Positions 1-32,000 of a stretch of DNA of 32,000 nt are shown here, in pieces; positions within the stretch are counted from its first letter, which is position 1; each line of letters begins with the position of its first letter. Location of the stretch: positions 1,230,001 to 1,262,000 of the forward strand of contig NC_010814.1 in the NCBI RefSeq assembly GCF_000020385.1. Direction: 5' to 3'. The position numbers were made by a program, and so were the translations under genes. The notes under the pieces were generated by a model. The model was not told where the DNA came from, did no database searches, and was given only the letters and a program-made list of their open reading frames with translations. Source of the stretch: Trichlorobacter lovleyi SZ (lineage in GTDB: Bacteria; Desulfobacterota; Desulfuromonadia; Geobacterales; Pseudopelobacteraceae).

Positions 1-32
1 ATAGACAGTTCTAAATCCGGACTTCGCCTTCC

Positions 33-60
33 CCATGCCGGTTATGCGTAACCGGCATGG
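33..60 (+). terminator. Perfect 12-bp stem with 4-nt loop; possible terminator of an off-window upstream gene or a leader structure of the cytochrome gene
   Basis: CCATGCCGGTTA-TGCG-TAACCGGCATGG read directly. No T-run follows, so the terminator role is uncertain. Confidence 0.3.
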
Positions 61-158
61 CTCCTTGCAAATGTTTCACCACCTCTCTTCTGATACCTGC
101 GCTAGACTGCTCACCAATTGTTTTTCTCTTCCATCTAAAACCACCAAGGAGGAATTGT

Positions 159-1610
159 ATGAAGCTGTGCCGTTCGTTGTTGTTGCTGGCCGGACTGCTA
201 CTGGCTGTTTCAAGCAGTGCCATAGCCGGTGTTGACCACTCTGATTTTGTTAAGGGTCCTTTCAAGGAAGGCCGTGACGTAACCAGGCAGTGTCTGGAAT
301 GCCACGAAAAACAGGCAACTGATGTCATGAAGACAACTCACTGGACCTTTGCCGGTACTCCCAACCATATCAAGGGGATGGAGAAAAGCACCAAAAAATA
401 CGGCAAGGCCAACATGATCAACAATTTCTGTACCACTGCTTTTAACGGCCCGGACGGAGTTGTCCACGAATCATGCTTTAAGTGCCATGCCGGTTATGGT
501 TGGACCCGTACCAAGTTTGACCTGACCGACAAGAGCCGGGTTGACTGTCTGGTTTGCCATGCCCAGAAAGGTAACTACGATCGCGCTGCAGCAGGTTGCG
601 ATGTGAACATGGGAGCGATGGAGAAGGGTTCCATGGATCTTGAAAAGGCAGCCAAGAGTGTTGCCAAGTCAACCCTGCAGAACTGTGGCTACTGCCACTT
701 TAACGGTGGCGGCGGTGATGCGGTTAAAAACGCCGGTCTTGACTCGACCTTGCTTGCTGCTGATAAAAAGCAGGATGTCCATATGGCCAGGAAAGAAAAG
801 GGCGGCCTGGGGATGATGTGTCAGGATTGCCACAAGACCAAGGATCATAGCGTTGCTGGTGCTTCTTCCCAGATGGCCCATTATGACAGCCGTACCAGCT
901 GTGAAGATTGCCACAGCGGCGCAAAGGCACCTCACCAGAAATCCAAAAATGCGGCTATTCTTGCAAAACATACCGCTTCGGTGGCCTGCCAGACCTGTCA
1001 TATCCCGGTCTTTAACAAGGGCCAGGCCACCAAGATGATGTGGAACTGGTCTGATGTGGGCAAAGATATCAAGGCAGAAGAGGAGTTTGACCAAGAGACC
1101 TTTGCCAAGCGTAAAGGTTCCTTCAGATGGGGTAAAAACGTGGTGCCGGTCTATGCCTGGTACAATGGCAAGATTGAGCGCTATATGGTTGGTGACAAGA
1201 TCAAAGATCCTTCCAAGCCGGTTAACATCACCAAACCGGTTGGTGATATCAAAGACAAGACTGCCAAGATCTATCCGTACAAATACTTTACCGGTACACA
1301 GCCAATGGACAGCAAATTCAAGTACCTGAACACTTTCCAGCAGTACAAGGAACTGTGGATCAATTTTGACTGGGAAAAAGCGTTGGTAAACGGGGCCAAA
1401 TGTACTGACAACTGCCTGCCCTACAGCGGCAAGCACCAGTTTGTGAAGACGGTTTCCTATATTGCTGCCCAACATGAAGTTTCACCAAAAGAAGATGCCC
1501 TGCAGTGTGGTGAATGCCATATGGGTGGCAAGCGGATGGATTGGAAAGCCTTGGGGTATAAAGCTGATCCGATGAACGTTGGCGGACGGTTCAGCGGCAG
1601 AAGGAAGTAG
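159..1610 (+). CDS. Secreted octaheme c-type cytochrome, probably tetrathionate-reductase (Otr) family
   Basis: ORF 57..1610 trimmed to ATG 159, which follows AAGGAGG (145-151). Signal peptide MKLCRSLLLLAGLLLAVSSSAIA. Eight CXXCH motifs (CLECH, CFKCH, CLVCH, CGYCH, CQDCH, CEDCH, CQTCH, CGECH). The Otr-family call rests on size and heme count from memory. Confidence 0.85.
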   Translation: MKLCRSLLLLAGLLLAVSSSAIAGVDHSDFVKGPFKEGRDVTRQCLECHEKQATDVMKTTHWTFAGTPNHIKGMEKSTKKYGKANMINNFCTTAFNGPDGVVHESCFKCHAGYGWTRTKFDLTDKSRVDCLVCHAQKGNYDRAAAGCDVNMGAMEKGSMDLEKAAKSVAKSTLQNCGYCHFNGGGGDAVKNAGLDSTLLAADKKQDVHMARKEKGGLGMMCQDCHKTKDHSVAGASSQMAHYDSRTSCEDCHSGAKAPHQKSKNAAILAKHTASVACQTCHIPVFNKGQATKMMWNWSDVGKDIKAEEEFDQETFAKRKGSFRWGKNVVPVYAWYNGKIERYMVGDKIKDPSKPVNITKPVGDIKDKTAKIYPYKYFTGTQPMDSKFKYLNTFQQYKELWINFDWEKALVNGAKCTDNCLPYSGKHQFVKTVSYIAAQHEVSPKEDALQCGECHMGGKRMDWKALGYKADPMNVGGRFSGRRK

Positions 1611-1632
1611 GTTGTAGCCGGTTGCACGCCTG

Positions 1633-1675
1633 CTGGCACCGGCAGAGCCCGGAACCCCTTTCCCGGTTGTGCCAG
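1633..1675 (+). terminator. Imperfect long hairpin after the octaheme gene (CTGGCAC ... GTGCCAG outer stem)
   Basis: 7-bp outer stem with inner CCGG/CCGG pairing 23 nt after the stop. No T-run. Confidence 0.25.
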
Positions 1676-1709
1676 CGGGTGTGCAGTTGATCCACTATGT
1701 TATTTGCCG

Positions 1710-1754
1710 TTGACTCCTGAAGTAAAAAGAGAGTATATGAGTATTTAGTCATAT
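1710..1754 (+). promoter_or_regulatory. Sigma70-like promoter (TTGACT, 17-18 nt spacer, TATATG) overlapped by a 20-bp near-palindrome, ATATGAGTATTTAGTCATAT; candidate ArsR/SmtB-type operator
   Basis: TTGACT at 1710-1715 and TATAT(G) at 1734-1739. The palindrome at 1735-1754 is symmetric at 16 of 20 positions. The half-site ATATGAGT recurs at 3702. Confidence 0.45.
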
Positions 1755-1786
1755 TGTGTATACCTCTGGCTGAACGGAGTCATCCC

Positions 1787-2734
1787 ATGATCAAATCATT
1801 TGCCGATTACCTGACCTTCACCCTGATCGGGCTACAACCCGGTTCCCACCTGGGCGAGGCACTCAATTTCTTTGTCTATGACACCCTCAAGATCTTTCTG
1901 CTGCTGACGGTTATTATTTTTTGTGTTGCGGTTATCCGGTCCTGGTTTTCTCCGGAACGGACCAGGCGCATTCTGTCCCACAACCGTGAGTACGTTGGCA
2001 ACGTATTGGCCGCCCTGCTGGGCACGGTCACCCCTTTTTGTTCCTGTTCGGCAGTGCCGCTCTTTATCGGTTTTGTTGAGTCCGGTGTGCCGCTTGGCGT
2101 GACCTTTTCGTTTCTGGTTTCGGCTCCAATGGTGAATGAGGTAGCCCTGATCATGCTCTGGGGTATGTTCGGCTGGAAGATTGCCCTGATCTACATCGGC
2201 ACCGGCTTGCTGGTGGCGATTGTCTCCGGGATTGTGATCGGCAGACTGAAGATGGAAAAGCATGTGCAGGATTACGTCTGGCAGATCAAGGTGGGCGAGG
2301 GTGAGGTTGTAGAACAAACCTTTCGTGAGAAGCTGGTCTATGCCCGTGATTACACGCGCGATCTGCTGAAGAAGATCTGGCCCTATGTAGTGATCGGGGT
2401 CGGCCTGGGCGCCTTTATCCACGGCTATGTGCCCCAGGACTTTCTGGTGCGCTGGGCAGGCAGGGACAACCCGTTTGCAGTACCGGTTGCCGTTGCCCTG
2501 GGGGTGCCGCTTTACAGTAATGCTGCCGGCGTGATTCCGATCGTACAGGCCCTGATGAGCAAGGGGATGGCGATTGGTACGGTGCTGGCCTTCATGATGG
2601 CGGTCACGGCCTTATCCCTGCCGGAGGCCGTGATCCTGAGTAATGTGTTGAAGCGGAAACTGCTGGTTACCTTTTTTGGTATTGTGGCTGTGGCTATCAT
2701 GATTGTGGGGTATCTGTTCAATCTGATTTTGTGA
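1787..2734 (+). CDS. COG0701-type permease (ArsP-like, two-domain membrane protein)
   Basis: ORF 1754..2734 trimmed to ATG 1787 (MIKSFADY...). Multi-TM hydrophobic profile and a TPFCSCSAVP motif typical of this permease family. This family is commonly found beside redox-active disulfide protein 2 and ArsR. Confidence 0.8.
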   Translation: MIKSFADYLTFTLIGLQPGSHLGEALNFFVYDTLKIFLLLTVIIFCVAVIRSWFSPERTRRILSHNREYVGNVLAALLGTVTPFCSCSAVPLFIGFVESGVPLGVTFSFLVSAPMVNEVALIMLWGMFGWKIALIYIGTGLLVAIVSGIVIGRLKMEKHVQDYVWQIKVGEGEVVEQTFREKLVYARDYTRDLLKKIWPYVVIGVGLGAFIHGYVPQDFLVRWAGRDNPFAVPVAVALGVPLYSNAAGVIPIVQALMSKGMAIGTVLAFMMAVTALSLPEAVILSNVLKRKLLVTFFGIVAVAIMIVGYLFNLIL

Positions 2735-2741
2735 GGTACTC

Positions 2742-3017
2742 ATGAAGCATCCGTCTGTTACACCAAATATTCTGGATGCACCTGATGACGAGATTATCTG
2801 TTGGTGTGCAAAGGTTAGCAAGGGGGCGGTGTGCGATGCTATTGCCGATGGTGCTGATACACTGGACAAACTGCATGAACAGCTCGGTATTCTCAGAGGT
2901 GCCCTGTGTGCAGAGAAATCTCCGCGTGGCCGTTGCTGTTGTCAGGAAGTAGTAGCTCTGCTCACCCACAGTGCCCTGTGCAGGGCACGACGGCGAGGGG
3001 CGTTGCAGGCAGCATAA
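2742..3017 (+). CDS. Small BFD-like [2Fe-2S]-binding domain protein (Cys form)
   Basis: ICWCAKVSKGAV...SPRGRCCCQEV: a CxC plus distal Cys pattern like the bacterioferritin-associated-ferredoxin-like domain. Starts 8 nt after the permease stop. Paralog of the 10839..11039 gene. Confidence 0.7.
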   Translation: MKHPSVTPNILDAPDDEIICWCAKVSKGAVCDAIADGADTLDKLHEQLGILRGALCAEKSPRGRCCCQEVVALLTHSALCRARRRGALQAA

Positions 3018-3039
3018 AACGAGAAGGGAGGATCGGATT

Positions 3040-3402
3040 ATGTCAGCTAAAAAGGGGTTTGTGTTGTGTGTCTGCCAGGGGACTTGTCCCAGTTTTACCA
3101 AGATGGATATCTTCGGGGTGTTGGCCGATGTGCGGCGGGAAAAGATCTTTGATTACGTCTGTCTGCATCCCCAGCTCTGTGTTGGTGATGGCGAGGAGTT
3201 TCTGAAGGTGCTGCTCTCCGGTGGTGAAACCGAAAAACTGTACATCGCGGCCTGTGATCCACAGATGCAGTGCAAGATGTACCGCGATGCCTTCGAGGCG
3301 GTTGGCTTTGACAAGGCCAATCATGTCGCCCTGGATATCCGCAACAAGACCACCGAAGAGGCCGTGGCAGCCATCAAGGCAATGGCTGTCAATAACCCCT
3401 GA
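3040..3402 (+). CDS. Cysteine-rich cytoplasmic protein, putative Fe-S/redox protein (weak resemblance to MvhD/HdrA-associated domains)
   Basis: ORF 2971..3402 trimmed to ATG 3040, which follows GGGAGGA (3026-3032). Motifs: FVLCVCQGTCPSF, VCLHPQLC, IAACDPQMQC. Confidence 0.65.
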   Translation: MSAKKGFVLCVCQGTCPSFTKMDIFGVLADVRREKIFDYVCLHPQLCVGDGEEFLKVLLSGGETEKLYIAACDPQMQCKMYRDAFEAVGFDKANHVALDIRNKTTEEAVAAIKAMAVNNP

Positions 3403-3414
3403 AGGGAGCAAGCC

Positions 3415-3699
3415 ATGAGCGAGTGGCGCGGCATACCCCGTGAAGAGATCCCCTGGTTTCCGACGGTTGATGCAGAAAAGTGTATCGGCTGCCGGGAGTG
3501 TGTCAATTTCTGCCGAAACAATGTGCTGACCTTTGATGAGTCAACCGGCAAGACCGTGGTGGTGAATCCGTACAACTGTGTGGTGGAGTGCCGTACCTGC
3601 TCCCGGCTCTGTCCGGTGGATGCCATCAATTTTCCTGATGAAATGGAATTTACAGCCTTGGTCAAAAAACTGCTGAATAATCGCTCAATTAATTCTTGA
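3415..3699 (+). CDS. 4Fe-4S dicluster-type ferredoxin domain protein
   Basis: CIGCRECVNFC and CVVECRTCSRLCP motifs. GGGAG lies 7 nt upstream of the ATG. Confidence 0.85.
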   Translation: MSEWRGIPREEIPWFPTVDAEKCIGCRECVNFCRNNVLTFDESTGKTVVVNPYNCVVECRTCSRLCPVDAINFPDEMEFTALVKKLLNNRSINS

Positions 3700-3701
3700 G
3701 C

Positions 3702-3734
3702 ATATGAGTTATTATTCATGATTATTCATAATTG
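3702..3734 (+). promoter_or_regulatory. Second copy of the ATATGAGT half-site in an AT-rich region with tandem ATTATTCAT repeats; candidate operator/promoter for the 3820-onward genes
   Basis: ATATGAGTTATTATTCAT (3702-3719) followed by GATTATTCATAATTG. Imperfect dyad ATGAGT-N4-ATTCAT. It also has Fur-box-like ATWAT periodicity. Confidence 0.35.
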
Positions 3735-3819
3735 CTGCACAGGTTTTTCATAAAGGCAATGTAATGTGGAAACAACCGGAGAATAGTCTCCGGCGTAACC
3801 CCACAAGGAGGATCAAGCT

Positions 3820-4128
3820 ATGAAAACGATCATCACCACCGTTGCACTGACCCTGGCCCTTGCCATGAGCTTTGCCGTTGCCGAGGCCCGTCCCTATCGC
3901 TGGCAGGGCAACCAGCAGAACACCTACGGCTGGCAGTTGATGACCGCTGATGAGCGGACCGAACATCAGGCCAAGCTGCGCAGCTTCACTGAGTACACTG
4001 CCTGCAAGGAATATGTAGATGAACACCACAAAAAAATGGAAGAGCGTGCCAAGGAAAAAGGGATCACCACCCCGATGGTCAAACGTAACCCTTGTGATCT
4101 CTTGAAGGCCCGTGGTGTGCTGAAATAA
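3820..4128 (+). CDS. Small secreted helical protein with two Cys and a His-rich patch (function unknown; faint Spy/CpxP/ZraP-like flavour)
   Basis: AAGGAGGA RBS. Signal peptide MKTIITTVALTLALAMSFAVAEA. DEHHKKMEE patch. Confidence 0.7.
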   Translation: MKTIITTVALTLALAMSFAVAEARPYRWQGNQQNTYGWQLMTADERTEHQAKLRSFTEYTACKEYVDEHHKKMEERAKEKGITTPMVKRNPCDLLKARGVLK

Positions 4129-4190
4129 CAGATCCCTGACGGCGTGCCTCGTTCATGCGAGGTGCGCCGTATTACTTCCACGGAGCGCAG

Positions 4191-4460
4191 ATGGAACGAA
4201 AATATCTTGAGCTGATCGGTATCGCTGCCTCTATCGGTAGTGAATGCCCAGATTGACTGGACTGGCACCTGAATGCTGCCCGTGAGGCAGGCGCAACCGA
4301 CAATGAACTGAAAGAAACCATCAGAATGTCCCAACGGGTACGCACCGTCACACTGGATAGCCATACCCGCTTTACCGCAAAAGTCATGGAGCTGTTGAAG
4401 CAGTTACCAAATGAAGCAACCGCTGAAGGGACGGCGGATCATACCACCCAAGGAGCATGA
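4191..4460 (+). CDS. AhpD-like (carboxymuconolactone decarboxylase family core) selenoprotein with a C-P-D-U motif; TGA 4254-4256 read as Sec
   Basis: Not in the ORF track because of the in-frame TGA. Translation: MERKYLELIGIAASIGSECPDULDWHLNAAREAGATDNELKETIRMSQRV... This matches the AhpD core pattern (LI.iA.s...C..C...H...A...Ga...El.E). It fills an otherwise empty 335-nt gap. The next gene's RBS and ATG sit right at its stop. Confidence 0.75.
4274..4293 (+). promoter_or_regulatory. Candidate bacterial SECIS hairpin for TGA 4254
   Basis: CUGCC-CGUGA-GGCAG (4276-4290), extendable by 2 bp with one bulge. The loop starts 24 nt after the TGA. This is a modest stem. Confidence 0.4.
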
Positions 4461-4463
4461 ATC

Positions 4464-4691
4464 ATGAAACTGGAAGTGTTGGGCACCGGCTGTGCCAAGT
4501 GCAAGACCCTGCTTGAAAACGTCAAGAAGGCCGTTGAGACCTCTGGTAAAGAGGCGGAGATCGTCAAGGTTGAGGATATCCCTTCAATCATGAAGTACGG
4601 TGTGATGAGTACCCCGGCCCTGGTTAAGGACGGCAAGGTGCTGTTTTCCGGCAAGCTGGCCACACCTGAAGAGATTGCGGGGATGCTCTGA
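4464..4691 (+). CDS. Thioredoxin-fold redox-active disulfide protein 2 family (small cytoplasmic CxxC protein)
   Basis: MKLEVLGTGCAKCKTL... with GCAKC active site. 75 aa. Typical partner of COG0701 permeases. Confidence 0.85.
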   Translation: MKLEVLGTGCAKCKTLLENVKKAVETSGKEAEIVKVEDIPSIMKYGVMSTPALVKDGKVLFSGKLATPEEIAGML

Positions 4692-5068
4692 TGCGGATCG
4701 TCTTGACACTTCTTTGTCTCTTGTTGACAAGCAGCGCCTTTGCTGAACTCCCCTCCGGCAATCAGTTCACTATCCAGGCTGCTCTGGCCTCCGGCAAACC
4801 CACCCTTGTTGATTTCGGCGCCCGCAGCTGCATCCCTTGCAAAAAGATGGCCCCGATTCTGGAGCAGCTGGAAAAGGAATACAAAGGTCGCGCCAATGTG
4901 ATCTTCGTGGATGTCTGGCAGGACAACAAAATCGGCGGTAATTACCGGGTACAGATGATTCCCACTCAGATCTTCTTTGATGCCAATGGCAAGGAATCAG
5001 GTCGCCATATTGGTTTCCTGGATCGCCAGCCGATTATTGATACCTTCAAAAAACTGGGTGTGAAGTGA
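4691..5068 (+). CDS. Periplasmic thioredoxin (CIPC active site) with signal peptide
   Basis: TGATG overlap with the previous gene. Signal peptide MRIVLTLLCLLLTSSAFA. VDFGARSCIPCKKMAP motif. Confidence 0.85.
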   Translation: MRIVLTLLCLLLTSSAFAELPSGNQFTIQAALASGKPTLVDFGARSCIPCKKMAPILEQLEKEYKGRANVIFVDVWQDNKIGGNYRVQMIPTQIFFDANGKESGRHIGFLDRQPIIDTFKKLGVK

Positions 5069-5748
5069 GCTTTCTGGACAACATTGAGCAGATCGTCACC
5101 CTCTATCCGATCCTGGCCTTTGGAGCGGTCTTTCTGGCCGGTGTTGTGTCGTCGGCTTCCCCCTGTGTATTGGCTACCATCCCGCTGGTGGTCGGCTTTG
5201 TGGGGGGCTATGCCGATGGCGACCGCAAGAAGGCGTTCAGCTATTCTCTCTCTTTTATCCTGGGACTTTCACTGACCTTCACCGCATTTGGCATGGCTGC
5301 CGGGCTGCTGGGCACCATGTTCGGCACCATGGGGGGCTGGTGGTACGTGGCCGCCGGTATCGTCGCGTTGGTGATGGGGGGGCAGATGATCGGCCTGTAC
5401 GAAATCCGGCTGCCGATCAAGCGGGAGTTCAAACCGAAGCAGGGGGGGATCGTCGGTTCGTTCCTGCTGGGCCTGTTCTTCGGCGTGGTTTCCTCTCCCT
5501 GTGCTACCCCGGTGCTGGTGGTGATTCTGACCTATGTGGCCACCAAGGGACAGATGCTGTACGGCGCAGCATTACTGTTCACCTATGCGGTGGGACACTG
5601 CCTGCTGATGCTCTTTGCCGGAACCTTTACCGGGTTTATCGAGGCCTTTGTCAAACAACAGGGGATTGTCAACTTTTCCACCCGAGTCAAGCAGTTCGGT
5701 GGCGTGGTGGTGGCCGGGGTTGGTGTCTATCTGCTTTGGAATGCCTGA
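5065..5748 (+). CDS. ccdA: CcdA/DsbD-family transmembrane thiol-disulfide electron transporter
   Basis: GTG start overlapping the upstream stop (GTGA). Two membrane-embedded SPC(V/A) motifs (SSASPCVLATIP, VSSPCATPVL). Six-TM profile. Confidence 0.8.
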   Translation: MSFLDNIEQIVTLYPILAFGAVFLAGVVSSASPCVLATIPLVVGFVGGYADGDRKKAFSYSLSFILGLSLTFTAFGMAAGLLGTMFGTMGGWWYVAAGIVALVMGGQMIGLYEIRLPIKREFKPKQGGIVGSFLLGLFFGVVSSPCATPVLVVILTYVATKGQMLYGAALLFTYAVGHCLLMLFAGTFTGFIEAFVKQQGIVNFSTRVKQFGGVVVAGVGVYLLWNA

Positions 5749-5788
5749 AGGAACAGCTGCAAGAGCGATAATTGACAAGGAACTGACC

Positions 5789-6760
5789 ATGTCTGATCAA
5801 TCAACATTCAACCTGCATCTGCGGGGATTCATCTCGCTTTTGACCGCATTGAGCTTTTTGATCATGACCGTTTCCGGTGTGATCCTGTTTATTACCCCTC
5901 AGGGAAGGGTGGCCTACTGGCTGGACTGGACCTTTTGGGGGATCAGCAAGTCGCAGTGGGGAGATATGCATATCACCACCAGCCTGCTGTTTGCCCTGGC
6001 CGGCTTGTGGCATACCTGGTTGAACTGGCGGGCACTGGTCAGCTATTTCCACGACAAGCTCAAAAAGACGGTGGCCCTGAAGTGGGAACTGACAATTGCC
6101 GTACTGATCACCATCTTCTGTACGGTGGGGGGGATCTACAAGACGCCGCCGCTCAGCTATGTCCTTGAGCTGAACGACTGGATCAAGGACGCCTGGGTCA
6201 CAAGCCCGGATGATGAGCCGGTTATCAGTCATGCGGAACTGCTGCCGCTCAAAAACTTCCTGAAAAAGGTGGATGTTGAACTGGAACCTGCCCTGGCTGA
6301 GCTGAAAAAGCAGGGCATAGCGGTCAGCGGACCTGATCAGAAGCTGCTGGATATTGCGAGAACTAACGGCAAGTCGCCGGCAGCCATCTACAAGCTGCTG
6401 AAACCGCTGGAAGGGAAATCTGCAGCCCAGACCCCATCTGTGCCGGTTGTCCCGGCTGTTCAGCAACCTTTAAAGCCGGTAACACCTGCCACACCGGCCG
6501 GAACCGGGCATATGCCGGCAAGGCAGCGCTGGACCGCCGAGCTGGTGCAGCAGCAGTTTGAAGGTAAAGGTGTGGGGCGCAAGACCTTGGCCGCTGTCTG
6601 TCAGGAACAGCAGCTTGACCAGGCGGCAATCATCAGAAAACTTGCAGCCCGCAAGATCAACGCAGCACCGGATGATACCCTGAAAAGACTTGGCGATGAG
6701 AGCGGTGAACTGCCGCTAGAACTGCTGAAAATTATCCTTGTCGGAGAACAGCGAAATTGA
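5789..6760 (+). CDS. Membrane protein with an N-terminal DUF4405-like 4-TM domain and a duplicated soluble C-terminal module
   Basis: ORF 5615..6760 trimmed to ATG 5789 (AAGGA upstream). TM region with conserved His (WGDMHITTSLLF, LWHTWLNW). C-terminal half described in findings. Confidence 0.7.
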   Translation: MSDQSTFNLHLRGFISLLTALSFLIMTVSGVILFITPQGRVAYWLDWTFWGISKSQWGDMHITTSLLFALAGLWHTWLNWRALVSYFHDKLKKTVALKWELTIAVLITIFCTVGGIYKTPPLSYVLELNDWIKDAWVTSPDDEPVISHAELLPLKNFLKKVDVELEPALAELKKQGIAVSGPDQKLLDIARTNGKSPAAIYKLLKPLEGKSAAQTPSVPVVPAVQQPLKPVTPATPAGTGHMPARQRWTAELVQQQFEGKGVGRKTLAAVCQEQQLDQAAIIRKLAARKINAAPDDTLKRLGDESGELPLELLKIILVGEQRN

Positions 6761-6790
6761 TTACAAACATTGTCTGAGGGAGAAATAGTT

Positions 6791-7258
6791 ATGCAACGTA
6801 CGTTCGTTCTTATCCTGTTGGTGCTTGGGCTTTTCGTGCTGCCCGCTGCTGCGGCTGAAGAGGTCTTTGATCGCTTTCTGGCCGGATTTGACTACGATAC
6901 CCGGGCTGATATGAAGACCGACAGCAAGCGGTTGATCAAACTGCTTGAGGAGAAAAAGGCGGTGCTGGTGGATATCCGCTTTCCTGAGGAGACCAGGGCC
7001 TGGCGGATGGGGTTTGGTCTGTTTATTCCGCTTAATGAGCTGCCCAAACGTCTTGCCGAACTGCCCAAGGACAAGATCATCGTCACCGCCTGTCCCCACA
7101 AGGACCGTTCCTCGATTGCTATGGCCTATCTGCGCACCAAAGGCTATAATGCGCGCTACCTGACCGACGGGCTGATTGGTCTGGCTGAAAACCTGCGGGG
7201 CGATACTGCCAAGGACTTTTTGGAAGACGCCGGTTTGGCACCGGCTGGAAAGAAGTGA
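6791..7258 (+). CDS. Periplasmic single-domain rhodanese-like sulfurtransferase
   Basis: ORF trimmed to ATG 6791. Signal peptide MQRTFVLILLVLGLFVLPAAAA. Active-site loop CPHKDRS (CX4R). Confidence 0.8.
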   Translation: MQRTFVLILLVLGLFVLPAAAAEEVFDRFLAGFDYDTRADMKTDSKRLIKLLEEKKAVLVDIRFPEETRAWRMGFGLFIPLNELPKRLAELPKDKIIVTACPHKDRSSIAMAYLRTKGYNARYLTDGLIGLAENLRGDTAKDFLEDAGLAPAGKK

Positions 7259-7572
7259 GCATGCTGAATACCCTGGAGTACAGCGCTGACGTGCTGAAGG
7301 CGATCTCGCAGCCGACCCGCTTAAGGATCATCGAACTGTTGCGGGATGGTGAGCATTGTGTCTGCGAGATCTTTCCGGCGATCGGGCATGAACAGTCCAA
7401 CACCTCCCGTCACCTGCAGATGATGCTGAAGAGCGGTATCCTTAACCAGCGCAAGGATGGGCTGAAGATCTACTACTCCCTGCGGCACCCGGAGGTGCTG
7501 GAGATAGTACGGCTGGCCGGTCTGATTGCCGCTCATGAGGCAACGCAACGGGCTGCGCTGTTTACCAGGTAG
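7255..7572 (+). CDS. ArsR/SmtB-family metalloregulatory repressor
   Basis: ISQPTRLRIIELL...GEHCVCEI...SNTSRHLQMML winged-HTH pattern. GTG 7255 overlaps the upstream stop; ATG 7261 is an alternative start. Confidence 0.85.
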   Translation: MSMLNTLEYSADVLKAISQPTRLRIIELLRDGEHCVCEIFPAIGHEQSNTSRHLQMMLKSGILNQRKDGLKIYYSLRHPEVLEIVRLAGLIAAHEATQRAALFTR

Positions 7573-7591
7573 TCTGAGAAAAGGGAGGAGT

Positions 7592-8248
7592 ATGACCAGA
7601 GAACAGTGGTTGCAACGGGCAAACTGGCTGGCGTTGTTTACCATCTTCTACAATATTGCAGAGGGCGTCGGATCGGTCTGGTTCGGGGCGGCTGACGAGA
7701 CCCTGTCGCTGTTCGGTTTCGGCGTGGATTCCTTTATCGAAGTAATCTCGGCAATCGGTATCTGGCACATGCTGCGCCGGATCAAGGCCAACGGAGGAGA
7801 GTCGCGGGACGAATTTGAGCAGCGTGCCTTGCGGATTACCGGCGCTGCCTTCTACCTGCTGACCATTGGTCTGGTGCTGACTGCCGGCATCAACCTCTAC
7901 CAGCAGCACAAGCCGGAGACCACCGTCTGGGGTATTGTGATCTCACTGTTCTCGATCTCGTTCATGTGGCTGTTGATTCACTACAAGACAAAGGCCGCTA
8001 CGGCCCTTGCCTCACCGGCAATCATGGCTGATGTGGCCTGTTCCAGGGCCTGCATGTATCTGTCGGTCGCCTTGCTGATCGCCAGCGTGGGGTATGAACT
8101 GACCGGGCTCGGTTATTTTGATGCCGTTGGTGCGCTGGTGATCTCCTGGCTGACCTATAAGGAGGGGCGGGAGTCCTTTGGCAAGGCCAGGGGGTTGGCA
8201 TGCTCCTGCAGCTGTTCTTGTGAATCAGCCAAGGAGAGTTCATTGTGA
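7592..8248 (+). CDS. Cation-efflux (CDF-like) membrane protein lacking the cytoplasmic C-terminal domain, with a Cys/Ser-repeat tail
   Basis: ORF trimmed to ATG 7592, which follows GGGAGGAG. TM profile with FGVDSFIEV motif. Tail ACSCSCSCESAKESSL. Confidence 0.7.
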   Translation: MTREQWLQRANWLALFTIFYNIAEGVGSVWFGAADETLSLFGFGVDSFIEVISAIGIWHMLRRIKANGGESRDEFEQRALRITGAAFYLLTIGLVLTAGINLYQQHKPETTVWGIVISLFSISFMWLLIHYKTKAATALASPAIMADVACSRACMYLSVALLIASVGYELTGLGYFDAVGALVISWLTYKEGRESFGKARGLACSCSCSCESAKESSL

Positions 8249-9174
8249 CCACGCTTGACAGCCATATCAGCGGCAAGTTCAAGATCGCCATTGCCCTGAC
8301 GGCGGTAACCCTGGTTGCGGAAGTGGCGGGTGGTCTCTGGACCAACTCATTGGCGCTGTTGTCCGATGCCGCCCATGTCTTTCTGGATCTGTTTGCGCTG
8401 ATATTGTCACTGGCTGCCGTGCAGCTGGCCGCTCTGCCTACCTCGGAACGGCATACCTACGGATTTCACCGTTCCGAGGTGTTCGCTTCCTTTATCAATG
8501 GCCTGACTGTCTTTCTGATGGGGATCGGAATTCTGTATGAGGCCTGGGGCCGCTTTGCCGCTCCGGAACCGGTCAAGAGCGGGCCGATGCTGCTGATTGC
8601 CGTGATCGGTCTGGTGATGAATCTGCTGGCCGCCAAGACCCTGCACAGCCACAGCCATGACGACCTGAACGTGAAGAGCGCCTTCCTGCATGTGGTGGGG
8701 GATGCTGCGGCATCGGTCGGTGTCATCATCGGCGGGATCGTGATGTACTATACCGGCTGGTACCTGCTGGATGCCCTGCTGTCGGCCGCCATCGGTCTGC
8801 TGATCCTTGCCGGGGCTGGGCGGGTGCTGCGGGATTCGGTACATATTTTGATGGAAGGGGCTCCCCGTGGGCTGGATCTGGCAGAGGTGGCAGCAGCCAT
8901 CCGTGCTGTAGAAGGGGTGCAGGACCTGCACCACCTGAACGTCTGGTCGGTCTGTTCGCACATCACCGCACTCTCCGTGCATGTTGAGATCGCAGCAGGC
9001 TATGATGATCGGCGCAGCGATCTGTTGCACCGGGTTGAACACGCCCTTGAACATCGCTTTCATATCACCCATACCACCATTCAGCTTGAGTGCAGTGACT
9101 GCAACGGCGGGCCGCTGATCAAACCGCTGCAGCACCGGCAGCGTCAGGAAGCGTGCTGCGGTCACGATCACTAG
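8245..9174 (+). CDS. Cation diffusion facilitator family divalent-metal efflux transporter (CzcD/ZitB-like)
   Basis: GTG start overlapping the upstream TGA, with AAGGAGA RBS. Motifs LLSDAAHVFLDL and HVVGDAAASVGV. C-terminal domain and CCGHDH tail. Confidence 0.85.
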   Translation: MTTLDSHISGKFKIAIALTAVTLVAEVAGGLWTNSLALLSDAAHVFLDLFALILSLAAVQLAALPTSERHTYGFHRSEVFASFINGLTVFLMGIGILYEAWGRFAAPEPVKSGPMLLIAVIGLVMNLLAAKTLHSHSHDDLNVKSAFLHVVGDAAASVGVIIGGIVMYYTGWYLLDALLSAAIGLLILAGAGRVLRDSVHILMEGAPRGLDLAEVAAAIRAVEGVQDLHHLNVWSVCSHITALSVHVEIAAGYDDRRSDLLHRVEHALEHRFHITHTTIQLECSDCNGGPLIKPLQHRQRQEACCGHDH

Positions 9175-9279
9175 CCATAATGGCTGCCAGTTGAAATAAG
9201 TAGACCTGCCCCTTGCACACGTGGGTTAAGCTGAGAATGTGAGATTCACAGCACAGAGCCACAACCAAGGAGGCAGGTC

Positions 9280-10389
9280 ATGGAAAAGTGTATCACGTAT
9301 GTCGGGCTTGATGTTCACAAAAACTCCATAGATGTCGCTTTGGCCGATGAAGGCCGTGACAAGGAAGTCCGTTACTACGGCACTATTGACGGCAGTCTTG
9401 ATGCATTGGACAAAGTTCTCAGAAAACTGGTTTCTCGTGGTACCGAACTTCGATTCGTCTATGAAGCTGGCCCGTGCGGTTATGACATCTATCGGCACCT
9501 AACCCGTAAGGGTTTTGATTGTATCGTGGTTGCCCCTTCTTTGATTCCCAAGAAGAGCGGCAGCCGAATAAAGAATGATCGGCGTGATGCCGAGATGCTG
9601 GCCCGTCTGCACCGAGCAGGCGAACTGACTCCGGTCTATGTTCCGCGCATCGAAGATGAGGCAATGCGCGACCTCTGCAGGGCCCGTATCGATGCAAAGA
9701 ATGCTGAGCGAAAGGCCCGTCAGCAATTGAATGCATTTCTGCTGCGCAGCGGCTTCCGCTATAGCGGCAAAACACTCTGGAGTCTTGCCCATTGGCGTTG
9801 GATCTCCGACATACACATGACGCATTCCGCACAGCAGATCACCCTGCAGGAGTATGTGGATGCAGTCAGATCGAACACAGAGCGCGTTGATAGGATCACG
9901 GAACAGATTTGCCTGCTTGCTGCAGAATGGCGACTTGGTCCGGTTGTCGAAGCGCTCCAAGCTCTGCGGGGAGTCTCTCTGGTAGTTGCCTCAACCACCG
10001 TTGCTGAGCTTGGTGACTTGAGTCGCTTTGACAATCCCCGACATCTGATGGCGTATCTGGGGCTTGTACCTTCAGAACACTCAAGTGGAGAGTCAACACA
10101 GCGAGGCGGTATAACCAAGACTGGCAATGGACATGCACGCCGAATGCTGGTCGAAGCTGCCTGGTCGTATCGGTTGCCGGCACGGGTTAGCAGGCGACTT
10201 CGAGACCGACAACAGAATCTGCCGCAAGCGGTATGGGAGATTGCCTGGAAGGCACAGCTCAGACTTTGCGCCCGCTACAAACGACTTGTTACCAAAGGCA
10301 AGCAGGCACAGGTAGTCATTACCGCCATTGCCAGAGAACTGTCCGCATTCATGTGGGCTATAGCCCAAGCAGTACCAGTCGCATCGTAA
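9280..10389 (+). CDS. IS110-family DEDD transposase/recombinase
   Basis: YVGLDVHK, VYEAGPCGY, KNDRRDA and C-terminal GLVPSEHSSGES..RGGITKTGNGHARRMLVEAAW motifs. AAGGAGG RBS. Confidence 0.9.
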   Translation: MEKCITYVGLDVHKNSIDVALADEGRDKEVRYYGTIDGSLDALDKVLRKLVSRGTELRFVYEAGPCGYDIYRHLTRKGFDCIVVAPSLIPKKSGSRIKNDRRDAEMLARLHRAGELTPVYVPRIEDEAMRDLCRARIDAKNAERKARQQLNAFLLRSGFRYSGKTLWSLAHWRWISDIHMTHSAQQITLQEYVDAVRSNTERVDRITEQICLLAAEWRLGPVVEALQALRGVSLVVASTTVAELGDLSRFDNPRHLMAYLGLVPSEHSSGESTQRGGITKTGNGHARRMLVEAAWSYRLPARVSRRLRDRQQNLPQAVWEIAWKAQLRLCARYKRLVTKGKQAQVVITAIARELSAFMWAIAQAVPVAS

Positions 10390-10657
10390 CCAGATTTCAA
10401 AGAACATGATTCAGTTTCTGTCCACAGAGGTTGCGGCCAAGGTACCGGAGAATCCTCGGGCCTGTTATGGGATAAGGCATCAAGCCGAACTCCCGGCTCT
10501 AGCGAGAGGCAGCTCCACGACGTAGGCAAGACATGCGGTAACCAACCCGCGAATATCAGCGTGATCTACCGTCGTTGAAAAAGGCCCCGTACCTCTGGGA
10601 CAGAAATTTAAAAGATCAAAAGGGGCAGAATATTTTAGGCTTGAAACTGTCAGCCAT
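10390..10657 (+). ncRNA. Putative element-encoded guide (bridge/seek) RNA region in the long 3' non-coding end of the IS
   Basis: 268-nt non-coding right end against a 100-nt left end. Long-range pairing of CTGTCCACAGAGGT (10418-10431) with ACCTCTGGGACAG (10591-10603). The RNA identity is inferred from family knowledge only. Confidence 0.3.
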
Positions 10658-10660
10658 ATC

Positions 10661-10804
10661 AACAGGTTGTTGAAAAACTACTACGGAGCCCGTCTACTTC
10701 GTTGCGCGGTGCTCGCTCCTTCTCCTAACTATACGTTATGTCTCAGTCGCTGTGCGCCGTGCGCCTTGTAGCCGTGCTTCCTCATAACGTTTTTCAACAG
10801 CCTG
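10661..10804. repeat. About 144-bp palindromic intergenic element (element A) with 16-bp terminal inverted repeats
   Basis: CAGGTTGTTGAAAAAC (10663-10678) against the reverse complement of GTTTTTCAACAGCCTG (10789-10804), 15/16 matching. The interior has two pyrimidine-rich direct half-units ending in CTCCTAAC and CTCATAAC. Confidence 0.6.
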
Positions 10805-10838
10805 CTAACCGCAGGAACTGCTTCAGGAGATGCTATAG

Positions 10839-11039
10839 ATGCAAGATAATGAGATGATCTGTTGGTGCAGCAAGGTGACGGCCGGAGCTATCCGGCAGGC
10901 GAAACAAGACGGTGCAATTACAATGGAAGATATTCGCCGCATGACCGGCGCCTGCACCCTGGGGCGCTGCAAGGAGCTGTCCCCACGGGGTAGATGATGC
11001 GCCCGCGAGGTCAAGCAGGTGCTTGACGAAACCACCTAG
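10839..11039 (+). CDS. Small BFD-like [2Fe-2S]-domain selenoprotein; TGA 10995-10997 read as Sec (66 aa)
   Basis: AGGAG RBS 9 nt upstream of the ATG. MQDNEMICWCSKVTAGAI...CKELSPRGR-U-CAREVKQVLDETT*. The TGA aligns with the first Cys of SPRGRCCCQEV in the in-window paralog (2742..3017). SECIS-like hairpin 12 nt downstream. Confidence 0.7.
11010..11027 (+). promoter_or_regulatory. Candidate SECIS hairpin for TGA 10995
   Basis: Perfect 7-bp stem GUCAAGC/GCUUGAC with AGGU loop. The loop starts 19 nt after the TGA. Confidence 0.55.
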
Positions 11040-11834
11040 TTAGTCAACAGCCAGGGATTGCAGGAGCTGCCGCCACTCCTCATCGTTGAGTGGTACCGGG
11101 CGCATCAGCGTCTGAGGCCTGATGGCCCGCGGGTTCTTCAGCCAGCGCTTCAGCCGTTCTTCACTCCAGCTGCTGCCGTTTTCGAAGGTGGGGGGATAAA
11201 ACCTGGTCAATAGGCCGGACAGGTTGGGGCCGGCAATGCCCCGTCCCAGTCCACCGTCCCGTTTTGAAAGCAGTTTGTGGCAACCGCCGCATTGTCTGGT
11301 AAAGAACGTTTGCTGGCCTGTCTGCAGGTTGCTGAAATGGACCAGCAGCGGAGGTTCCCGGGTGGCCTTGCCAGCTTGCAGCCCCCCCGCCAGGATGGCG
11401 GTGATCAAACGATCAAGATCCGGTGGTGAAAAATGAAAATCAGGCATCTGCTGGGCCGGTTCCACCAGGGCCTTACGGATCAGCTCCGGTTTGGTGGTCC
11501 AGAGCAGGCTGTCCAGGTTTGATGCCAAACGGTTGCCTGTGCCTGCCAGGGTATGGCAGCGACGGCAGGCGGTCTGATCAGCCAGTTTTTTCCCGGCCAC
11601 AAGGCTTGCTGATCGGGGATTGGTAAAGCTGGCCTGCTGACCTTTAATCAGGTTGCCATGGGCCAGTTCTTTCCGGCTGGTCTGCGGGTTGCCCCGATGA
11701 CAGTACCGGCAACTGCCCTGTTCCGTATAGTGTGCCGGGTGGCAGTCCAGGCAGAGGTCGCGGGGAGCCGCCTGAGCTGAACAGAGCCAGATCAGAAGCA
11801 GAACCGTTGTCAGAACGGAAGCACGAAGGCCCAA
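11040..11834 (-). CDS. Periplasmic tetraheme c-type cytochrome, last gene of the Rieske/cyt b operon
   Basis: TTG start. Signal peptide ...LLLIWLCSAQA. CLDCH, CRYCH, CRRCH and CGGCH motifs. 25-nt overlap with the upstream gene. Confidence 0.8.
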   Translation of the reverse strand: MGLRASVLTTVLLLIWLCSAQAAPRDLCLDCHPAHYTEQGSCRYCHRGNPQTSRKELAHGNLIKGQQASFTNPRSASLVAGKKLADQTACRRCHTLAGTGNRLASNLDSLLWTTKPELIRKALVEPAQQMPDFHFSPPDLDRLITAILAGGLQAGKATREPPLLVHFSNLQTGQQTFFTRQCGGCHKLLSKRDGGLGRGIAGPNLSGLLTRFYPPTFENGSSWSEERLKRWLKNPRAIRPQTLMRPVPLNDEEWRQLLQSLAVD

Positions 11835-12220
11835 TTTTCCCCCCTGAAAAACAGTCCGATCAGCGTCAGAACAAGTATTCCCAGAAACAGCAGCAGTGCG
11901 GTAACGGCAGCCAGGCGATGCCGGGGGCCGAACCAGGCCGCCTTGTCAGGCGTCCTGGTGATCAGCCAGGGCAGGGCGATCAGGAACAGGCCGGCCAGCA
12001 GCACCGGATAGATCAACCAGACCCGGTAGCTGACCAGCTCCTGAATCCAGAGCAGGAACCAGGCGGATTTGACCGGATTGGGCACAACCGCCAGTCTGGC
12101 CGGTTCCTGAAGCGGCGCAGGGATCAGGGCTGCCAGCAGCAGTAGCGCTGCTGTACAAAGCCAGAAAGCACGCAGTATCAGGCGGAAAAAGTGCGGTGAG
12201 CTCTTGATGTAGTTCTTCAT
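11810..12220 (-). CDS. Cytochrome b C-terminal-domain / b6f subunit IV-like membrane protein
   Basis: ATGA overlap with the cyt b gene. Three TM segments. NPVKSAWFLLWIQEL occupies the position of the PEWY-type motif. Confidence 0.7.
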   Translation of the reverse strand: MKNYIKSSPHFFRLILRAFWLCTAALLLLAALIPAPLQEPARLAVVPNPVKSAWFLLWIQELVSYRVWLIYPVLLAGLFLIALPWLITRTPDKAAWFGPRHRLAAVTALLLFLGILVLTLIGLFFRGENWAFVLPF

Positions 12221-12837
12221 AGGTAGGGGAGCAGCCCTTTCTGCTTGCGGACCAGGTAAAAATGCAACAGACAGAGCGTGATGGTGATCATCGGCAGCAC
12301 CACCACATGCAGCACATAGAAGCGGATCAGGGATAATGGTCCTCCCACTGTGTCAGGCACCAGAATGTCGCGCAGAAAACTGCCCAGCGGTATGGTTTCC
12401 AGCAGGGTCATGCCGGTCTGGGTGGCCCAGAGCGCCAGCTGATCCATCGGCAGCAGGTACCCGGTGTAGGCCTCAAAGACCGCCAGCCCCAGCAGGCAGA
12501 TGCCGATAATCCAGTTGCGCTGACGGGGCGGGGCAAAGGCGCCGGTCAGTACCACCCGCAGGGTGTGCAGCATGATCAGGACAAGAAAGAGGTGGGATGT
12601 CATCCGGTGCAGACTGCGCAGGTACCGGCCGCCATAGACCGCTGACTCCAGAAAGATGATCGAGTTGTAGGCCTCTGTAGCGCCGGGGCGATAGTAGAAC
12701 AGCAGCAGCAGGCCGGACAGTGCCAGCAGCAGCAGGCTGCTAAAGGCCAGGCCGCCCAGACAGAGGGTGTAGCTGATCCTGAGATTCTGCTCCAGTACCA
12801 CTCTGGGAAAGAGGTGTTTGAGAAACTCTTTGAACAA
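12217..12837 (-). CDS. Cytochrome b6-type (N-terminal four-helix) cytochrome b
   Basis: TTG start with GGAGG 8 nt upstream. Motifs LFYYRP, RSLHRMTSHLFLVLIMLHTLRV and RFYVLHVVVLP...LLHFYLVRKQ, carrying the conserved heme-ligand His pairs. Confidence 0.85.
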   Translation of the reverse strand: MFKEFLKHLFPRVVLEQNLRISYTLCLGGLAFSSLLLLALSGLLLLFYYRPGATEAYNSIIFLESAVYGGRYLRSLHRMTSHLFLVLIMLHTLRVVLTGAFAPPRQRNWIIGICLLGLAVFEAYTGYLLPMDQLALWATQTGMTLLETIPLGSFLRDILVPDTVGGPLSLIRFYVLHVVVLPMITITLCLLHFYLVRKQKGLLPYL

Positions 12838-12854
12838 GGTGCAATCCTCCCTTA

Positions 12855-12977
12855 TTCCGATTCCATTTCAAGGCGCTCTCTTCGTTGGTTCGTCACCGGC
12901 TCCTCAACGTACTGCGTGTACGCCTGCGTCGCCTATTTCCTCACCGCCTTGATATCATCCTTGAACTGGAATCGAAA
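12855..12977. repeat. About 123-bp palindromic element (element B) filling the Rieske to cyt b intergenic gap
   Basis: TTCCGATTCCATTTCAAGG (12855-12873) against the reverse complement of CCTTGAACTGGAATCGAAA (12959-12977), 17/19 matching. Inner CAAGGCG/CGCCTTG stem. The interior resembles element A (CTTCGTTG..., GCTCC..TC..AAC, ...GCCTTG). Confidence 0.6.
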
Positions 12978-13370
12978 TTACCCCCGCACCACCAGCGTGG
13001 CGTCATCCTGCTCAACGATCAGCCGCGGTAGCGGACGCTCTGCCGGTCCGGCCAGTACCGTGCCGCTCCGGTCAAAACGGCTGCCGTGGCAGGGGCAGAC
13101 CATCCCTTCCGGTGTGACCGAGACGGTGCAGCCCAGGTGGGTACAGACCAGGCTCAACGCAACGATATCGTTTCCTTCCCGCATGACCGCAATCCGTTCC
13201 TGGCGGAACACCAGTGCTCCTCCTGCCGGCAGGTCGGCAAGCGGCAGACGCAACAGCACCGGCTTCCTGATGCCCTTGGGGGTCAGGAAGCGCCACAGGC
13301 CTGCCGCTACCAGCGGCAGGGTGATCAGCGTGGTGATGAAGCTGCGACGGGTGTGACGAACTTTTTCCAT
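12978..13370 (-). CDS. Rieske [2Fe-2S] protein with Tat-type signal anchor
   Basis: RRSFITTL twin-arginine N-terminus. CTHLGC and CPCHGS cluster-binding boxes. Confidence 0.9.
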   Translation of the reverse strand: MEKVRHTRRSFITTLITLPLVAAGLWRFLTPKGIRKPVLLRLPLADLPAGGALVFRQERIAVMREGNDIVALSLVCTHLGCTVSVTPEGMVCPCHGSRFDRSGTVLAGPAERPLPRLIVEQDDATLVVRG

Positions 13371-14581
13371 TTTTCCACGTATGCCTTTTTGTAGGTATCA
13401 GATTTGGCGGCCAGCCGCCGGTACCGCGCTTCATTCAGAAAACTGCCGTTTACCATCCGTTGCCCACGTTGATCCCAGAAAGATGAAAGTCCCATACCGT
13501 CCTTCTGCAGATCATAAATCCGGTCCTGGGGACGCTCCAGCAGAAAACGGCGTGGATTGTCGTGGCAGCCGTCGCACATCACGGTGCCGCGCTGGATGGT
13601 ATGGGGGGCAAAGGCCCGCCATTCTGCAGCCAGGAGCAGGTTTTCCTGTCCTGCTGACCTGCCCTTTGCAAGCCGGCTGTAATAGGCGATGAACTGCGGC
13701 CGGATCGGTGCTACTTTTCCCTGACTGTTGATCCCCAGCGGCGGCAGGTCCTGCCGCCTCAGGTAGGCACTTTTTGCATAGCCGTTCTGGGTGTAGGTAA
13801 GCGCCTGATACGGATCTTCAACAGAACCGGAGGCAAATCTCAAATAGAAGGTGCCGTATTCCTGGGCGGCCCAGGCGGCGTGGCAGGCCGCACATTCCAG
13901 CTTTTCCAGGTGCGCTGCGATCCGGTGTTCAAGCACCGTGCTGCTGGGGTGGTGGCAGTCTCTGCAGGACCTGGCTGCGGTCCTGCCGGCAATCAGGCTC
14001 TGCATGGTGTGACAGGCAGAGCAGGTCATGCCCTTTTGCTGATGCACATCCGGCAGCATTTTCAGAAAGGTTTCCCCCTCCAACCGCCGGCCACGCTGGT
14101 AGCGTTCATGCTCTTCCCGCGGAGCCCGACCGAAGTAATCCCAGCCCACGTAGTAACCCTTGTGGCATTTTGAGCAGGTATCTGCCTTGGGACGGCTGAT
14201 GGCATGGCCGTTGCCGTGGCAGTCCCGGCAGCCCTGCAGATGGCAGCCGGCACAGTTCTTCTGCTCAAAGCTGCGGTCAACCCGGCTGTAGCTGCGGGCA
14301 ATGAAGCCCTGCTCCTTGGTGCGGGTTCCCATGGCATGCAGATACATCCGCTGGTAGCCCTGGTGACACCGTACGCACCCTGCCGAGCCGTTGTCCCGGC
14401 CAGCGGGGTCAGCCAGAAGCTGCCGGCCGTTCCGGTGGCAGTCTTGACAGGCCACCCTGCTGTGAATACCACTGATCTGTATGCCGGCAGCGTGGCAGAG
14501 CCGGCACTGATCGGCAGCCCCGGCAGTGAGGCAGCTAACGAGGAGCCAGCAGGCGGCGATGAACGGTATCGTCCAGGTCAC
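13325..14581 (-). CDS. Decaheme c-type cytochrome
   Basis: GTG start. Hydrophobic N-terminus. Ten CXXCH motifs (CRLCH, CQDCH, CVRCH, CAGCH, CRDCH, CSKCH, CSACH, CRDCH, CAACH, CDGCH). Its 3' end overlaps the Rieske start by 46 nt. Confidence 0.85.
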   Translation of the reverse strand: MTWTIPFIAACWLLVSCLTAGAADQCRLCHAAGIQISGIHSRVACQDCHRNGRQLLADPAGRDNGSAGCVRCHQGYQRMYLHAMGTRTKEQGFIARSYSRVDRSFEQKNCAGCHLQGCRDCHGNGHAISRPKADTCSKCHKGYYVGWDYFGRAPREEHERYQRGRRLEGETFLKMLPDVHQQKGMTCSACHTMQSLIAGRTAARSCRDCHHPSSTVLEHRIAAHLEKLECAACHAAWAAQEYGTFYLRFASGSVEDPYQALTYTQNGYAKSAYLRRQDLPPLGINSQGKVAPIRPQFIAYYSRLAKGRSAGQENLLLAAEWRAFAPHTIQRGTVMCDGCHDNPRRFLLERPQDRIYDLQKDGMGLSSFWDQRGQRMVNGSFLNEARYRRLAAKSDTYKKAYVEKWKKFVTPVAASSPR

Positions 14582-16379
14582 GGTAGTTGATCCTTTTCCG
14601 GTAGATCGGGTCTTTGGCCGATGTGTGGCAGACCAGACAGAGGTTGACCTGCAGGGTGCGTTGCACTTCCTGCTGGTTGAGCGGCCGGGCGTTTGCGCGG
14701 GTGATGGCCGAGTAGGCCTGTACCTGTCCCTTGTGCATGGTCAGATAACCGTCCAGCGGCTTGTTGTCTGAAAGCTCGCAGATTAAGGTCCCTTTGATGC
14801 TGCGTCCCTCGACAATATGCTGGCCGAATCCCAGGAAGGCGGGGTTGGCGTGGCACTGGGCGCATCCCACGGCCTGCCTGCCGGTGTTGTGGCCGTGGAA
14901 CGGTGCGAAGCGCAGCTGGCGCTTGCCTTTGTACTGCATGATCGCCTCATTCTGCAACACCGTGCCCTGCTCATCAACCACGGTCACGAAGGTCTGGCAG
15001 CCGGGGGTGACCGGCGAGATCCGGCCTTTCTGATTCAGGGCCAGGGGAAACGGGTAGAGGGTGCGGTAATCCTCGGTCTCGCTGAACTGTCCCGGTGTCT
15101 CTACCCCCTTGATAAAATCCATCTGGGTATTTTCCCGGTCATACCGGGTATGGCAGCCGTAACACTGCACCACAGTCCGGGAGTGACAGGCAGTGCAGGT
15201 CAGGCGTCCATGTCCGGTCACTGTATGTTCAGGTGTGCCGGTTATGATTTTAGAACGGAGCAGTCTGCCGCTCTGCTTGACCTGTACCACGACATTACCG
15301 TCAACATGAAAGACGTTTGAGAAAGGGCGCCCTTTGGAGGTCAGGATCATCTCCATGCCTGGCCGCATCTGCAGCGGGTAGGAACGGGATTCCCGAACCG
15401 GATCTTCATTTTCGCGGAGAATGGCACGGTAGCGGGGTGGTCTGTCAACAGAGCCGTGACAGTCTTCACAGGTGACCTCAAGCTGCCCGTGCAGGCTGGC
15501 TGAGGCATAGCCCTCCCCCATGACTTCCCGTGAGGTGTGGCAGTCAATACAGTCCATACCGGCAGTGTAATGGATATCCGGGGCGATATGGGTAAAGTTG
15601 CGCAGATCGCTGCCCCTGACCGGTCCCGGCTGTCCGTTGCGGGTGGGAACCATGCCGTTGTTGCCGTCCATCAGACCCTGGTAGGAGAGGGCTGTCCGCC
15701 CGCTGCGGTGGTGGCACTGGGCACAGGATTGCAGCGACGGCAGCGCATGCATGGCATGGCTGGAGCCATGGGGTGATTTACCCCGCATGGTTGGATCGCC
15801 TCCGTTGTAGGTGGCCTGGGCCTCATAGGGGAAGTGGCAGGCGGCGCATCCGGCCGGGTTGCCGGCACCGTTGCCCGGGTCCTGATGTCTGGCCAGATGG
15901 CAGCGGGCGCAGAACTTGCGGTACAGTTCTCCTGACAGGTTGTCCAGTTGAGCGACCTCCTGCTGCTTAAGCGCTTTGCCGTCAGTGTCATATAACTGCG
16001 CTGCCTGGCTGCCGTAGCGGATACCGGGGCGTTCGCCCTCCCAGGTGGCCTGGATCTGGGCAATCATGCCTGCCGCGGTAAACATCTGGCTGCTCTGCAT
16101 CCGCTCAAGCTGGTGACGGTGGCAGGGGCCGCACCCCGATTCCCAGCGGCCGGTATAGGAGCGGTTTGACAGACCGTAGATGCCGCGATGTGCCTCTGCT
16201 TTGGTCTTGGCTGCAGGATTGCCGCCGTGACAGGTTACACAACCACTGTGGCTGGAAGAGGTCTGTTCGATCCCCTTGTGGCAGGATAAGCACTGTTCAT
16301 GTTGGGCGTTGCGCGGAGAACAGCCCATAAGTGAAAAAGTACTTAAAATCAAAAGTATGAAGAAAAAAAATATGCGCAT
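14535..16379 (-). CDS. Dodecaheme c-type cytochrome lipoprotein
   Basis: ORF 14535..16475 trimmed to ATG 16379 (MRIFFFFILLILSTFSLMGC, lipobox LMGC). Twelve CXXCH motifs. 47-nt overlap with the next gene. Confidence 0.8.
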   Translation of the reverse strand: MRIFFFFILLILSTFSLMGCSPRNAQHEQCLSCHKGIEQTSSSHSGCVTCHGGNPAAKTKAEAHRGIYGLSNRSYTGRWESGCGPCHRHQLERMQSSQMFTAAGMIAQIQATWEGERPGIRYGSQAAQLYDTDGKALKQQEVAQLDNLSGELYRKFCARCHLARHQDPGNGAGNPAGCAACHFPYEAQATYNGGDPTMRGKSPHGSSHAMHALPSLQSCAQCHHRSGRTALSYQGLMDGNNGMVPTRNGQPGPVRGSDLRNFTHIAPDIHYTAGMDCIDCHTSREVMGEGYASASLHGQLEVTCEDCHGSVDRPPRYRAILRENEDPVRESRSYPLQMRPGMEMILTSKGRPFSNVFHVDGNVVVQVKQSGRLLRSKIITGTPEHTVTGHGRLTCTACHSRTVVQCYGCHTRYDRENTQMDFIKGVETPGQFSETEDYRTLYPFPLALNQKGRISPVTPGCQTFVTVVDEQGTVLQNEAIMQYKGKRQLRFAPFHGHNTGRQAVGCAQCHANPAFLGFGQHIVEGRSIKGTLICELSDNKPLDGYLTMHKGQVQAYSAITRANARPLNQQEVQRTLQVNLCLVCHTSAKDPIYRKRINYRDLDDTVHRRLLAPR

Positions 16380-16440
16380 GGTAATTTGGGACAGCATAGC
16401 AGCAGACCGGGAATCTTGCCAGTGACAGGATGATATCTGC

Positions 16441-16470
16441 AGAAAAAAGCCGGCGGTTTGAGCCGCCGGC
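16441..16470 (-). terminator. Rho-independent terminator after the Sec-cytochrome gene
   Basis: On the minus strand: GCCGGCGG-CUCAAA-CCGCCGGC followed by UUUUUU. Lies 52 nt past the stop at 16522. Confidence 0.75.
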
Positions 16471-16521
16471 ACCACATGAAGGAGGGATAGGTGAGTATCC
16501 CTGTGTTGCTTGTTTTGCCGG

Positions 16522-17865
16522 TTATTTTCCGGTAGTACTGATTTTTACGGTCTTTTTGAACTCTTTCCAGAGGAACGGATCATCATCCATGGTGCCGAAC
16601 GGCAGGTACCAGAGCCTGACTTCCAGATCCAGGGTGTCGCTGCTGATGCTGCTTACCTTCTTGCCATCCTTCTCCTCTGTCTTGACCGGGAAGAAGATGT
16701 CATGGGTTGTGATGATCGTCCTCAACGGCGGCAGGCTGGTGTCTTCCAGCATACCGCTCTTTTCGTAAGGACCACGTCCCATCCGGTCGCCTTTACCCAG
16801 TTGCTGAGGAATCGGCATGAATATACGTTCTGCGTTGAATACTTCCTTGCCACTCTTGTCTTTTGCTTTTACCGACAGAACCAGTCGGTTGGGGGTCGGT
16901 CAGCCATCGGGTATGCCGTGACCGGCCTTGTTGGTCAGCTCAATCCGTACCGCTGCCTTGGGACGGATAGTCGTGTTATCCCGCCAGTAGACCGAGTTGG
17001 TTTCCACATGCATCTCAACCGCCTTTTGAGCCATCTCCTTGGAGCGGTAACTCTGCATGTTATGGCCCAGCTTGCTCTCACGCATATGGCACTGCTGGCA
17101 GCTCTTGTTGCCCCCTTCCGGTATATAGGCCATCAGGTAGCTGGCATAGCCGGTTGCACACTGGGTCGGGTTTTCCTGATCAAAGTTGGGGCCCTGTCCG
17201 TGACACTGGCCACACATGATCGATTCAGACATGATCTGCCCTTTGGCCATTTTGGTGAACTTGCCATCCATATGCTCGCCTGACTTGCTGCCGTAGACCG
17301 TATCCTTTTTGGGGTAGCCTTCAGACCACTTGTGGGTAATGGCATTACGGTTGTGGCAGATCAGGCAGTTAATATTAAGTGAGGAAAGGGTCTTCTCAAG
17401 TTTTTCTGCCTTGTCGGTATCTTCCTTTTTAATGGCGGCATCCCAATCCCAGAGCGTGGTCACGATTTCCTGAGCAACCTTGTCGGTTGCATCAGCCAGT
17501 TGGGGCAGGTGACACTTGGTACAGCCCTGCAGGTGTTCAACCTTGACATCCTTGGGTGACTTGACACCGGAGGCGGGCCAATCCATTGCGCCGTTGATGA
17601 TAGCGGTCCTGAAGGTGGCTGCAGTACGTCCTGTGCCAAAGATAGAGCGGGCGTGGATCGATTTTGCCCATTCGTCATGGGCCTGCTGATGGCAGCCGAT
17701 GCAGGAACTGGAGTCATAGCGTGCCACCAGTTCGGCAATACTGTTGGCCTTGGGCTGCGAAGCAAGGGTGGCGTCGCGGCCAACACCGACAGGAGCGGCA
17801 AGCGCCGCTACGGCAAAGGTACTAAGTGCCAGGCAGGCCAGAACTGTAGTACGAAATAGGTGCAT
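16522..17865 (-). CDS. extKL: Pentaheme c-type cytochrome selenoprotein (ExtKL-type); TGA at 16902-16900 read as Sec (447 aa)
   Basis: ORFs 16900..17865 and 16522..16818 are in the same frame (offset 1047 nt) with no other stop between them. Junction: ...NKAGHGIPDG-U-PTPNRLVLSVKAKDKSGKEV... Five CXXCH motifs (CIGCH, CTKCH, CLICH, CGQCH, CQQCH). SECIS-like hairpin downstream. The gene context matches extHIJKL. Confidence 0.8.
16871..16889 (-). promoter_or_regulatory. Candidate SECIS hairpin for TGA 16902-16900
   Basis: Minus-strand RNA ACCGAC-UGGUUCU-GUCGGU: 6-bp perfect stem with GGU in the loop. The loop begins 17 nt after UGA. Confidence 0.55.
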
Positions 17866-17907
17866 AGTGATTACTCCCCGTGAATCATTAAAGCTGCCAT
17901 GTCTGGT

Positions 17908-18192
17908 TTAGCAGCCTTGCAGGGCTGCCGCTGCCTTGTCCACCTTGACTGTGTCGCCAGCCTTCAGATCGGCAGCATTTGGTGCCTGGATGGTAAGTTT
18001 TGCACCGTCCACAGCAGTAACCTTGCCGGCTTTCCCGTTCAACTTTACCTTGGCGCCTGCTTTGAATTTTGCATCAGCGCCCATTTCAACCACAGCCTGG
18101 CCATCGGCAACGGAAACCACCTTGCCCTCGGCAGCAAAGGCAGCAGTGGCGGCAAAGAGGGACAGAGTCAGTACGGAAATGAGTTTCTTCAT
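17908..18192 (-). CDS. Small secreted Lys/Ala/Gly-rich beta-type protein ending in -Gly-Cys
   Basis: ORF trimmed to ATG 18192 (AGGAG upstream). Signal peptide MKKLISVLTLSLFAATAAFA. Internal repeats GKVVSVADGQAVV and GKVTAVDGAKLTI. C-terminus ...AAAALQGC followed by TAA. Confidence 0.7.
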   Translation of the reverse strand: MKKLISVLTLSLFAATAAFAAEGKVVSVADGQAVVEMGADAKFKAGAKVKLNGKAGKVTAVDGAKLTIQAPNAADLKAGDTVKVDKAAAALQGC

Positions 18193-18230
18193 TGTTTTCT
18201 CTCCTTTTGATTCGTAATGGGCAGACAGGG

Positions 18231-18581
18231 CTACATTGAGTCTACCGGTTGTGCCCACCTGATTTTAATCCCGGACCGTTCAGCTGCCTTGGCAGGTTCC
18301 GAAACCTTTGGAGGCGCCGCCTTTGGTGAGGGTGCCGTGGCAGCATCAGGCACGGCTTTGGTGGCAGCTGCAGCATTCGAGCCTGGTTGCTGAACCTGTT
18401 GAGCTTCTTCTTTGCTGCGGCGGAAACTGACCTGTTCAACCGGATCGCCGTTCTGCTCAATCCGTATCGTCTGAATCTTGCCTGAGCGGTGCGTGATAAT
18501 GATCTCGTCAGCCATGGATGCGGTTGCCATTGAAAAGAGGCCAAGGCTCATCAAGGCAGGAAGCAGTTTCAGAACATTCAT
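18231..18581 (-). CDS. Small secreted protein with an Ala/Pro-rich low-complexity tail (occupies the ExtJ position)
   Basis: ORF trimmed to ATG 18581. Signal peptide MNVLKLLPALMSLGLFSMATASMA. Confidence 0.6.
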   Translation of the reverse strand: MNVLKLLPALMSLGLFSMATASMADEIIITHRSGKIQTIRIEQNGDPVEQVSFRRSKEEAQQVQQPGSNAAAATKAVPDAATAPSPKAAPPKVSEPAKAAERSGIKIRWAQPVDSM

Positions 18582-18649
18582 GTAGGCTCCTGATCTGGTT
18601 GTTGTCCGGTCAGGGGGTAACACGTTCCCCCCGACCGGGCTTGGCATGG

Positions 18650-19861
18650 TTAGAAAATCACCTGTAGCTGGGTAATAAAGGTGTTGAAGTCTTTGGTCCG
18701 TACATTGGTACCATCCGGACCGCTGTAGGTACCCTTCTTGTCAAACATGGTCATGCCGTACTCCATGGTAACCTTCAGGTTCTGGCCCCAGATGTAGTAG
18801 TTGGCACCGACGCCGGCCCAGTCAACCCGCTGGTCGTAAATGTTGTTCAGTTGGGCAAATTTCCACTTTTCGTAGCGGCCGAAGAGTTGCAGCGGCAGGT
18901 TGGGCAGCATGTAGCCTCCCTTGAGGTACCAGCCGTTTTTCTCCCCGTTCAGTCCGATGGTGTTCGTGTCGGGGTTGGCGCCCAGATAGGCGTTGTCCAG
19001 CTTGTAGTTGGCGTAGGCACCGGAAACGGTAATGGTGCCCATATCTTTAACCGGATACTCAAAGAAACCGTCCAGGGTCCAGGCGTAATAATCCTTTTCA
19101 CCGGTTTTTGCTGCCACGTTGCTGTAGGCAACCTTCGGTTCATACTGCATGGCACCGCCGATGGTCAAAACCTTCTTTTTGCCCAGATAGGTCCCCTTGT
19201 AGCCATAGTCGTTCTCCGGATCAAGCAGCGAGGCATGGGCCCGCATGGTGTAGCGGAAGTTGGATTTGGGAGCACTCTCGCCGGAAGCCGCTTTCCGCCC
19301 TTCCATGACGTCAAGCCGGTACTGGAACATATCCTTGTACACGTTGCCCCAGACTGCCAGACCCATGTCACGGGTGGTCACAAAGGGGGCGCGGATGAAC
19401 AGGGAACGGTCCAGCGTCAGAGGCATTTCACAGGCCTCCAGGTTCTCACGCGAGAAATTGTACTTGAATTTACCGACATTGACATTGAAGGCGTCATGCA
19501 GGTTAAAACGTACAACCGCATCCAGGATCGTGAATTCAGGGTTGGTCGGCGTACTGTTGACTCCCAGAGTGTTGATGCTGGTCTGGTCCACAAACTCCGT
19601 CTGCACATACAGGCTCATCATATCGCCATAGGCCCCCATCAGGGCCAGCCGGTTCCGGCGGAAGTTGAAGTTGGTGGTTGTGTCATCGTTGTTGGTGCCT
19701 GAACCGCTGTCACGGACAGTCATCTGGAACTGGCCCTTATAGTCAATTTGCAGCACCCCTTTATCATCAGGCCCGAAGGTTATCTGGGGGCCGGCCATGG
19801 CCGGTGCGGCCAGGCCCAGCATCAGTGCGGCTGCAGCGCTTACTTTACCGATTTTAGTCAT
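18650..19861 (-). CDS. extI: Outer-membrane beta-barrel porin (ExtI-like)
   Basis: Start ATG 19861 (AGGAG 9 nt upstream); ATG 19894 is an alternative. Signal peptide ...LGLAAPAMA. Alternating beta-strand pattern rich in Y/G/N. C-terminal ...QLQVIF ends in the typical terminal Phe. Confidence 0.75.
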   Translation of the reverse strand: MTKIGKVSAAAALMLGLAAPAMAGPQITFGPDDKGVLQIDYKGQFQMTVRDSGSGTNNDDTTTNFNFRRNRLALMGAYGDMMSLYVQTEFVDQTSINTLGVNSTPTNPEFTILDAVVRFNLHDAFNVNVGKFKYNFSRENLEACEMPLTLDRSLFIRAPFVTTRDMGLAVWGNVYKDMFQYRLDVMEGRKAASGESAPKSNFRYTMRAHASLLDPENDYGYKGTYLGKKKVLTIGGAMQYEPKVAYSNVAAKTGEKDYYAWTLDGFFEYPVKDMGTITVSGAYANYKLDNAYLGANPDTNTIGLNGEKNGWYLKGGYMLPNLPLQLFGRYEKWKFAQLNNIYDQRVDWAGVGANYYIWGQNLKVTMEYGMTMFDKKGTYSGPDGTNVRTKDFNTFITQLQVIF

Positions 19862-19926
19862 AGAAGATTTCTCCTTTGATATGTGCTGAGTCATAGACTG
19901 GTTATCCGATGGACTCTACGGCTGGA

Positions 19927-21279
19927 TCAGCAGCCGCTGCCGGTGCCACCGCCGCCGCCACCGCCGGTTGTTGTGCCGCCGCTGGTGAAGTAGGCCTTGT
20001 CTTCGTTCAGCATCTGGTTGGCGCGGGGATCGGTGATGGTTGAATAGATGGCATTAGCGATTGGGTCTATGGTTAGTGTTGCCGGCTTGACGTTGCCGGT
20101 GCCGGCAGGATCATACAGAGAAGCATTTGCGGTTCTGTTTATTGCCACTGTTGCAGAGGTGTTGACATTGGTGCGCCATGCCGTAGCCACCGGGCTTGTT
20201 GAGAGGGATGTGTAACCGCTCCATTGGCCCCATGAACCGTCATACAGGGTGACCGGCCAGCCGAGGATGCCGTCCAGGACAAAGAATGCCGTTGAGGCAC
20301 GCATGCCGCTGGCGCAGTAGAGGTAGGTCATGGTTTTGTTGGCGGTTATGCCAAAATTGGCAAGATTGGCGGTTAATGCAGCGGTATCCTTGAATGTTCC
20401 TGCCACGGTGCCGTAATAGTTCATATGGCTGTCAAGGACAGTGGTGGTTCCGTTGTTATAGGTGGCTGCATTGGCAATGTACGGGTGAGTGGTCACGTTG
20501 ACACCGCCACGCTCATCCATGATGGCGACACCGGTTGCGCCGGTGCTGATGGTTCCGGCATTGATCTTGTCCACAAGGTTGATCATTTCGCCGATTGAGT
20601 AACGCAGGTTAAAGTTGGTGGTGGTTGTGCCGTTATACAGGTTCTTGACGCTGAAAGTGGAGGCCGGGATGGTCGGTACGGTTGCTGTCACCGCGTAGGC
20701 TGCCGGCCATGTAGCCGCCGCAGTTGTCCAGGCGGTCTGGCCACCGTTGAGGATCTTTACGCGTTCTTTGGGGAAGCCCCAGTAGCGAAGTGTGAAATAG
20801 ACCCTGGATGCGTTCATGGCTGTGTCGGTCCCTGTCGGGGCAATGACAATCGTCGTATACTGGTTGATACCGAGTCTTTGGATATGTCCGTCAATGGTCG
20901 GGCCGTCCATAACCATGGTGCCGATCGCAGTGACACCTTCCAGGCGGGTCAGGTTCAGTGCCCCGGAGTCCAGTAACTGCGAACCGGGGATGTGGGCTGT
21001 GGCATAGTTGGCCGGGGTTCCTACTGATACAATCACTACCCGATCACGGGTTGCAGGGTCGGGGTTGTTGACCTTGCCTTCATCCATCCATTGTTTAAGG
21101 GTTGCCGGTTCAATCAGTGCCGTTGCTGTTTTTGTCGTTGTGATTGAGGCATTGGGGTCAGTGTAGCTGCTGGTTCCGCCTCCACCTCCGCAACCCCACA
21201 GTGTCAGTGCGGTGGTCAGCAGTAAGCCGGCCAGACTGAACAGCATGCTCCTTCTTGTCATCACAAAACGTTGCATCAT
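19927..21279 (-). CDS. extH: Multi-domain rhodanese-family lipoprotein (ExtH-like) with a Gly-rich C-terminal tail ending in Cys
   Basis: AGGAGG 5 nt upstream of ATG 21279. Lipobox TLWGC followed by GGGGG. Rhodanese motifs ATAHIPGS and YCASGMRAS (CX4R). Tail TSGGTTTGGGGGGGTGSGC followed by TGA. Confidence 0.75.
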   Translation of the reverse strand: MMQRFVMTRRSMLFSLAGLLLTTALTLWGCGGGGGTSSYTDPNASITTTKTATALIEPATLKQWMDEGKVNNPDPATRDRVVIVSVGTPANYATAHIPGSQLLDSGALNLTRLEGVTAIGTMVMDGPTIDGHIQRLGINQYTTIVIAPTGTDTAMNASRVYFTLRYWGFPKERVKILNGGQTAWTTAAATWPAAYAVTATVPTIPASTFSVKNLYNGTTTTNFNLRYSIGEMINLVDKINAGTISTGATGVAIMDERGGVNVTTHPYIANAATYNNGTTTVLDSHMNYYGTVAGTFKDTAALTANLANFGITANKTMTYLYCASGMRASTAFFVLDGILGWPVTLYDGSWGQWSGYTSLSTSPVATAWRTNVNTSATVAINRTANASLYDPAGTGNVKPATLTIDPIANAIYSTITDPRANQMLNEDKAYFTSGGTTTGGGGGGGTGSGC

Positions 21280-21360
21280 ACACACCTCCTGAGGTTTTGG
21301 CCTGTCGGCCGTTGGTTGGGGCATACGCAGGTTTCCTGTGACATGCGTACGCGGACTGAT

Positions 21361-21372
21361 CTTACATGTAAG
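21361..21372. promoter_or_regulatory. Perfect 12-bp palindrome CTTACATGTAAG in the ext/lysR divergent region
   Basis: Read directly. Followed by the related direct repeat TCATATGTAGG. About 80 nt upstream of the extH-like start. Confidence 0.35.
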
Positions 21373-21565
21373 GTATTCATATGTAGGACCGGGTACTCCG
21401 AAATGCAGGCGGAGTTGTTGTTTTCTTTAGTAAATTTGTTGTAAGATGCAGGGTGAATATTGAGTTCAATCATTCTGATGGTTTACATGGATTTTTTACC
21501 ACATTTGCGCTACAGTCGGTTTGCGAAACTTTTTCTTGACTGTATTCCTGTTTGGCAGGGGTAAA

Positions 21566-21581
21566 ATCCAGATATCTGGAT
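21566..21581. promoter_or_regulatory. Perfect 16-bp palindrome ATCCAGATATCTGGAT; candidate LysR-type (T-N11-A) autoregulatory box
   Basis: Read directly. Ends 23 nt upstream of the LysR ATG (21605). Confidence 0.45.
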
Positions 21582-21604
21582 ATCTTTATGGGACGGTGAC
21601 AGGG

Positions 21605-22498
21605 ATGGATATTGATGTGTTAAAGAGTCTGGTGGCTGCCGTGGAGACGGGGTCGTTTTCCCGTGCGGCAACTTCGCTCTATATCAGTCAGTCAGCGGTC
21701 TCTAAACGCGTAAAGATGCTTGAGGATAAGTTGGGACTGGCCTTGTTGGACCGCTCCGGCCCCCAGTTGCAACTGACTCCGGCCGGCAGGATCGTGGTGA
21801 AAAACGCCAAGGCGATCATTGACGTTTGCTGCCGCTGCACGGAAGAGTTACGGCAGTTTAGGCAGGAACGAAATGTTTCATTCTGCTGCACGCCGGCCTT
21901 TGGCCTGACCTATCTTCCCAAGATCGTGCGGGCTTTTATGGAGCTGCGGCCCGATGTGAGTAGTTTTCGTTTTACCTTTGACAACCCTGAAAAGATCATG
22001 GACGGTCTGCAGAGTGGTGACTTTCAGATGGCGGTGGTTGAACATTGCGACTTTTTCCCGCTTCAGGGGACCGTGATTGACAGGTTGCCGGATGATGTGA
22101 TGCTGCTGGTAGGCCCCGCCTCCCTTGGCGCCCAGTCGCAGCAATGGACACTTGACGAACTGCTGGCAAAAAATATCTGCGTCCGTTCAAATGGCTGTTG
22201 TTCCCGTCTGATCCTTGAGGACAAAATGGCGGCAGCAGGCAGGTCAATGGATGCGTTCAGCCGGGTGCTGACCTATGATGACCTTAACATGATTCTGGAG
22301 GCGGTACTCGAAGGTGACGGTGTCGGGTATGTCGCCAGGAACGTGGTTGAAAAACATCTGGCGGACGGCACCATGGTTGCCTTGGAGGTGCCCGGTTTCG
22401 AACAGGTCTTCCATCGTTCTCTGCTGGTGGGCCCCAGTTTCCAGCCGTCGCAGGAGTCGGATGACCTGATCCGGCTGATTCGTGAGATTACCTGTTGA
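21605..22498 (+). CDS. LysR-family transcriptional regulator, divergent from the ext-like cluster
   Basis: ORF trimmed to ATG 21605. N-terminal HTH LVAAVETGSFSRAATSLYISQSAVSKRVKMLE. 297 aa, a typical LTTR size. Confidence 0.85.
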   Translation: MDIDVLKSLVAAVETGSFSRAATSLYISQSAVSKRVKMLEDKLGLALLDRSGPQLQLTPAGRIVVKNAKAIIDVCCRCTEELRQFRQERNVSFCCTPAFGLTYLPKIVRAFMELRPDVSSFRFTFDNPEKIMDGLQSGDFQMAVVEHCDFFPLQGTVIDRLPDDVMLLVGPASLGAQSQQWTLDELLAKNICVRSNGCCSRLILEDKMAAAGRSMDAFSRVLTYDDLNMILEAVLEGDGVGYVARNVVEKHLADGTMVALEVPGFEQVFHRSLLVGPSFQPSQESDDLIRLIREITC

Positions 22499-22518
22499 CG
22501 TCACCGCGTGACGTCAAC
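22494..22518 (+). terminator. Perfect 11-bp-stem hairpin made of two TGACGTCA palindromes, spanning the lysR stop
   Basis: GTTGACGTCAC-CGC-GTGACGTCAAC. Weak T-tract (GTTTA). Could be a terminator/insulator or a protein-binding site 17 nt before queC. Confidence 0.4.
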
Positions 22519-22534
22519 GTTTACGAGGTTCTTC

Positions 22535-23206
22535 ATGCGTAAAGCAGTCATTCTCTATAGCTCTGGTCTTGATTCAACCACCTGCCTCGCCATTGCCCGG
22601 GACCAGGGTTTTGCCCCCTATGCCATCAGTTTTGATTATGGCCAGCGCCACCGTCATGAACTTGATCTGGCTCGCGCCAATGCCAGGAAGCTGGGGGCTG
22701 TCGAGCACCTGGTGGTGGCCTTTGATCTGCGCCAGGTGGGAGGCAGCGCCCTGACCAGCGAGATTGATGTGCCTAAAGAGGGGGTCGCTGACGATATCCC
22801 GGTGACCTATGTGCCGGCCCGCAATACCATCTTCCTTTCCTTTGCCCTGGGCTGGGCAGAGGTGCTGGGGGCCTATGATATCTTCATCGGCGTAAACGCC
22901 CTGGACTATTCCGGCTACCCCGACTGTCGTCCCGAGTATATTGATGCCTACCAACGGATGGCCAACCTGGCCACCAAGGCCGGGGTAGAAGGTACCGGTC
23001 ATTTTACTATCCATACCCCCTTAATCAATCTGACCAAGGCAGAAATTATCAAACAAGGCACTGCATTGGGGGTTGATTACAGTCAAACTCATTCCTGTTA
23101 CGATCCAACCCCAGATGGTCTGTCCTGTGGTCAATGTGATTCGTGTCGCTTACGTCTCAAAGGGTTCAGTGAAGCTGGGTTGCGTGACCCATTACGGTAC
23201 GCCTGA
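22535..23206 (+). CDS. queC: 7-cyano-7-deazaguanine synthase
   Basis: [15 protein letters not shown]-loop. C-terminal zinc motif [20 protein letters not shown]. Trimmed to ATG 22535. Confidence 0.9.
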
Positions 23207-23231
23207 AAAATAATCCTATAAAAAGCATTTG

Positions 23232-23369
23232 AAACACTGAGCAACAGAGCAACAGAGTAACACCACTAAAAAACAACGGGAAAAATCATGTTCAAAGACT
23301 CACCATCCTGGTTAAGCCATCTATTTCTGTAACATCTTGATTTCTCTGTTGCTCCGTTGCTCTGTGTTT
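23232..23369. repeat. Long inverted repeat (element C): 26-nt arms, 24/26 complementary, 86-nt spacer
   Basis: AAACACTGAGCAACAGAGCAACAGAG (23232-23257) against the reverse complement of CTCTGTTGCTCCGTTGCTCTGTGTTT (23344-23369). Each arm contains a tandem GCAACAGAG unit. Confidence 0.6.
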
Positions 23370-23490
23370 TGTGAACTGCCGTTTTCAGCATAATCCCTTT
23401 GTTTGTGCGTGAATCGTTGTTTTAATTCCGTAATTTTAAAAGTGATTACAGGATGTTTCGTAATATCAAAATATATGTATTGAGATATTT

Positions 23491-23507
23491 AAGACCAAGT
23501 TGGTCTT
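23491..23507. promoter_or_regulatory. 17-bp palindrome AAGACCAA-G-TTGGTCTT upstream of cydAB
   Basis: Perfect 8-bp arms around one central nt, 83 nt upstream of the cydA ATG in an AT-rich promoter-like region. Confidence 0.35.
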
Positions 23508-23589
23508 TTTGTGCTTGATTTTTCAAAAAGTCCGAGTACACTTCTGCGTGGCGGCACAATGACCGCCTGACTACCCATAAGGAGGAAGC

Positions 23590-24936
23590 ATGGACATCGT
23601 TGCCCTCAGCCGACTGCAGTTCGCAGTCACCACCATGTTCCACTTCATTTTCGTCCCGCTCACATTAGGTCTTTCTGTTTTAACTGCCTGGTTTGAAACC
23701 AGATATGTACAGACCGGTGACGAAACCTACCTGCGGATGACCAAGTTCTGGGGAAAGTTGTTCCTGATTAACTTTGCCCTGGGCGTGGTCACCGGCATTA
23801 CCCAGGAGTTCCAGTTCGGTATGAACTGGGCCGAGTACTCCCGCTACGTGGGTGATATCTTTGGAGCGCCACTGGCCATTGAGGCGACTGCTGCCTTCTT
23901 CCTTGAGTCGGTCTTTATCGGTGTCTGGATCTTCGGATGGGACAAACTCTCCAAGAAGGCTCATGCCACTACCATGTGTCTGGCAGCCTTCGGTACCAAC
24001 TTTTCTGCTCTCTGGATTCTGATAGCCAACGGCTGGATGCAGAAACCGGTGGGGTTTGTGTTGCGTAACGGCAGGGCAGAAATGAATGATTTTCTTGCTA
24101 TTGTCACAAACCCGTATGCCTGGTTCAAGTTCCTGCATACGGTAACATCGGGTTATGTATTGGCAGGTTTTTTTGTGATGGGGATTGCTGCCTGGCACTT
24201 GCTTAAGAAAAATGAGGTTGACTTCTTTGTCTGTTCCTTCAAAAACGCCGCAGTATTTGCCTTTATTTCCAGTATTGCAGTTGCTGCCACCGGTGACTTC
24301 CATGCTGTAGAGATTGCCAAGGTACAACCTACCAAGTTTGCTGCAATGGAATCGGTTTGGGAAACTCAGAAAGGTGCCCCAATGCACCTGATGTTATGGC
24401 CCGATGAGGCTAACGAGCGTAATGCGGTTGCAACTGCCTCGGTACCTGGCGCACTCAGTTTCCTGGCCTTTCACGATGCTAATGCAGAGGTCAAGGGACT
24501 CAAAGATTTTCCCAAGGACGAGCGTCCTCCGGTGCTGCCGGTATTCCTGAGTTTCCGTATTATGGCCGGACTTGGTACGCTGATTATCGGTCTATCACTA
24601 CTGGCGGTTATCATGCCTCGCTGGAAGGGGTTTGTTGATTTCAAGATCTTCCTGTTTATCATGATTGCAGCTATTCCACTTCCCTACCTTGCCATACAGC
24701 TGGGGTGGTTGGTCGCTGAGTTGGGGCGTCAACCCTGGGCTGTCTATGGTGTCATGAAAACTGCGGTCGGTGTATCAAAATCAGTAACCTCCTTGCAGGT
24801 ATTGGGATCACTGCTTGGTTATACCGCCCTGTATGGCCTGCTGGGCGCCATTGACATCTATCTGCTGGTCAAATACGCAAAACTGGGGCCAGAAAAAAGT
24901 CACGCCGGCATGATTACGGCAAAGGAGGTGGCATAA
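23590..24936 (+). CDS. cydA: Cytochrome bd-type quinol oxidase subunit I
   Basis: AAGGAGGA RBS. MDIVALSRLQFAVTTMFHFIFVPLTLG N-terminus and GWLVAELGRQPW motif, both typical of CydA. Confidence 0.9.
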   Translation: MDIVALSRLQFAVTTMFHFIFVPLTLGLSVLTAWFETRYVQTGDETYLRMTKFWGKLFLINFALGVVTGITQEFQFGMNWAEYSRYVGDIFGAPLAIEATAAFFLESVFIGVWIFGWDKLSKKAHATTMCLAAFGTNFSALWILIANGWMQKPVGFVLRNGRAEMNDFLAIVTNPYAWFKFLHTVTSGYVLAGFFVMGIAAWHLLKKNEVDFFVCSFKNAAVFAFISSIAVAATGDFHAVEIAKVQPTKFAAMESVWETQKGAPMHLMLWPDEANERNAVATASVPGALSFLAFHDANAEVKGLKDFPKDERPPVLPVFLSFRIMAGLGTLIIGLSLLAVIMPRWKGFVDFKIFLFIMIAAIPLPYLAIQLGWLVAELGRQPWAVYGVMKTAVGVSKSVTSLQVLGSLLGYTALYGLLGAIDIYLLVKYAKLGPEKSHAGMITAKEVA

Positions 24937-24937
24937 C

Positions 24938-25969
24938 ATGGAAATGCTGCAAATTACCTGGTTCGTGCTCTGGGCAGTGCTCTGGTCTGTCTATTTCATG
25001 CTGGATGGCTTCGTGTTTGGTGTCGGTTTTCTTTCCGGCCTCATTGCCAAGAATGATACGGAAAAGCGGATTCTGATCAACTCGATCGGTCCGGTCTGGG
25101 ACGGTAACGAGGTCTGGTTGCTGACCGCTGGAGGGGCTACCTTTGCGGCTTTCCCCACCACCTATGCCTTGATGTTCAGCTACCTCTACACCGCGTTGTT
25201 GTTGCTGCTGTTTTCCTTGATTGTTCGCGGAGTCTCCTTTGAGTTCCGTGGCAAGATCGACAGCCCTGTCTGGAAGAGCAGCTGGGATACCGCCATCATC
25301 GTTTCCAGCTTCCTGCCTGCGCTGCTGTTCGGTGTAGCCTTCGGTAACATCTTTAAGGGGCTACCGATGGATGCTGCCGGTTATCACGGCGGACTGATTT
25401 CGCTGCTGAATCCCTACGGTATCGTTACCGGCCTGTTGTTTGTGCTGTTGTTTGCCGTACATGGCGCCCTGTATGCCACCGTTAAGACCGTTGGCGATCT
25501 CTCCAGCCGAGCCTTTAACCTGGCTAAGCTGCTCTGGATTCCGCTGCTGCTGATTGCGGTGGTGTTCCTGGGCTATACCGCCTATGCCACCAAGCTGTAT
25601 GACAACTACCTGAAGGTTCCGGTGCTGTTTATTGCCCCTGCAGTAGCTGTTCTGGCAATGGTGGCAACCTACTTCTTCATGCTCAAGAATGCAGCGCTGA
25701 AGGCCTTCACCGCTTCCTGTATCACCATCGTCTTTGTCTGTGTAACCGGTGTTGCTGGTCTGTTTCCGAACCTGATTCCATCGAATCTTGACCCGGCATT
25801 CAGTCTGACCATCTTCAACTCGTCATCCAGTCAGTACACCCTGGCTATTATGACGGTGGTGGCCGGTATCTTCGTGCCAACGGTTATCCTCTACAAGATC
25901 TGGGCCTATCGTGTCTTCAGGGCTCCGGTTACCGAGAAGGACGTACTGGAAAACAGCGAAGCCTACTAA
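24938..25969 (+). CDS. cydB: Cytochrome bd-type quinol oxidase subunit II
   Basis: Starts 1 nt after the cydA stop. LDGFVFGVGFL and WDGNEVWLL motifs. Confidence 0.9.
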   Translation: MEMLQITWFVLWAVLWSVYFMLDGFVFGVGFLSGLIAKNDTEKRILINSIGPVWDGNEVWLLTAGGATFAAFPTTYALMFSYLYTALLLLLFSLIVRGVSFEFRGKIDSPVWKSSWDTAIIVSSFLPALLFGVAFGNIFKGLPMDAAGYHGGLISLLNPYGIVTGLLFVLLFAVHGALYATVKTVGDLSSRAFNLAKLLWIPLLLIAVVFLGYTAYATKLYDNYLKVPVLFIAPAVAVLAMVATYFFMLKNAALKAFTASCITIVFVCVTGVAGLFPNLIPSNLDPAFSLTIFNSSSSQYTLAIMTVVAGIFVPTVILYKIWAYRVFRAPVTEKDVLENSEAY

Positions 25970-25989
25970 GCTGCTTGAATGATGCACAC

Positions 25990-26023
25990 AAAAAGGCCGA
26001 CCCTGGAAAGGGCCGGCCTTTTT
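25990..26023. terminator. Bidirectional rho-independent terminator between cydB and pta
   Basis: AAAAA-GGCCGACCC-TGGAAA-GGGCCGGCC-TTTTT. Confidence 0.75.
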
Positions 26024-26051
26024 GTTGTTGCATTGGCGTGTTAATTAAAAC

Positions 26052-27053
26052 TTACGCACCGGCCTGAACCGCCGTGATTGCTACGACATTCACAATATCG
26101 TCGACCGAACAGCCGCGGGAAAGGTCATTGACCGGCTTGGCCAGGCCCTGGATGATCGGACCGACCGCTTCGGCACCAGCCACCCGCTCCACCAGCTTGT
26201 AGGCGATGTTACCGGCATCCAGGTCAGGGAAGATCAGCACGTTGGCCTTGCCTGCCACCGGGCTGCCCGGTGCCTTTTTCTCGCCAACCTTGGGCAGCAG
26301 GGCGGCATCAGCCTGCAGCTCGCCATCGATCTGGATATCAGGCTTGATGGTCTTGGCAATTTCGGCTGCCTTGGTGACCTTGTCCACATCGGCATGGGCC
26401 GCGCTGCCCTTGGTGGAGAAGGAGAGCATGCCCACCCGAGCCTCAACATCCAGAAAGGCCTTGCAGTTGCCGGCCGTGGCAACGGCGATCTCGGCCAGGG
26501 CCTGGGCGTCCGGGTTGGGGTTCACGGCACAGTCGGCAAACAGGATGATGCCGTTTTCACCGAAGGAAGGAGTCTTGGTGATCATCAGGAAGAAGGATGA
26601 TACCGTCTTGATCCCGGCAGCAGGCCCCACGGTCTGGAAGGCCGCCTTCAGCACATTGCCGGTGGTGCCGGTGGCACCGGCCACTTCACCGCCAGCGTCA
26701 CCGTTGCGTACCATCATGCCGGCATAGTACAGGTTGTCATCGGCAGTCAGCAGCTTCTTTGCCTCTTCAGCGGTCATTCCCTTTGATTTGCGCAGTTCAA
26801 CAAAGTCTGCGATGTACTGGTCAAGCTTGGGGGAATCGGCCGGGTTCAGCAGTTCCACACCGGCCAGATTGATCCCCTTGGCAGCGGCTTCGGCCTGGAT
26901 CTTGGCAGGGTCGCCCAGAATCACCAGCTTTGCCAGCCCCTCGGCAACAATTTTTTCAGCGGCATACAGCATCCGTTCATCGTAACTTTCCGGCAGTACC
27001 ACAGTCTGCAGATTCTTCTGTGCCTTCTGCTTAATCTGGTCAACAAGATGCAT
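26052..27053 (-). CDS. pta: Phosphate acetyltransferase
   Basis: 333 aa. VVLPESYDERMLYAAEKIV, the SFFLM...ADCAVNPNP region and GPIIQGLAKPVNDLSRGCS, typical of Pta. Confidence 0.9.
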   Translation of the reverse strand: MHLVDQIKQKAQKNLQTVVLPESYDERMLYAAEKIVAEGLAKLVILGDPAKIQAEAAAKGINLAGVELLNPADSPKLDQYIADFVELRKSKGMTAEEAKKLLTADDNLYYAGMMVRNGDAGGEVAGATGTTGNVLKAAFQTVGPAAGIKTVSSFFLMITKTPSFGENGIILFADCAVNPNPDAQALAEIAVATAGNCKAFLDVEARVGMLSFSTKGSAAHADVDKVTKAAEIAKTIKPDIQIDGELQADAALLPKVGEKKAPGSPVAGKANVLIFPDLDAGNIAYKLVERVAGAEAVGPIIQGLAKPVNDLSRGCSVDDIVNVVAITAVQAGA

Positions 27054-27121
27054 TGTTCTTCCTCCCTCTTAAAAATAAAACAAGTTTTTGCTAGATACCT
27101 GAATGGGCCCTGATCGTCAAC

Positions 27122-27147
27122 AAAAAAAGCCGCTGAAACGCGGCTTT
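27122..27147 (-). terminator. Rho-independent terminator after trpB
   Basis: Minus strand AAAGCCGC-GUUUCA-GCGGCUUU, with the U-tract continuing. Confidence 0.7.
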
Positions 27148-27176
27148 AGTTTGGCTGAAACAGGTATAAAACCAGA

Positions 27177-28367
27177 TTAAAATTTTACGCCCAAGGCATC
27201 GGCAACGGTATGGATATCCTTGTCGCCACGACCTGAGAGACAGACCACAATGGTCTGGTCCTTGGACATGCCGGGAGCCAGTTTGAGGGTGTGGGCGATG
27301 GCGTGGGAGGATTCCAGGGCCGGCATGATCCCTTCTTCACGGGTCAGACGCTGGAACGCCTCCAGTGCCTCATCGTCGGTGATCGAGACATACTCGGCCC
27401 GGCCGGTGTCCTTGAGCCAGGCATGTTCCGGGCCGACGCCGGGGTAGTCCAGGCCGGCGGAAATGGAGTGGGCATTGGCGACCTGTCCGTGGGTGTCCTG
27501 CAGCAGGTAGCTGCGCTGACCATGCAGGATACCGGGGCGACCGGCGCAGAGTGGCGCCGCATGGGCACCGGAGGCAATGCCGTGCCCGGCTGCCTCAACA
27601 CCGATCAGGCGGACGCCGCTATCCTTCAGGAAGGGGTAGAACAGCCCCATGGCGTTACTGCCGCCGCCAACGCAGGCCACCAGGGCATCCGGCAGGCGGC
27701 CTTCGACCTTCTTGTGCTGCTTCTTGGCCTCAATGCCGATCACCGACTGAAAGTCACGCACCATCACCGGGTAGGGATGGGGACCGGCTACGGTGCCGAT
27801 CACATAAAACGTGGTACGGATGTTGGTAACCCAGTCCCGCAGCGCCTCGTTCATGGCATCCTTGAGGGTGGCAGTGCCGGCAGTCACCGGATTGACGGTG
27901 GCCCCCAGCAGCTTCATCCGGAAGACGTTCAGTGCCTGACGCCGGATATCCTCAGCACCCATGAACACCTCGCACTGCATGCCGAACAGGGCGGCAATGG
28001 TGGCGGTGGCCACGCCGTGCTGACCGGCACCGGTCTCGGCGATCACCCGCTCTTTTTTCATCCGTTTGGCAAGCAGTCCCTGGCCGATGGTGTTGTTGAC
28101 CTTGTGGGCTCCGGTATGGTTCAGGTCTTCACGCTTCAGGTAGATCTTCGCGCCGCCAAGCTGTTTGGTCAGTTTCTCGGCAAAGTAGAGCGGCGAAGGA
28201 CGGCCCACATATTCCCGCAGGTAGTACTGAAACTCCTGCTTAAATTCGCGGTCATTCTTATAGTGAGCATAGGCCTCTTCCAGCTCCTTCAGGGCAGGCA
28301 TCAGGGTTTCAGGCACATAGCGTCCGCCGTGGATACCGAAGTGGCCGTGTTTATCGGGTTGTTTCAT
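27177..28367 (-). CDS. trpB: Tryptophan synthase beta chain (TrpB1 type)
   Basis: [21 protein letters not shown] and GGGSNAMG motifs. 396 aa. Confidence 0.9.
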
Positions 28368-28984
28368 TATAAGGCTTCCTTTGCATTGCGTATAAACTCT
28401 CGTACCTTGTCTGCATCTTTTCTGCCGGGTGCTGATTCCACGCCGCTGGAGACATCAACGGCATAGGGACGTACCTGGCGGATCGCCTCAGCCACGTTGT
28501 CCGGGGTCAGCCCGCCCGCCAGTACAATCCGGTGGCCACGTGTCATCGCCTCACGGGCGATCTCCCAGTTAAAGCTCTTGCCGGTGCCGCCATAGAATGA
28601 GGGTGAATAGGCATCCAGCAGGCAACCGGACATACGGTAGTCGGCGATCGGATCAAGACAGGTCAGGGAACGGACCCGAAAGGCCTTCATGACCCGCTGC
28701 TCAATCTTTCTGCAGTAGTCCGGTGTCTCGTCGCCATGCAACTGCACCAGTCCCAGCCTGCAGTTGCGGCTGACCTGGTTGACGATTTCCGGCGCCTCGT
28801 TCACGAACAGCCCCACTGCCTGCACAAAGGGGGGCAGCAGGTTGATGATCCGGGCCGCCTCTTCAGGGAAGATATGGCGGGGGGATTCCTTGTAAAAGAC
28901 AAACCCCAAGGCATCCGCGCCCGCTTCAACGGCGGTCAGGGCATCCTCGGGGCTGGTTATGCCACAGATTTTTACTTTGATCAT
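28367..28984 (-). CDS. trpF: Phosphoribosylanthranilate isomerase
   Basis: [11 protein letters not shown]...GADALGFVF...LHGDE...[10 protein letters not shown] pattern. 1-nt overlap with trpB (TAATG). Confidence 0.9.
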
Positions 28985-29000
28985 AGAAACACCAGATGAA

Positions 29001-29041
29001 GGTTAAGGTTGAGGTTAAGGAAATTGCTCAACCTTAACCTC
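29001..29041. repeat. Intercistronic hairpin built from tandem GGTTAAGG/GGTTGAGG units, able to fold in two alternative registers
   Basis: GGTTAAGGTTGAG (29001-29013) pairs with CTCAACCTTAACC (29027-29039). Alternatively GAGGTTAAGG (29011-29020) pairs with CCTTAACCTC (29032-29041). Lies between the trpB2 stop and the trpF start. Confidence 0.6.
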
Positions 29042-29050
29042 GATCTCAAC

Positions 29051-30406
29051 CTAGAGTTTCACCTTCGGCAGATGCTTTAATGACTCCTGCACCATCTCTG
29101 CCGGATACTCGTAGTCTTCCAGGTTGCCGGCCAGGTAGTTGTCATAGGCGGTCATATCCATGAAGCCGTGGCCGGACAGGTTGAACAGGATGGTCCGTTC
29201 CTTGCCCTCTTCCTTGGCCAGCAGCGCCTCATCAATGGCTGCCCTGACGGCGTGGGATGATTCCGGCGCCGGTACAATCCCCTCGTTCTTGGCAAACAGC
29301 AGGGCCCCTTCAAAGCAGGCGGTCTGCATCAGGGAACGGGCCTCGATCAGGCCGGCTGCATAGAGTTGGGAAACCAGCGGAGACTCGCCGTGGTAGCGCA
29401 GACCACCGGCATGGATGCCGGGCGGCATGAAGTCATGGCCCAGGGTGTACATCTTGGCAATCGGTCCCAGCTTGGCGGTGTCGCCGTAGTCAAAGTCATA
29501 GACACCTTTGGTCAGGGTAGGGCAGGAGGCCGGTTCCACCGCCAGGCAGCGTACCTTTTTGCCATTGGCCTTTTCAGACAGGAACGGGAAGGCCAGACCG
29601 GCGAAGTTGGAGCCGCCGCCGCAGCAGGCGATCACCACATCCGGGTAGTCTCCCACCATCTTGAACTGCTCCAGCGCCTCCAGGCCGATCACGGTCTGAT
29701 GCATGCAGACATGGTTCAGCACGCTGCCCAGGGCATAGTTGGTATCATTGTGGGTAGCGGCATCCTCCACCGCCTCAGAGATGGCCAGTCCGAGGCTGCC
29801 GTTGGAGTCCGGGTTTTCGGCCAGAGCAGCGCGGCCTGCCTCGGTCATTTCAGAGGGGGAGGGGTACACCGTGGCGCCCCACATCTGCATCATGGATTTG
29901 CGGTACGGCTTCTGGAAGTAGGAAACCTTGACCATGTAGACCGTACATTCCAGACCGAACAGGGAACAGGCCAGTGACAGGGAACTGCCCCATTGACCGG
30001 CGCCGGTCTCGGTGGCCAGCCGCTTGATCCCGGCCTGCTTGTTGTAAAAGGCCTGGGGGATAGCCGAGTTAGGCTTGTGTGAGCCGGCCGGTGAGACCCC
30101 TTCGTACTTGTAGTAGATCTTGGCCGGCGTGCCCAGCGCCTTTTCCAGGCGGTGAGCCCGGAACATCGGGGATGGCCGCCACATGGTATAGATGTCACGC
30201 ACCTGCTCAGGGATGTCGATCCAGCGCTGATTGGACATCTCCTGCTCCAGAATGGCAGGCGGAAAGATCGCCAGCAGCTCTTCCGGGGTGACCGGCTCTC
30301 CGGTACGTGGGGAGATAACCGGTGCCAGCGGACCTGGCAGGTCAGGGATGATGTTGTACCATTGGGTGGGGAGTTTATCCTCGGGCAAAATTATCTTTGT
30401 CTGCAT
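29051..30406 (-). CDS. TrpB2-type tryptophan synthase beta-like PLP enzyme
   Basis: ORF trimmed to ATG 30406 (GGAGG upstream). N-terminus [13 protein letters not shown]...; motifs SHKPNSA and [10 protein letters not shown]. 451 aa, longer than TrpB1. Confidence 0.85.
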
Positions 30407-30563
30407 CGATCCTCCGAAGGGAACGGTTCTTTTCCGTCCTGACCACGCCATGCTGTGCCATGTCTTGTGCGGCGTACTGTTCGGTACGCCTCCGCGCCAT
30501 GTCGTGCCTGTCGCACCCAGAACGAAAAACTCCACGTTCCCGCAACAATAAAGTTATTTTAAC

Positions 30564-31883
30564 TTACTCCAGATTGTCCTCAATACGAATCAGGCGGCTC
30601 TTCTCGCTGATAAAGTCAAAGCTGTCGATCTCGGCCAGGGCCGTGCGAATCGCCCCTTCGCGGGCTTCGTGGGTCTTGATCACAATCGGTACGGCCTGCC
30701 CGCCGTTGTGTCGGGCGGTCTGTACCATCGATTCAATGCTGATACCGTTTTTACCCAGTACACCGGCGATGCCGGCCAGTACGCCCGGTTGATCCTGGGC
30801 GGTAAAGCGCAGCATGAAGCTGGTGATGATCTCTTCCATCGGCTTGAGCGGCAGGGTGGTGATGGTGTTGTCCAGAAAACCCAACGGCGCGGATCTGCGG
30901 TTTTGAACACCGGCAGCGATGCTGCGGGAAAGGGCGACAAGGTCTCCCACAATGGCGCTGGCAGTGGGGTTTTGGCCCGCTCCCCGGCCGTAGAACAGTA
31001 CCGGTCCGACAAAGTCACCGGTCAGGTGGATGGCGTTGAAGACGCCGTTCACGTCGGCCAGAGGATTGCGCAGCGGGATCATGGTGGGGTGTACCCGTAC
31101 TTCAAGTTGCCTGTCGTCGGTCAGTTTGCCGATGGCCAGCAGCTTGATCCGGTAGCCGAACTGCTCGGCAAAGCGGATATCAATGCCTGAAATGGCGGTG
31201 ATCCCTTCGGTGTGAATGGCGTTGAAATCGATTTTAGTGCCGAAACAGAGCGAGGCCAGCACCGCCAGCTTGTGGGCCGTATCAACCCCTTCGATGTCAA
31301 AGGTGGGGTCCGGTTCGGCGTAGCCAAGTTCCATGGCACTTTTGAGTACATCCTCAAAATCAGCACCTTCCTGGGTCATGCGGGTCAGGATGTAGTTGCA
31401 GGTACCGTTCATGATACCGAAGACCGAGCTGAAGCGGTTGCCGGACAGATTGCCCTTGATGGCTGACAGGACCGGAATGCCGCCCCCTACCGCTGCCTCA
31501 AACTGGACCTCAACACCTTTACGGGCGGCAGCGGCGTAGATCTCATCACCATGCAGGGCCAGCAGGGCCTTGTTGGCGGTGACCACATGTTTGCCGGCTT
31601 CAATCGCCTTCAGTACAAAGGTCTTGGCCGGTTCATAGCCGCCGATCAGCTCAATCACGATGCTGATCTCGGGATCATTGAAAATCTCATTCACATCGGT
31701 GGTCAGCATGGCTGGATCAACGGAAACTCCGCGATCACTGGTGATATCCAGGTCGGCAATCCGTTTCAGGATAATGCCGCTACCCACCTTCTGTTGTACC
31801 GTTTGCGCATTCTCCTGCAGCAGCCGGACCACGCCTGCACCGATATTGCCAAAGCCGATCAGGCCAACCTTGATCTCATTCAT
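30564..31883 (-). CDS. hom: Homoserine dehydrogenase with C-terminal ACT domain
   Basis: [16 protein letters not shown]-binding N-terminus, central GGIP... region, ACT-like C-terminus. 439 aa. Confidence 0.9.
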
Positions 31884-32000
31884 TCCGTATCACTCCGCTC
31901 CTCATCCTTGGGGCAGGCCTCCAGCTCATCCAGGATGCCGTTCACAAAGGCGGGAGACTCCTTGTCTCCATATTTCTTGGCGATCTCGATCGCCTCGTTA
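31880..32000 (-). CDS. nusB: 3' end of a transcription antitermination factor NusB-like gene (partial, runs off the window)
   Basis: C-terminal ...[26 protein letters not shown]... The stop overlaps the hom ATG (ATGA). Confidence 0.6.

Follow-up and report, generated by a model that had tools for sequence, protein, structure and literature searches.

A thiol-redox and selenoprotein gene cluster in Trichlorobacter lovleyi is probably an ArsR-repressed regulon and most likely handles arsenic compounds

Gene content and layout of the cluster

The window analyzed here is a 32-kb stretch of the T. lovleyi SZ genome, for which a preliminary description had proposed an ArsR-controlled island of transport and thiol-redox genes. 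Pfam/NCBIfam matches recovered every gene named in that description at the positions given (1787-11039), all on the plus strand. Upstream lies a promoter with a candidate operator (1710-1754, plus strand), consisting of a -35-like TTGACT (1710-1715) and a palindrome, ATATGAGTATTTAGTCATAT (1735-1754), that overlaps the -10 region and is followed 52 nt further on by the first start codon. The first gene encodes an inner-membrane ArsP_1 permease with an FCSCS motif (1787-2734; PF03773, COG0701; Pfam, 286 bits). Next come a BFD/CopZ-N-terminal-like Cys-rich protein with a ..GRCCC.. motif (2742-3017; Pfam Fer2_BFD, 19 bits, below cut-off), a 120-aa Cys-rich protein (3040-3402), and a 2x[4Fe-4S] ferredoxin recognized by family match (3415-3699). 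Beyond an intergenic region with a repeat and a hairpin (3702-3793) lies a gene for a 102-aa secreted protein without a Pfam or NCBIfam match (3820-4128), which was missing from the earlier gene list and recurs within the corresponding cluster of two other loci (L012 and L073).

The cluster continues with an AhpD/CMD-fold selenoprotein carrying C-P-D-U (4155-4460; in-frame TGA at 4254-4256), a cytoplasmic 75-aa Thioredoxin_3 protein (Trx3) of the MTH895/ArsE family with a CAKC motif (4464-4691; Pfam, and TIGR00412 at 100.5 bits against a cut-off of 62), a secreted thioredoxin (pTrx) with a signal peptide and CIPC (4691-5068; family match), and a CcdA/DsbD-type membrane thiol-disulfide transporter (5065-5748; Pfam DsbD_TM, 91 bits). 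A DUF4405 membrane protein (5789-6760; Pfam, 66 bits), a secreted single-domain rhodanese with the active-site loop CPHKDR (6791-7258; family match), and an ArsR/SmtB repressor (7255-7572; NF033788, 89 bits against a cut-off of 55) are followed by a short CDF-like membrane protein with C-terminal CSCSCSCES (7592-8248; Pfam Cation_efflux, 36.9 bits; below the TIGR01297 cut-off) and a CzcD/ZitB-like CDF exporter with C-terminal EACCGHDH (8245-9174; family match). The last gene, here as in other Trichlorobacter clusters, encodes a BFD/CopZ-N-terminal-like selenoprotein, BFD(U), with G-R-U-C (10839-11039; in-frame TGA at 10995-10997); the protein encoded at 2742-3017 is its Cys paralogue (44% identical). 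The two selenoprotein genes had been placed at the ends of the island; one is in fact internal and the other lies at the 3' end. Genes overlap by 1-4 nt at Trx3/pTrx (stop and start), pTrx/CcdA (stop and start), CDF/CDF, and rhodanese/ArsR, and the other gaps measure 2-41 nt, with a single 120-nt exception before 3820.

An IS110-family element (9174-10660, breakpoints by blastn; transposase 9280-10389), overlooked in the preliminary description, separates the last gene from the rest. Contigs 99.3% identical to the window lack it (blastn; absent from L001-L008), and the element is no member of the island; it is strain-specific and interrupts the cluster.

The Cys-rich protein (3040-3402) belongs to a small family (159 representatives in 1.84 billion) with invariant Cys10, 12, 16, 47, and 72. 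All of the top seven Foldseek matches to its AlphaFold model (pLDDT 87) were HdrA proteins (TMq 0.68-0.75), and a profile search also matched HdrA residues 39-101. The predicted fold and the profile match identify it as a stand-alone HdrA N-terminal [4Fe-4S] domain. The cysteines of CcdA lie in ..SPCV.. and ..SPCA..; membership of the ArsG family was ruled out since the ArsG model scored 36.5 bits against a cut-off of 200. The DUF4405 protein is predicted from its sequence to have three transmembrane helices, the second with invariant His61 and His75, and two helical repeats make up its C-terminal part; its membrane part is poorly modeled, and the structure model has no PDB match. DUF4405 and FezC proteins bind haem b (PMC11334425), and the suggested periplasmic route through CcdA, the secreted thioredoxin, and a haem-b DUF4405 protein is in keeping with what is known of these families.

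Both TGA codons are conserved in position in diverged orthologues, as is the protein sequence after each of them, and more distant homologues have Cys in place of Sec at both positions. The AhpD/CMD codon is kept in L012 and L026 and is replaced by a Cys codon in L059 and L065; that of BFD(U) is kept in L009, L010, L014, L038, and L046 and replaced by Cys in L061.

Conservation of the gene set

The proposal that these genes form one unit held up: at least 10 genomes of Geobacteraceae, as well as several metagenome contigs, have the same families together, whether or not their order has been shuffled, although the sampled loci share kinship and are not phylogenetically independent. DUF4405-anchored loci (L009-L016, L038, and L046) retain ArsP, Trx3, (pTrx, CcdA), DUF4405, rhodanese, ArsR, CDF, and BFD(U). 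The order in L026 is ArsR, ArsP, DUF4405, AhpD, Cys-rich protein, ferredoxin, rhodanese, Trx3, pTrx, CcdA, and L069 and L073 have still other orders. Rhodanese genes recur in the latter two clusters and in plasmid ars contexts. In Trichlorobacter clusters, the CDF genes directly follow arsR. DUF4405 does not belong to the general unit as had been supposed; found in 0 of 35 loci anchored on the Cys-rich protein, it is an addition narrowly confined to Trichlorobacter/Geobacter. Together with the rhodanese, CDF, and Sec genes that have also been added, it makes up a lineage-specific variant.

Another explanation is that independent small operons (ArsP-FeS; Trx-CcdA, for cytochrome c maturation in a cytochrome-rich genome; DUF4405-rhodanese; ArsR-CDF) are packed in a variable region and do not form one system. 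Such modules do come and go independently in close relatives, for example T. thiogenes (L009), which lacks BFD1, the Cys-rich protein, the ferredoxin, AhpD, pTrx, and CcdA. A conserved AT-rich element of its own marks the 120-nt gap ahead of 3820, and the region tolerates insertions, namely IS110 in this window and an MCP gene in L004; more distant DUF4405 homologues sit in unrelated gene contexts. However, the same families re-associate in varied orders by lineage (L026, L064, L069, and L073), a regrouping that chance packing does not predict. Moreover, start/stop overlaps span two of the borders at which such modules would meet, Trx3/pTrx and rhodanese/ArsR, and the palindrome described below occurs solely at cluster heads. 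We regard a mosaic as very improbable.

The candidate operator and its repressor

The preliminary description had pointed to two ATATGAGT sites for ArsR binding. Both exist, at 1735 and 3702, but taken alone they fall short of significance, as at least two matches arose in 9 of 100 shuffles. Allowing at most one arm mismatch, the 20-bp palindrome ATATGA-N8-TCATAT has 19 matches across the fetched loci (1.45 Mb in total); all head related clusters, and none lies away from a cluster head. In 17 of the 19 it stands 27-62 nt before the first gene (an ArsP or ArsR orthologue), and two weaker sites (L129/L131) are only 5 nt from it. This operator-like palindrome, kept at the head of every related cluster, argues for the proposed ArsR control. 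The second site (3702-3721) falls in the intergenic region 3702-3793, together with an AT-rich repeat, TTATTCATGA/TTATTCATAA, and a hairpin, CCGGAGA-ATAG-TCTCCGG (3776-3793). In L012 and L073 the ArsR-type palindrome is not kept at this internal position; both loci retain the element ATATTCATAATTA. The region is possibly an internal promoter.

The only cysteines of the repressor are the alpha-3 pair C-V-C, which is invariant in all orthologues (56-93% identity), and the alpha-5-type His residues vary. The repressor aligns best with CadC-type proteins at this motif (ELCVCD in CadC). Together with the two CDF exporters, whose genes directly follow arsR in Trichlorobacter, this alignment could indicate a regulon for efflux of soft divalent metals (Cd/Zn/Pb/Cu/Hg), with an SO_0444/SaoE-like permease, BFD/CopZ-N-like metallochaperones, and thiol-redox genes that restore periplasmic thiols damaged by metals, in the manner of Scs/Dsb-type systems. 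The CDFs are ZitB-like with Cys-rich tails, the BFD proteins match CopZ N-terminal models, and the highest NCBIfam scores of the permease are to the models SaoE and SO_0444 (Cu/Zn efflux). Nevertheless, the NCBIfam scores for the permease and those for the CDF/BFD/CopZ models are all far below the family cut-offs, and the repressor, unlike CadC, has no N-terminal cysteines, nor is the alpha-5-type His conserved. Furthermore, clusters that lack CDF genes and are embedded among ars genes (L026, L059, L065, L066, L069, and L080) have this ArsR orthologue and operator at their head as well. We therefore consider a metal-efflux regulon unlikely.

Association with arsenic-resistance genes

In other bacteria, the gene set lies within or beside classical arsenic-resistance operons, with orthologues at 55-85% identity sharing one operon with arsR-arsC-acr3. 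L064 reads ArsR, ArsC, Acr3, ArsP (81%), Cys-rich protein (85%), ferredoxin, Trx3, pTrx, CcdA (74%); in L059, L065, and L066, ArsM is followed by ArsR (56-60%), ArsE, ArsP, ArsF, ArsG, Cys-rich protein, ferredoxin, (CMD), ArsR, ArsC, and Acr3. ArsP orthologues (81-83% identity) come after arsR-arsC-acr3 or after an ArsR orthologue. Annotated plasmids carry a permease homologue among arsR, arsC, ACR3, arsM, and rhodanese genes, and a Sulfuricella plasmid ars operon holds a 58.5% homologue. ArsC or Acr3 is present in 27 of the 35 metagenome loci anchored on the Cys-rich protein (each at least 6 kb), and an ArsM-like gene alone in two others. Of these 35 loci, 34 have the ferredoxin gene, which directly adjoins the Cys-rich gene in the gene maps, and in many genomes the ferredoxin/HdrA-N pair directly follows an LMWP-type ArsC. 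The combination had been called undescribed, yet an ArsR-ArsP-ArsE operon in P. mercurii ND132 is arsenic-induced (bioRxiv 10.1101/2022.10.17.512643). By guilt by association, the cluster therefore most likely handles arsenic compounds rather than selenium or sulfur. Arsenic was merely one of the candidate substrates listed earlier.

Several observations count against arsenic. No arsC, acr3, arsB, or arsM is found in the 32-kb window, the best-scoring models for the permease are those noted above, and the two CDF exporters and the CopZ-N-terminus-related BFD domain suggest cations. The flanks, in addition, relate to sulfur and selenium. The ext/Rieske cluster reported next door is real; lying on the minus strand, it includes a Porin_O_P gene (ExtI-like), a rhodanese gene (ExtH-like), and a multihaem cytochrome gene with an in-frame TGA, while the gene upstream of the island encodes an octahaem tetrathionate-reductase-family cytochrome that also precedes ArsP in five other loci. 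These neighbors would fit a relay in which the periplasmic rhodanese, thioredoxin, and DUF4405 protein process a chalcogen species delivered by the ext system (polysulfide, thiosulfate, selenite, or tellurite) and the cytoplasmic Sec/Cys proteins carry the chalcogen. The ext selenoprotein cytochrome is similar to the G. sulfurreducens S0/selenite reductase MccSep (PMC13510729), a part in reducing selenite and tellurite has been ascribed to ExtI (PMC5877670), and the island itself holds a periplasmic rhodanese and two selenoproteins. However, ext/Rieske adjacency is confined to the species of the window and L038. Searches with the ext-cluster proteins (E <= 1e-10, at least half length) gave no match in L009, L010, L014, L026, L046, L059, or L064-L066; the terminal cytochrome c of the ext cluster has only a partial match, upstream of ArsP in L009. 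A hairpin and a separate promoter/operator divide the upstream cytochrome gene from the island, and the conserved regulator is of the two-thiol ArsR type and not a known persulfide sensor. Across lineages, the partners kept by the core genes are arsC, acr3, arsM, arsF, and arsG, and for this reason arsenic is favored over the chalcogen that had been the preferred substrate. A chalcogen relay has, in our judgment, a low probability.

Proposed working of the regulon

Taken as a whole, the cluster is probably one ArsR/SmtB-repressed Trichlorobacter regulon, an expanded, lineage-specific form of a recurring "ars accessory" set. The repressor would bind the palindrome at 1735-1754 over the -10 region, the putative operator emerging from the comparison of loci, and would leave the DNA once its sole two thiols are occupied by a soft metalloid, most probably a trivalent arsenical. 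From its family and context, the ArsP-type permease is expected to export a trivalent (organo)arsenical. The ferredoxin and the HdrA-N-domain protein may supply low-potential electrons to the ArsE-type thioredoxin, the AhpD-like CxxU protein, and the BFD-like GxUC and CCC proteins, and these small thiol/selenol proteins would in turn reduce, or carry, arsenic-thiol species. As in their families, reducing power would pass from the ArsE-type thioredoxin through CcdA to the secreted CIPC thioredoxin. More speculatively, the haem-b DUF4405 protein might provide a second transmembrane electron path, and the secreted rhodanese might handle sulfane sulfur or shield periplasmic thiols. The two Cys-tailed CDFs would add soft-cation efflux under the same control. 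Both Sec proteins are of types already known: CxxU AhpD/CMD-like selenoproteins have been listed (PMC13188914), and "GxUC" is the listed (2Fe-2S) CopZ-family selenoprotein form 1.

Gene content of the island

Genes were called from the ORF listing, frame translations, and Pfam and NCBIfam scans of the window. All genes named in the preliminary description were recovered on the plus strand; its list, however, omitted a gene for a 102-aa secreted protein that matches no family (3820–4128), and of the two selenocysteine (Sec) genes that it placed at the ends of the island, the AhpD-like one is internal.

The first gene encodes an ArsP_1 permease (1787–2734, plus strand like all that follow), which matches the family model PF03773 (TC 2.A.119) over its full length (286.1 bits against 32.3, profile positions 1–293 of 294) and has orthologues of 81–83% identity in ars operons. 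Then come genes for a BFD-like protein with a GRCCC motif (2742–3017), a 120-aa Cys-rich protein (CysRich, 3040–3402), a 2x[4Fe-4S] ferredoxin (Fdx, 3415–3699), the 102-aa secreted protein, and an AhpD/CMD-fold protein with an in-frame TGA at 4254 (CPDU, 4155–4460). A 75-aa Thioredoxin_3 protein with a CAKC motif (Trx3, 4464–4691) is followed by a secreted CIPC thioredoxin (pTrx, 4691–5068), CcdA (5065–5748; DsbD_TM PF02683, 91.1 bits against 27.1), a DUF4405 protein (5789–6760; PF14358, 66.1 bits against 26.7) and a secreted rhodanese (Rhod, 6791–7258; PF00581, 34.1 bits against 22.2). The remaining genes encode ArsR (7255–7572; NF033788, 89.3 bits against 55; PF01022, 50.4 against 22), a short CDF (7592–8248), a ZitB-like long CDF (8245–9174) and a second BFD-like protein, with an in-frame TGA at 10995 (GRUC, 10839–11039). 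Spacing is tight: there are four overlaps of 1–4 nt, and the remaining gaps are 2–41 nt, save one of 120 nt before 3820.

Trx3 belongs to the ArsE family, as it scores above the cut-off of TIGR00412 ('MTH895/ArsE family', 100.5 bits against 62) and has the CxxC motif. Judged from gene context alone, the permease would transport methylarsenite or other trivalent organoarsenicals. It scores below the NCBIfam cut-offs for SaoE (140.1 against 325) and SO_0444 (115.7 against 300), and no further sao genes were found. The short CDF passes PF01545 (36.9 against 26.6) but not TIGR01297 (34.1 against 82.35), whereas the long CDF passes TIGR01297 (261.8 against 82.35) and falls below the ZitB equivalog cut-off (229.6 against 408). 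Both CDFs end in Cys-rich tails, ACSCSCSCESAKESSL (8190–8248) and RQEACCGHDH (9130–9174). CDF genes also occur in related ars-type clusters (loci L073, L128 and L129, and Citrobacter plasmid L068, all fetched from genomes or metagenomes for comparison, as are the other L-numbered loci below); we know of no CDF that transports arsenic.

An IS110-family element of 1487 bp (9174–10660) interrupts the cluster precisely where the long CDF gene has its stop codon, and its transposase gene (9280–10389) is classified by NCBIfam as 'IS110 family RNA-guided transposase'. Since the element is missing from eight same-species metagenome/MAG contigs (L001–L008) that are otherwise 99.3% identical, the insertion must be recent and strain-specific.

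The gene set is kept in shuffled order

Fifty loci anchored on the DUF4405 protein, one genome per species, were mapped for island proteins by tblastn. The cluster was present, in modular form, in ten Geobacteraceae loci (about 10 of the 50). In T. thiogenes ATCC BAA-34 (L009) the order is ArsP, Trx3, DUF4405, Rhod, ArsR, CDF, CDF and BFD(U), where U marks the Sec version; pTrx and CcdA are added in other loci, and among the ten the full window set was found only in L012. A Geobacter sp. locus (L026), whose DUF4405 protein is 46% identical, carries ArsR, ArsP, DUF4405, AhpD(U), CysRich, Fdx, Rhod, Trx3, pTrx and CcdA, and L038 and L014 show yet other arrangements. With the Cys-rich protein as anchor, L069 has ArsR, ArsP, CysRich, Fdx, Rhod, Trx3, pTrx and CcdA, and L073 has ArsR, ArsP, CDF, CysRich, Fdx, the 102-aa secreted protein, BFD, Trx3, pTrx, CcdA and Rhod. 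Membership that is kept despite a shuffled order is a classical signature of functional linkage. The preliminary description had proposed gene-neighbourhood conservation as a check on the island being one unit, and on this count the unit held up: its membership is retained across loci even where the genes are reordered. That the island is instead a mosaic of independent small operons is contradicted by the way in which the same families re-associate in different orders, and we regard it as very improbable.

The DUF4405 protein did not serve as a universal anchor, given that only some 10 of its 50 loci contain the cluster and that homologues of at most 57% identity (except that in L026) lie in unrelated contexts. 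Among named organisms, Trichlorobacter lovleyi has the nearest relative of the protein (89% identity); further close ones occur in Trichlorobacter/Geobacter MAGs. A DUF4405 gene was found in none of 35 long loci anchored on the Cys-rich protein. This absence, together with the distant homologues elsewhere, marks the putative haem-b component as a narrow, lineage-specific addition.

Outside Trichlorobacter the core genes keep company with arsenic genes

tblastn returned no match to ArsC, Acr3 or ArsM in the 32-kb window, which indicates an accessory regulon rather than a complete ars operon. A canonical ars operon, with an ArsB/Acr3 pump and usually ArsC under ArsR, was therefore rejected as a description of the window cluster. 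Nevertheless, it is arsenic genes that the core genes retain as partners beyond Trichlorobacter. In L064, one co-directional run comprises ArsR, ArsC (LMWP type), Acr3, ArsP, CysRich, Fdx, Trx3, a secreted thioredoxin and CcdA, with identities to the window proteins of 81% (ArsP), 85% (CysRich), 65% (Fdx), 67% (Trx3), 55% (secreted thioredoxin) and 74% (CcdA). Four further loci (L059, L060, L065 and L066) begin with ArsR (56–60% identical, and accompanied by the palindrome described below), an ArsE-type thioredoxin, ArsP (433 aa), ArsF and ArsG, and continue with CysRich, Fdx, in some cases a Zn-ribbon and a CMD-fold protein, ArsR, ArsC, Acr3 and a radical-SAM gene. ArsF and ArsG of L059, L065 and L066 pass their NCBIfam cut-offs (123.8 against 60 and 292.7 against 200, respectively). 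An ArsM-like methyltransferase gene lies near the cluster in the same four loci, divergent in L059, L060 and L066 and downstream in L065.

The association was surveyed in 35 metagenome loci of at least 6 kb that contain the Cys-rich gene. The ferredoxin gene was present in 34 of the 35, directly adjoining in the gene maps; ArsC or Acr3 was found in the flanks of 27, and two more had only an ArsM-like gene. A frequent arrangement consists of four genes, ArsR, ArsC, CysRich and Fdx. In many metagenome contigs among L089–L117 (for example L090, 2835–4500) a compact operon of this kind encodes ArsR, an LMWP-type ArsC, the HdrA-N-domain protein (CysRich, see below) and ferredoxin, and contains no thioredoxin gene; on that ground, the iron-sulfur pair may be a ferredoxin-dependent reductant for ArsC.

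Permease homologues on plasmids, 55–58% identical to the window ArsP, are found in similar company: on Sulfuricella pSCD the gene lies among arsR, rhodanese, arsC, ACR3 and arsM genes (RefSeq annotation), and on the Citrobacter plasmid the next genes encode a Trx3-type thioredoxin and a rhodanese, while a CDF gene lies 1.3 kb and ACR3 ~5 kb upstream. In P. mercurii ND132, an ArsR5-ArsP-ArsE(PF13192)-DGC operon is up-regulated by arsenic (bioRxiv 10.1101/2022.10.17.512643).

A two-thiol ArsR and its putative operator

The first ATATGAGT site makes up one half of a 20-bp palindrome, ATATGAGTATTTAGTCATAT (1735–1754). With a TTGACT -35 hexamer 18 nt upstream of it and the ArsP start 52 nt downstream, the palindrome overlaps the -10 region. 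The non-redundant set of fetched loci (1.45 Mb) was searched for ATATGA-N8-TCATAT, allowing up to one arm mismatch. Each of the 19 matches precedes the leading gene of a related cluster, by 27–62 nt in 17 cases and by 5 nt at two weaker sites (L129 and L131). The palindrome heads ArsP where ArsR is distal, and heads the ArsR orthologue itself in L026, L059, L065, L069, L080 and L085. ArsR control, as the preliminary description had it, is supported by this conservation at the cluster heads, and we propose the palindrome as the putative ArsR operator of the cluster. By contrast, the second ATATGAGT site (3702) was rejected as an operator because its palindrome is not kept in L012 or L073, and the count of the bare 8-mer is not significant.

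The region of the second site has features of its own. An AT-rich element, ATATTCATAATTA, is kept upstream of the 102-aa gene (window 3702–3793; L012 ~6790–6880; L073 ~10710–10740), and a perfect hairpin, CCGGAGA-ATAG-TCTCCGG (3776–3793), is common to the window and L012. The region matches no Rfam family and may act as a promoter or regulatory site inside the cluster. In a second strain of this species (L004, 6709–8349), a gene for a 546-aa methyl-accepting chemotaxis protein lies between the ferredoxin and 102-aa genes, occupying the 120-nt gap that bears the second site.

The ArsR orthologues (56–93% identity) have the common motif GE[HR]CVCEIFPAIG.EQSNTSRHL. The CVC cysteines, invariant in all orthologues, are the sole cysteines of ArsR and align with the alpha-3 thiolates of CadC and ArsR (EHCVCEI against ELCVCDI of CadC), while His at alpha-5-like positions is not conserved across orthologues. 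This pattern points to a sensor of soft metals or metalloids, and away from one that binds Zn, Co or Ni at alpha-5. In L059, L065 and L066, a second, canonical ArsR (ELCVCDL, ~41% identity) heads the adjoining arsC-acr3 genes, so there are two distinct repressor subtypes.

The sensor also bears on whether the island is a divalent-metal efflux regulon. Such a role would account for the CDFs, the CopZ-N-like domains of the BFD-like proteins and the sub-threshold similarity of the permease to SaoE and SO_0444; however, the same ArsR and palindrome head CDF-free clusters that are embedded in ars genes, and we think it unlikely that divalent metals are the substrate.

An iron-sulfur pair and two Sec candidates

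The Cys-rich family is small and tight, with 176 close relatives, 159 representatives at 50% clustering among 1.84 billion proteins, and five invariant cysteines. Its AlphaFold model (pLDDT 87) has as its seven best PDB matches only the N-terminal domain of HdrA (TMq 0.68–0.75, probability 1.0), and its profile aligns to HdrA residues 39–101. A full HdrA was rejected: the protein has 120 aa against ~650 aa, and only the N-terminal domain is matched, without the FAD-binding thioredoxin-reductase-like core and the ferredoxin domains. By sequence profile and structural model, the Cys-rich protein is a predicted free-standing HdrA-N-domain iron-sulfur protein.

In both the AhpD-like and the BFD-like gene, the TGA occurs at the identical codon in orthologues (56–87% and 72–78% identity, respectively), the protein sequence 3' of it stays conserved, and more distant homologues have Cys at the Sec position. 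Both codons are hence Sec candidates that we consider genuine, an assignment that follows from conservation of the TGA and not from SECIS folding: small hairpins follow both codons, but the 60 nt downstream of each fold no more stably than shuffled sequence does (z = +0.84 and -1.33), and an Rfam scan of the whole window gave no family reaching its gathering score. The two proteins share Sec motifs and folds with the listed selenoprotein types '(2Fe-2S)-binding protein, CopZ family, form 1 (GxUC)' and 'distant AhpD homolog / CMD-like (CxxU)' (PMC13188914). Their scores are nevertheless below the NCBIfam equivalog cut-offs (GSU3128 family, 45 against 110; Csac_0668 family, 48 against 190), which makes them related subfamilies rather than members of those exact families. 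NCBIfam also holds families in which an arsenite methyltransferase is fused to an AhpD-type Sec domain, a further, independent link of the AhpD domain to arsenic.

The SAO and TSO selenoprotein systems were rejected because scores were far below their cut-offs and the defining partner genes are missing. TsoB is a selenoprotein in which rhodanese, DsbD and thioredoxin are fused; the window CcdA and pTrx both align to it, but at 89.7 and 29.2 bits against a cut-off of 805, and in the window the three proteins are separate and their genes lack Sec.

Components that would carry electrons across the envelope

CcdA has one conserved Cys in each half (SASPCVLA and VSSPCATP in the translation). As in the CcdA-ResA, CcdA-Etrx and DsbD relays, its gene is translationally coupled to that of a secreted CxxC thioredoxin, here with a rhodanese in the cluster. 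The active-site loop of the rhodanese reads C-P-H-K-D-R, that is, CX4R; a CX5R loop is that of Cdc25/Acr2-type arsenate reductases.

The DUF4405 protein has three predicted transmembrane helices, the second of which bears His61 and His75, invariant in 18 sequences. DUF4405 proteins and the 3-TM FezC bind haem b, FezC by dimerising (PMC11334425). The PF14358 match and the two invariant His, 14 apart on one helix, resemble 3-TM FezC and other FezC/MsrQ-like haem-b cytochromes; unlike these, the window protein has no ApbE, flavinylation or ferrosome context and carries two extra C-terminal helical repeats, and its haem binding is predicted. Its model is poor (pLDDT 65, pTM 0.39): no PDB structure was matched by Foldseek at E below 0.3, the best matches being sigma factors (TM ~0.1), and the C-terminal repeats match no solved structure.

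Relation to known ars systems and a proposed mechanism

The window cluster has in common with known ars operons the PF03773 permease, the PF13192/TIGR00412 thioredoxin-like protein, thioredoxin, CcdA and ArsR, and orthologues of its genes are found in arsC and acr3 operons. It differs by lacking arsC, acr3, arsA and arsD, and by adding the HdrA-N iron-sulfur protein and ferredoxin, the AhpD-like Sec protein, two BFD-like proteins (one with Sec), the putative haem-b DUF4405 protein, the secreted rhodanese and two CDFs. ArsEFG of Shewanella putrefaciens 200 reportedly serves in aromatic arsenical detoxification, in work that is attributed to Chen, Zhang & Rosen (2019); from their NCBIfam names, we take ArsF and ArsG to be an aromatic arsenical nitroreductase subunit and efflux permease. 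Common to both layouts are a small thioredoxin-like protein of the ArsE type, another thioredoxin-like protein in the membrane or periplasm, and a membrane protein of DsbD/CcdA fold; in the sister clusters L059, L065 and L066, the places of pTrx and CcdA are taken by true ArsF and ArsG. In the window, however, pTrx has no ArsF match and CcdA reaches 36.5 bits against the ArsG cut-off of 200. The latter looks like a genuine CcdA by its DsbD_TM score (91 bits), so that of ArsEFG only ArsE appears to be represented.

By comparison across loci, a dedicated two-thiol ArsR subtype with a conserved putative operator stands at the cluster head, and the gene set is co-inherited with ars genes. In what we consider the most likely mechanism, derepression would be by a trivalent arsenical, and the two-Cys site would suit an organoarsenical such as MAs(III), an idea based on the MAs(III)-selective ArsR of Shewanella. 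The ArsP-type permease would export the arsenical; ferredoxin would hand low-potential electrons to the small thiol/selenol proteins by way of the HdrA-N-domain protein, and the ArsE-type thioredoxin would relay them via CcdA to the secreted thioredoxin. Roles for the haem-b DUF4405 protein, the rhodanese with its sulfurtransferase-type CX4R loop, the 102-aa protein and the CDFs are speculative.

The HdrA-N [4Fe-4S] protein, ferredoxin, ArsE-type thioredoxin, AhpD-like CxxU protein and BFD-like GxUC protein could together be a reductase core. Such a core might, for example, serve LMWP-type ArsC as its reductant in an anaerobe, or might itself reduce pentavalent methyl or aromatic arsenicals, an activity to which, to our knowledge, no gene has been assigned. 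With CcdA and DUF4405 as conduits feeding the periplasmic thioredoxin and rhodanese, arsenic could be reduced or thiolated outside the cytoplasm, an enzymatic route to thioarsenicals. In full, this proposal makes the core a ferredoxin-powered thiol/selenol reductase for arsenicals that, in Trichlorobacter, is extended across the envelope by CcdA and the haem-b DUF4405 protein; so complete a scheme is quite unlikely to be right.

The core association was noted already in 2010 and is partly named (ArsP, ArsE, ArsF, ArsG), and both selenoprotein types and the haem-binding function of DUF4405 are already published. Our literature search found no description of the HdrA-N protein and ferredoxin pair as a constant ars companion, of the dedicated ArsR subtype with its operator, or of the enlarged form in Trichlorobacter, with its DUF4405 protein, periplasmic rhodanese, Cys-tailed CDFs and two Sec versions. 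How mobile arsenic is in aquifers and rice paddies depends strongly on Geobacteraceae, and the companions of arsR, arsC and acr3 in anaerobes are, as far as we know, mostly without names. Among these companions is a compact, widely recurring set (HdrA-N iron-sulfur protein, ferredoxin, ArsE-type thioredoxin, AhpD-like and BFD-like proteins) that travels with ars genes, is often joined by CcdA and thioredoxin or by ArsF and ArsG, and would be controlled by a dedicated ArsR subtype with a well-defined putative operator; one lineage adds a haem-b membrane protein, a periplasmic rhodanese, CDF exporters and two selenocysteine versions. Should low-potential electrons for arsenic reduction come from this set, or should the set make thioarsenicals, a gap in the anaerobic arsenic cycle would be closed, and the ArsR and operator would be a clean biosensor part. 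If it serves cations or sulfur instead, its strong genomic link to ars genes would need explaining.

Neighbouring genes

A relay for chalcogens (S, Se or Te) was the reading preferred in the preliminary description, and the neighbouring genes lend it some weight. Upstream lies a gene for an octahaem tetrathionate-reductase-family c-type cytochrome (57–1610; TIGR04315, 516 bits against a cut-off of 375), and the minus-strand neighbour is an ext-type cluster with Porin_O_P, rhodanese and MccSep-like cytochrome genes, the last with an in-frame TGA. However, outside the window species the ext cluster adjoins the island in L038 alone, and the island is served by a promoter of its own; a chalcogen relay is improbable in our estimation. 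A hairpin with 17-bp arms (1623–1685) separates the octahaem cytochrome gene from the island, and the same cytochrome gene precedes ArsP in L011, L012, L013, L016 and L038.

Within the ext-type cluster, the multihaem cytochrome gene (16516–17865, minus strand) consists of a 321-codon ORF, a TGA (16900–16902) and 127 more in-frame codons. It probably encodes a Sec-containing MccSep/ExtKL-type protein and would be the third selenoprotein gene of the window. MccSep of G. sulfurreducens is an S0/selenite reductase with Sec at U325 (PMC13510729).

In Geobacteraceae, a paralogous clade of 320-aa DUF4405 proteins (L021–L035, for example L025, 3487–8912) has a constant context, always 3' of genes for two small secreted proteins, an outer-membrane-like protein, a CxxCH histidine kinase and a sigma-54 response regulator, and appears to mark a separate, uncharacterised conserved cluster. 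An ExtI-like Porin_O_P outer-membrane gene and a LysR regulator gene lie just upstream of the island in L001 (967–3497), L012 (549–3200) and L073 (4680–7200). The pair recurs in the ext cluster of the window (18650–22498), and these genes may provide an outer-membrane route for oxyanion entry.

Follow-up and report, generated by a model that had tools for sequence, protein, structure and literature searches.

An 89-codon gene for a small AhpD/CMD-like selenoprotein in an ArsR-containing redox gene neighbourhood

The gap between positions 4128 and 4464 of the window (the whole stretch of 32,000 nt that was analysed) contains a real gene of 89 codons, coding for a small AhpD/CMD-type redox protein with selenocysteine (Sec) at its active site. 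Direct support comes from the gene itself, its family, the Sec/Cys pairing among relatives, the selection on its frame, and its synteny. It is highly probable that the gene is functional and encodes a cytoplasmic thiol/selenol oxidoreductase of 89 residues, belonging to the AhpD/CMD superfamily, in which UGA 4254-4256 specifies Sec, with the recoding and the role proposed below.

Gene structure

The coding sequence starts at ATG 4191, ends at the stop codon TGA 4458-4460, and contains a lone in-frame TGA at 4254-4256 (conceptual translation of the 89 codons: MERKYLELIGIAASIGSECPD*LDWHLNAAREAGATDNELKE...). Its signals and key codons are the following:

4182..4185, + strand: GGAG ribosome-binding site, 5 nt 5' of ATG 4191, read from the sequence
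4191..4460, + strand: coding sequence of the 89-residue AhpD/CMD-like selenoprotein (translation; PF02627 and TIGR00778 scores; start and frame kept in homologues)
4209..4211, + strand: codon of Glu7, equivalent to the proton relay residue Glu118 of AhpD (TIGR00777 alignment; PMC3141380; invariant in alignment A1)
4245..4256, + strand: redox motif C19-P-D-U22, with TGC at 4245-4247 and TGA (Sec) at 4254-4256; U aligned with Cys in homologues
4266..4268, + strand: codon of His26, equivalent to His137 of AhpD (TIGR00777 alignment; PMC3141380; invariant across homologues)
4450..4455, + strand: AAGGAG ribosome-binding site of the next gene, within the final codons of the selenoprotein gene (sequence)

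The gap coordinates, the GGAG and AAGGAG sites, TGA 4254, and the 89-codon frame had been put forward in a first-pass annotation and all hold upon re-reading of the sequence. The same annotation had stated that no ORF of at least 60 aa occurs on the + strand between 4128 and 4464; indeed, only a 44-aa piece (4326-4460) was found there, in the selenoprotein's own frame. Antisense ORFs over the gap were located at 3966-4364, 4172-4387, and 4439-4663. An alternative start codon, ATG 4155, was rejected because it is not conserved: it was not found in L011, and the upstream in-frame residues were unconserved in L012, L013, and L017-L027. The N-terminal motif [ED]-[RKQ]-[KR] was conserved, and all homologues start at this motif or at most 1-2 codons from it. 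The location of AAGGAG inside the end of the coding sequence indicates that the selenoprotein gene and the downstream Trx_3 gene (ATG 4464) are translationally coupled. A scan for promoters and terminators around the selenoprotein gene revealed no clear operon boundary.

Family, active site, and fold

Translated with Cys instead of Sec, the protein scored 43.6 bits against PF02627 (CMD; cutoff 23) and 37.1 bits against TIGR00778 (AhpD core; cutoff 27.8), in agreement with the AhpD-family match that had been predicted for this translation. As only positions 22-65 of the 84 positions of the CMD profile were matched, about half of the domain, the selenoprotein probably works as an oligomer, like other CMD proteins. 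Sequence searches against the PDB retrieved CMD/AhpD proteins in all cases, for example 1VKE, 1P8C, 7Y4R, and 5DIK, the selenoprotein aligning with the C-terminal half of 1P8C and 1VKE.

The active-site motif reads E7-x11-C19-P-D-U22-x3-H26, with the Glu residue 12 residues upstream of the Cys of CxxU. The relay of AhpD consists of Glu118, Cys130, His132, Cys133, and His137 (PMC3141380). In the TIGR00777 alignment, residues 6-54 of the protein were located on profile positions 117-165 of 177, with Sec22 at the position of Cys133 and Asp21 replacing His132. The C-x-x-C(U)-x-x-x-H core signature previously claimed for this protein is present as C19, U22, and H26, and E7 is present as well. Structural comparison made use of the AlphaFold model of a 65%-identical Cys homologue (P0004), not of the Sec protein itself. 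This model consisted of three helices (pLDDT 92.7), with the CxxC/U motif opening the second helix. Foldseek searches with it returned essentially only CMD/AhpD folds, the best E-value being only 2e-3 with TM-scores of 0.5-0.6. With M. tuberculosis AhpD (1KNC), the helix pair of the model superposed over 53 columns at 1.2 A.

Conservation of the Sec codon

TGA was kept at the codon concerned in 14-16 distinct related DNA sequences, down to ~54% identity (L001-L006, L011-L013, L016-L023, L026, and L027), and Cys (TGC or TGT) was found in eight others, including L009, L010, L014, L015, L024, L025, and L028. Both forms that had been expected in orthologues, TGA and Cys, were hence encountered across the loci. 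In a neighbour-joining tree, the Cys forms were nested among the Sec forms, and two of them (L009 and L010) retain the downstream genes for Trx_3, thioredoxin, and CcdA. The frame was open on both sides of TGA in homologous DNA sequences. Among the Sec forms, codons 1-21 gave a pN/pS ratio of 0.215 and codons 23-62 one of 0.424, which points to purifying selection on a single frame on both sides of TGA.

Frameshifts or decay in orthologues had been named beforehand as signs of a pseudogene. Such signs were found in the lineage of L007 and L008, almost identical to L011, in which the codon reads TGG and the frame is truncated by a 1-nt deletion, located in an A-run in L007. Decay or a sequencing error does occur in this one lineage. 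The selenoprotein gene of L018 was frameshifted as well, but all other genes of L018 carry frameshifts too, indicating a contig of poor quality.

TGA is a normal stop codon in the window, since it ends 16 of the 32 main ORFs; it is the commonest true stop and terminates the selenoprotein gene itself. A six-frame scan for in-frame TGA codons with open flanks yielded 107 matches, solely that at 4254 being located in a CxxU/UxxC protein context. No conserved TGA was found in the other module genes (tblastn).

Candidate SECIS element

Recoding of UGA would proceed via binding of SelB to a small GC-rich hairpin with a CGUGA loop:

4275..4292, + strand: candidate SECIS apical hairpin GCU-GCC [CGUGA] GGC-A-GGC, with its loop at 4281-4285 and a bulged base at 4289

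The loop of this hairpin begins 24 nt after UGA, and its energy was -6.6 to -7.6 kcal/mol in the window. The bSECISearch criteria ask for an apical loop at 16-37 nt from UGA with G as its first or second base. The conserved AAREAG codons overlap with the hairpin, and silent-site entropy was 0.33 bits for codons 23-32 versus 1.14 elsewhere (p = 2e-4). The frozen silent sites, namely those of A30 (gcC, 14/14), R31 (cgU, 13/14), and E32 (gaG, 14/14), correspond with the closing pair of the hairpin and the loop U, in keeping with a SECIS element. Across 13 Sec forms, 96% of the cells allow the hairpin to form, pair counting giving no covariation; the region is too protein-constrained for the covariation test to decide. 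Also, RNAalifold proposed a different structure, without compensatory pairs, and the minimum energy of the fold of 4254-4320 was no better than that of shuffled sequence (z = +0.92). The AAREAG motif under the hairpin is conserved in non-Sec relatives, and the hairpin is still present in L009, L010, and L024, which are nested Cys forms. The minimum-energy fold for the window's sequence is an imperfect stem of greater length (pairs 5-7/44-46, 12-13/40-41, and 15-18/35-38), which was not adopted because it is not retained in L012 and L013. Searches against Rfam gave no match at gathering thresholds and none at E <= 10 on 4150-4400. The evidence for a SECIS element is indirect, consisting of the silent-site constraint; recoding most likely depends on the hairpin at 4275-4292, which would be the SelB-binding SECIS element.

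Genes for selA, selB, selD, and tRNA-Sec were not found in the 32,000-nt window, which contains no tRNA genes at all. Geobacter relatives possess SelD and selenoproteins (PMC1794560), suggesting that the source genome would be able to decode Sec as well.

Gene neighbourhood

The genes surrounding the selenoprotein gene are the following:

1754..2734, + strand: ArsP_1-type permease (PF03773, 286 bits; co-occurs in L001, L002, L011-L018, L020, L022, and L026)
3040..3402, + strand: Cys-rich protein of 120 aa, weakly similar to the HdrA N-terminus; module member
3415..3699, + strand: 2x[4Fe-4S] ferredoxin, following the gene of the Cys-rich 120-aa protein; module member
3820..4128, + strand: protein of 102 aa carrying a leader peptide, unassigned to any family, just upstream of the selenoprotein gene (synteny, 70-97% identity)
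4464..4691, + strand: Trx_3 thioredoxin-like protein of 75 aa, MTH895/ArsE type, with CxxC and no signal peptide (PF13192, 91.2 bits; TIGR00412, 100.5)
4691..5068, + strand: 125-aa thioredoxin bearing a hydrophobic leader at its N-terminus, periplasmic by eye (PF00085, 56.9 bits; synteny)
5065..5748, + strand: CcdA/DsbD-type transmembrane thiol-disulfide electron transporter (PF02683, 91.1 bits; synteny)
5789..6760, + strand: DUF4405 membrane protein (PF14358, 66.1 bits; synteny)
6770..7258, + strand: rhodanese with an N-terminal hydrophobic leader, periplasmic by eye (PF00581, 34.1 bits; synteny)
7255..7572, + strand: ArsR-family regulator with a CVC motif (PF01022, 50.4 bits; co-occurs in L011-L015 and L026)

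Related loci share this common gene set in a reshuffled order, and the module begins further upstream, with ArsR and ArsP. The first-pass annotation had let the AhpD-like gene head a thioredoxin/CcdA/rhodanese relay; the relay genes are present indeed, but the gene is not always at their head, as other loci are reordered. The pair of the 120-aa Cys-rich protein and the ferredoxin co-occurs in L011-L013, L022, and L027, and both may possibly serve as electron donors. PDB sequence searches with the 120-aa and 102-aa neighbours returned nothing useful. The Trx_3 gene shares the locus with the AhpD-like gene in nearly all sufficiently long loci and follows it directly in most of them. This gene neighbourhood suggests that Trx_3 is likely the redox partner of the AhpD-like protein.

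Alternative explanations and proposed function

A CMD-family gene in which a nonsense mutation replaced the second active-site Cys, leaving a gap of decaying DNA, would agree with the TGG codon and 1-nt deletion of L007/L008, with the frameshift in L018, and with the failure of gene callers to give a full-length ORF. Such a pseudogene is nevertheless most improbable, given that TGA occurs in 14-16 distinct sequences to ~54% identity with no other stops or indels, and that pN/pS amounts to 0.22 before TGA and to 0.42 after it; moreover, the L018 contig is of poor quality and the A-run deletion in L007 may be a sequencing error. It is extremely unlikely too that translation ends at UGA 4254 and that the real product is shorter and devoid of Sec, counting 67 aa (JGI) or 44 aa from ATG 4326. 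The public call P0001 does start at the codon after TGA, and P0021, P0036, P0082, P0008, and P0052 start shortly past the U position or still further downstream, but the codon after TGA is ATG in the L001 group only and CTG or CTT otherwise, and a ribosome-binding site is absent. In addition, the 21 upstream codons form the most constrained part of the gene (pN/pS 0.215) and carry Glu7 and Cys19, whereas the Cys-form homologues are continuous proteins. Finally, UGA might be read as Cys, Trp, or another standard residue, whether by readthrough of a leaky or near-cognate kind or by reassignment of the code. This is very unlikely, since TGA is the commonest genuine stop of the window and ends this gene too, homologues have the catalytic Cys at this position (a classic Sec/Cys pair), the silent-site constraint is located exactly at the expected place of a SECIS element, and Geobacter relatives are documented Sec users; TGG (Trp) in one lineage, W or Q in the database homologues P0022 and P0007, and a SECIS element that is unproven (folding z = +0.92; no covariation) speak for it.

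Alternatively, the protein may be a true selenoprotein that acts as a peroxide-detoxifying AhpD, re-reducing a peroxiredoxin or acting on hydroperoxides, its link with ArsR, ArsP, and CcdA being incidental. The conserved relay of Glu, Cys, Cys/Sec, and His and the annotation of the nearest solved relatives as antioxidant or AhpD proteins are in favour of this role, which is considered unlikely, as neither the window nor any related locus contained an AhpC/Prx gene and the selenoprotein gene travels with those for ArsR, ArsP, Trx_3, and CcdA across reshuffled loci. Furthermore, many small relatives bear Cys-rich metal-binding tails, and two curated selenoprotein families (NF041537 and NF045649) have CxxU AhpD-like domains joined to arsenite methyltransferases. 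A classical AhpC-coupled peroxidase role is less likely than that of an exchanger or of a protein acting on metal(loid) adducts, which is the most likely one. As an exchanger, the AhpD-like protein would perform fast selenol-based disulfide (selenenylsulfide) exchange at the cytoplasmic electron-input side of the relay; otherwise, it may act as the reductant of a thiophilic metal(loid) adduct prior to export. Both partner and substrate are proposed here from the gene neighbourhood.

A more detailed reading, which is tentative and on balance doubtful, is that the AhpD(Sec) protein and its coupled Trx_3 constitute the cytoplasmic catalytic pair of a Geobacter-type ArsR-containing module that is undescribed in the cited literature. 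This module would comprise ArsR, ArsP, the HdrA-N-like Fe-S protein, the ferredoxin, AhpD(Sec), Trx_3, CcdA, the periplasmic thioredoxin, the rhodanese, and DUF4405. Electrons derived from ferredoxin would reduce the selenenylsulfide, and the reduced selenol would either feed the CcdA relay or strip or reduce a thiophilic (organo)metal(loid) for export. If so, the AhpD domain of arsenite-methyltransferase selenoproteins and the TsoB fusion would have their unfused counterpart in this module.

Implications for annotation

Standard gene calling drops or truncates this real gene because its active-site codon is UGA. Indeed, the orthologues in public calls either start after TGA (P0001, named 'YurZ' by JGI) or are absent altogether. 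None of the curated NCBIfam selenoprotein models reached its cutoff for this protein, so that the subfamily probably stays unannotated in Geobacter-type genomes. Correct annotation adds one more selenoprotein to the selenoproteomes of these organisms and supplies a missing cytoplasmic redox component for a conserved cluster associated with metal(loid) stress. General knowledge of AhpD-like selenoproteins is unchanged by this gene.

Comparison with known systems

AhpD/CMD-like selenoproteins with CxxU are known, including those of Geobacter (PMC1088965, PMC2398784, PMC1794560, PMC13188914), and their earlier mention as a known type in Deltaproteobacteria was correct. This type has been known since 2004-2005, and the present gene is a further member. 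CMD-domain or 'AhpD-like 2' selenoproteins with CxxU were found in the Sargasso Sea and GOS metagenomes (PMC1088965, PMC2398784), are listed in PMC13188914, and are commoner in non-marine samples of the GOS data (PMC2398784). The present protein resembles 'AhpD-like 2' in its PF02627 domain, its CxxU motif, the alignment of Sec with the second Cys of CxxC, and the widespread occurrence of Cys homologues. It differs from the described 'AhpD-like 2' proteins in its fixed neighbourhood of ArsR, ArsP, Trx_3, and CcdA, which is unmentioned in the cited literature, and from full CMD proteins in corresponding with their C-terminal half only (residues 66-135 of 145 in TM1620).

The best-scoring NCBIfam model was that of the GSU3128 family (NF041047), a 'distant AhpD homolog' found in Geobacter sulfurreducens and G. 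uraniireducens (PMC1794560, PMC13188914), which is likewise small (84 positions), carries CxxU, and belongs to the same bacterial group. However, the score was 45 bits versus a cutoff of 110 and the alignment was limited to model positions 18-60 of 84, indicating a relative rather than a member of this family. Similarly, Glu118, Cys130, Cys133, and His137 of M. tuberculosis AhpD (TIGR00777, 1KNC) correspond with Glu7, Cys19, Sec22, and His26, but the former protein counts 177 residues and possesses extra helices as well as His132, which is Asp in the selenoprotein. In contrast with AhpD proper, the TIGR00777 score was 16.2 bits versus a cutoff of 191.95 and the locus lacks an AhpC partner gene.

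The C-terminal CxxU domains of the arsenite methyltransferase/AhpD family (NF041537) and of MduS (NF045649) aligned with residues 2-49 and 2-80, respectively, and these fusions also suggest a metal(loid) context. Unlike them, the present protein is free-standing, without a methyltransferase domain, and scored ~31 bits versus cutoffs of 510 and 380. Other similarities concern the neighbouring genes. TsoB (NF045694) is a selenoprotein fusion of rhodanese, DsbD, and thioredoxin, to which CcdA and the periplasmic thioredoxin aligned in consecutive parts, at positions 182-391 and 463-563, respectively. The SAO system contains the efflux permease SaoE and the thioredoxin-like selenoprotein SaoT, and the ArsP permease was closest to SaoE (140 bits). 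In contrast to TsoB and SAO, scores were far below the cutoffs, and the genes are separate and encode Cys versions, Sec being restricted to the AhpD-like gene. The matches of CcdA and thioredoxin with TsoB and of ArsP with SaoE indicate that this neighbourhood resembles selenoprotein-rich redox and organometal modules.

Gene structure and reading frame

The AhpD-like stretch at 4191-4460 (+) is a real selenoprotein gene of 89 codons (active site C19-P-D-U22) that was overlooked by annotation. The first-pass annotation had claimed such a gene here, and its description of the region agreed with a direct reading of the sequence:

4182-4185 (+): ribosome-binding site GGAG of the selenoprotein gene
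4191 (+): start codon ATG
4254-4256 (+): in-frame TGA (Sec codon)
4450-4455 (+): AAGGAG, within the last codons of the selenoprotein gene
4458-4460 (+): terminal stop TGA
4464 (+): start of the downstream gene

Readthrough of the first TGA yields 89 residues (MERKYLELIGIAASIGSECPD-U-LDWHLNAAREAGATDNELKETIRMSQRVRTVTLDSHTRFTAKVMELLKQLPNEATAEGTADHTTQGA). Between 4128 and 4464, the ORF list contained only a 44-aa fragment on the + strand, in the frame of the selenoprotein gene itself, and three antisense ORFs covering the gap. All homologous proteins started at or within one to two codons of a conserved [ED]-[RKQ]-[KR] motif and the in-frame residues 5' of these starts were unconserved, which fixes the start at 4191 and excludes the ATG at 4155.

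An 11-bp hairpin without a T-run (GGCGUGCCUCG UUCAU GCGAGGUGCGCC; 4142-4168, +) was found between the gene for a 102-aa protein and the ribosome-binding site of the selenoprotein gene. The close relatives L001, L007, and L011 retain this hairpin, some of the changes strengthening or preserving the pairing; it could serve in attenuation, in processing, or in stabilisation of the mRNA.

Selenocysteine and cysteine forms

A word-indexed protein search retrieved four relatives (P0001-P0004). P0001 is a 67-aa call starting at the codon directly after the TGA, its DNA (L001) reading gat TGA atg gac tgg. P0002 carries Trp at the Sec position. Cys takes this position in P0003 (ECRDCLEWH) and P0004 (GCSDCLDWH), both of full length and both encoded 5' of the same Trx_3, thioredoxin, and CcdA genes. 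Three TGA forms and two Cys forms were added by scanning species-representative genomes:

L011: TGA form, Geobacter MAG
L012: TGA form, Pelobacter sp. GS8 (57% identity)
L013: TGA form, second Geobacter MAG (56%)
L014, L015: Cys forms, 66-residue proteins

A metagenome DNA-pattern scan, in which the third base of the Sec codon and all wobble positions were left free, retrieved 13 loci, of which ten read TGA and three read TGC. In every homologous locus of these searches, the reading frame was open on both sides of codon 22. The gene is under selection, with pN/pS values among distinct TGA forms of 0.215 for the 21 codons 5' of the TGA and 0.424 for codons 23-62; these low values on both sides indicate that both halves are translated as a single frame. 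Genetic code reassignment does not apply, as judged from the TGA stops of the window, TGA being its commonest genuine stop (16/32 main ORFs) and also ending the selenoprotein gene.

In a simple neighbour-joining tree, which is only indicative because the alignment is short, the Cys forms L009, L010, and L024/L028 were nested among Sec forms, suggesting repeated Sec/Cys interconversion. The Cys forms L025 and L028 read S-x-x-C, the first motif Cys being lost and the Sec-equivalent residue kept. In a lineage near-identical to L011 (L007, 678-960; L008, 472-750), TGG (Trp) replaces the Sec TGA, and the protein ends prematurely at 65 aa owing to the deletion of 1 nt from an A-run; the flanking genes are intact. 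This variant was the same in two samples (SRR13617039 and SRR13617041), and reflects either an error of assembly or recent decay, Sec decoding having been lost.

Candidate SECIS element

The weakest link in the case for Sec decoding is the candidate SECIS element. The 67 nt 3' of the UGA folded no better than shuffled sequences (z = +0.92), an Rfam search gave no match, and the minimum-energy folds of orthologues were unlike one another. A candidate hairpin, GCY-GCC [CGUGA] GGC-N-GGY (4275-4292), was common to all Sec forms, its loop starting 24 nt 3' of the UGA, and was formable in 96% of cells. Its energy in the window was only -6.6 to -7.6 kcal/mol, it overlaps the conserved AAREAG motif, it persists in the nested Cys forms, and no compensatory change was found across the Sec forms. 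Third-base entropy at conserved codons was determined for the 14 distinct Sec forms long enough over codons 23-32, and averaged 0.33 bits for these codons versus 1.14 bits for the rest of the gene (one-sided Mann-Whitney p = 2e-4). The third bases concerned were as follows:

Ala30: gcC in 14/14 Sec forms, hairpin closing pair (C27)
Arg31: cgU in 13/14 Sec forms, hairpin loop U30
Glu32: gaG in 14/14 Sec forms, hairpin closing pair (G33)

Ala29 was gcC or gcU only, both able to pair with G37. Third bases of Ala, Arg, and Glu codons in other parts of the gene varied freely, and the two distant Cys forms, L014 with cgc gaa and L015 with gca agt, departed from the pattern. This silent-site freeze is positive evidence: it has the character of an RNA element superimposed on the coding sequence, precisely at the place expected of a bacterial SECIS. 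It does not establish binding by SelB. The window contained no tRNA or sel genes. Sec use is documented for Geobacter relatives, a 'distant AhpD homolog' selenoprotein being present in two of the three that are listed (PMC1794560).

Family and fold

The protein is a member of the CMD/AhpD family. After substitution of C for U, it scored above the cutoffs of Pfam CMD (PF02627; 43.6 bits, gathering score 23) and TIGR00778 (AhpD core domain; 37.1 versus 27.8 bits), and below those of the remaining NCBIfam models, the best of which was NF041047 ('GSU3128 family (seleno)protein'; 45 versus 110 bits). The AhpD-like domains of the fusion selenoproteins NF041537 (ArsM/AhpD) and NF045649 (MduS) aligned as well (approximately 31 bits each). 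The match covered only positions 22-65 of the 84 of the CMD profile, and alignments to solved structures fell in the C-terminal half of CMD proteins, for instance residues 66-135 of 145 of TM1620 (1P8C). Therefore, the protein is a half-size CMD unit. Residues 6-54 aligned to positions 117-165 of the 177-position model TIGR00777; by this mapping, Glu118, Cys130, Cys133, and His137 of the Mycobacterium tuberculosis AhpD relay correspond to Glu7, Cys19, Sec22, and His26, the position of Cys133 thus being the one occupied by the Sec/Cys pair, whereas His132 is replaced by Asp21 (PMC3141380). A structure model of the Cys homologue P0004 (65% identical), standing in for the window protein, had a mean pLDDT of 92.7 and three helices. 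Its Foldseek matches in the PDB were essentially all CMD/AhpD proteins (7Y4R, 3BEY, 1VKE/1P8C, 1KNC), with 1.2 A over 53 columns for the AhpD 1KNC; E-values were weak, 2e-3 at best, which is unsurprising for a small helical query.

An exhaustive search of representatives gave 733 relatives at E <= 1e-3, including many proteins of 57-100 residues and two-unit tandem proteins. In several small relatives (P0057, P0060, P0071, P0078, P0080, P0087), the C-terminus is a Cys-rich tail, for instance GCGCGEGCDC, CCCSGGSCSGE, or SGCNSCCDSC, which suggests metal binding; the window protein lacks a tail of this type. P0021, P0036, and P0082 are calls starting just after the U position and are probably truncated Sec forms. 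The C-terminus of P0021 (...STEEAVAAIKQLVEQNP) closely resembles that of a 120-aa Fe-S protein of the window (3350-3399; ...TTEEAVAAIKAMAVNNP). The resemblance may stem from a docking tail common to both, or from a fusion or recombination artefact.

Gene neighbourhood

The window is a Geobacter-type chromosome segment, with multihaem cytochromes, a porin, cytochrome bd, pta, trp, and hom genes, and an IS110 element. Comparison of its proteins with all fetched loci (tblastn) revealed a conserved gene set travelling with the AhpD-like gene in reshuffled order:

ArsR-family regulator
ArsP_1 permease
2742-3017 (+): BFD-like protein
3040-3402 (+): Cys-rich 120-aa protein, weakly similar to the HdrA N-terminus
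2x[4Fe-4S] ferredoxin
3820-4128 (+): 102-aa protein with leader peptide
Trx_3 (MTH895/ArsE type)
thioredoxin with leader peptide
CcdA
DUF4405 protein
rhodanese with leader peptide

Gene orders in other loci
L026: CDF, ArsR, ArsP, AhpD(U), Trx_3, Trx, CcdA
L013: ArsR, ArsP, DUF4405, AhpD(U), HdrA-like, Fer4, rhodanese, Trx_3, Trx, CcdA
L014, L015: ArsR, AhpD(C), ArsP, Trx_3

Only the AhpD-like gene of this module contains a conserved in-frame TGA, and it is coupled to the Trx_3 gene. The 120-aa protein (CVCQGTC...; 19 bits to the HdrA N-terminus) had no Pfam family or PDB relative. In loci with only 54-57% identity of the AhpD-like protein, the 120-aa protein was 84-95% identical, and it seems to be an uncharacterised Fe-S component of the module. 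The ferredoxin gene usually lies 3' of it, approximately 1.8 kb separating them in L027. The 102-aa protein, without family assignment, has an N-terminal leader and was encoded, at 70-97% identity, immediately 5' of the AhpD-like gene in many loci. The BFD-like [2Fe-2S] domain protein (19 bits, below the Pfam cutoff) is a Cys version with a CCC motif; (2Fe-2S)-binding, CopZ family relatives of this type are listed as selenoproteins (PMC13188914). In L001 and L002 (3480-5439), a methyl-accepting chemotaxis gene replaces the BFD-like, HdrA-like, and ferredoxin genes; the ferredoxin gene persists as a remnant, interrupted by in-frame stops, at 3578-3772. An IS110-family transposase gene (9280-10389, +) lies directly 3' of two CDF transporter genes in the window; L001 and L003 instead carry an RND efflux system (outer-membrane factor, CzcB-like, ACR_tran) 3' of the rhodanese gene, a difference that marks a variable module boundary.

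Possible function and relation to known selenoproteins

The AhpD-like protein may cycle between selenol/thiol and selenenylsulfide. It would be cytoplasmic, a leader peptide being absent, as judged by eye, from both this protein and Trx_3, and is probably oligomeric. It would trade reducing equivalents with Trx_3. From this pair, electrons may pass to CcdA, the periplasmic thioredoxin, and rhodanese; alternatively, the pair may serve the ArsP permease by reducing a thiophilic metal(loid) adduct. Possible electron donors are the Fe-S protein and ferredoxin. The classical AhpD role, in an AhpC-coupled peroxidase, is less likely, as no peroxiredoxin gene accompanies the AhpD-like gene in any locus.

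Knowledge of CxxU selenoproteins in the AhpD/CMD superfamily dates back to 2004-2005, the described groups being AhpD-like (COG2128), CMD-domain or 'AhpD-like 2' (PF02627), 'distant AhpD homolog' (NF041047) in Geobacter, and AhpD-related (NF041238) (PMC1088965, PMC2398784, PMC1794560, PMC13188914). The present gene is of the PF02627 CxxU kind, its product scoring below the cutoffs of all tested curated selenoprotein models. A limited literature search, which did not extend to Haft and Gwadz (2023) or to Haft and Tolstoy (2025), the two publications closest to the subject, returned no description of the association with ArsR, ArsP, Trx_3, and CcdA. It is this fixed association, together with the half-size architecture, that distinguishes the gene from the described CxxU groups.

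Follow-up and report, generated by a model that had tools for sequence, protein, structure and literature searches.

Does the in-frame TGA codon of a small gene in Trichlorobacter lovleyi SZ end the encoded protein, or is it read as selenocysteine (Sec)? The gene is part of the window, i.e., the whole stretch of 32,000 nucleotides of DNA that was analyzed here. Read from ATG 10839, its frame gives MQDNEMICWCSKVTAGAIRQAKQDGAITMEDIRRMTGACTLGRCKELSPRGR, then the TGA at 10995–10997, CAREVKQVLDETT, and finally TAG at 11037–11039. This reproduces from the window letters the frame that had been described in the original prediction (...CKELSPRGR-TGA(10995)-CAREVKQVLDETT-TAG)—and likewise the alignment of the TGA column to a Cys in the paralog 2742..3017 (...CAEKSPRGRCCCQEVVALL...), whereby the adjoining Cys is common to both proteins. 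The coordinates of the gene, of its elements, and of its neighbors are collected in Table 1.

Table 1. The candidate selenoprotein gene and its surroundings (window positions, sorted from 5′ to 3′)
Feature	Position	Strand	Remarks
Cys paralog, motif GRCCC	2742..3017	+	Directly 3′ of the PF03773 permease gene 1754..2734
ArsR/SmtB metalloregulator	7255..7572	+	Conserved upstream partner
Small CDF-like protein	7526..8248	+	Conserved upstream partner
CDF-family (ZitB/CzcD-like) metal efflux gene	8245..9174	+	Next gene upstream of the mini-protein gene in orthologous loci (synteny)
IS110-family insertion	9175..10822 (approximate bounds)	+	blastn against orthologous loci, junction sequences
IS110 transposase gene	9280..10389	+	Pfam DEDD_Tnp_IS110 and Transposase_20; NF033542 263 bits
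Shine-Dalgarno-like AGGAG	10825..10829	+	9 nt 5′ of ATG 10839
Predicted selenoprotein gene	10839..11039	+	66 codons including putative Sec53, then TAG stop; stand-alone CopZ-NT/Bfd-like [2Fe-2S]-domain mini-protein
In-frame TGA, probable Sec codon (residue 53, motif G-R-U-C)	10995..10997	+	Cys/TGA alternation among homologous loci
13 codons after the probable Sec codon (CAREVKQVLDETT)	10998..11036	+	Invariant Cys54, followed by the domain's C-terminal helix
Bacterial SECIS-like hairpin	11010..11027	+	Stem 11010-11016/11021-11027, loop AGGU 11017-11020; 19 nt from UGA to apical loop

A strong indication comes from the comparison of homologs. A search with the U-to-C query against 5.8 billion proteins gives 103 close homologs; 54 of these stop exactly after SPRG[RKTS], i.e., after the residue preceding the TGA column, and 49 run on with CC and the C-terminal helix. 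On the DNA level, 50 homologous loci come from a scan in which each species was represented by one genome; their codon at the Sec column is TGA in 30 cases and TGC or TGT in 20. The TGA loci stem from Geobacter/Trichlorobacter (Geobacterales), Desulfobacterales, Syntrophobacteraceae, Desulfarculus, Synergistaceae, and one Lachnospiraceae isolate. A Cys codon follows directly 3′ of the TGA in each of them (30/30), always in the order U-C. Beyond it, no stop interrupts the frame for another 11–20 codons, which are conserved and align with the Cys forms—with the motif E[IV][KR]QVLDE in the Geobacter clade and EIxxLLGQE in the second clade. Such a split between TGA and Cys codons together with a conserved downstream frame is the classical Sec/Cys signature and, hence, favors Sec. 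The Cys/TGA covariation that the original prediction had named as a check thus shows up among these loci, and instead of ending at the TGA with unconserved sequence behind it, the orthologs keep both the Cys and the codons that follow. Together with a hairpin kept in orthologs, this alternation makes it highly probable from comparative sequence data that TGA 10995 encodes selenocysteine in a BFD-like [2Fe-2S] mini-protein, in agreement with the prediction.

The literal alternative would be that the TGA is a genuine stop, which leaves a 52-residue product and untranslated sequence behind it. This is how public databases present the family in this clade: as a 52-aa “(2Fe-2S)-binding protein,” with the RefSeq entries WP_265554241.1 (T. 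lovleyi), WP_078790341.1 (T. thiogenes), and WP_300740867.1 all cut at the Sec codon. No Sec-containing NCBI entry was among the database homologs found. However, in 30 independent TGA loci the 11–20 codons behind the TGA keep both their frame and their protein sequence, begin with an invariant Cys, and match the Cys forms in the alignment. Termination would furthermore cost a conserved Cys as well as the C-terminal helix, which is part of a compact fold predicted with confidence, and the hairpin with its suppressed synonymous change and its compensatory changes also argues against it. We hence regard a genuine stop as extremely improbable. A sequencing error or a pseudogene was rejected as well, as the TGA is seen in 30 independent assemblies, and so was an alternative genetic code, as TGA serves as stop in the other genes of the window.

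A scan of the window for other in-frame TGA codons beside a Cys gave 82 mechanical candidates, none of them convincing; the best-looking ones are adjacent same-frame genes or out-of-frame overlaps. Genes for selA, selB, selD, and tRNA-Sec were not found within the 32-kb window, which bears no tRNA gene at all. Geobacter species are on record as SelD/Sec users, including Geobacter sp. FRC-32. Literature searches gave no report of selenium incorporation into any member of the family.

The second line of evidence is the hairpin, an element within the coding sequence. The perfect 7-bp stem with its AGGU loop, which had been noted in the window, is confirmed exactly 12 nt 3′ of the TGA. Its sequence GTCAAGC-AGGT-GCTTGAC yields −9.0 kcal/mol alone and −10.6 kcal/mol with flanking bases. 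The bSECIS model describes an apical loop of 3–9 nt with G in its first two positions, a stem of 4–16 bp, a distance of 16–37 nt from the UGA, and an MFE (minimum free energy) of −7.5 kcal/mol or lower (PMC13188914 Fig. 2). The window hairpin lies within every one of these bounds—with its loop of 4 nt, its 7 bp, the placement of its G, its distance of 19 nt, and its energy when folded alone. The folding of single sequences, on the other side, carries no signal: a 71-nt fragment (10990–11060) does not fold better than its shuffles (z = 0.15), and the minimum-energy fold of isolated window fragments is a competing pairing without the hairpin. The hairpin reaches a pair probability of 0.91–0.96 only with the first 12–14 nt—those covered by the ribosome—left out. 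Hence, we rely on the comparison of sequences and on folding without the ribosome-covered bases.

In the Geobacter/Trichlorobacter clade (n = 16), the hairpin GUCAAGC-AGGU-GCUUGAC is present in 16/16 sequences, with 98% of cells paired. Its basal G-C pair is replaced by A-U in the loci L004, L005, L008, and L009, in which Val GUC becomes Ile AUC along with a synonymous change from GAC to GAU; two sequences of the Geobacter clade show GUC to AUC alone, without the matching GAC to GAU, and four show a change from A-U to G-U at one hairpin pair. Synonymous change is strongly suppressed in this region. When only codons that encode the consensus amino acid are counted, the third-position entropy is 0.10 bit over the seven hairpin codons versus 1.05 bit over the 43 upstream ones, and six consecutive hairpin codons are without any synonymous change, whereas only 9% of the upstream codons are so invariant. 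The second clade bears a distinct hairpin, UUCUCCUG-GGY-CAGGAGAA, which is located 7 nt further downstream and has three pairs altered on both sides; none of 500 shuffles matches its observed pairing or covariation. Yet other hairpins are found at the same place in L033, L045, and L049. The hairpins of the TGA forms are SECIS-like with a G-containing loop, and the Cys forms, including the in-window paralog, are without such a hairpin. A covariance analysis of the putative SECIS thus reveals both compensatory changes and suppressed synonymous change, and the hairpin is kept in orthologs instead of being absent from them.

An intrinsic terminator was rejected as an explanation of the hairpin: there is no U-tract, the hairpin sits within a conserved coding frame, and no terminator is predicted there. 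Rfam gave no match at the gathering threshold for the whole window, nor at E ≤ 1 for 9100–11100; it holds no curated family for the SECIS hairpin or for the IS110 non-coding RNA.

What kind of protein would the full frame encode? With U changed to C, it matches the Pfam family PF04324 (Fer2_BFD) with 29.3 bits against a gathering threshold of 26 (residues 6–64, profile 1–50 of 50); the Cys paralog scores 19.1 bits on the same profile and stays under that threshold. The top NCBIfam match is NF045877 (CopZ_Nterm_CU) with 47.9 bits and an E-value of 1.4e-12 over profile positions 98–158 of 161. Hereby, the cut-off of 190 bits is missed, as it is by the homologs P0001, P0005, and P0079, with only the C-terminal part of the profile being matched. 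Both CopZ_Nterm models of NCBIfam are matched in part; as proxies for the CopZ-like Fer2_BFD-like domain cd10141, these matches, PF04324, and the sequence and fold matches to 2HU9 agree with one another. A profile search against PDB sequences leads to Bfd and to the N-terminal domain of Archaeoglobus fulgidus CopZ (CopZ-NT, 2HU9). In the profile alignment, C8/C10/C44/U53/C54 are placed on C75/C77/C109/C118/C119 of CopZ-NT, and the motif P-x-G-R-C-C is common to both.

The fold points in the same direction. AlphaFold2 was run on P0001, a natural Cys form that is 72% identical to the window protein, and gave a model with a pLDDT of 93.6 and a pTM of 0.81, in which the residues after the CC pair build the last helix (56–67). 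Since the post-TGA codons form this helix, a stop at the TGA would leave the fold without one of its structural elements. In Foldseek, 2hu9_A is the best match when judged by superposition, with a TMq of 0.73 and an rmsd of 1.8 Å across 60 columns, and Bfd the best by E-value (TMq 0.62–0.69). In an exhaustive profile search, the number of cluster representatives is 863 for E ≤ 1e-3 and 169 for E ≤ 1e-10. Among 137 alignable representatives (50% identity), Cys stands at columns 44, 53, and 54 in 93–98%, whereby column 53 may instead be Sec or the protein end, and at column 39 in only 50%. The Bfd-type pattern C-x-C...C-x2-C is absent: C8-x-C10 is present, but the distal Cys residues are arranged as C39-x4-C44 and U53-C54. 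The five Cys/Sec columns that are conserved family-wide (8, 10, 44, 53, and 54) are the same positions as in CopZ-NT. Overall, the gene very probably encodes a 66-residue cytoplasmic selenoprotein, which represents a stand-alone copy of the Bfd/CopZ-NT [2Fe-2S] subdomain.

With CopZ-NT, the protein shares the predicted fold, the five aligned Cys/Sec positions, and the link to metal export. However, the archaeal domain bears Cys at all of these positions and no Sec, and it comprises an extra N-terminal Zn subdomain and a fusion to a CXXC copper-chaperone domain. Bfd (PF04324; PDB 4E6K, 6E6R) has the same helix-turn-helix [2Fe-2S] fold, and its N-terminal C-x-C ligands align; its distal ligands are C-x2-C instead, without a vicinal CC or UC pair, and its context is the mobilization of iron from bacterioferritin rather than metal efflux as seen here. 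The literature searches revealed no [2Fe-2S] cluster experiment for any member of the family, and the cluster of the window protein is inferred from its homology to Bfd and CopZ-NT. We know of no Sec forms of Bfd.

The original prediction went further and saw in the gene possibly a new selenoprotein family. This part did not hold. Two reviews from 2022 and 2026 list a “(2Fe-2S)-binding protein (CopZ family) form 1” with the motif GxUC next to a “form 2 (Csac_0668 family)” with the motif CU, and give form 1 without SECIS, context, or function (PMC9312934, PMC13188914). The residues G51-R52-U53-C54 fit the motif of form 1, and this agreement is specific enough that we treat the window gene as a further member of this known, catalogued selenoprotein family, for which WP_245779778.1 is the listed example—an assignment by motif and domain only. 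In addition to the G-x-U-C motif, in which Sec is followed by Cys, both probably share a CopZ-like Fer2_BFD-like domain (cd10141) and would be bacterial selenoproteins. The model NF045877 has been curated for the sister CU form (Csac_0668 family, form 2), which shares the [2Fe-2S] subdomain with its vicinal Cys/Sec pair. There, however, Sec is the second member of the pair (CU), whereas it would be the first (UC) in all 30 TGA loci; moreover, the window protein is without the first ~97 profile positions of NF045877, which correspond to the Zn-binding subdomain in CopZ-NT. Both reviews cite Zhang & Gladyshev 2008 (GOS) as the primary source for form 1; the terms 2Fe-2S, BFD, CopZ, and SPRGR are absent from its text, its Tables 2 and 4, and four of its supplements. 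Peng et al. 2016 do not mention the family, and a literature search for “selenoprotein” with “BFD-like” gave no match. As the family is already part of the selenoprotein catalogues, the gene carries little weight as a discovery.

The gene neighborhood gives more insight into the biological context. In orthologous Geobacter/Trichlorobacter loci, the stop codon of the CDF gene, a GGAGG, and the ATG of the mini-protein are packed into a span of about 15 nt, an arrangement implying co-transcription. Across clades, the recurrent neighbors are an ArsR/SmtB regulator, a PF03773 permease, one or two CDF genes, an MTH895/ArsE thioredoxin-like protein, a secreted thioredoxin (Trx), a DsbD/CcdA membrane protein (DsbD_TM), and a rhodanese, with TolC, ArsC, and ACR3 as occasional members of the cassette. 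The PF03773 permease weakly matches the SaoE and SO_0444 Cu/Zn efflux models. In the window, the cassette spans 1754–9174, with the Cys paralog after the permease at its head and the predicted Sec copy at its end.

In the window, however, an IS110 insertion of ~1.65 kb, which is absent from the orthologous loci, separates the stop codon of the CDF gene from the ribosome-binding site (RBS) of this copy. The comparison with these loci indicates that the IS110 element has split the CDF–selenoprotein operon in the window. The transposase of this element is of the RNA-guided type. No sigma-70-like promoter was found in 9100–11200, so that expression would depend on read-through or on an unrecognized promoter; the insertion may have reduced or abolished the expression of this copy. 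In the extreme case, the gene would be a silenced relic that the IS110 element has cut from the promoter of the CDF operon, and the Cys paralog would do the work. The length of the inserted DNA, compared with the ~15 nt of the orthologs, and the missing sigma-70-like site fit such a scenario. Yet the ORF, the RBS, the Sec codon, and the hairpin are all intact and match the clade consensus, and the transposase gene is co-oriented, so that read-through transcription is possible, with no terminator-like site found on the + strand between it and the selenoprotein gene. A silenced relic thus appears improbable, if less so than a genuine stop.

How might such a protein work? In the mechanism that we propose, SelB would recode UGA-53 to selenocysteine, guided by the hairpin within the coding sequence. 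The [2Fe-2S] cluster would be held by Cys8, Cys10, and Cys44 together with either U53 or C54, which form a vicinal pair: five columns are conserved and four are needed for the cluster, so that the fifth would be a conserved neighbor. This other member of the pair—most likely Sec53—might then be exposed beside the cluster as a soft nucleophile, at which a thiophilic metal or metalloid could be bound or reduced before it is passed to the co-transcribed efflux systems. The partner would be the CDF exporter here, and the PF03773 permease, ACR3, or ArsC elsewhere.

Which member of the pair would ligate the cluster is the point at which the readings differ. In the structure paper of 2HU9, the cluster ligands of CopZ-NT are reportedly Cys75, Cys77, Cys109, and Cys119. 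Since U53 aligns with Cys118 and not with this last ligand, Sec53 would most likely be the free nucleophile and Cys54 the ligand. The reverse would make Sec53 the fourth ligand of a natural Se-ligated cluster, with selenium tuning its reduction potential and Cys54 as the free neighbor. With only five conserved Cys/Sec columns, one vicinal member has to be the fourth ligand, and both UC and CU forms are catalogued, such that Sec would occupy the ligand column in one of them. Besides the alignment to Cys118, however, general knowledge on selenoproteins disfavors this arrangement: Sec usually acts as a reactive nucleophile or as a ligand of Mo, W, or Ni, and not as a ligand of Fe-S clusters. A Sec-ligated cluster is hence rather unlikely.

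A. fulgidus CopZ is a copper chaperone whose [2Fe-2S] domain is reportedly able to reduce Cu(II). On this basis, the best-supported reading of the window protein is a small redox-active metallochaperone-like protein with a selenolate next to the cluster; we infer this role by analogy. The bolder claim that Sec53 either ligates the cluster or forms an adjacent soft-metal selenolate site, and that, in the second case, the protein would be a selenium-dependent redox-active metallochaperone feeding the CDF/PF03773 exporters, is tentative, and we give it a low probability at present.

For the family, these results have several modest practical consequences. RefSeq and GenBank entries are truncated at the Sec codon in the Trichlorobacter/Geobacter clade and no NCBIfam model reaches its cut-off, which leaves room for a corrected annotation and a new model. 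The putative SECIS elements described here are the first explicit ones for this family, with at least three clade-specific hairpins that each co-evolve with the encoded C-terminal helix. From the clear gene neighborhood—ArsR, PF03773 permease, CDF, mini-protein, ArsE-like thioredoxin, DsbD, and rhodanese—a hypothesis of metal(loid) handling arises that can be tested. A protein of 66 residues with a predicted vicinal Sec-Cys pair by a [2Fe-2S] cluster would also be a tractable system to study the role of selenium at such a site. If the bolder claim is true, this would be the first case of selenocysteine and an Fe-S cluster acting together in metal(loid) trafficking, and the UC and CU forms would represent two independent solutions to the same chemistry.

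In public databases, the Trichlorobacter and Geobacter orthologs of the [2Fe-2S] mini-protein end at the selenocysteine codon, leaving 52 aa (RefSeq WP_265554241.1, WP_078790341.1 and WP_300740867.1, GenBank MCE1225980.1; proteins P0002, P0027, P0049 and P0089). None of the NCBIfam models attains its cut-off on the mini-protein, and the selenocysteine is hence missed by the annotation pipeline.

The SECIS hairpins and their offsets (+15, +22) vary by clade—loci L036–L048 against the window and the Geobacter/Trichlorobacter loci L001–L016, also L033, L045 and L049. Since each clade's hairpin is encoded by its own C-terminal peptide (QVLDE versus LLGQE), the final helix's peptide sequence and the SECIS RNA element appear to co-evolve. 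In L043 (6142–6196) and L044 (1314–1368), the hairpin is kept, but the loop region is 1 nt shorter, which shifts the C-terminal frame to LLGRRN... in place of LLGQEK; in L044, the frame stays open past the TGA and extends into methyltransferase-like (ArsM-like) sequence. In L026 (~3137–3580), one open frame joins the Cys form and the downstream MTH895-type thioredoxin-like protein.

The surroundings of the selenoprotein gene are summarized in the table. Upstream lies a single long metal(loid)/thiol cassette with all genes on one strand, which runs from a PF03773 permease over the Cys-form mini-protein, an ORF, a ferredoxin and a small secreted protein to an MTH895/ArsE thioredoxin-like protein, a secreted thioredoxin, DsbD_TM, DUF4405, a rhodanese, ArsR and two CDF genes. 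Several parts of this cassette weakly match the selenoprotein-neighbourhood models TsoB and TsoR. Immediately downstream, a cytochrome bc-type module—followed by multihaem cytochromes—occupies the opposite strand, an arrangement kept in seven Geobacter-clade loci. The model NF040901 ([quoted passage not shown]) is matched at 515 bits by a rhodanese-like protein, whose gene is followed by porin-like and multihaem cytochrome genes; this places an Ext-type selenite/tellurite-reducing conduit 9 kb away from the selenoprotein gene.

Features around the selenoprotein gene (window positions)
Feature	Position	Strand	Remarks
Metal(loid)/thiol cassette	1754–9174	+	
ORF	2971–3402	+	weak similarity to HdrA N-terminus; CVCQGTC motif
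2x[4Fe-4S] ferredoxin	3415–3699	+	top match HgcB
Small secreted protein	3820–4128	+	
MTH895/ArsE thioredoxin-like protein	4464–4691	+	
IS110-family element	9175–10822		transposase 9280–10389 (+)
Element 3' non-coding end	10390–10822		16-nt inverted repeat 10663–10678/10789–10804
bc-type module	11040–13370	-	dihaem cytochrome c, split cytochrome b, Rieske protein
Multihaem cytochromes	14535–17865	-	after ExtH-like gene
Porin-like protein	18650–19894	-	after ExtH-like gene
ExtH-like rhodanese	19927–21324	-	

The IS110-family element, absent from orthologous loci, is inserted exactly in the gap that separates the stop codon of the CDF gene from the selenoprotein gene's ribosome-binding site. Its transposase is of the RNA-guided type. 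The 5' end is short (~105 nt) and the 3' non-coding end long (~430 nt); the latter would be the expected place of an IS1111-type guide (bridge) RNA, and Rfam gave no match.

A few family members, P0071 and several representatives at 50% identity, carry a substitution at one position of the vicinal pair (columns 53–54); examples are C-Y in P0071 and S/E at column 53. Such natural variants could aid in telling which of the two positions is the cluster ligand.

Follow-up and report, generated by a model that had tools for sequence, protein, structure and literature searches.

Does the TGA at positions 16902..16900 end a short cytochrome gene, or does it encode selenocysteine (Sec) within a longer one? 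The window analysed here is the whole stretch of 32,000 nucleotides (32 kb), and all features discussed lie on its minus strand. Two open reading frames (ORFs) are called on either side of the TGA. The first (16900..17865) encodes 321 aa with five CXXCH motifs and stops at the TGA, and the second (16522..16818) shares its frame. Between the two, 81 nt (16819..16899) are free of stops and translate as PTPNRLVLSVKAKDKSGKEVFNAERIF. When 17865..16522 is translated as a whole, it forms one frame of 448 codons including the TAA (447 residues), in which the TGA, flanked as GHGIPDG-U-PTPNR, is the sole interruption. The same-frame ORFs, the open stretch of 81 nt and the GHGIPDG-U-P context had all been claimed in a preliminary description of this DNA, and each was confirmed on the sequence. 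Past the TGA, 125 sense codons run to the TAA at 16524..16522, a length with a chance probability of p ~0.005 as calculated from the base composition of the gene. The reading that we favour, with a probability of roughly 0.93, is that 17865..16522 would be one gene, orthologous to Geobacter sulfurreducens extKL/mccSep, with its UGA read as Sec.

The ends of the frame can be recognized in the sequence. A Shine-Dalgarno-like GGGGAG (17874..17879) is found 8 nt 5' of the ATG at 17865. The encoded N-terminus, MHLFRTTVLACLALSTFAVAALA-AP, resembles a Sec-type signal peptide when read on its own. The putative signal peptide of about 24 residues (MHLFRTTVLACLALSTFAVAALAA; 17794..17865) aligns with that of G. 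sulfurreducens MccSep, which was shown by Edman sequencing to be cleaved after residue 25 (PMC13510729). The product had been described as an envelope protein, a loose label for a protein that is probably periplasmic. A hairpin resembling an intrinsic terminator, with eight G-C pairs followed by TTTTTT, is located 52 nt past the TAA of the gene (16449..16470).

The identity of the gene was addressed with profile and structure comparisons, for which the U of the fused protein was written as C. The fused protein scored 602.5 bits (cut-off 250) against the equivalog HMM NCBIfam NF040886, "multiheme c-type cytochrome (seleno)protein ExtKL", with residues 13-442 covering positions 8-422 of the 423 in the profile. 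It also aligned over its full length with MccSep in PDB entries 9WT8 and 9WT9 (E ~1e-189; residues 8-447 against 9-450 of the chain), and its identity to the G. sulfurreducens protein is 61.6%. MccSep, which is GSU2937-2936 or ExtKL, has been purified and crystallised as a five-heme selenoenzyme with polysulfide reductase activity, and mass spectrometry together with quantification of selenium showed that Sec is inserted at its homologous DG-U-PTPNR site (PMC13510729). That extK and extL are in fact one gene had previously been proposed in print (PMC5877670, PMC6148476). The precedent named in the preliminary description is thus borne out by the literature, the profile score and the full-length alignment. 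Its proposal that the two ORFs are fused into one pentaheme selenocysteine cytochrome is likewise supported by the profile, by the MccSep alignment and by the TGA kept in every locus compared. The selenol beside the hemes had seemed mechanistically unusual; a structural and mechanistic account of it has since been published (PMC13510729).

The neighbourhood is also that of an extKL gene. It is surrounded by the extHIJKLMNOPQS cluster, on one strand and in the published order (PMC5877670), with weaker assignments for extP and extO. Upstream lie extH, encoding a rhodanese-like lipoprotein (19927..21324; NF040901, 515.6 bits, cut-off 200), extI, encoding an outer-membrane porin (18650..19894; NF040900, 705.3 bits, cut-off 150), and extJ, encoding a small periplasmic protein (17908..18258; NF040942, 64.6 bits, cut-off 52.5), the true start of which is probably an internal ATG (MKKLISV...). 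Between extI and extJ, the lineage of the window carries an extra conserved small ORF (18231-18647) relative to G. sulfurreducens. Downstream, 11040..16475 holds extM, extN, a Rieske gene (extO), extP, extQ and extS, which were assigned with NCBIfam and Pfam and encode multiheme cytochromes and a bc-type module. ExtM, ExtN, ExtQ and ExtS scored above the cut-offs of NF040943, NF040967, NF040970 and NF040971, and ExtP scored below that of NF040969 (220 bits, cut-off 290). The Rieske ORF at the position of extO matched Pfam PF00355 only, with no match to an Ext-specific NCBIfam model.

All residues reported to be catalytic in MccSep are conserved in the alignment. The five heme motifs are CIGCH (residues 55-59, 17689..17703; CIECH in MccSep), CTKCH (115-119, 17509..17523), CLICH (167-171, 17353..17367), CGQCH (218-222, 17200..17214) and CQQCH (256-260, 17086..17100), and their starts at 55, 115, 167, 218 and 256 pair with 58, 118, 170, 221 and 259 of the G. 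sulfurreducens protein. R80 (17626..17628) corresponds to MccSep R83, which binds anions and substrate; H119, in the second motif, corresponds to H122, the proximal ligand to heme 2 in the active site; and C236 (17158..17160), invariant in our alignment A1, is the counterpart of C239, the Cys that ligates the same heme distally (PMC13510729). The remaining two residues are U322 (16900..16902), which corresponds to U325, and K369 (16759..16761), which corresponds to K372. Both lie at or beyond the TGA. The 125 residues that follow U322 (16525..16899) comprise the former "ExtL" together with the 27-codon "intergenic" stretch. In the alignment with the 9wt8 chain, 79 of these 125 residues are identical to MccSep 326-450. 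In MccSep this part forms an Ig-like beta-sandwich (PMC13510729), and by alignment the segment of the window would form the same domain, with K369 in it. Among close loci the segment is 78-94% identical, on average slightly above the conservation of the heme domain.

How well is the TGA itself conserved? It was found at the U322 codon in all 88 loci fetched (10/10 from genomes and 78/78 from metagenomes), whose proteins are 52-98% identical to that of the window, and it is followed in each of the 88 by 110-128 conserved sense codons. A homologue that stops at the TGA ahead of a separately initiated downstream gene, the outcome that would have spoken against the fused reading, was found in none of them. 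The Sec site reads GIPDG-U-PTPNR here and SIPDG-U-PTPNR in MccSep. Taken with the MccSep precedent, the locus comparison indicates that the in-frame TGA almost certainly encodes selenocysteine. Full-length homologues of a Cys type have been reported from other clades (PMC13510729); none was present in the protein searches or among the 80 best metagenome loci. The sole long match, P0040 (420 aa), was rejected as a Cys form, being frameshifted or chimeric and diverging after IELTNIA. Distant multiheme cytochromes (L013-L015, L019 and L021; 20-23% identity) are continuous across the junction, where they have the same GHxxPxG-x-P motif in the form GHxxP(T/S/G)G-x-P, and share with a weak PDB match, 5ze8 (cytochrome c552), a heme domain followed by a beta-rich domain in one polypeptide. 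In the column of the Sec these cytochromes show I, S, F or Y, they have no equivalent of C236, and at 20-23% identity they are therefore not counted as members of the MccSep family.

If the UGA is to be read as Sec, a SECIS element is expected close by, and a hairpin at 16889..16871 is the candidate. Its stem pairs ACCGAC (16889..16884) with GUCGGU (16876..16871) around the loop UGGUUCU (16883..16877). The 6-bp stem and the loop had been noted previously and stand as described. The hairpin had been placed seventeen nt downstream, whereas its stem begins at the 11th nt after the UGA (16889) and it is the loop that begins at the 17th. According to the consensus for bSECIS elements by Zhang and Gladyshev (summary in PMC13188914), the upper stem has 4-16 bp and the apical loop 3-9 nt, one of the first two loop positions is a G that is usually followed by G or U, the spacing from the UGA is defined, and the energy is -7.5 kcal/mol or lower. 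With a 7-nt loop on 6 bp, the loop sequence U-G-G-U-U-C-U, 16 nt between UGA and loop (16899..16884), which is the lower limit of the spacing, and -8.1 kcal/mol for the hairpin alone or -9.1 in context, the hairpin agrees with the consensus on all four counts. These properties support the earlier suggestion of a bacterial SECIS, and we infer that 16889..16871 acts as one, with predicted binding of SelB. A scan of the whole window at Rfam gathering thresholds gave no match.

The comparative data bear on the hairpin more directly. It is kept in 87/88 loci, as had been anticipated for orthologues of a genuine SECIS; a single orthologue (L102) does not have it as drawn. Across 71 distinct sequences the stem cells are 99.3% paired and the loop GGU (alignment columns 30-32) is invariant in 71/71. 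When L102 is set aside, the stem differs only by A-U to G-U (five sequences) and C-G to U-G (one sequence), changes that are all compatible with wobble pairing. The stem is near-invariant and contains no double compensatory substitution among the 71 sequences. Because it hardly varies, covariation shuffle controls were uninformative, and the entropy of synonymous codons was used instead. The stem codons for R327 (CGA), L328 (CTG), L330 (CTG) and S331 (TCG) have entropies of 0-0.24 bits, where the median is 1.48, and are the four lowest of the 88 conserved 4- or 6-fold degenerate columns in the gene. The hairpin is under selection at the RNA level, beyond what the protein requires. The 32 nt from the UGA (UGA plus 29 nt) of the window recur unchanged in locus L079, which encodes a protein with 96.5% identity to crystallised MccSep.

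Thermodynamics alone does not single out this hairpin. The minimum-energy fold computed with ViennaRNA for the 43 nt from the UGA (-11.5 kcal/mol, z = -2.5; z = -0.9 for a 56-nt fold) uses another 5' arm, a second copy of ACCGAC that overlaps the UGA, together with an inner AACC/GGUU helix, and is favoured over the hairpin described above by 2.4 kcal/mol. As the selected structure it was rejected. Natural variation breaks two of its pairs (in 14/71 and 13/71 sequences), its apical loop begins 13 nt past the UGA and lacks G[G/U], and a ribosome standing at the UGA would probably open its outer stem. The comparative data favour 16889..16871 over the minimum-energy fold.

Together with the structure of the crystallised enzyme, these features suggest how the gene may work. 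Translation would start at the ATG at 17865, with GGGGAG ahead of it. The hairpin ACCGAC-UGGUUCU-GUCGGU, 11 nt past the UGA and with GG at loop positions 2-3, would then recruit SelB-GTP-Sec-tRNA(Sec), so that Sec is inserted at 16902..16900 instead of termination. A further 125 codons, encoding the Ig-like C-terminal domain, would be translated up to the TAA at 16524..16522. By orthology, the mature protein would carry five hemes, with heme 2 ligated by H119 and C236, and the D-G-U-P loop, part of the C-terminal domain, would bring U322 into the distal pocket of heme 2. There the selenolate may attack polysulfide (or selenite) and hand the chalcogen to C236, after which electrons from the heme chain would cleave the Se-S-S intermediate and sulfide would be released. 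A subunit content of one Se and five hemes, a homotetramer and polysulfide and selenite reductase activities are results for the G. sulfurreducens enzyme only (PMC13510729). From that work we infer polysulfide reductase activity, a role in sulfur respiration, a tetramer, the heme ligation and the actual insertion of Sec for the protein of the window; its activity is thus predicted from 62% identity to one characterised enzyme.

Could the locus instead contain two genes, with ExtK ending at the TGA at 16900 and a small ExtL starting independently at the ATG at 16818? Gene callers split almost every homologue in this way, into an N-terminal product of ~321 aa and a C-terminal one of 86-124 aa, and homologues keep the Met at 16818 (FMPI/YMPV). 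However, the 25 nt 5' of this ATG contain no site comparable to GGGGAG, so an internal start would lack a preceding Shine-Dalgarno sequence. The 27 codons that separate the ORFs contain no stop, their protein sequence is conserved in 88/88 loci, and the called starts of "ExtL" vary between homologues (86-124 aa) while homology covers up to 94% of the 125-residue segment. In distant relatives the polypeptide runs on through the junction, and in G. sulfurreducens the crystal structure and a 49-kDa Western band are those of one polypeptide (PMC13510729). Two separate genes are therefore highly improbable. Even less credit can be given to a UGA decoded otherwise, by near-cognate read-through with Trp or Cys, or to a pseudogene with a nonsense mutation. 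The Sec machinery is indeed absent from the 32-kb window, where no selA, selB, selD or tRNA-Sec was found (ARAGORN returned no tRNA, and other large ORFs were scanned with Pfam). Against another decoding stand the freeze of synonymous sites on a hairpin of SECIS consensus, which is specific to recoding of the SelB type, and the orthologue itself, which carries Sec at the site by mass spectrometry and is nearly inactive as a U325C variant (PMC13510729). A pseudogene is difficult to reconcile with a TGA, a downstream frame and purifying selection that are retained in 88 independent loci.

A different possibility complements the single-gene reading and does not replace it. Insertion of Sec in bacteria is generally inefficient relative to termination, and competition between the two could also yield a truncated ExtK of 321 residues without the Ig-like domain, which might be a plain electron carrier and whose share would rise under selenium limitation. 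The published antibody targets the C-terminal GSU2936 part (PMC13510729), so it cannot detect a truncated N-terminal product. Against such a product, the UGA follows H316 of the conserved GH motif by only 6 residues. In MccSep, Sec and the lysine equivalent to K369 (K372) come from the C-terminal domain, which also lines the substrate channel (PMC13510729); by analogy, a protein cut short at the UGA would be without catalytic activity and might be unstable. We consider this dual output unlikely. A shade more doubtful is the proposal that the UGA is a selenium-dependent switch, giving ExtK as a stand-alone periplasmic carrier when selenium or SelB is limiting and the full-length enzyme when selenium is available. 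If true, one gene would yield two functionally distinct cytochromes.

Returning to the single selenoprotein gene, its main value lies in annotation. Callers still split it into a "cytochrome" of ~321 aa and a "hypothetical protein" of 86-124 aa in nearly every metagenome entry seen, and the locus should carry one annotation, selenoprotein extKL/mccSep. The gene also points to an organism, related to Trichlorobacter/Geobacter, that probably reduces polysulfide and elemental sulfur (and selenite) and depends on selenium. As a gene it is unremarkable, an orthologue of an already known selenoenzyme (Jahan 2018; Mihara 2026, Sci Adv), and nothing here alters current understanding. The near-invariance of the 19-nt hairpin across proteins that are 52-98% identical to that of the window adds a minor detail to the published analysis, and the hairpin could be used as a nucleotide signature when searching for the clade.

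Among known systems, bacterial SECIS elements, with that of E. coli fdhF as prototype, share with the hairpin of the window a stem-loop within the coding region and directly 3' of the UGA. The sequence likeness to the fdhF element is presumably limited to the GGU of the loop. According to PMC13510729, MccSep has a Cys-ligated catalytic heme and a Y-shaped five-heme core in common with the His/Cys-ligated heme enzymes TsdA and SoxAX of sulfur metabolism and with the catalytic multiheme cytochromes NrfA and MccA. These four are without selenocysteine, and no sequence relationship with them was detectable in our searches. The closest system is MccSep/ExtKL itself (PDB 9WT8, 9WT9, 9WTA-C). MccSep has been characterised biochemically, whereas its orthologue in the window is known here from its sequence. 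About 38% of residues differ between the two, and the non-conserved C240 of MccSep is Ala in the window. They are alike in length, putative signal peptide, five CXXCH motifs, D-G-U-P loop and C-terminal Ig-like domain, and they share the same UGA codon and the same extHIJKLMNOPQS neighbourhood.

The extKL (mccSep) gene begins with a minus-strand ORF from 17865 that spans 321 codons, carries five CXXCH motifs and ends at a TGA at 16902..16900, as read in the preliminary description. Beyond the TGA, 125 further stop-free codons run in frame to a TAA at 16524..16522, for a total of 448 codons. With the gene's own base composition, a run of this length following a stop would arise by chance with p ~ 0.005. 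The 27 codons separating the TGA from the gene-caller Met of the second ORF translate as PTPNRLVLSVKAKDKSGKEVFNAERIF, again as described. A GGGGAG Shine-Dalgarno site lies upstream of ATG 17865, and no comparable site was found upstream of the internal ATG 16818.

The read-through frame is conserved among relatives. A genome scan, with one genome per species, yielded 10 close loci covering the junction (Trichlorobacter and Geobacter MAGs, 76-88% identity), and all 10 have TGA at the equivalent codon with a matching downstream frame. On average, the C-terminal segment of these loci is conserved slightly better (78-94%) than their heme domain (75-86%). A metagenome scan added 80 loci, 78 of which reach the junction; each of the 78 has TGA followed by PTPNR(L)V(L)SV, with 110-128 more sense codons wherever the contig is long enough. 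Database gene calls almost always break extKL in two. The called N-terminal products are ~321 aa long, and the C-terminal ones are 86-124 aa with inconsistent starts and homology spanning as much as 94% of the 125-residue read-through segment. None of the outcomes named in the preliminary description as speaking against a fused gene was found.

Distant multiheme cytochromes (20-23% identity) from Gammaproteobacteria, Acidobacteriota and Gemmataceae MAGs (related loci L013-L015, L019 and L021; ~6001-7000 in most, 654-1658 in L014) are also continuous through the junction and share a GHxxP(T/S/G)G-x-P motif. Unlike the MccSep family, they have no counterpart of C236, and their Sec column holds I, S, F or Y. 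They look like a sister group of MccSep with either no catalytic role or a different one. Being uninterrupted without Sec or C236, they indicate that the two-domain polypeptide is ancestral and the Sec/Cys pair specific to the MccSep family.

The hairpin proposed as a SECIS element is formed on the minus strand by ACCGAC (16889..16884), the loop UGGUUCU (16883..16877) and GUCGGU (16876..16871). Its placement seventeen nt downstream of the UGA holds for the start of the loop and not for the stem, which begins at the 11th nt. The bacterial SECIS consensus has a loop of 3-9 nt, a stem of 4-16 bp, an energy <= -7.5 kcal/mol, a G at one of the first two loop positions with G or U next to it on the 3' side, and a UGA-loop gap of 16-37 nt (PMC13188914). 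The hairpin lies within this consensus, with a 7-nt loop, a 6-bp stem, UGG, a 16-nt gap and -8.1 to -9.1 kcal/mol. The ViennaRNA minimum-energy fold (-11.5 kcal/mol) uses another ACCGAC copy that overlaps the UGA. The two structures were discriminated with 71 distinct orthologous sequences. Across these, 99.3% of cells are paired in the hairpin, whereas two pairs of the minimum-energy fold are broken (in 14/71 and 13/71 sequences), and this fold was rejected as the selected structure. The two ACCGAC copies, at 16895-16900 (-), overlapping the A of the UGA, and at 16884-16889 (-), the SECIS 5' arm, are both complementary to GUCGGU. The UGA-overlapping copy is intact in 57/71 orthologues, roughly as expected from CCG Pro-codon preference alone; an alternative fold sequestering the UGA is thus possible and not evidently selected.

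The sole orthologue that does not form the hairpin is the related locus L102 (2047-2106; ACCGGG...GUAUGU, protein PTPNRVVLYV). By eye, another 5-bp hairpin, CCACC-CCAAACCG-GGUGG, is possible there nearer the UGA. Outside L102, the stem departs from the window's pairing in only two ways: 5 sequences have G-U in place of A-U, and 1 sequence has U-G in place of C-G. No double compensatory changes occur in the stem among the 71 sequences, and shuffle controls were uninformative because the stem barely varies. Synonymous variation was therefore measured as codon entropy at 88 amino-acid-conserved, 4- or 6-fold degenerate columns in 75 distinct genes (52-98% identity). The four degenerate stem codons (R327 CGA, L328 CTG, L330 CTG, S331 TCG) have the four lowest entropies of all 88 columns, at 0-0.24 bits vs a median of 1.48, and the flanking Pro, Thr, Gly and Val codons vary freely on both sides. 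Such a pattern is characteristic of selection acting at the RNA level. In the related locus L079, whose product is 96.5% identical to the crystallised Geobacter sulfurreducens enzyme, the 32 nt from the UGA through the hairpin are identical to those of the window.

The older reading of two separate genes, ExtK before the TGA and ExtL after it, is the one reflected in gene calls. It is contradicted by the stop-free, conserved spacer, the missing ribosome-binding site at the internal ATG, the inconsistent 'ExtL' starts and the structure of the G. sulfurreducens orthologue. The universal retention of the TGA under purifying selection, together with the SECIS-type constraint, likewise contradicts both a pseudogene and read-through of the UGA by a non-Sec route. 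Production of a truncated ExtK as a by-product under selenium limitation is improbable; it keeps a small chance because the published antibody is directed at the C-terminal part.

For the single selenoprotein, the hairpin would direct SelB-dependent recoding of the UGA at 16902..16900. The resulting 447-residue precursor would then be exported and receive five hemes. The U322 selenolate is proposed to attack polysulfide and hand sulfur to the heme-ligating C236, and heme-chain electrons would reduce the Se-S-S intermediate to sulfide. The sequence analysis itself establishes the reading frame, the family membership, the presence of the catalytic residues, the conservation of the UGA and the constraint on the RNA. 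Sec insertion, heme ligation, oligomeric state and activity of the window protein are predicted by analogy with the orthologue. Neither selA, selB, selD nor tRNA-Sec lies within the 32-kb window, so host Sec machinery is assumed.

The gene sits in a complete extHIJKLMNOPQS cluster, all on the minus strand, whose order matches the Geobacteraceae arrangement (PMC5877670): ExtH (19927-21324), ExtI (18650-19894), ExtJ (17908-18258), ExtKL (16522..17865), ExtM (14535-16475), ExtN (13325-14581), a Rieske protein (12978-13370), ExtP (12217-12837), ExtQ (11810-12220) and ExtS (11040-11834). ExtP, a cytochrome b homologue, matches NF040969 over its full length at 220 bits, under the curated cut-off of 290, and is more diverged than the other members. 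The Rieske ORF has a generic Pfam Rieske match and no Ext-specific NCBIfam match. The multiheme cytochrome at 13325-14581 (-) matches both NF040968 ('FeS_ExtO', an iron-sulfur subunit by its description) and NF040967 ('cytc_ExtN') at ~700 bits, which suggests that a database model is mislabelled or duplicated. A 138-codon ORF between extI and extJ (18231-18647, -) is absent from the published extHIJKLMNOPQS list and has neither a Pfam nor an NCBIfam match. Its probable start is an internal signal-like MNVLKLLPALMSLGLFSMATASMA, followed by an Ala/Pro/Lys-rich tail. Counterparts with 39-48% identity occupy the equivalent position in three related loci (L001, L002, L008); none was detected in a fourth, L004.

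A strong terminator-like hairpin of the intrinsic type (16449-16470, -; 8 G-C pairs, then TTTTTT) lies 52 nt past the extKL stop. It is upstream of an ATG near 16397 that is probably where extM really begins; the GTG listed as the extM start, at 16475, probably extends the ORF too far. The arrangement points to at least partly separate transcription of extHIJKL and extMNOPQS. A LysR-type regulator (21521-22498, +), divergent from extH, may regulate the cluster. About 650 nt past the extS end lies an IS110-family transposase (9280-10389, +; DEDD_Tnp_IS110 and Transposase_20), with two neighbouring cation-efflux (CDF) ORFs just upstream, the first (7526-8248) a partial domain match. A multiheme cytochrome with a Cytochrome_cB domain (57-1610) precedes a run of sulfur/redox genes (1754-7258, +) encoding an ArsP_1-type permease, a thioredoxin, a DsbD-like transmembrane protein, a DUF4405 protein and a small rhodanese. 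Two 132-aa ORFs (3321-3719 and 3966-4364, both -) have no family match.

That extK and extL might encode a single protein containing Sec was raised in 2018 (PMC6148476; PMC5877670), and ExtKL/MccSep is listed among prokaryotic selenoprotein families in a 2026 review (PMC13188914). MccSep has been purified and shown to be a single 49-kDa periplasmic product; each subunit contained 0.96 Se and 4.9 Fe, and MS identified the peptide VEMTNHAGHSIPDG-U-PTPNR (Mihara et al., Sci Adv 2026, PMC13510729). Its 1.75 Å structures show a homotetramer in which heme 2 is His/Cys-ligated (H122/C239), with the adjacent U325 on a mobile D-G-U-P loop. MccSep is a polysulfide reductase with weaker selenite reductase activity; activity is lost in U325A, U325C and C239H variants, and the gene is required for elemental-sulfur respiration. 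The family described comprises 637 sequences and falls into five clades; UGA read-through recovered 394 of the sequences (all PMC13510729).

With U replaced by C in the query, the fused protein scored 602.5 bits (curated cut-off 250) over nearly the whole of NF040886, the equivalog model 'multiheme c-type cytochrome (seleno)protein ExtKL', and matched MccSep (PDB 9wt8/9wt9) at E ~ 1e-189 from residue 8 through the final residue; Pfam gave generic multiheme domains only. The ExtKL precedent cited in the preliminary description is thereby borne out, and both its observation and its interpretation were correct. The feature is an orthologue of a selenoprotein that has been characterised, crystallised and modelled in databases; as such it is already known, and its practical value lies in correct annotation. 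In a global alignment, the window protein is 61.6% identical to the crystallised MccSep, and the five heme motifs pair one to one. All functional residues named in the structural paper are conserved (MccSep to window: R83 to R80, H122 to H119, C239 to C236, K372 to K369), and U325 corresponds to U322 in a common D-G-U-P loop. C240, described there as non-conserved, is Ala in the window protein.

Follow-up and report, generated by a model that had tools for sequence, protein, structure and literature searches.

The window analysed here, a 32,000 nucleotide stretch of Trichlorobacter lovleyi SZ (contig NC_010814.1, positions 1,230,001 to 1,262,000), carries on its reverse strand a gene cluster which is the extH-extI-(small ORF)-extJ-extKL-extM-extN operon in its textbook layout, with an NCBIfam equivalog match for each named ext gene. 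The extH gene (19927..21279) encodes an outer-membrane tandem-rhodanese lipoprotein (NF040901, "selenite/tellurite reduction operon rhodanese-like protein", 515.6 bits for a cutoff of 200; Pfam Rhodanese) of 450 amino acids when counted from MMQRF, in a reading frame which is open from 21324. It is followed by extI (18650..19894), an outer-membrane porin of the Porin_O_P family (NF040900, 705.3 bits, cutoff 150; PF07396, E = 9.3e-14, residues 51-412), by an ORF for a small secreted protein, here p138 (18231..18647), and by extJ (17908..18192), whose product is a 94 amino acid secreted six-stranded beta-barrel protein (NF040942, 62.8 bits, cutoff 52.5) with a strong RBS at its start and a signal-peptide site between AFA and AE. 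Lying between extI and extKL, extJ is directly upstream of the gene for the pentaheme cytochrome c selenoprotein and polysulfide reductase MccSep (extKL, 16522..17865; NF040886, 602.5 bits, cutoff 250), after which come the multiheme cytochromes extM and extN (13325..16475; NF040943, 1039 bits, and NF040967/NF040968, about 700 bits), presumed to supply MccSep with electrons.

The divergent ORF on the forward strand (21521..22498, from the ORF list) occupies the position that belongs to a LysR-family regulator in every ext HIJKL cluster (PMC6148476); its putative assignment to the LysR family comes from that paper and from an HTH-like N-terminus. For each component of the G. sulfurreducens ExtHIJKL cluster (GSU2940-2936) with its MccSep there is a direct ortholog in the window, and the gene order is shared, the divergent ORF included at the place given in the literature for the regulator. 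Nothing differs in kind between the two systems; T. lovleyi adds the small gene p138 between extI and extJ.

In extKL the Sec codon is an in-frame TGA at 16900-16902, which on readthrough translation stands in the context GHGIPDG-U-PTPNR. The protein has the five CxxCH motifs, the in-frame UGA in a DG-U-P context as well as the Ig-like C-terminal part of MccSep/ExtKL. A hairpin follows the UGA and is not significant alone (z = -0.92), so that the Sec call rests on orthology to the G. sulfurreducens protein, whose Sec peptide has been proven by mass spectrometry (PMC13510729) and has the same context; this agrees with the Sec which the preliminary description had placed in the cytochrome. The Arg of a conserved GTGRT motif is invariant (R80 in alignment A1) and is taken to be the equivalent of R83, being matched by position and not by alignment to the G. 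sulfurreducens sequence.

MccSep was shown in 2026 to be the polysulfide reductase of S0 respiration, for which it is essential and by which substrate it is induced, and it also reduces selenite. [quoted passage not shown] In crystals the selenite density is continuous with the Sec. Its authors compared MccSep to SoxAX, the partner of SoxY, run in reverse, and left open the question of sulfur delivery and of the sulfur-transfer components. The module is spread over sulfur-reducing or sulfur-disproportionating lineages, and the ext cluster is under Fur regulation and responsive to Fe(III) oxide.

ExtH carries a lipobox Cys (21190..21192) preceded by LWG and followed by a Gly-rich tether, a rhodanese active-site loop of the CX4R type, CASGMR (20299..20316), and a C-terminal Gly/Ser/Thr tail, GGTTTGGGGGGGTGSGC (19930..19980), of which the last codon (19930-19932) is a Cys followed directly by a TGA stop (19927-19929). 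PF00581 is matched in two stretches, the fold is tandem, and the catalytic Cys stands in the six-residue loop of the C-terminal domain; the model matches tandem rhodaneses in Foldseek (1uar, E = 3.9e-14). The core of the AF2 model has a pLDDT above 90, while residues 29-45 and 436-450 are below 50. Only three Cys are invariant in 120 ExtH sequences: those of the lipobox and of the rhodanese loop, each kept in 120/120, and the terminal one, found in 119 of the 120 homologs (43-98% identity), the sole exception being a truncated fragment. The tail is 15-26 residues long with 42% Gly; among homologs the linker is free to change in both sequence and length, while the terminal Cys stays. More distant rhodanese relatives keep a Cys inside a Gly-rich tail.

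ExtJ, in published work a small protein of unknown function, ends in AAAALQGC, and its terminal residue (codon 17911-17913, before a TAA stop at 17908-17910) is its only Cys. The QGC end is present in 111/113 homologs, the exceptions being one partial sequence and one chimera, and this terminal Cys is the one invariant Cys of the family. The AF2 model places the barrel at residues 21-86, leaving in T. lovleyi a short tail of about 8 residues beyond it, with low confidence at 91-94. By fold comparison of the model the barrel resembles those of ATP synthase and riboflavin synthase; the Pfam scan gave only sub-threshold matches to barrels of the DUF6799/MreC/Cpn10 type, and neither a metal-binding family nor a metal-binding fold was seen by Pfam or fold comparison. 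The likeness to SoxY drawn in the preliminary description does not extend to the sequence or the fold of ExtJ, and its membership of the SoxY family was rejected: there is no SoxY match in Pfam, the six-stranded barrel is not an Ig-like sandwich, the tail is x-G-C with the Cys last and not GGCGG, and no cluster protein has a SoxZ-like match. An identity with DsrC/TusE was likewise rejected, ExtJ having no such Pfam match and a single Cys against the two in the DsrC arm.

The terminal Cys of ExtH and of ExtJ are real and conserved far beyond chance. In the set of the 80 closest MccSep loci, which are independent and from several phyla, a small secreted protein ending in x-G-C lies directly upstream of MccSep, at a distance of no more than 420 bp, in 72, and 48 of the 50 ExtH-like proteins from these loci have a C-terminal Cys; the background, given by the other long ORFs at the same loci, is about 0.4% ending in GC. 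All three stop codons are used after the Cys (TGA/TAA/TAG 23/17/12 for ExtH and 21/16/13 for ExtJ), so that the Cys is truly the last residue. The two C-termini reported in the preliminary description are thus as claimed, as is the CX4R rhodanese Cys, which is invariant, and the flexibility of the arms agrees with the disorder predicted by AF2 for both tails. A terminal Cys not conserved among orthologs, the outcome which by that description would have refuted it, clearly did not appear (119/120, 111/113, 72/80 and 48/50); the sequence of the linker varies freely. The tails of ExtH and ExtJ in G. sulfurreducens PCA are presumably of the same kind, judging from relatives in Geobacter, Geomonas, Citrifermentans and Geotalea.

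The composition of the loci is not uniform. At one (L031) a rhodanese with an ExtJ-type tail, KKGGDMLQGC, lies directly upstream of MccSep. Seven of the 80 closest loci have ExtJ only and retain its terminal Cys, and in locus L004 the ExtJ and MccSep pair has neither ExtH nor ExtI within 10 kb. In Desulfobulbaceae and Thermodesulfovibrio the MccSep loci lack ExtH, ExtI and ExtJ, and a search for an alternative nearby x-G-C carrier found none in them. Conversely, locus L087 has ExtH-I-J and no adjacent MccSep, and in L084 a porin-p138-ExtJ module adjoins a different multiheme cytochrome; from these two arrangements it follows that the acceptor is not always MccSep.

ExtI has a single Cys, Cys155 (codon 19430-19432), inside the motif RENLEACEMPLT. 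It is invariant in 53/53 orthologs and retained in distant ExtI-like porins; the preliminary description makes no mention of it. ExtI shares its Pfam family with OprP and OprO, porins selective for phosphate, and in a two-step alignment through the canonical Porin_O_P protein of L084 the Cys155/Arg163 segment falls on the central anion-binding segment of OprP, with Cys155 at S125 and R163 at R133. This tentatively places Cys155 at the OprP anion-binding constriction, with a Cys where the binding-site Ser stands, in a transitive alignment of low identity whose register is uncertain and differs from that of a published alignment. The direct profile comparison, by hhalign of ExtI with a fragment of OprP, gave no significant match, and neither phmmer nor a 21-sequence profile found a relative of ExtI in the PDB. 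In distinction to OprP and OprO, ExtI (about 12% identity) largely lacks the arginine ladder and the lysine cluster. Deletion of extI impairs the uptake of selenite and the reduction of both selenite and tellurite, and the outer-membrane localisation of ExtH needs ExtI.

Sulfur carriers with a comparable design are known. SoxY holds sulfur covalently on the Cys of a Gly-flanked flexible C-terminal arm, GGCGG, and SoxYZ presents this sulfur-bearing arm to SoxAX, a cytochrome of the c type whose heme has His/Cys ligation, much as ExtJ may do with MccSep; the Cys of SoxY is within the Gly-rich tail, as in the distant rhodanese relatives. ExtJ differs in being a closed six-stranded barrel without a SoxZ partner and with the Cys very last, and the acceptor MccSep uses Sec and works in the reductive direction. 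In the Rhd-TusA-DsrE and DsrC/TusE relay a rhodanese loads carriers and the Cys-tipped flexible C-terminal arm of the final carrier enters a heme-type reductase. That relay is cytoplasmic, its families are unrelated and DsrC has two arm Cys, whereas ExtH and ExtJ are exported proteins in association with a porin of the outer membrane. Sud of Wolinella succinogenes, of rhodanese fold, takes up the sulfur of polysulfide at the Cys of its active site and supplies it to the respiratory polysulfide/sulfur reductase. SbdP of Aquifex aeolicus is cited in PMC6148476 as a rhodanese supplying polysulfide sulfur to sulfur reductase. Sud and SbdP are soluble, have neither lipid anchor nor terminal Cys arm and serve molybdoenzymes, while ExtH, a lipoprotein with two rhodanese domains, ends in a conserved Cys-tipped tail and comes with a porin and a putative second Cys-tipped carrier.

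We give a probability of about one half to a putative relay in which the conserved Cys carry persulfide or polysulfide sulfur to MccSep, selenium being handled only on the side. In the first step the rhodanese Cys of ExtH, in the CASGMR loop, would accept sulfur, as an atom or a chain, from polysulfide or from sulfur derived from S0 and pass it to the Cys that ends the protein's own Gly-rich arm of 15-26 residues. Periplasmic ExtJ would next receive it on its terminal Cys, possibly by way of the one invariant Cys of the ExtI pore. ExtJ would then offer the sulfur, as Cys-persulfide or polysulfide, at the entrance of the MccSep channel where anions bind (the R83/K372 region); the Sec would attack it, and hemes supplied by ExtM and ExtN would carry out the reduction to sulfide. 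Selenite would react on the side through adducts of the selenotrisulfide type. The analysis establishes the identities of the genes, the tails with their predicted disorder, the conserved Cys and the synteny; we infer each transfer step, the direction in which sulfur flows, how ExtH is oriented in the membrane and that the anion site of MccSep recognises the free terminal carboxylate. A relay ending at Sec is chemically sensible, since MccSep is a SoxAX-like Sec reductase of polysulfide and selenite. It would be accessory and not obligatory, since some lineages have MccSep without ExtH, ExtI and ExtJ and the enzyme reduces free polysulfide in vitro.

Other uses of the exposed thiols were weighed against sulfur transfer. 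Intermolecular disulfides, between the ExtH tail and Cys155 of ExtI or between the ExtH and ExtJ tails through the pore, could serve assembly or anchoring, keeping ExtH, ExtI and ExtJ together, with no sulfur carried. In MtrABC-type complexes the porin sheathes its partners, and the need of ExtH for ExtI, the single invariant Cys in ExtI, in ExtJ and in the ExtH tail, and flexible tails long enough for barrel entry all agree with such a role. We regard it as unlikely, as the terminal Cys of ExtJ is kept where ExtH and ExtI are missing within 10 kb (L004 and the loci with ExtJ only), and structural disulfides should be unstable in the sulfide-producing periplasm of S0 respiration; the invariance of the rhodanese catalytic Cys also favours chemistry over scaffolding. 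The thiols could also capture selenite or tellurite, the oxyanions of the assays proposed in the preliminary description, directly as selenotrisulfides (Painter-type) for MccSep, with oxyanion reduction or detoxification as the primary role. In favour of this are the extI deletion phenotype, the reduction of selenite by MccSep and its density at the Sec, and the family names in NCBIfam. It is nonetheless improbable as the main function, given the induction of MccSep by S0, its essential role in S0 respiration and the sulfur-metabolising lineages over which the module is spread; moreover, sulfane sulfur is the typical rhodanese cargo, and selenite is probably too rarely abundant for so broad a conservation. 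Sulfur, in S0 or polysulfide respiration, is a more probable physiological chalcogen than selenite or tellurite.

The terminal thiolate, together with the free carboxylate, might also serve as a ligand to a metal ion, to an FeS surface or to the heme iron of a partner cytochrome. The His/Cys heme ligation known in MccSep (PMC13510729) and the regulation of the cluster by Fur and Fe(III) oxide are compatible with this, but the ligating Cys of MccSep is the internal C239, a lone thiol is a poor metal site and ExtJ matches no metal-binding family or fold, which makes such a ligand highly unlikely. Hardly credible at all is a tail acting as a sorting or processing signal or, through UGA readthrough, as a Cys-Sec redox pair. 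Thioredoxin reductase has a Cys-Sec tail, GCUG, and in ExtH a TGA comes directly after Gly-Cys in a host which decodes UGA as Sec; however, three stop codons are in use after the Cys and the sequence past the TGA is unconserved, with no conserved downstream frame, so the Gly-Cys-Sec tail was rejected. A C-terminal sorting signal is ruled out, as no residues and hence no hydrophobic or basic segment follow the Cys, unlike in CTERM signals.

A more specific form of the proposed sulfur relay, which we consider doubtful, has ExtH on the cell surface and sulfur crossing the outer membrane covalently, as a thiol "bucket brigade" through the porin and not by diffusion. The rhodanese Cys would hand the sulfur, as single atoms or as a chain, to the Cys of the ExtH tail, which threads into the ExtI barrel; the next holders would be the invariant Cys of the pore constriction, the terminal Cys of ExtJ on the periplasmic side and finally the Sec. 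If true, this would explain how an insoluble and pH-labile acceptor, S0 or polysulfide, reaches a periplasmic reductase.

Both the cluster and its enzyme have been described and named before, MccSep having been identified as the S0-respiration enzyme of Geobacter and Desulfuromonas only in 2026, and the novelty seems to be in the tails. The preliminary description was right that the relay is undescribed in so far as no paper on it was found. Neither the terminal Cys of ExtH and ExtJ nor a role for the porin Cys is mentioned in the ExtHIJKL/MccSep literature searched, a scope outside which the 2019 BBRC study of ExtH localisation falls. If confirmed, a relay of this type would match the swinging-arm carriers SoxY and DsrC in the periplasm or at the outer membrane, with folds unrelated to theirs, ExtI might be the first porin known to use a thiol in catalysis, and ExtJ, until now a "hypothetical protein", would gain a function. 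The conserved Cys indicate the candidate relay residues: that of the ExtH tail, the only one of ExtJ, at the tip of its tail, and the single one of ExtI. Any of them can be changed by point mutation in a host with established genetics and a halo assay.

The small gene p138, which has no match in Pfam or NCBIfam, likely starts at 18581 (MNVLKL...). Its product has a conserved N-terminal domain with SGK.QT, joined by a low-complexity linker to an IK.RWA.PVD motif at the C-terminus, and contains no Cys. The gene lies between the porin and ExtJ in 12/13 loci, being elsewhere in L064, and is present in L084 too.

The genes form a compact operon on the minus strand, at approximately 13.3-21.3 kb of the window, and its named components are all curated equivalog matches above cutoff in an NCBIfam scan. 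These are the tandem-rhodanese lipoprotein ExtH (19927-21279; NF040901, 515.6 bits, cutoff 200), the porin ExtI (18650-19894; NF040900, 705 bits), the 94-aa secreted protein ExtJ (17908-18192; NF040942, 62.8 bits, cutoff 52.5), the selenocysteine (Sec) cytochrome ExtKL, or MccSep (16522-17865; NF040886, 602.5 bits), and the multiheme cytochromes ExtM and ExtN (13325-16475; NF040943, 1039 bits, and NF040967/NF040968, about 700 bits). Upstream of the operon lies a divergent ORF (21521-22498), at the position where the literature puts a LysR-family regulator in all ext clusters (PMC6148476). The equivalog matches and the position of this ORF therefore identify the operon as the ext HIJKLMN... cluster, whose original description comes from Geobacter sulfurreducens. 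To judge by sequence, none of ExtH, ExtI, ExtJ and MccSep departs from its named family, and their genes are already known.

ExtH, a protein with its lipobox at LWG|C and with CASGMR (CX4R) as its rhodanese loop, ends in ...GGTTTGGGGGGGTGSGC followed by TGA; ExtJ, whose gene has a good ribosome-binding site and whose signal-peptide site is AFA|AE, ends in ...AAAALQGC followed by TAA. The Gly-Cys ends reported for both proteins in the preliminary description match the sequence exactly, and the terminal Cys held up when its conservation was checked. In protein database searches it is present in 119/120 of the best ExtH homologs (43-98% identity), the sole exception being a 335-aa fragment, and the QGC end is found in 111/113 ExtJ homologs, the exceptions being one partial sequence and one chimera. 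The chimera (P0233, 54 aa) consists of the first 45 residues of ExtJ and the last 9 of MccSep (TVKISTTGK), and probably reflects an artefact, of assembly or of deletion, between KFKK repeats. The 80 closest loci around MccSep relatives, sampled at one genome per species, span Geobacterales, Desulfuromonadales, Syntrophales, Myxococcota, Acidobacteriota (Vicinamibacteria), Krumholzibacteriia, Fibrobacteraceae, Desulfobulbaceae and Thermodesulfovibrio. Of these loci 72 encode a small signal-peptide protein with an x-G-C end at most 420 bp upstream of MccSep (QGC 52, AGC 6, MGC 6, EGC 3, SGC 3, VGC 2). The same sample holds 50 ExtH-like rhodaneses, 48 with a terminal Cys; the other two are pieces of one frameshifted gene whose final piece ends in GGGC. 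The terminal Cys of ExtH and ExtJ is thus very strongly conserved, far beyond chance. Invariant cysteines number exactly three in ExtH (lipid anchor, rhodanese and terminal) and exactly one, the terminal, in ExtJ. The linkers, whose conservation had also been at issue, are free to vary: the 15-26 residues preceding the terminal Cys of ExtH are 42% Gly, and the ExtJ linker is Lys-rich in Desulfuromonadales (...KKAPKKGGDMLQGC) and acidic in Geobacter/Geomonas (...GDELQGC). The terminal Cys is followed by TGA, TAA or TAG (23/17/12 for ExtH, 21/16/13 for ExtJ), so that it is the true last residue; a Cys-Sec tail produced by TGA readthrough is excluded.

A profile search of 1.84 billion representatives (E < 1e-30) gave 162 clusters matching ExtH; the terminal Cys is present in 79 of the best 150, most of the others being fragments. 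Some distant relatives carry the Cys within a Gly-rich tail, e.g. ...GGLGGGCPAIPAGAL or ...C(G/S-rich)PGY. In ten representatives ...PGY or ...GGY(GN/GQ/GG) replaces GC: in P0415, P0442, P0443, P0451, P0456 and P0467 a Cys is found some 15-20 residues upstream, within a Gly-rich tail, and P0376, P0380, P0402 and P0412 have no Cys among the last 28 residues. Further distant ExtH-like rhodaneses have ends of the ...GGGCPAIPAGAL type. Four loci (L035:5881-8409, L051, L059:5821-8370 and L060) encode a duplicated ExtH, about 840 aa long, in which four rhodanese domains with two catalytic loops share a single Cys-tipped tail, at the extreme C-terminus. In another locus (L010:1098-4125) a single ExtI is preceded by two tandem ExtH paralogs, each with a GC end.

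In AlphaFold2 models the core of ExtH is a tandem rhodanese (pLDDT >90) resembling thiosulfate and mercaptopyruvate sulfurtransferases of solved structure (1uar, E = 3.9e-14), and pLDDT falls below 50 in the N-terminal tether (29-45) and the C-terminal tail (436-450). ExtJ is predicted to be a closed six-stranded beta-barrel (residues 21-86) with low-confidence final residues, and its structural neighbours are generic barrels, e.g. the N-terminal domain of ATP-synthase alpha/beta and riboflavin synthase.

ExtI has a single cysteine, Cys155 (codon 19430-19432, in the motif RENLEACEMPLT at 19415-19450), which is invariant in 53/53 orthologs and of which Jahan et al. noted merely that the protein 'has only one cysteine'. 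It is also kept in distant ExtI-like porins from loci without ExtH (motif R-A-N-L-x-x-C-F-A-P-L). Direct profile comparison of ExtI with the phosphate-selective porin OprP had no success, and the alignment was made in two steps. Around Cys155 the profile of the ExtI family gives a gapless alignment to a canonical Porin_O_P protein from another locus (L084; E = 1.6e-11), which in turn aligns to OprP (2O4V, E = 3.6e-6). This places Cys155 on OprP Ser125 and the invariant Arg163 on OprP Arg133, at about 12% identity and with uncertain register, and the published ExtI/OprP alignment differs in register. The central phosphate-binding sites of OprP include S124, S125, K121, K126 and R133 (PMC5877670); under either register the ExtI cysteine tentatively falls in the constriction-forming segment. 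Between extI and extJ is an ORF for a small secreted protein of 138 aa, p138 (18231-18647, minus strand, likely start 18581), without a family match in NCBIfam and Pfam scans. It sits between porin and ExtJ in 12/13 loci (elsewhere in L064), and likewise in L084. The protein has a conserved N-terminal domain ((I/V)xSGKxQT), a low-complexity linker, the C-terminal motif (I/V)K(I/V)(K/R/E)WAxP(V/I)D and no Cys, and may be a porin-binding subunit.

The composition of the module varies among loci. Among the 58 loci with 4.5 kb or more of upstream sequence, ExtH, ExtI and ExtJ are all present in 39, ExtI and ExtJ but not ExtH in 5, ExtJ alone in 7 and none of them in 7; MccSep without any of the three is found in Desulfobulbaceae and Thermodesulfovibrio. 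In L004 the ExtJ and MccSep pair follows unrelated upstream genes. An ExtJ-based search found ExtH-ExtI-ExtJ behind Rieske and cytochrome-b/multiheme genes (L087:3586-10282), with no MccSep within 10 kb. The units of L084 (173-6282), L085 and L086 carry a CarboxypepD_reg multiheme cytochrome, a canonical porin, a Cys-bearing ExtI-like porin, p138 and ExtJ, with neither rhodanese nor MccSep. In L031 (509-1669) a signal-peptide tandem rhodanese (loop CHSGDR) is located directly upstream of MccSep, in the place of ExtJ, and has a linker of Pro/Ala/Lys together with a tail of the ExtJ type (...KKGGDMLQGC); on its sequence, this protein joins rhodanese chemistry with the tail of ExtJ.

A study of August 2026 showed that MccSep of G. 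sulfurreducens (GSU2937-2936), a pentaheme selenoprotein that forms tetramers, reduces polysulfide as well as selenite and that S0 respiration depends on it (PMC13510729). The Sec of this protein, confirmed by mass spectrometry, lies in a peptide matching that of the window, where the in-frame TGA is found in GHGIPDG-U-PTPNR and the frame reads on for 125 further codons. Sec325 adjoins a heme with His/Cys ligation; at the entrance of the channel, sulfate or selenite is bound by R83, which like K372 is required for activity. The intermediate proposed by the authors is Sec-S-S-Cys, and they liken the chemistry to SoxAX and TsdA in reverse (PMC13510729). Reduction of selenite and tellurite, uptake of selenite and the placing of ExtH in the outer membrane all depend on ExtI, and ExtJ figures in the accessible literature only as a 'small protein of unknown function'.

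We propose, with a probability of about 0.5, that the conserved thiols form a covalent relay by which sulfane sulfur reaches MccSep. Shown by the analysis are the gene identities, the tails, the disorder predicted for them, their conservation, the synteny and the fusion in L031. In the scheme that we infer for every transfer step, for the direction of flow and for the topology of ExtH, the rhodanese Cys of ExtH would be loaded from polysulfide or S0-derived sulfur, which would then be carried by the terminal Cys on the Gly-rich arm. This arm, which we estimate at about 50-90 Å when extended, could reach both the active site of ExtH itself and a partner. The ExtI cysteine would be a possible intermediate station inside the pore, and the terminal Cys of ExtJ would accept the sulfur and present it to MccSep. 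A C-terminal Cys-persulfide with its free carboxylate may fit the R83 anion site beside Sec, which could account for Cys being the last residue. The relay must be accessory, because MccSep is active on free polysulfide in vitro (PMC13510729) and exists without ExtH, ExtI and ExtJ. That ExtH is surface-exposed and sulfur passes covalently through the porin is unlikely.

A purely structural disulfide lock joining the tails and the porin would be consistent with the ExtI-dependent localisation of ExtH, but is quite unlikely, since ExtJ retains its Cys even in loci without ExtH and ExtI and such a lock is ill-suited to a sulfidic periplasm. Rather improbable too is selenite/tellurite capture as the primary role of the tails, and it is really the same chemistry as the relay with another chalcogen. 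A role of the terminal Cys as metal or heme ligand is very improbable, and one as sorting signal or in Sec readthrough scarcely credible, being refuted by the use of all three stop codons. In function, the relay has its closest precedents in SoxY/SoxAX, in DsrC and the Rhd-TusA-DsrE relay, and in the Sud/SbdP rhodaneses, which feed sulfur reductases. The earlier likening of the tails to SoxY points to one of these precedents. ExtJ itself belongs to neither the SoxY nor the DsrC family: the predicted six-stranded barrel, together with Pfam, rules out a relative of either (SoxY is an Ig-like sandwich). The thiols of ExtH, ExtI and ExtJ would represent a variant of the swinging-arm sulfur carriers. 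In the accessible literature we found no mention of the terminal cysteines and, in agreement with the preliminary description, no account of such a relay; the tails tipped with Cys, the invariant cysteine of the porin and the implied relay appear to be undescribed there. These cysteines reduce the question of sulfur delivery, raised explicitly in the 2026 paper, to a few point mutations in an organism amenable to genetics.

Two further features of the region were observed. A strong terminator-like hairpin (16449-16470, minus strand; 8 G-C pairs then a T run) lies about 50 bases 3' of the MccSep stop, overlaps the annotated start of the extM ORF and may be an attenuator between extKL and extM. 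On the plus strand, two adjoining membrane-protein ORFs (23590-25969), whose translations resemble by eye cytochrome bd oxidase subunits I and II, neighbour this anaerobic sulfur-respiration operon.
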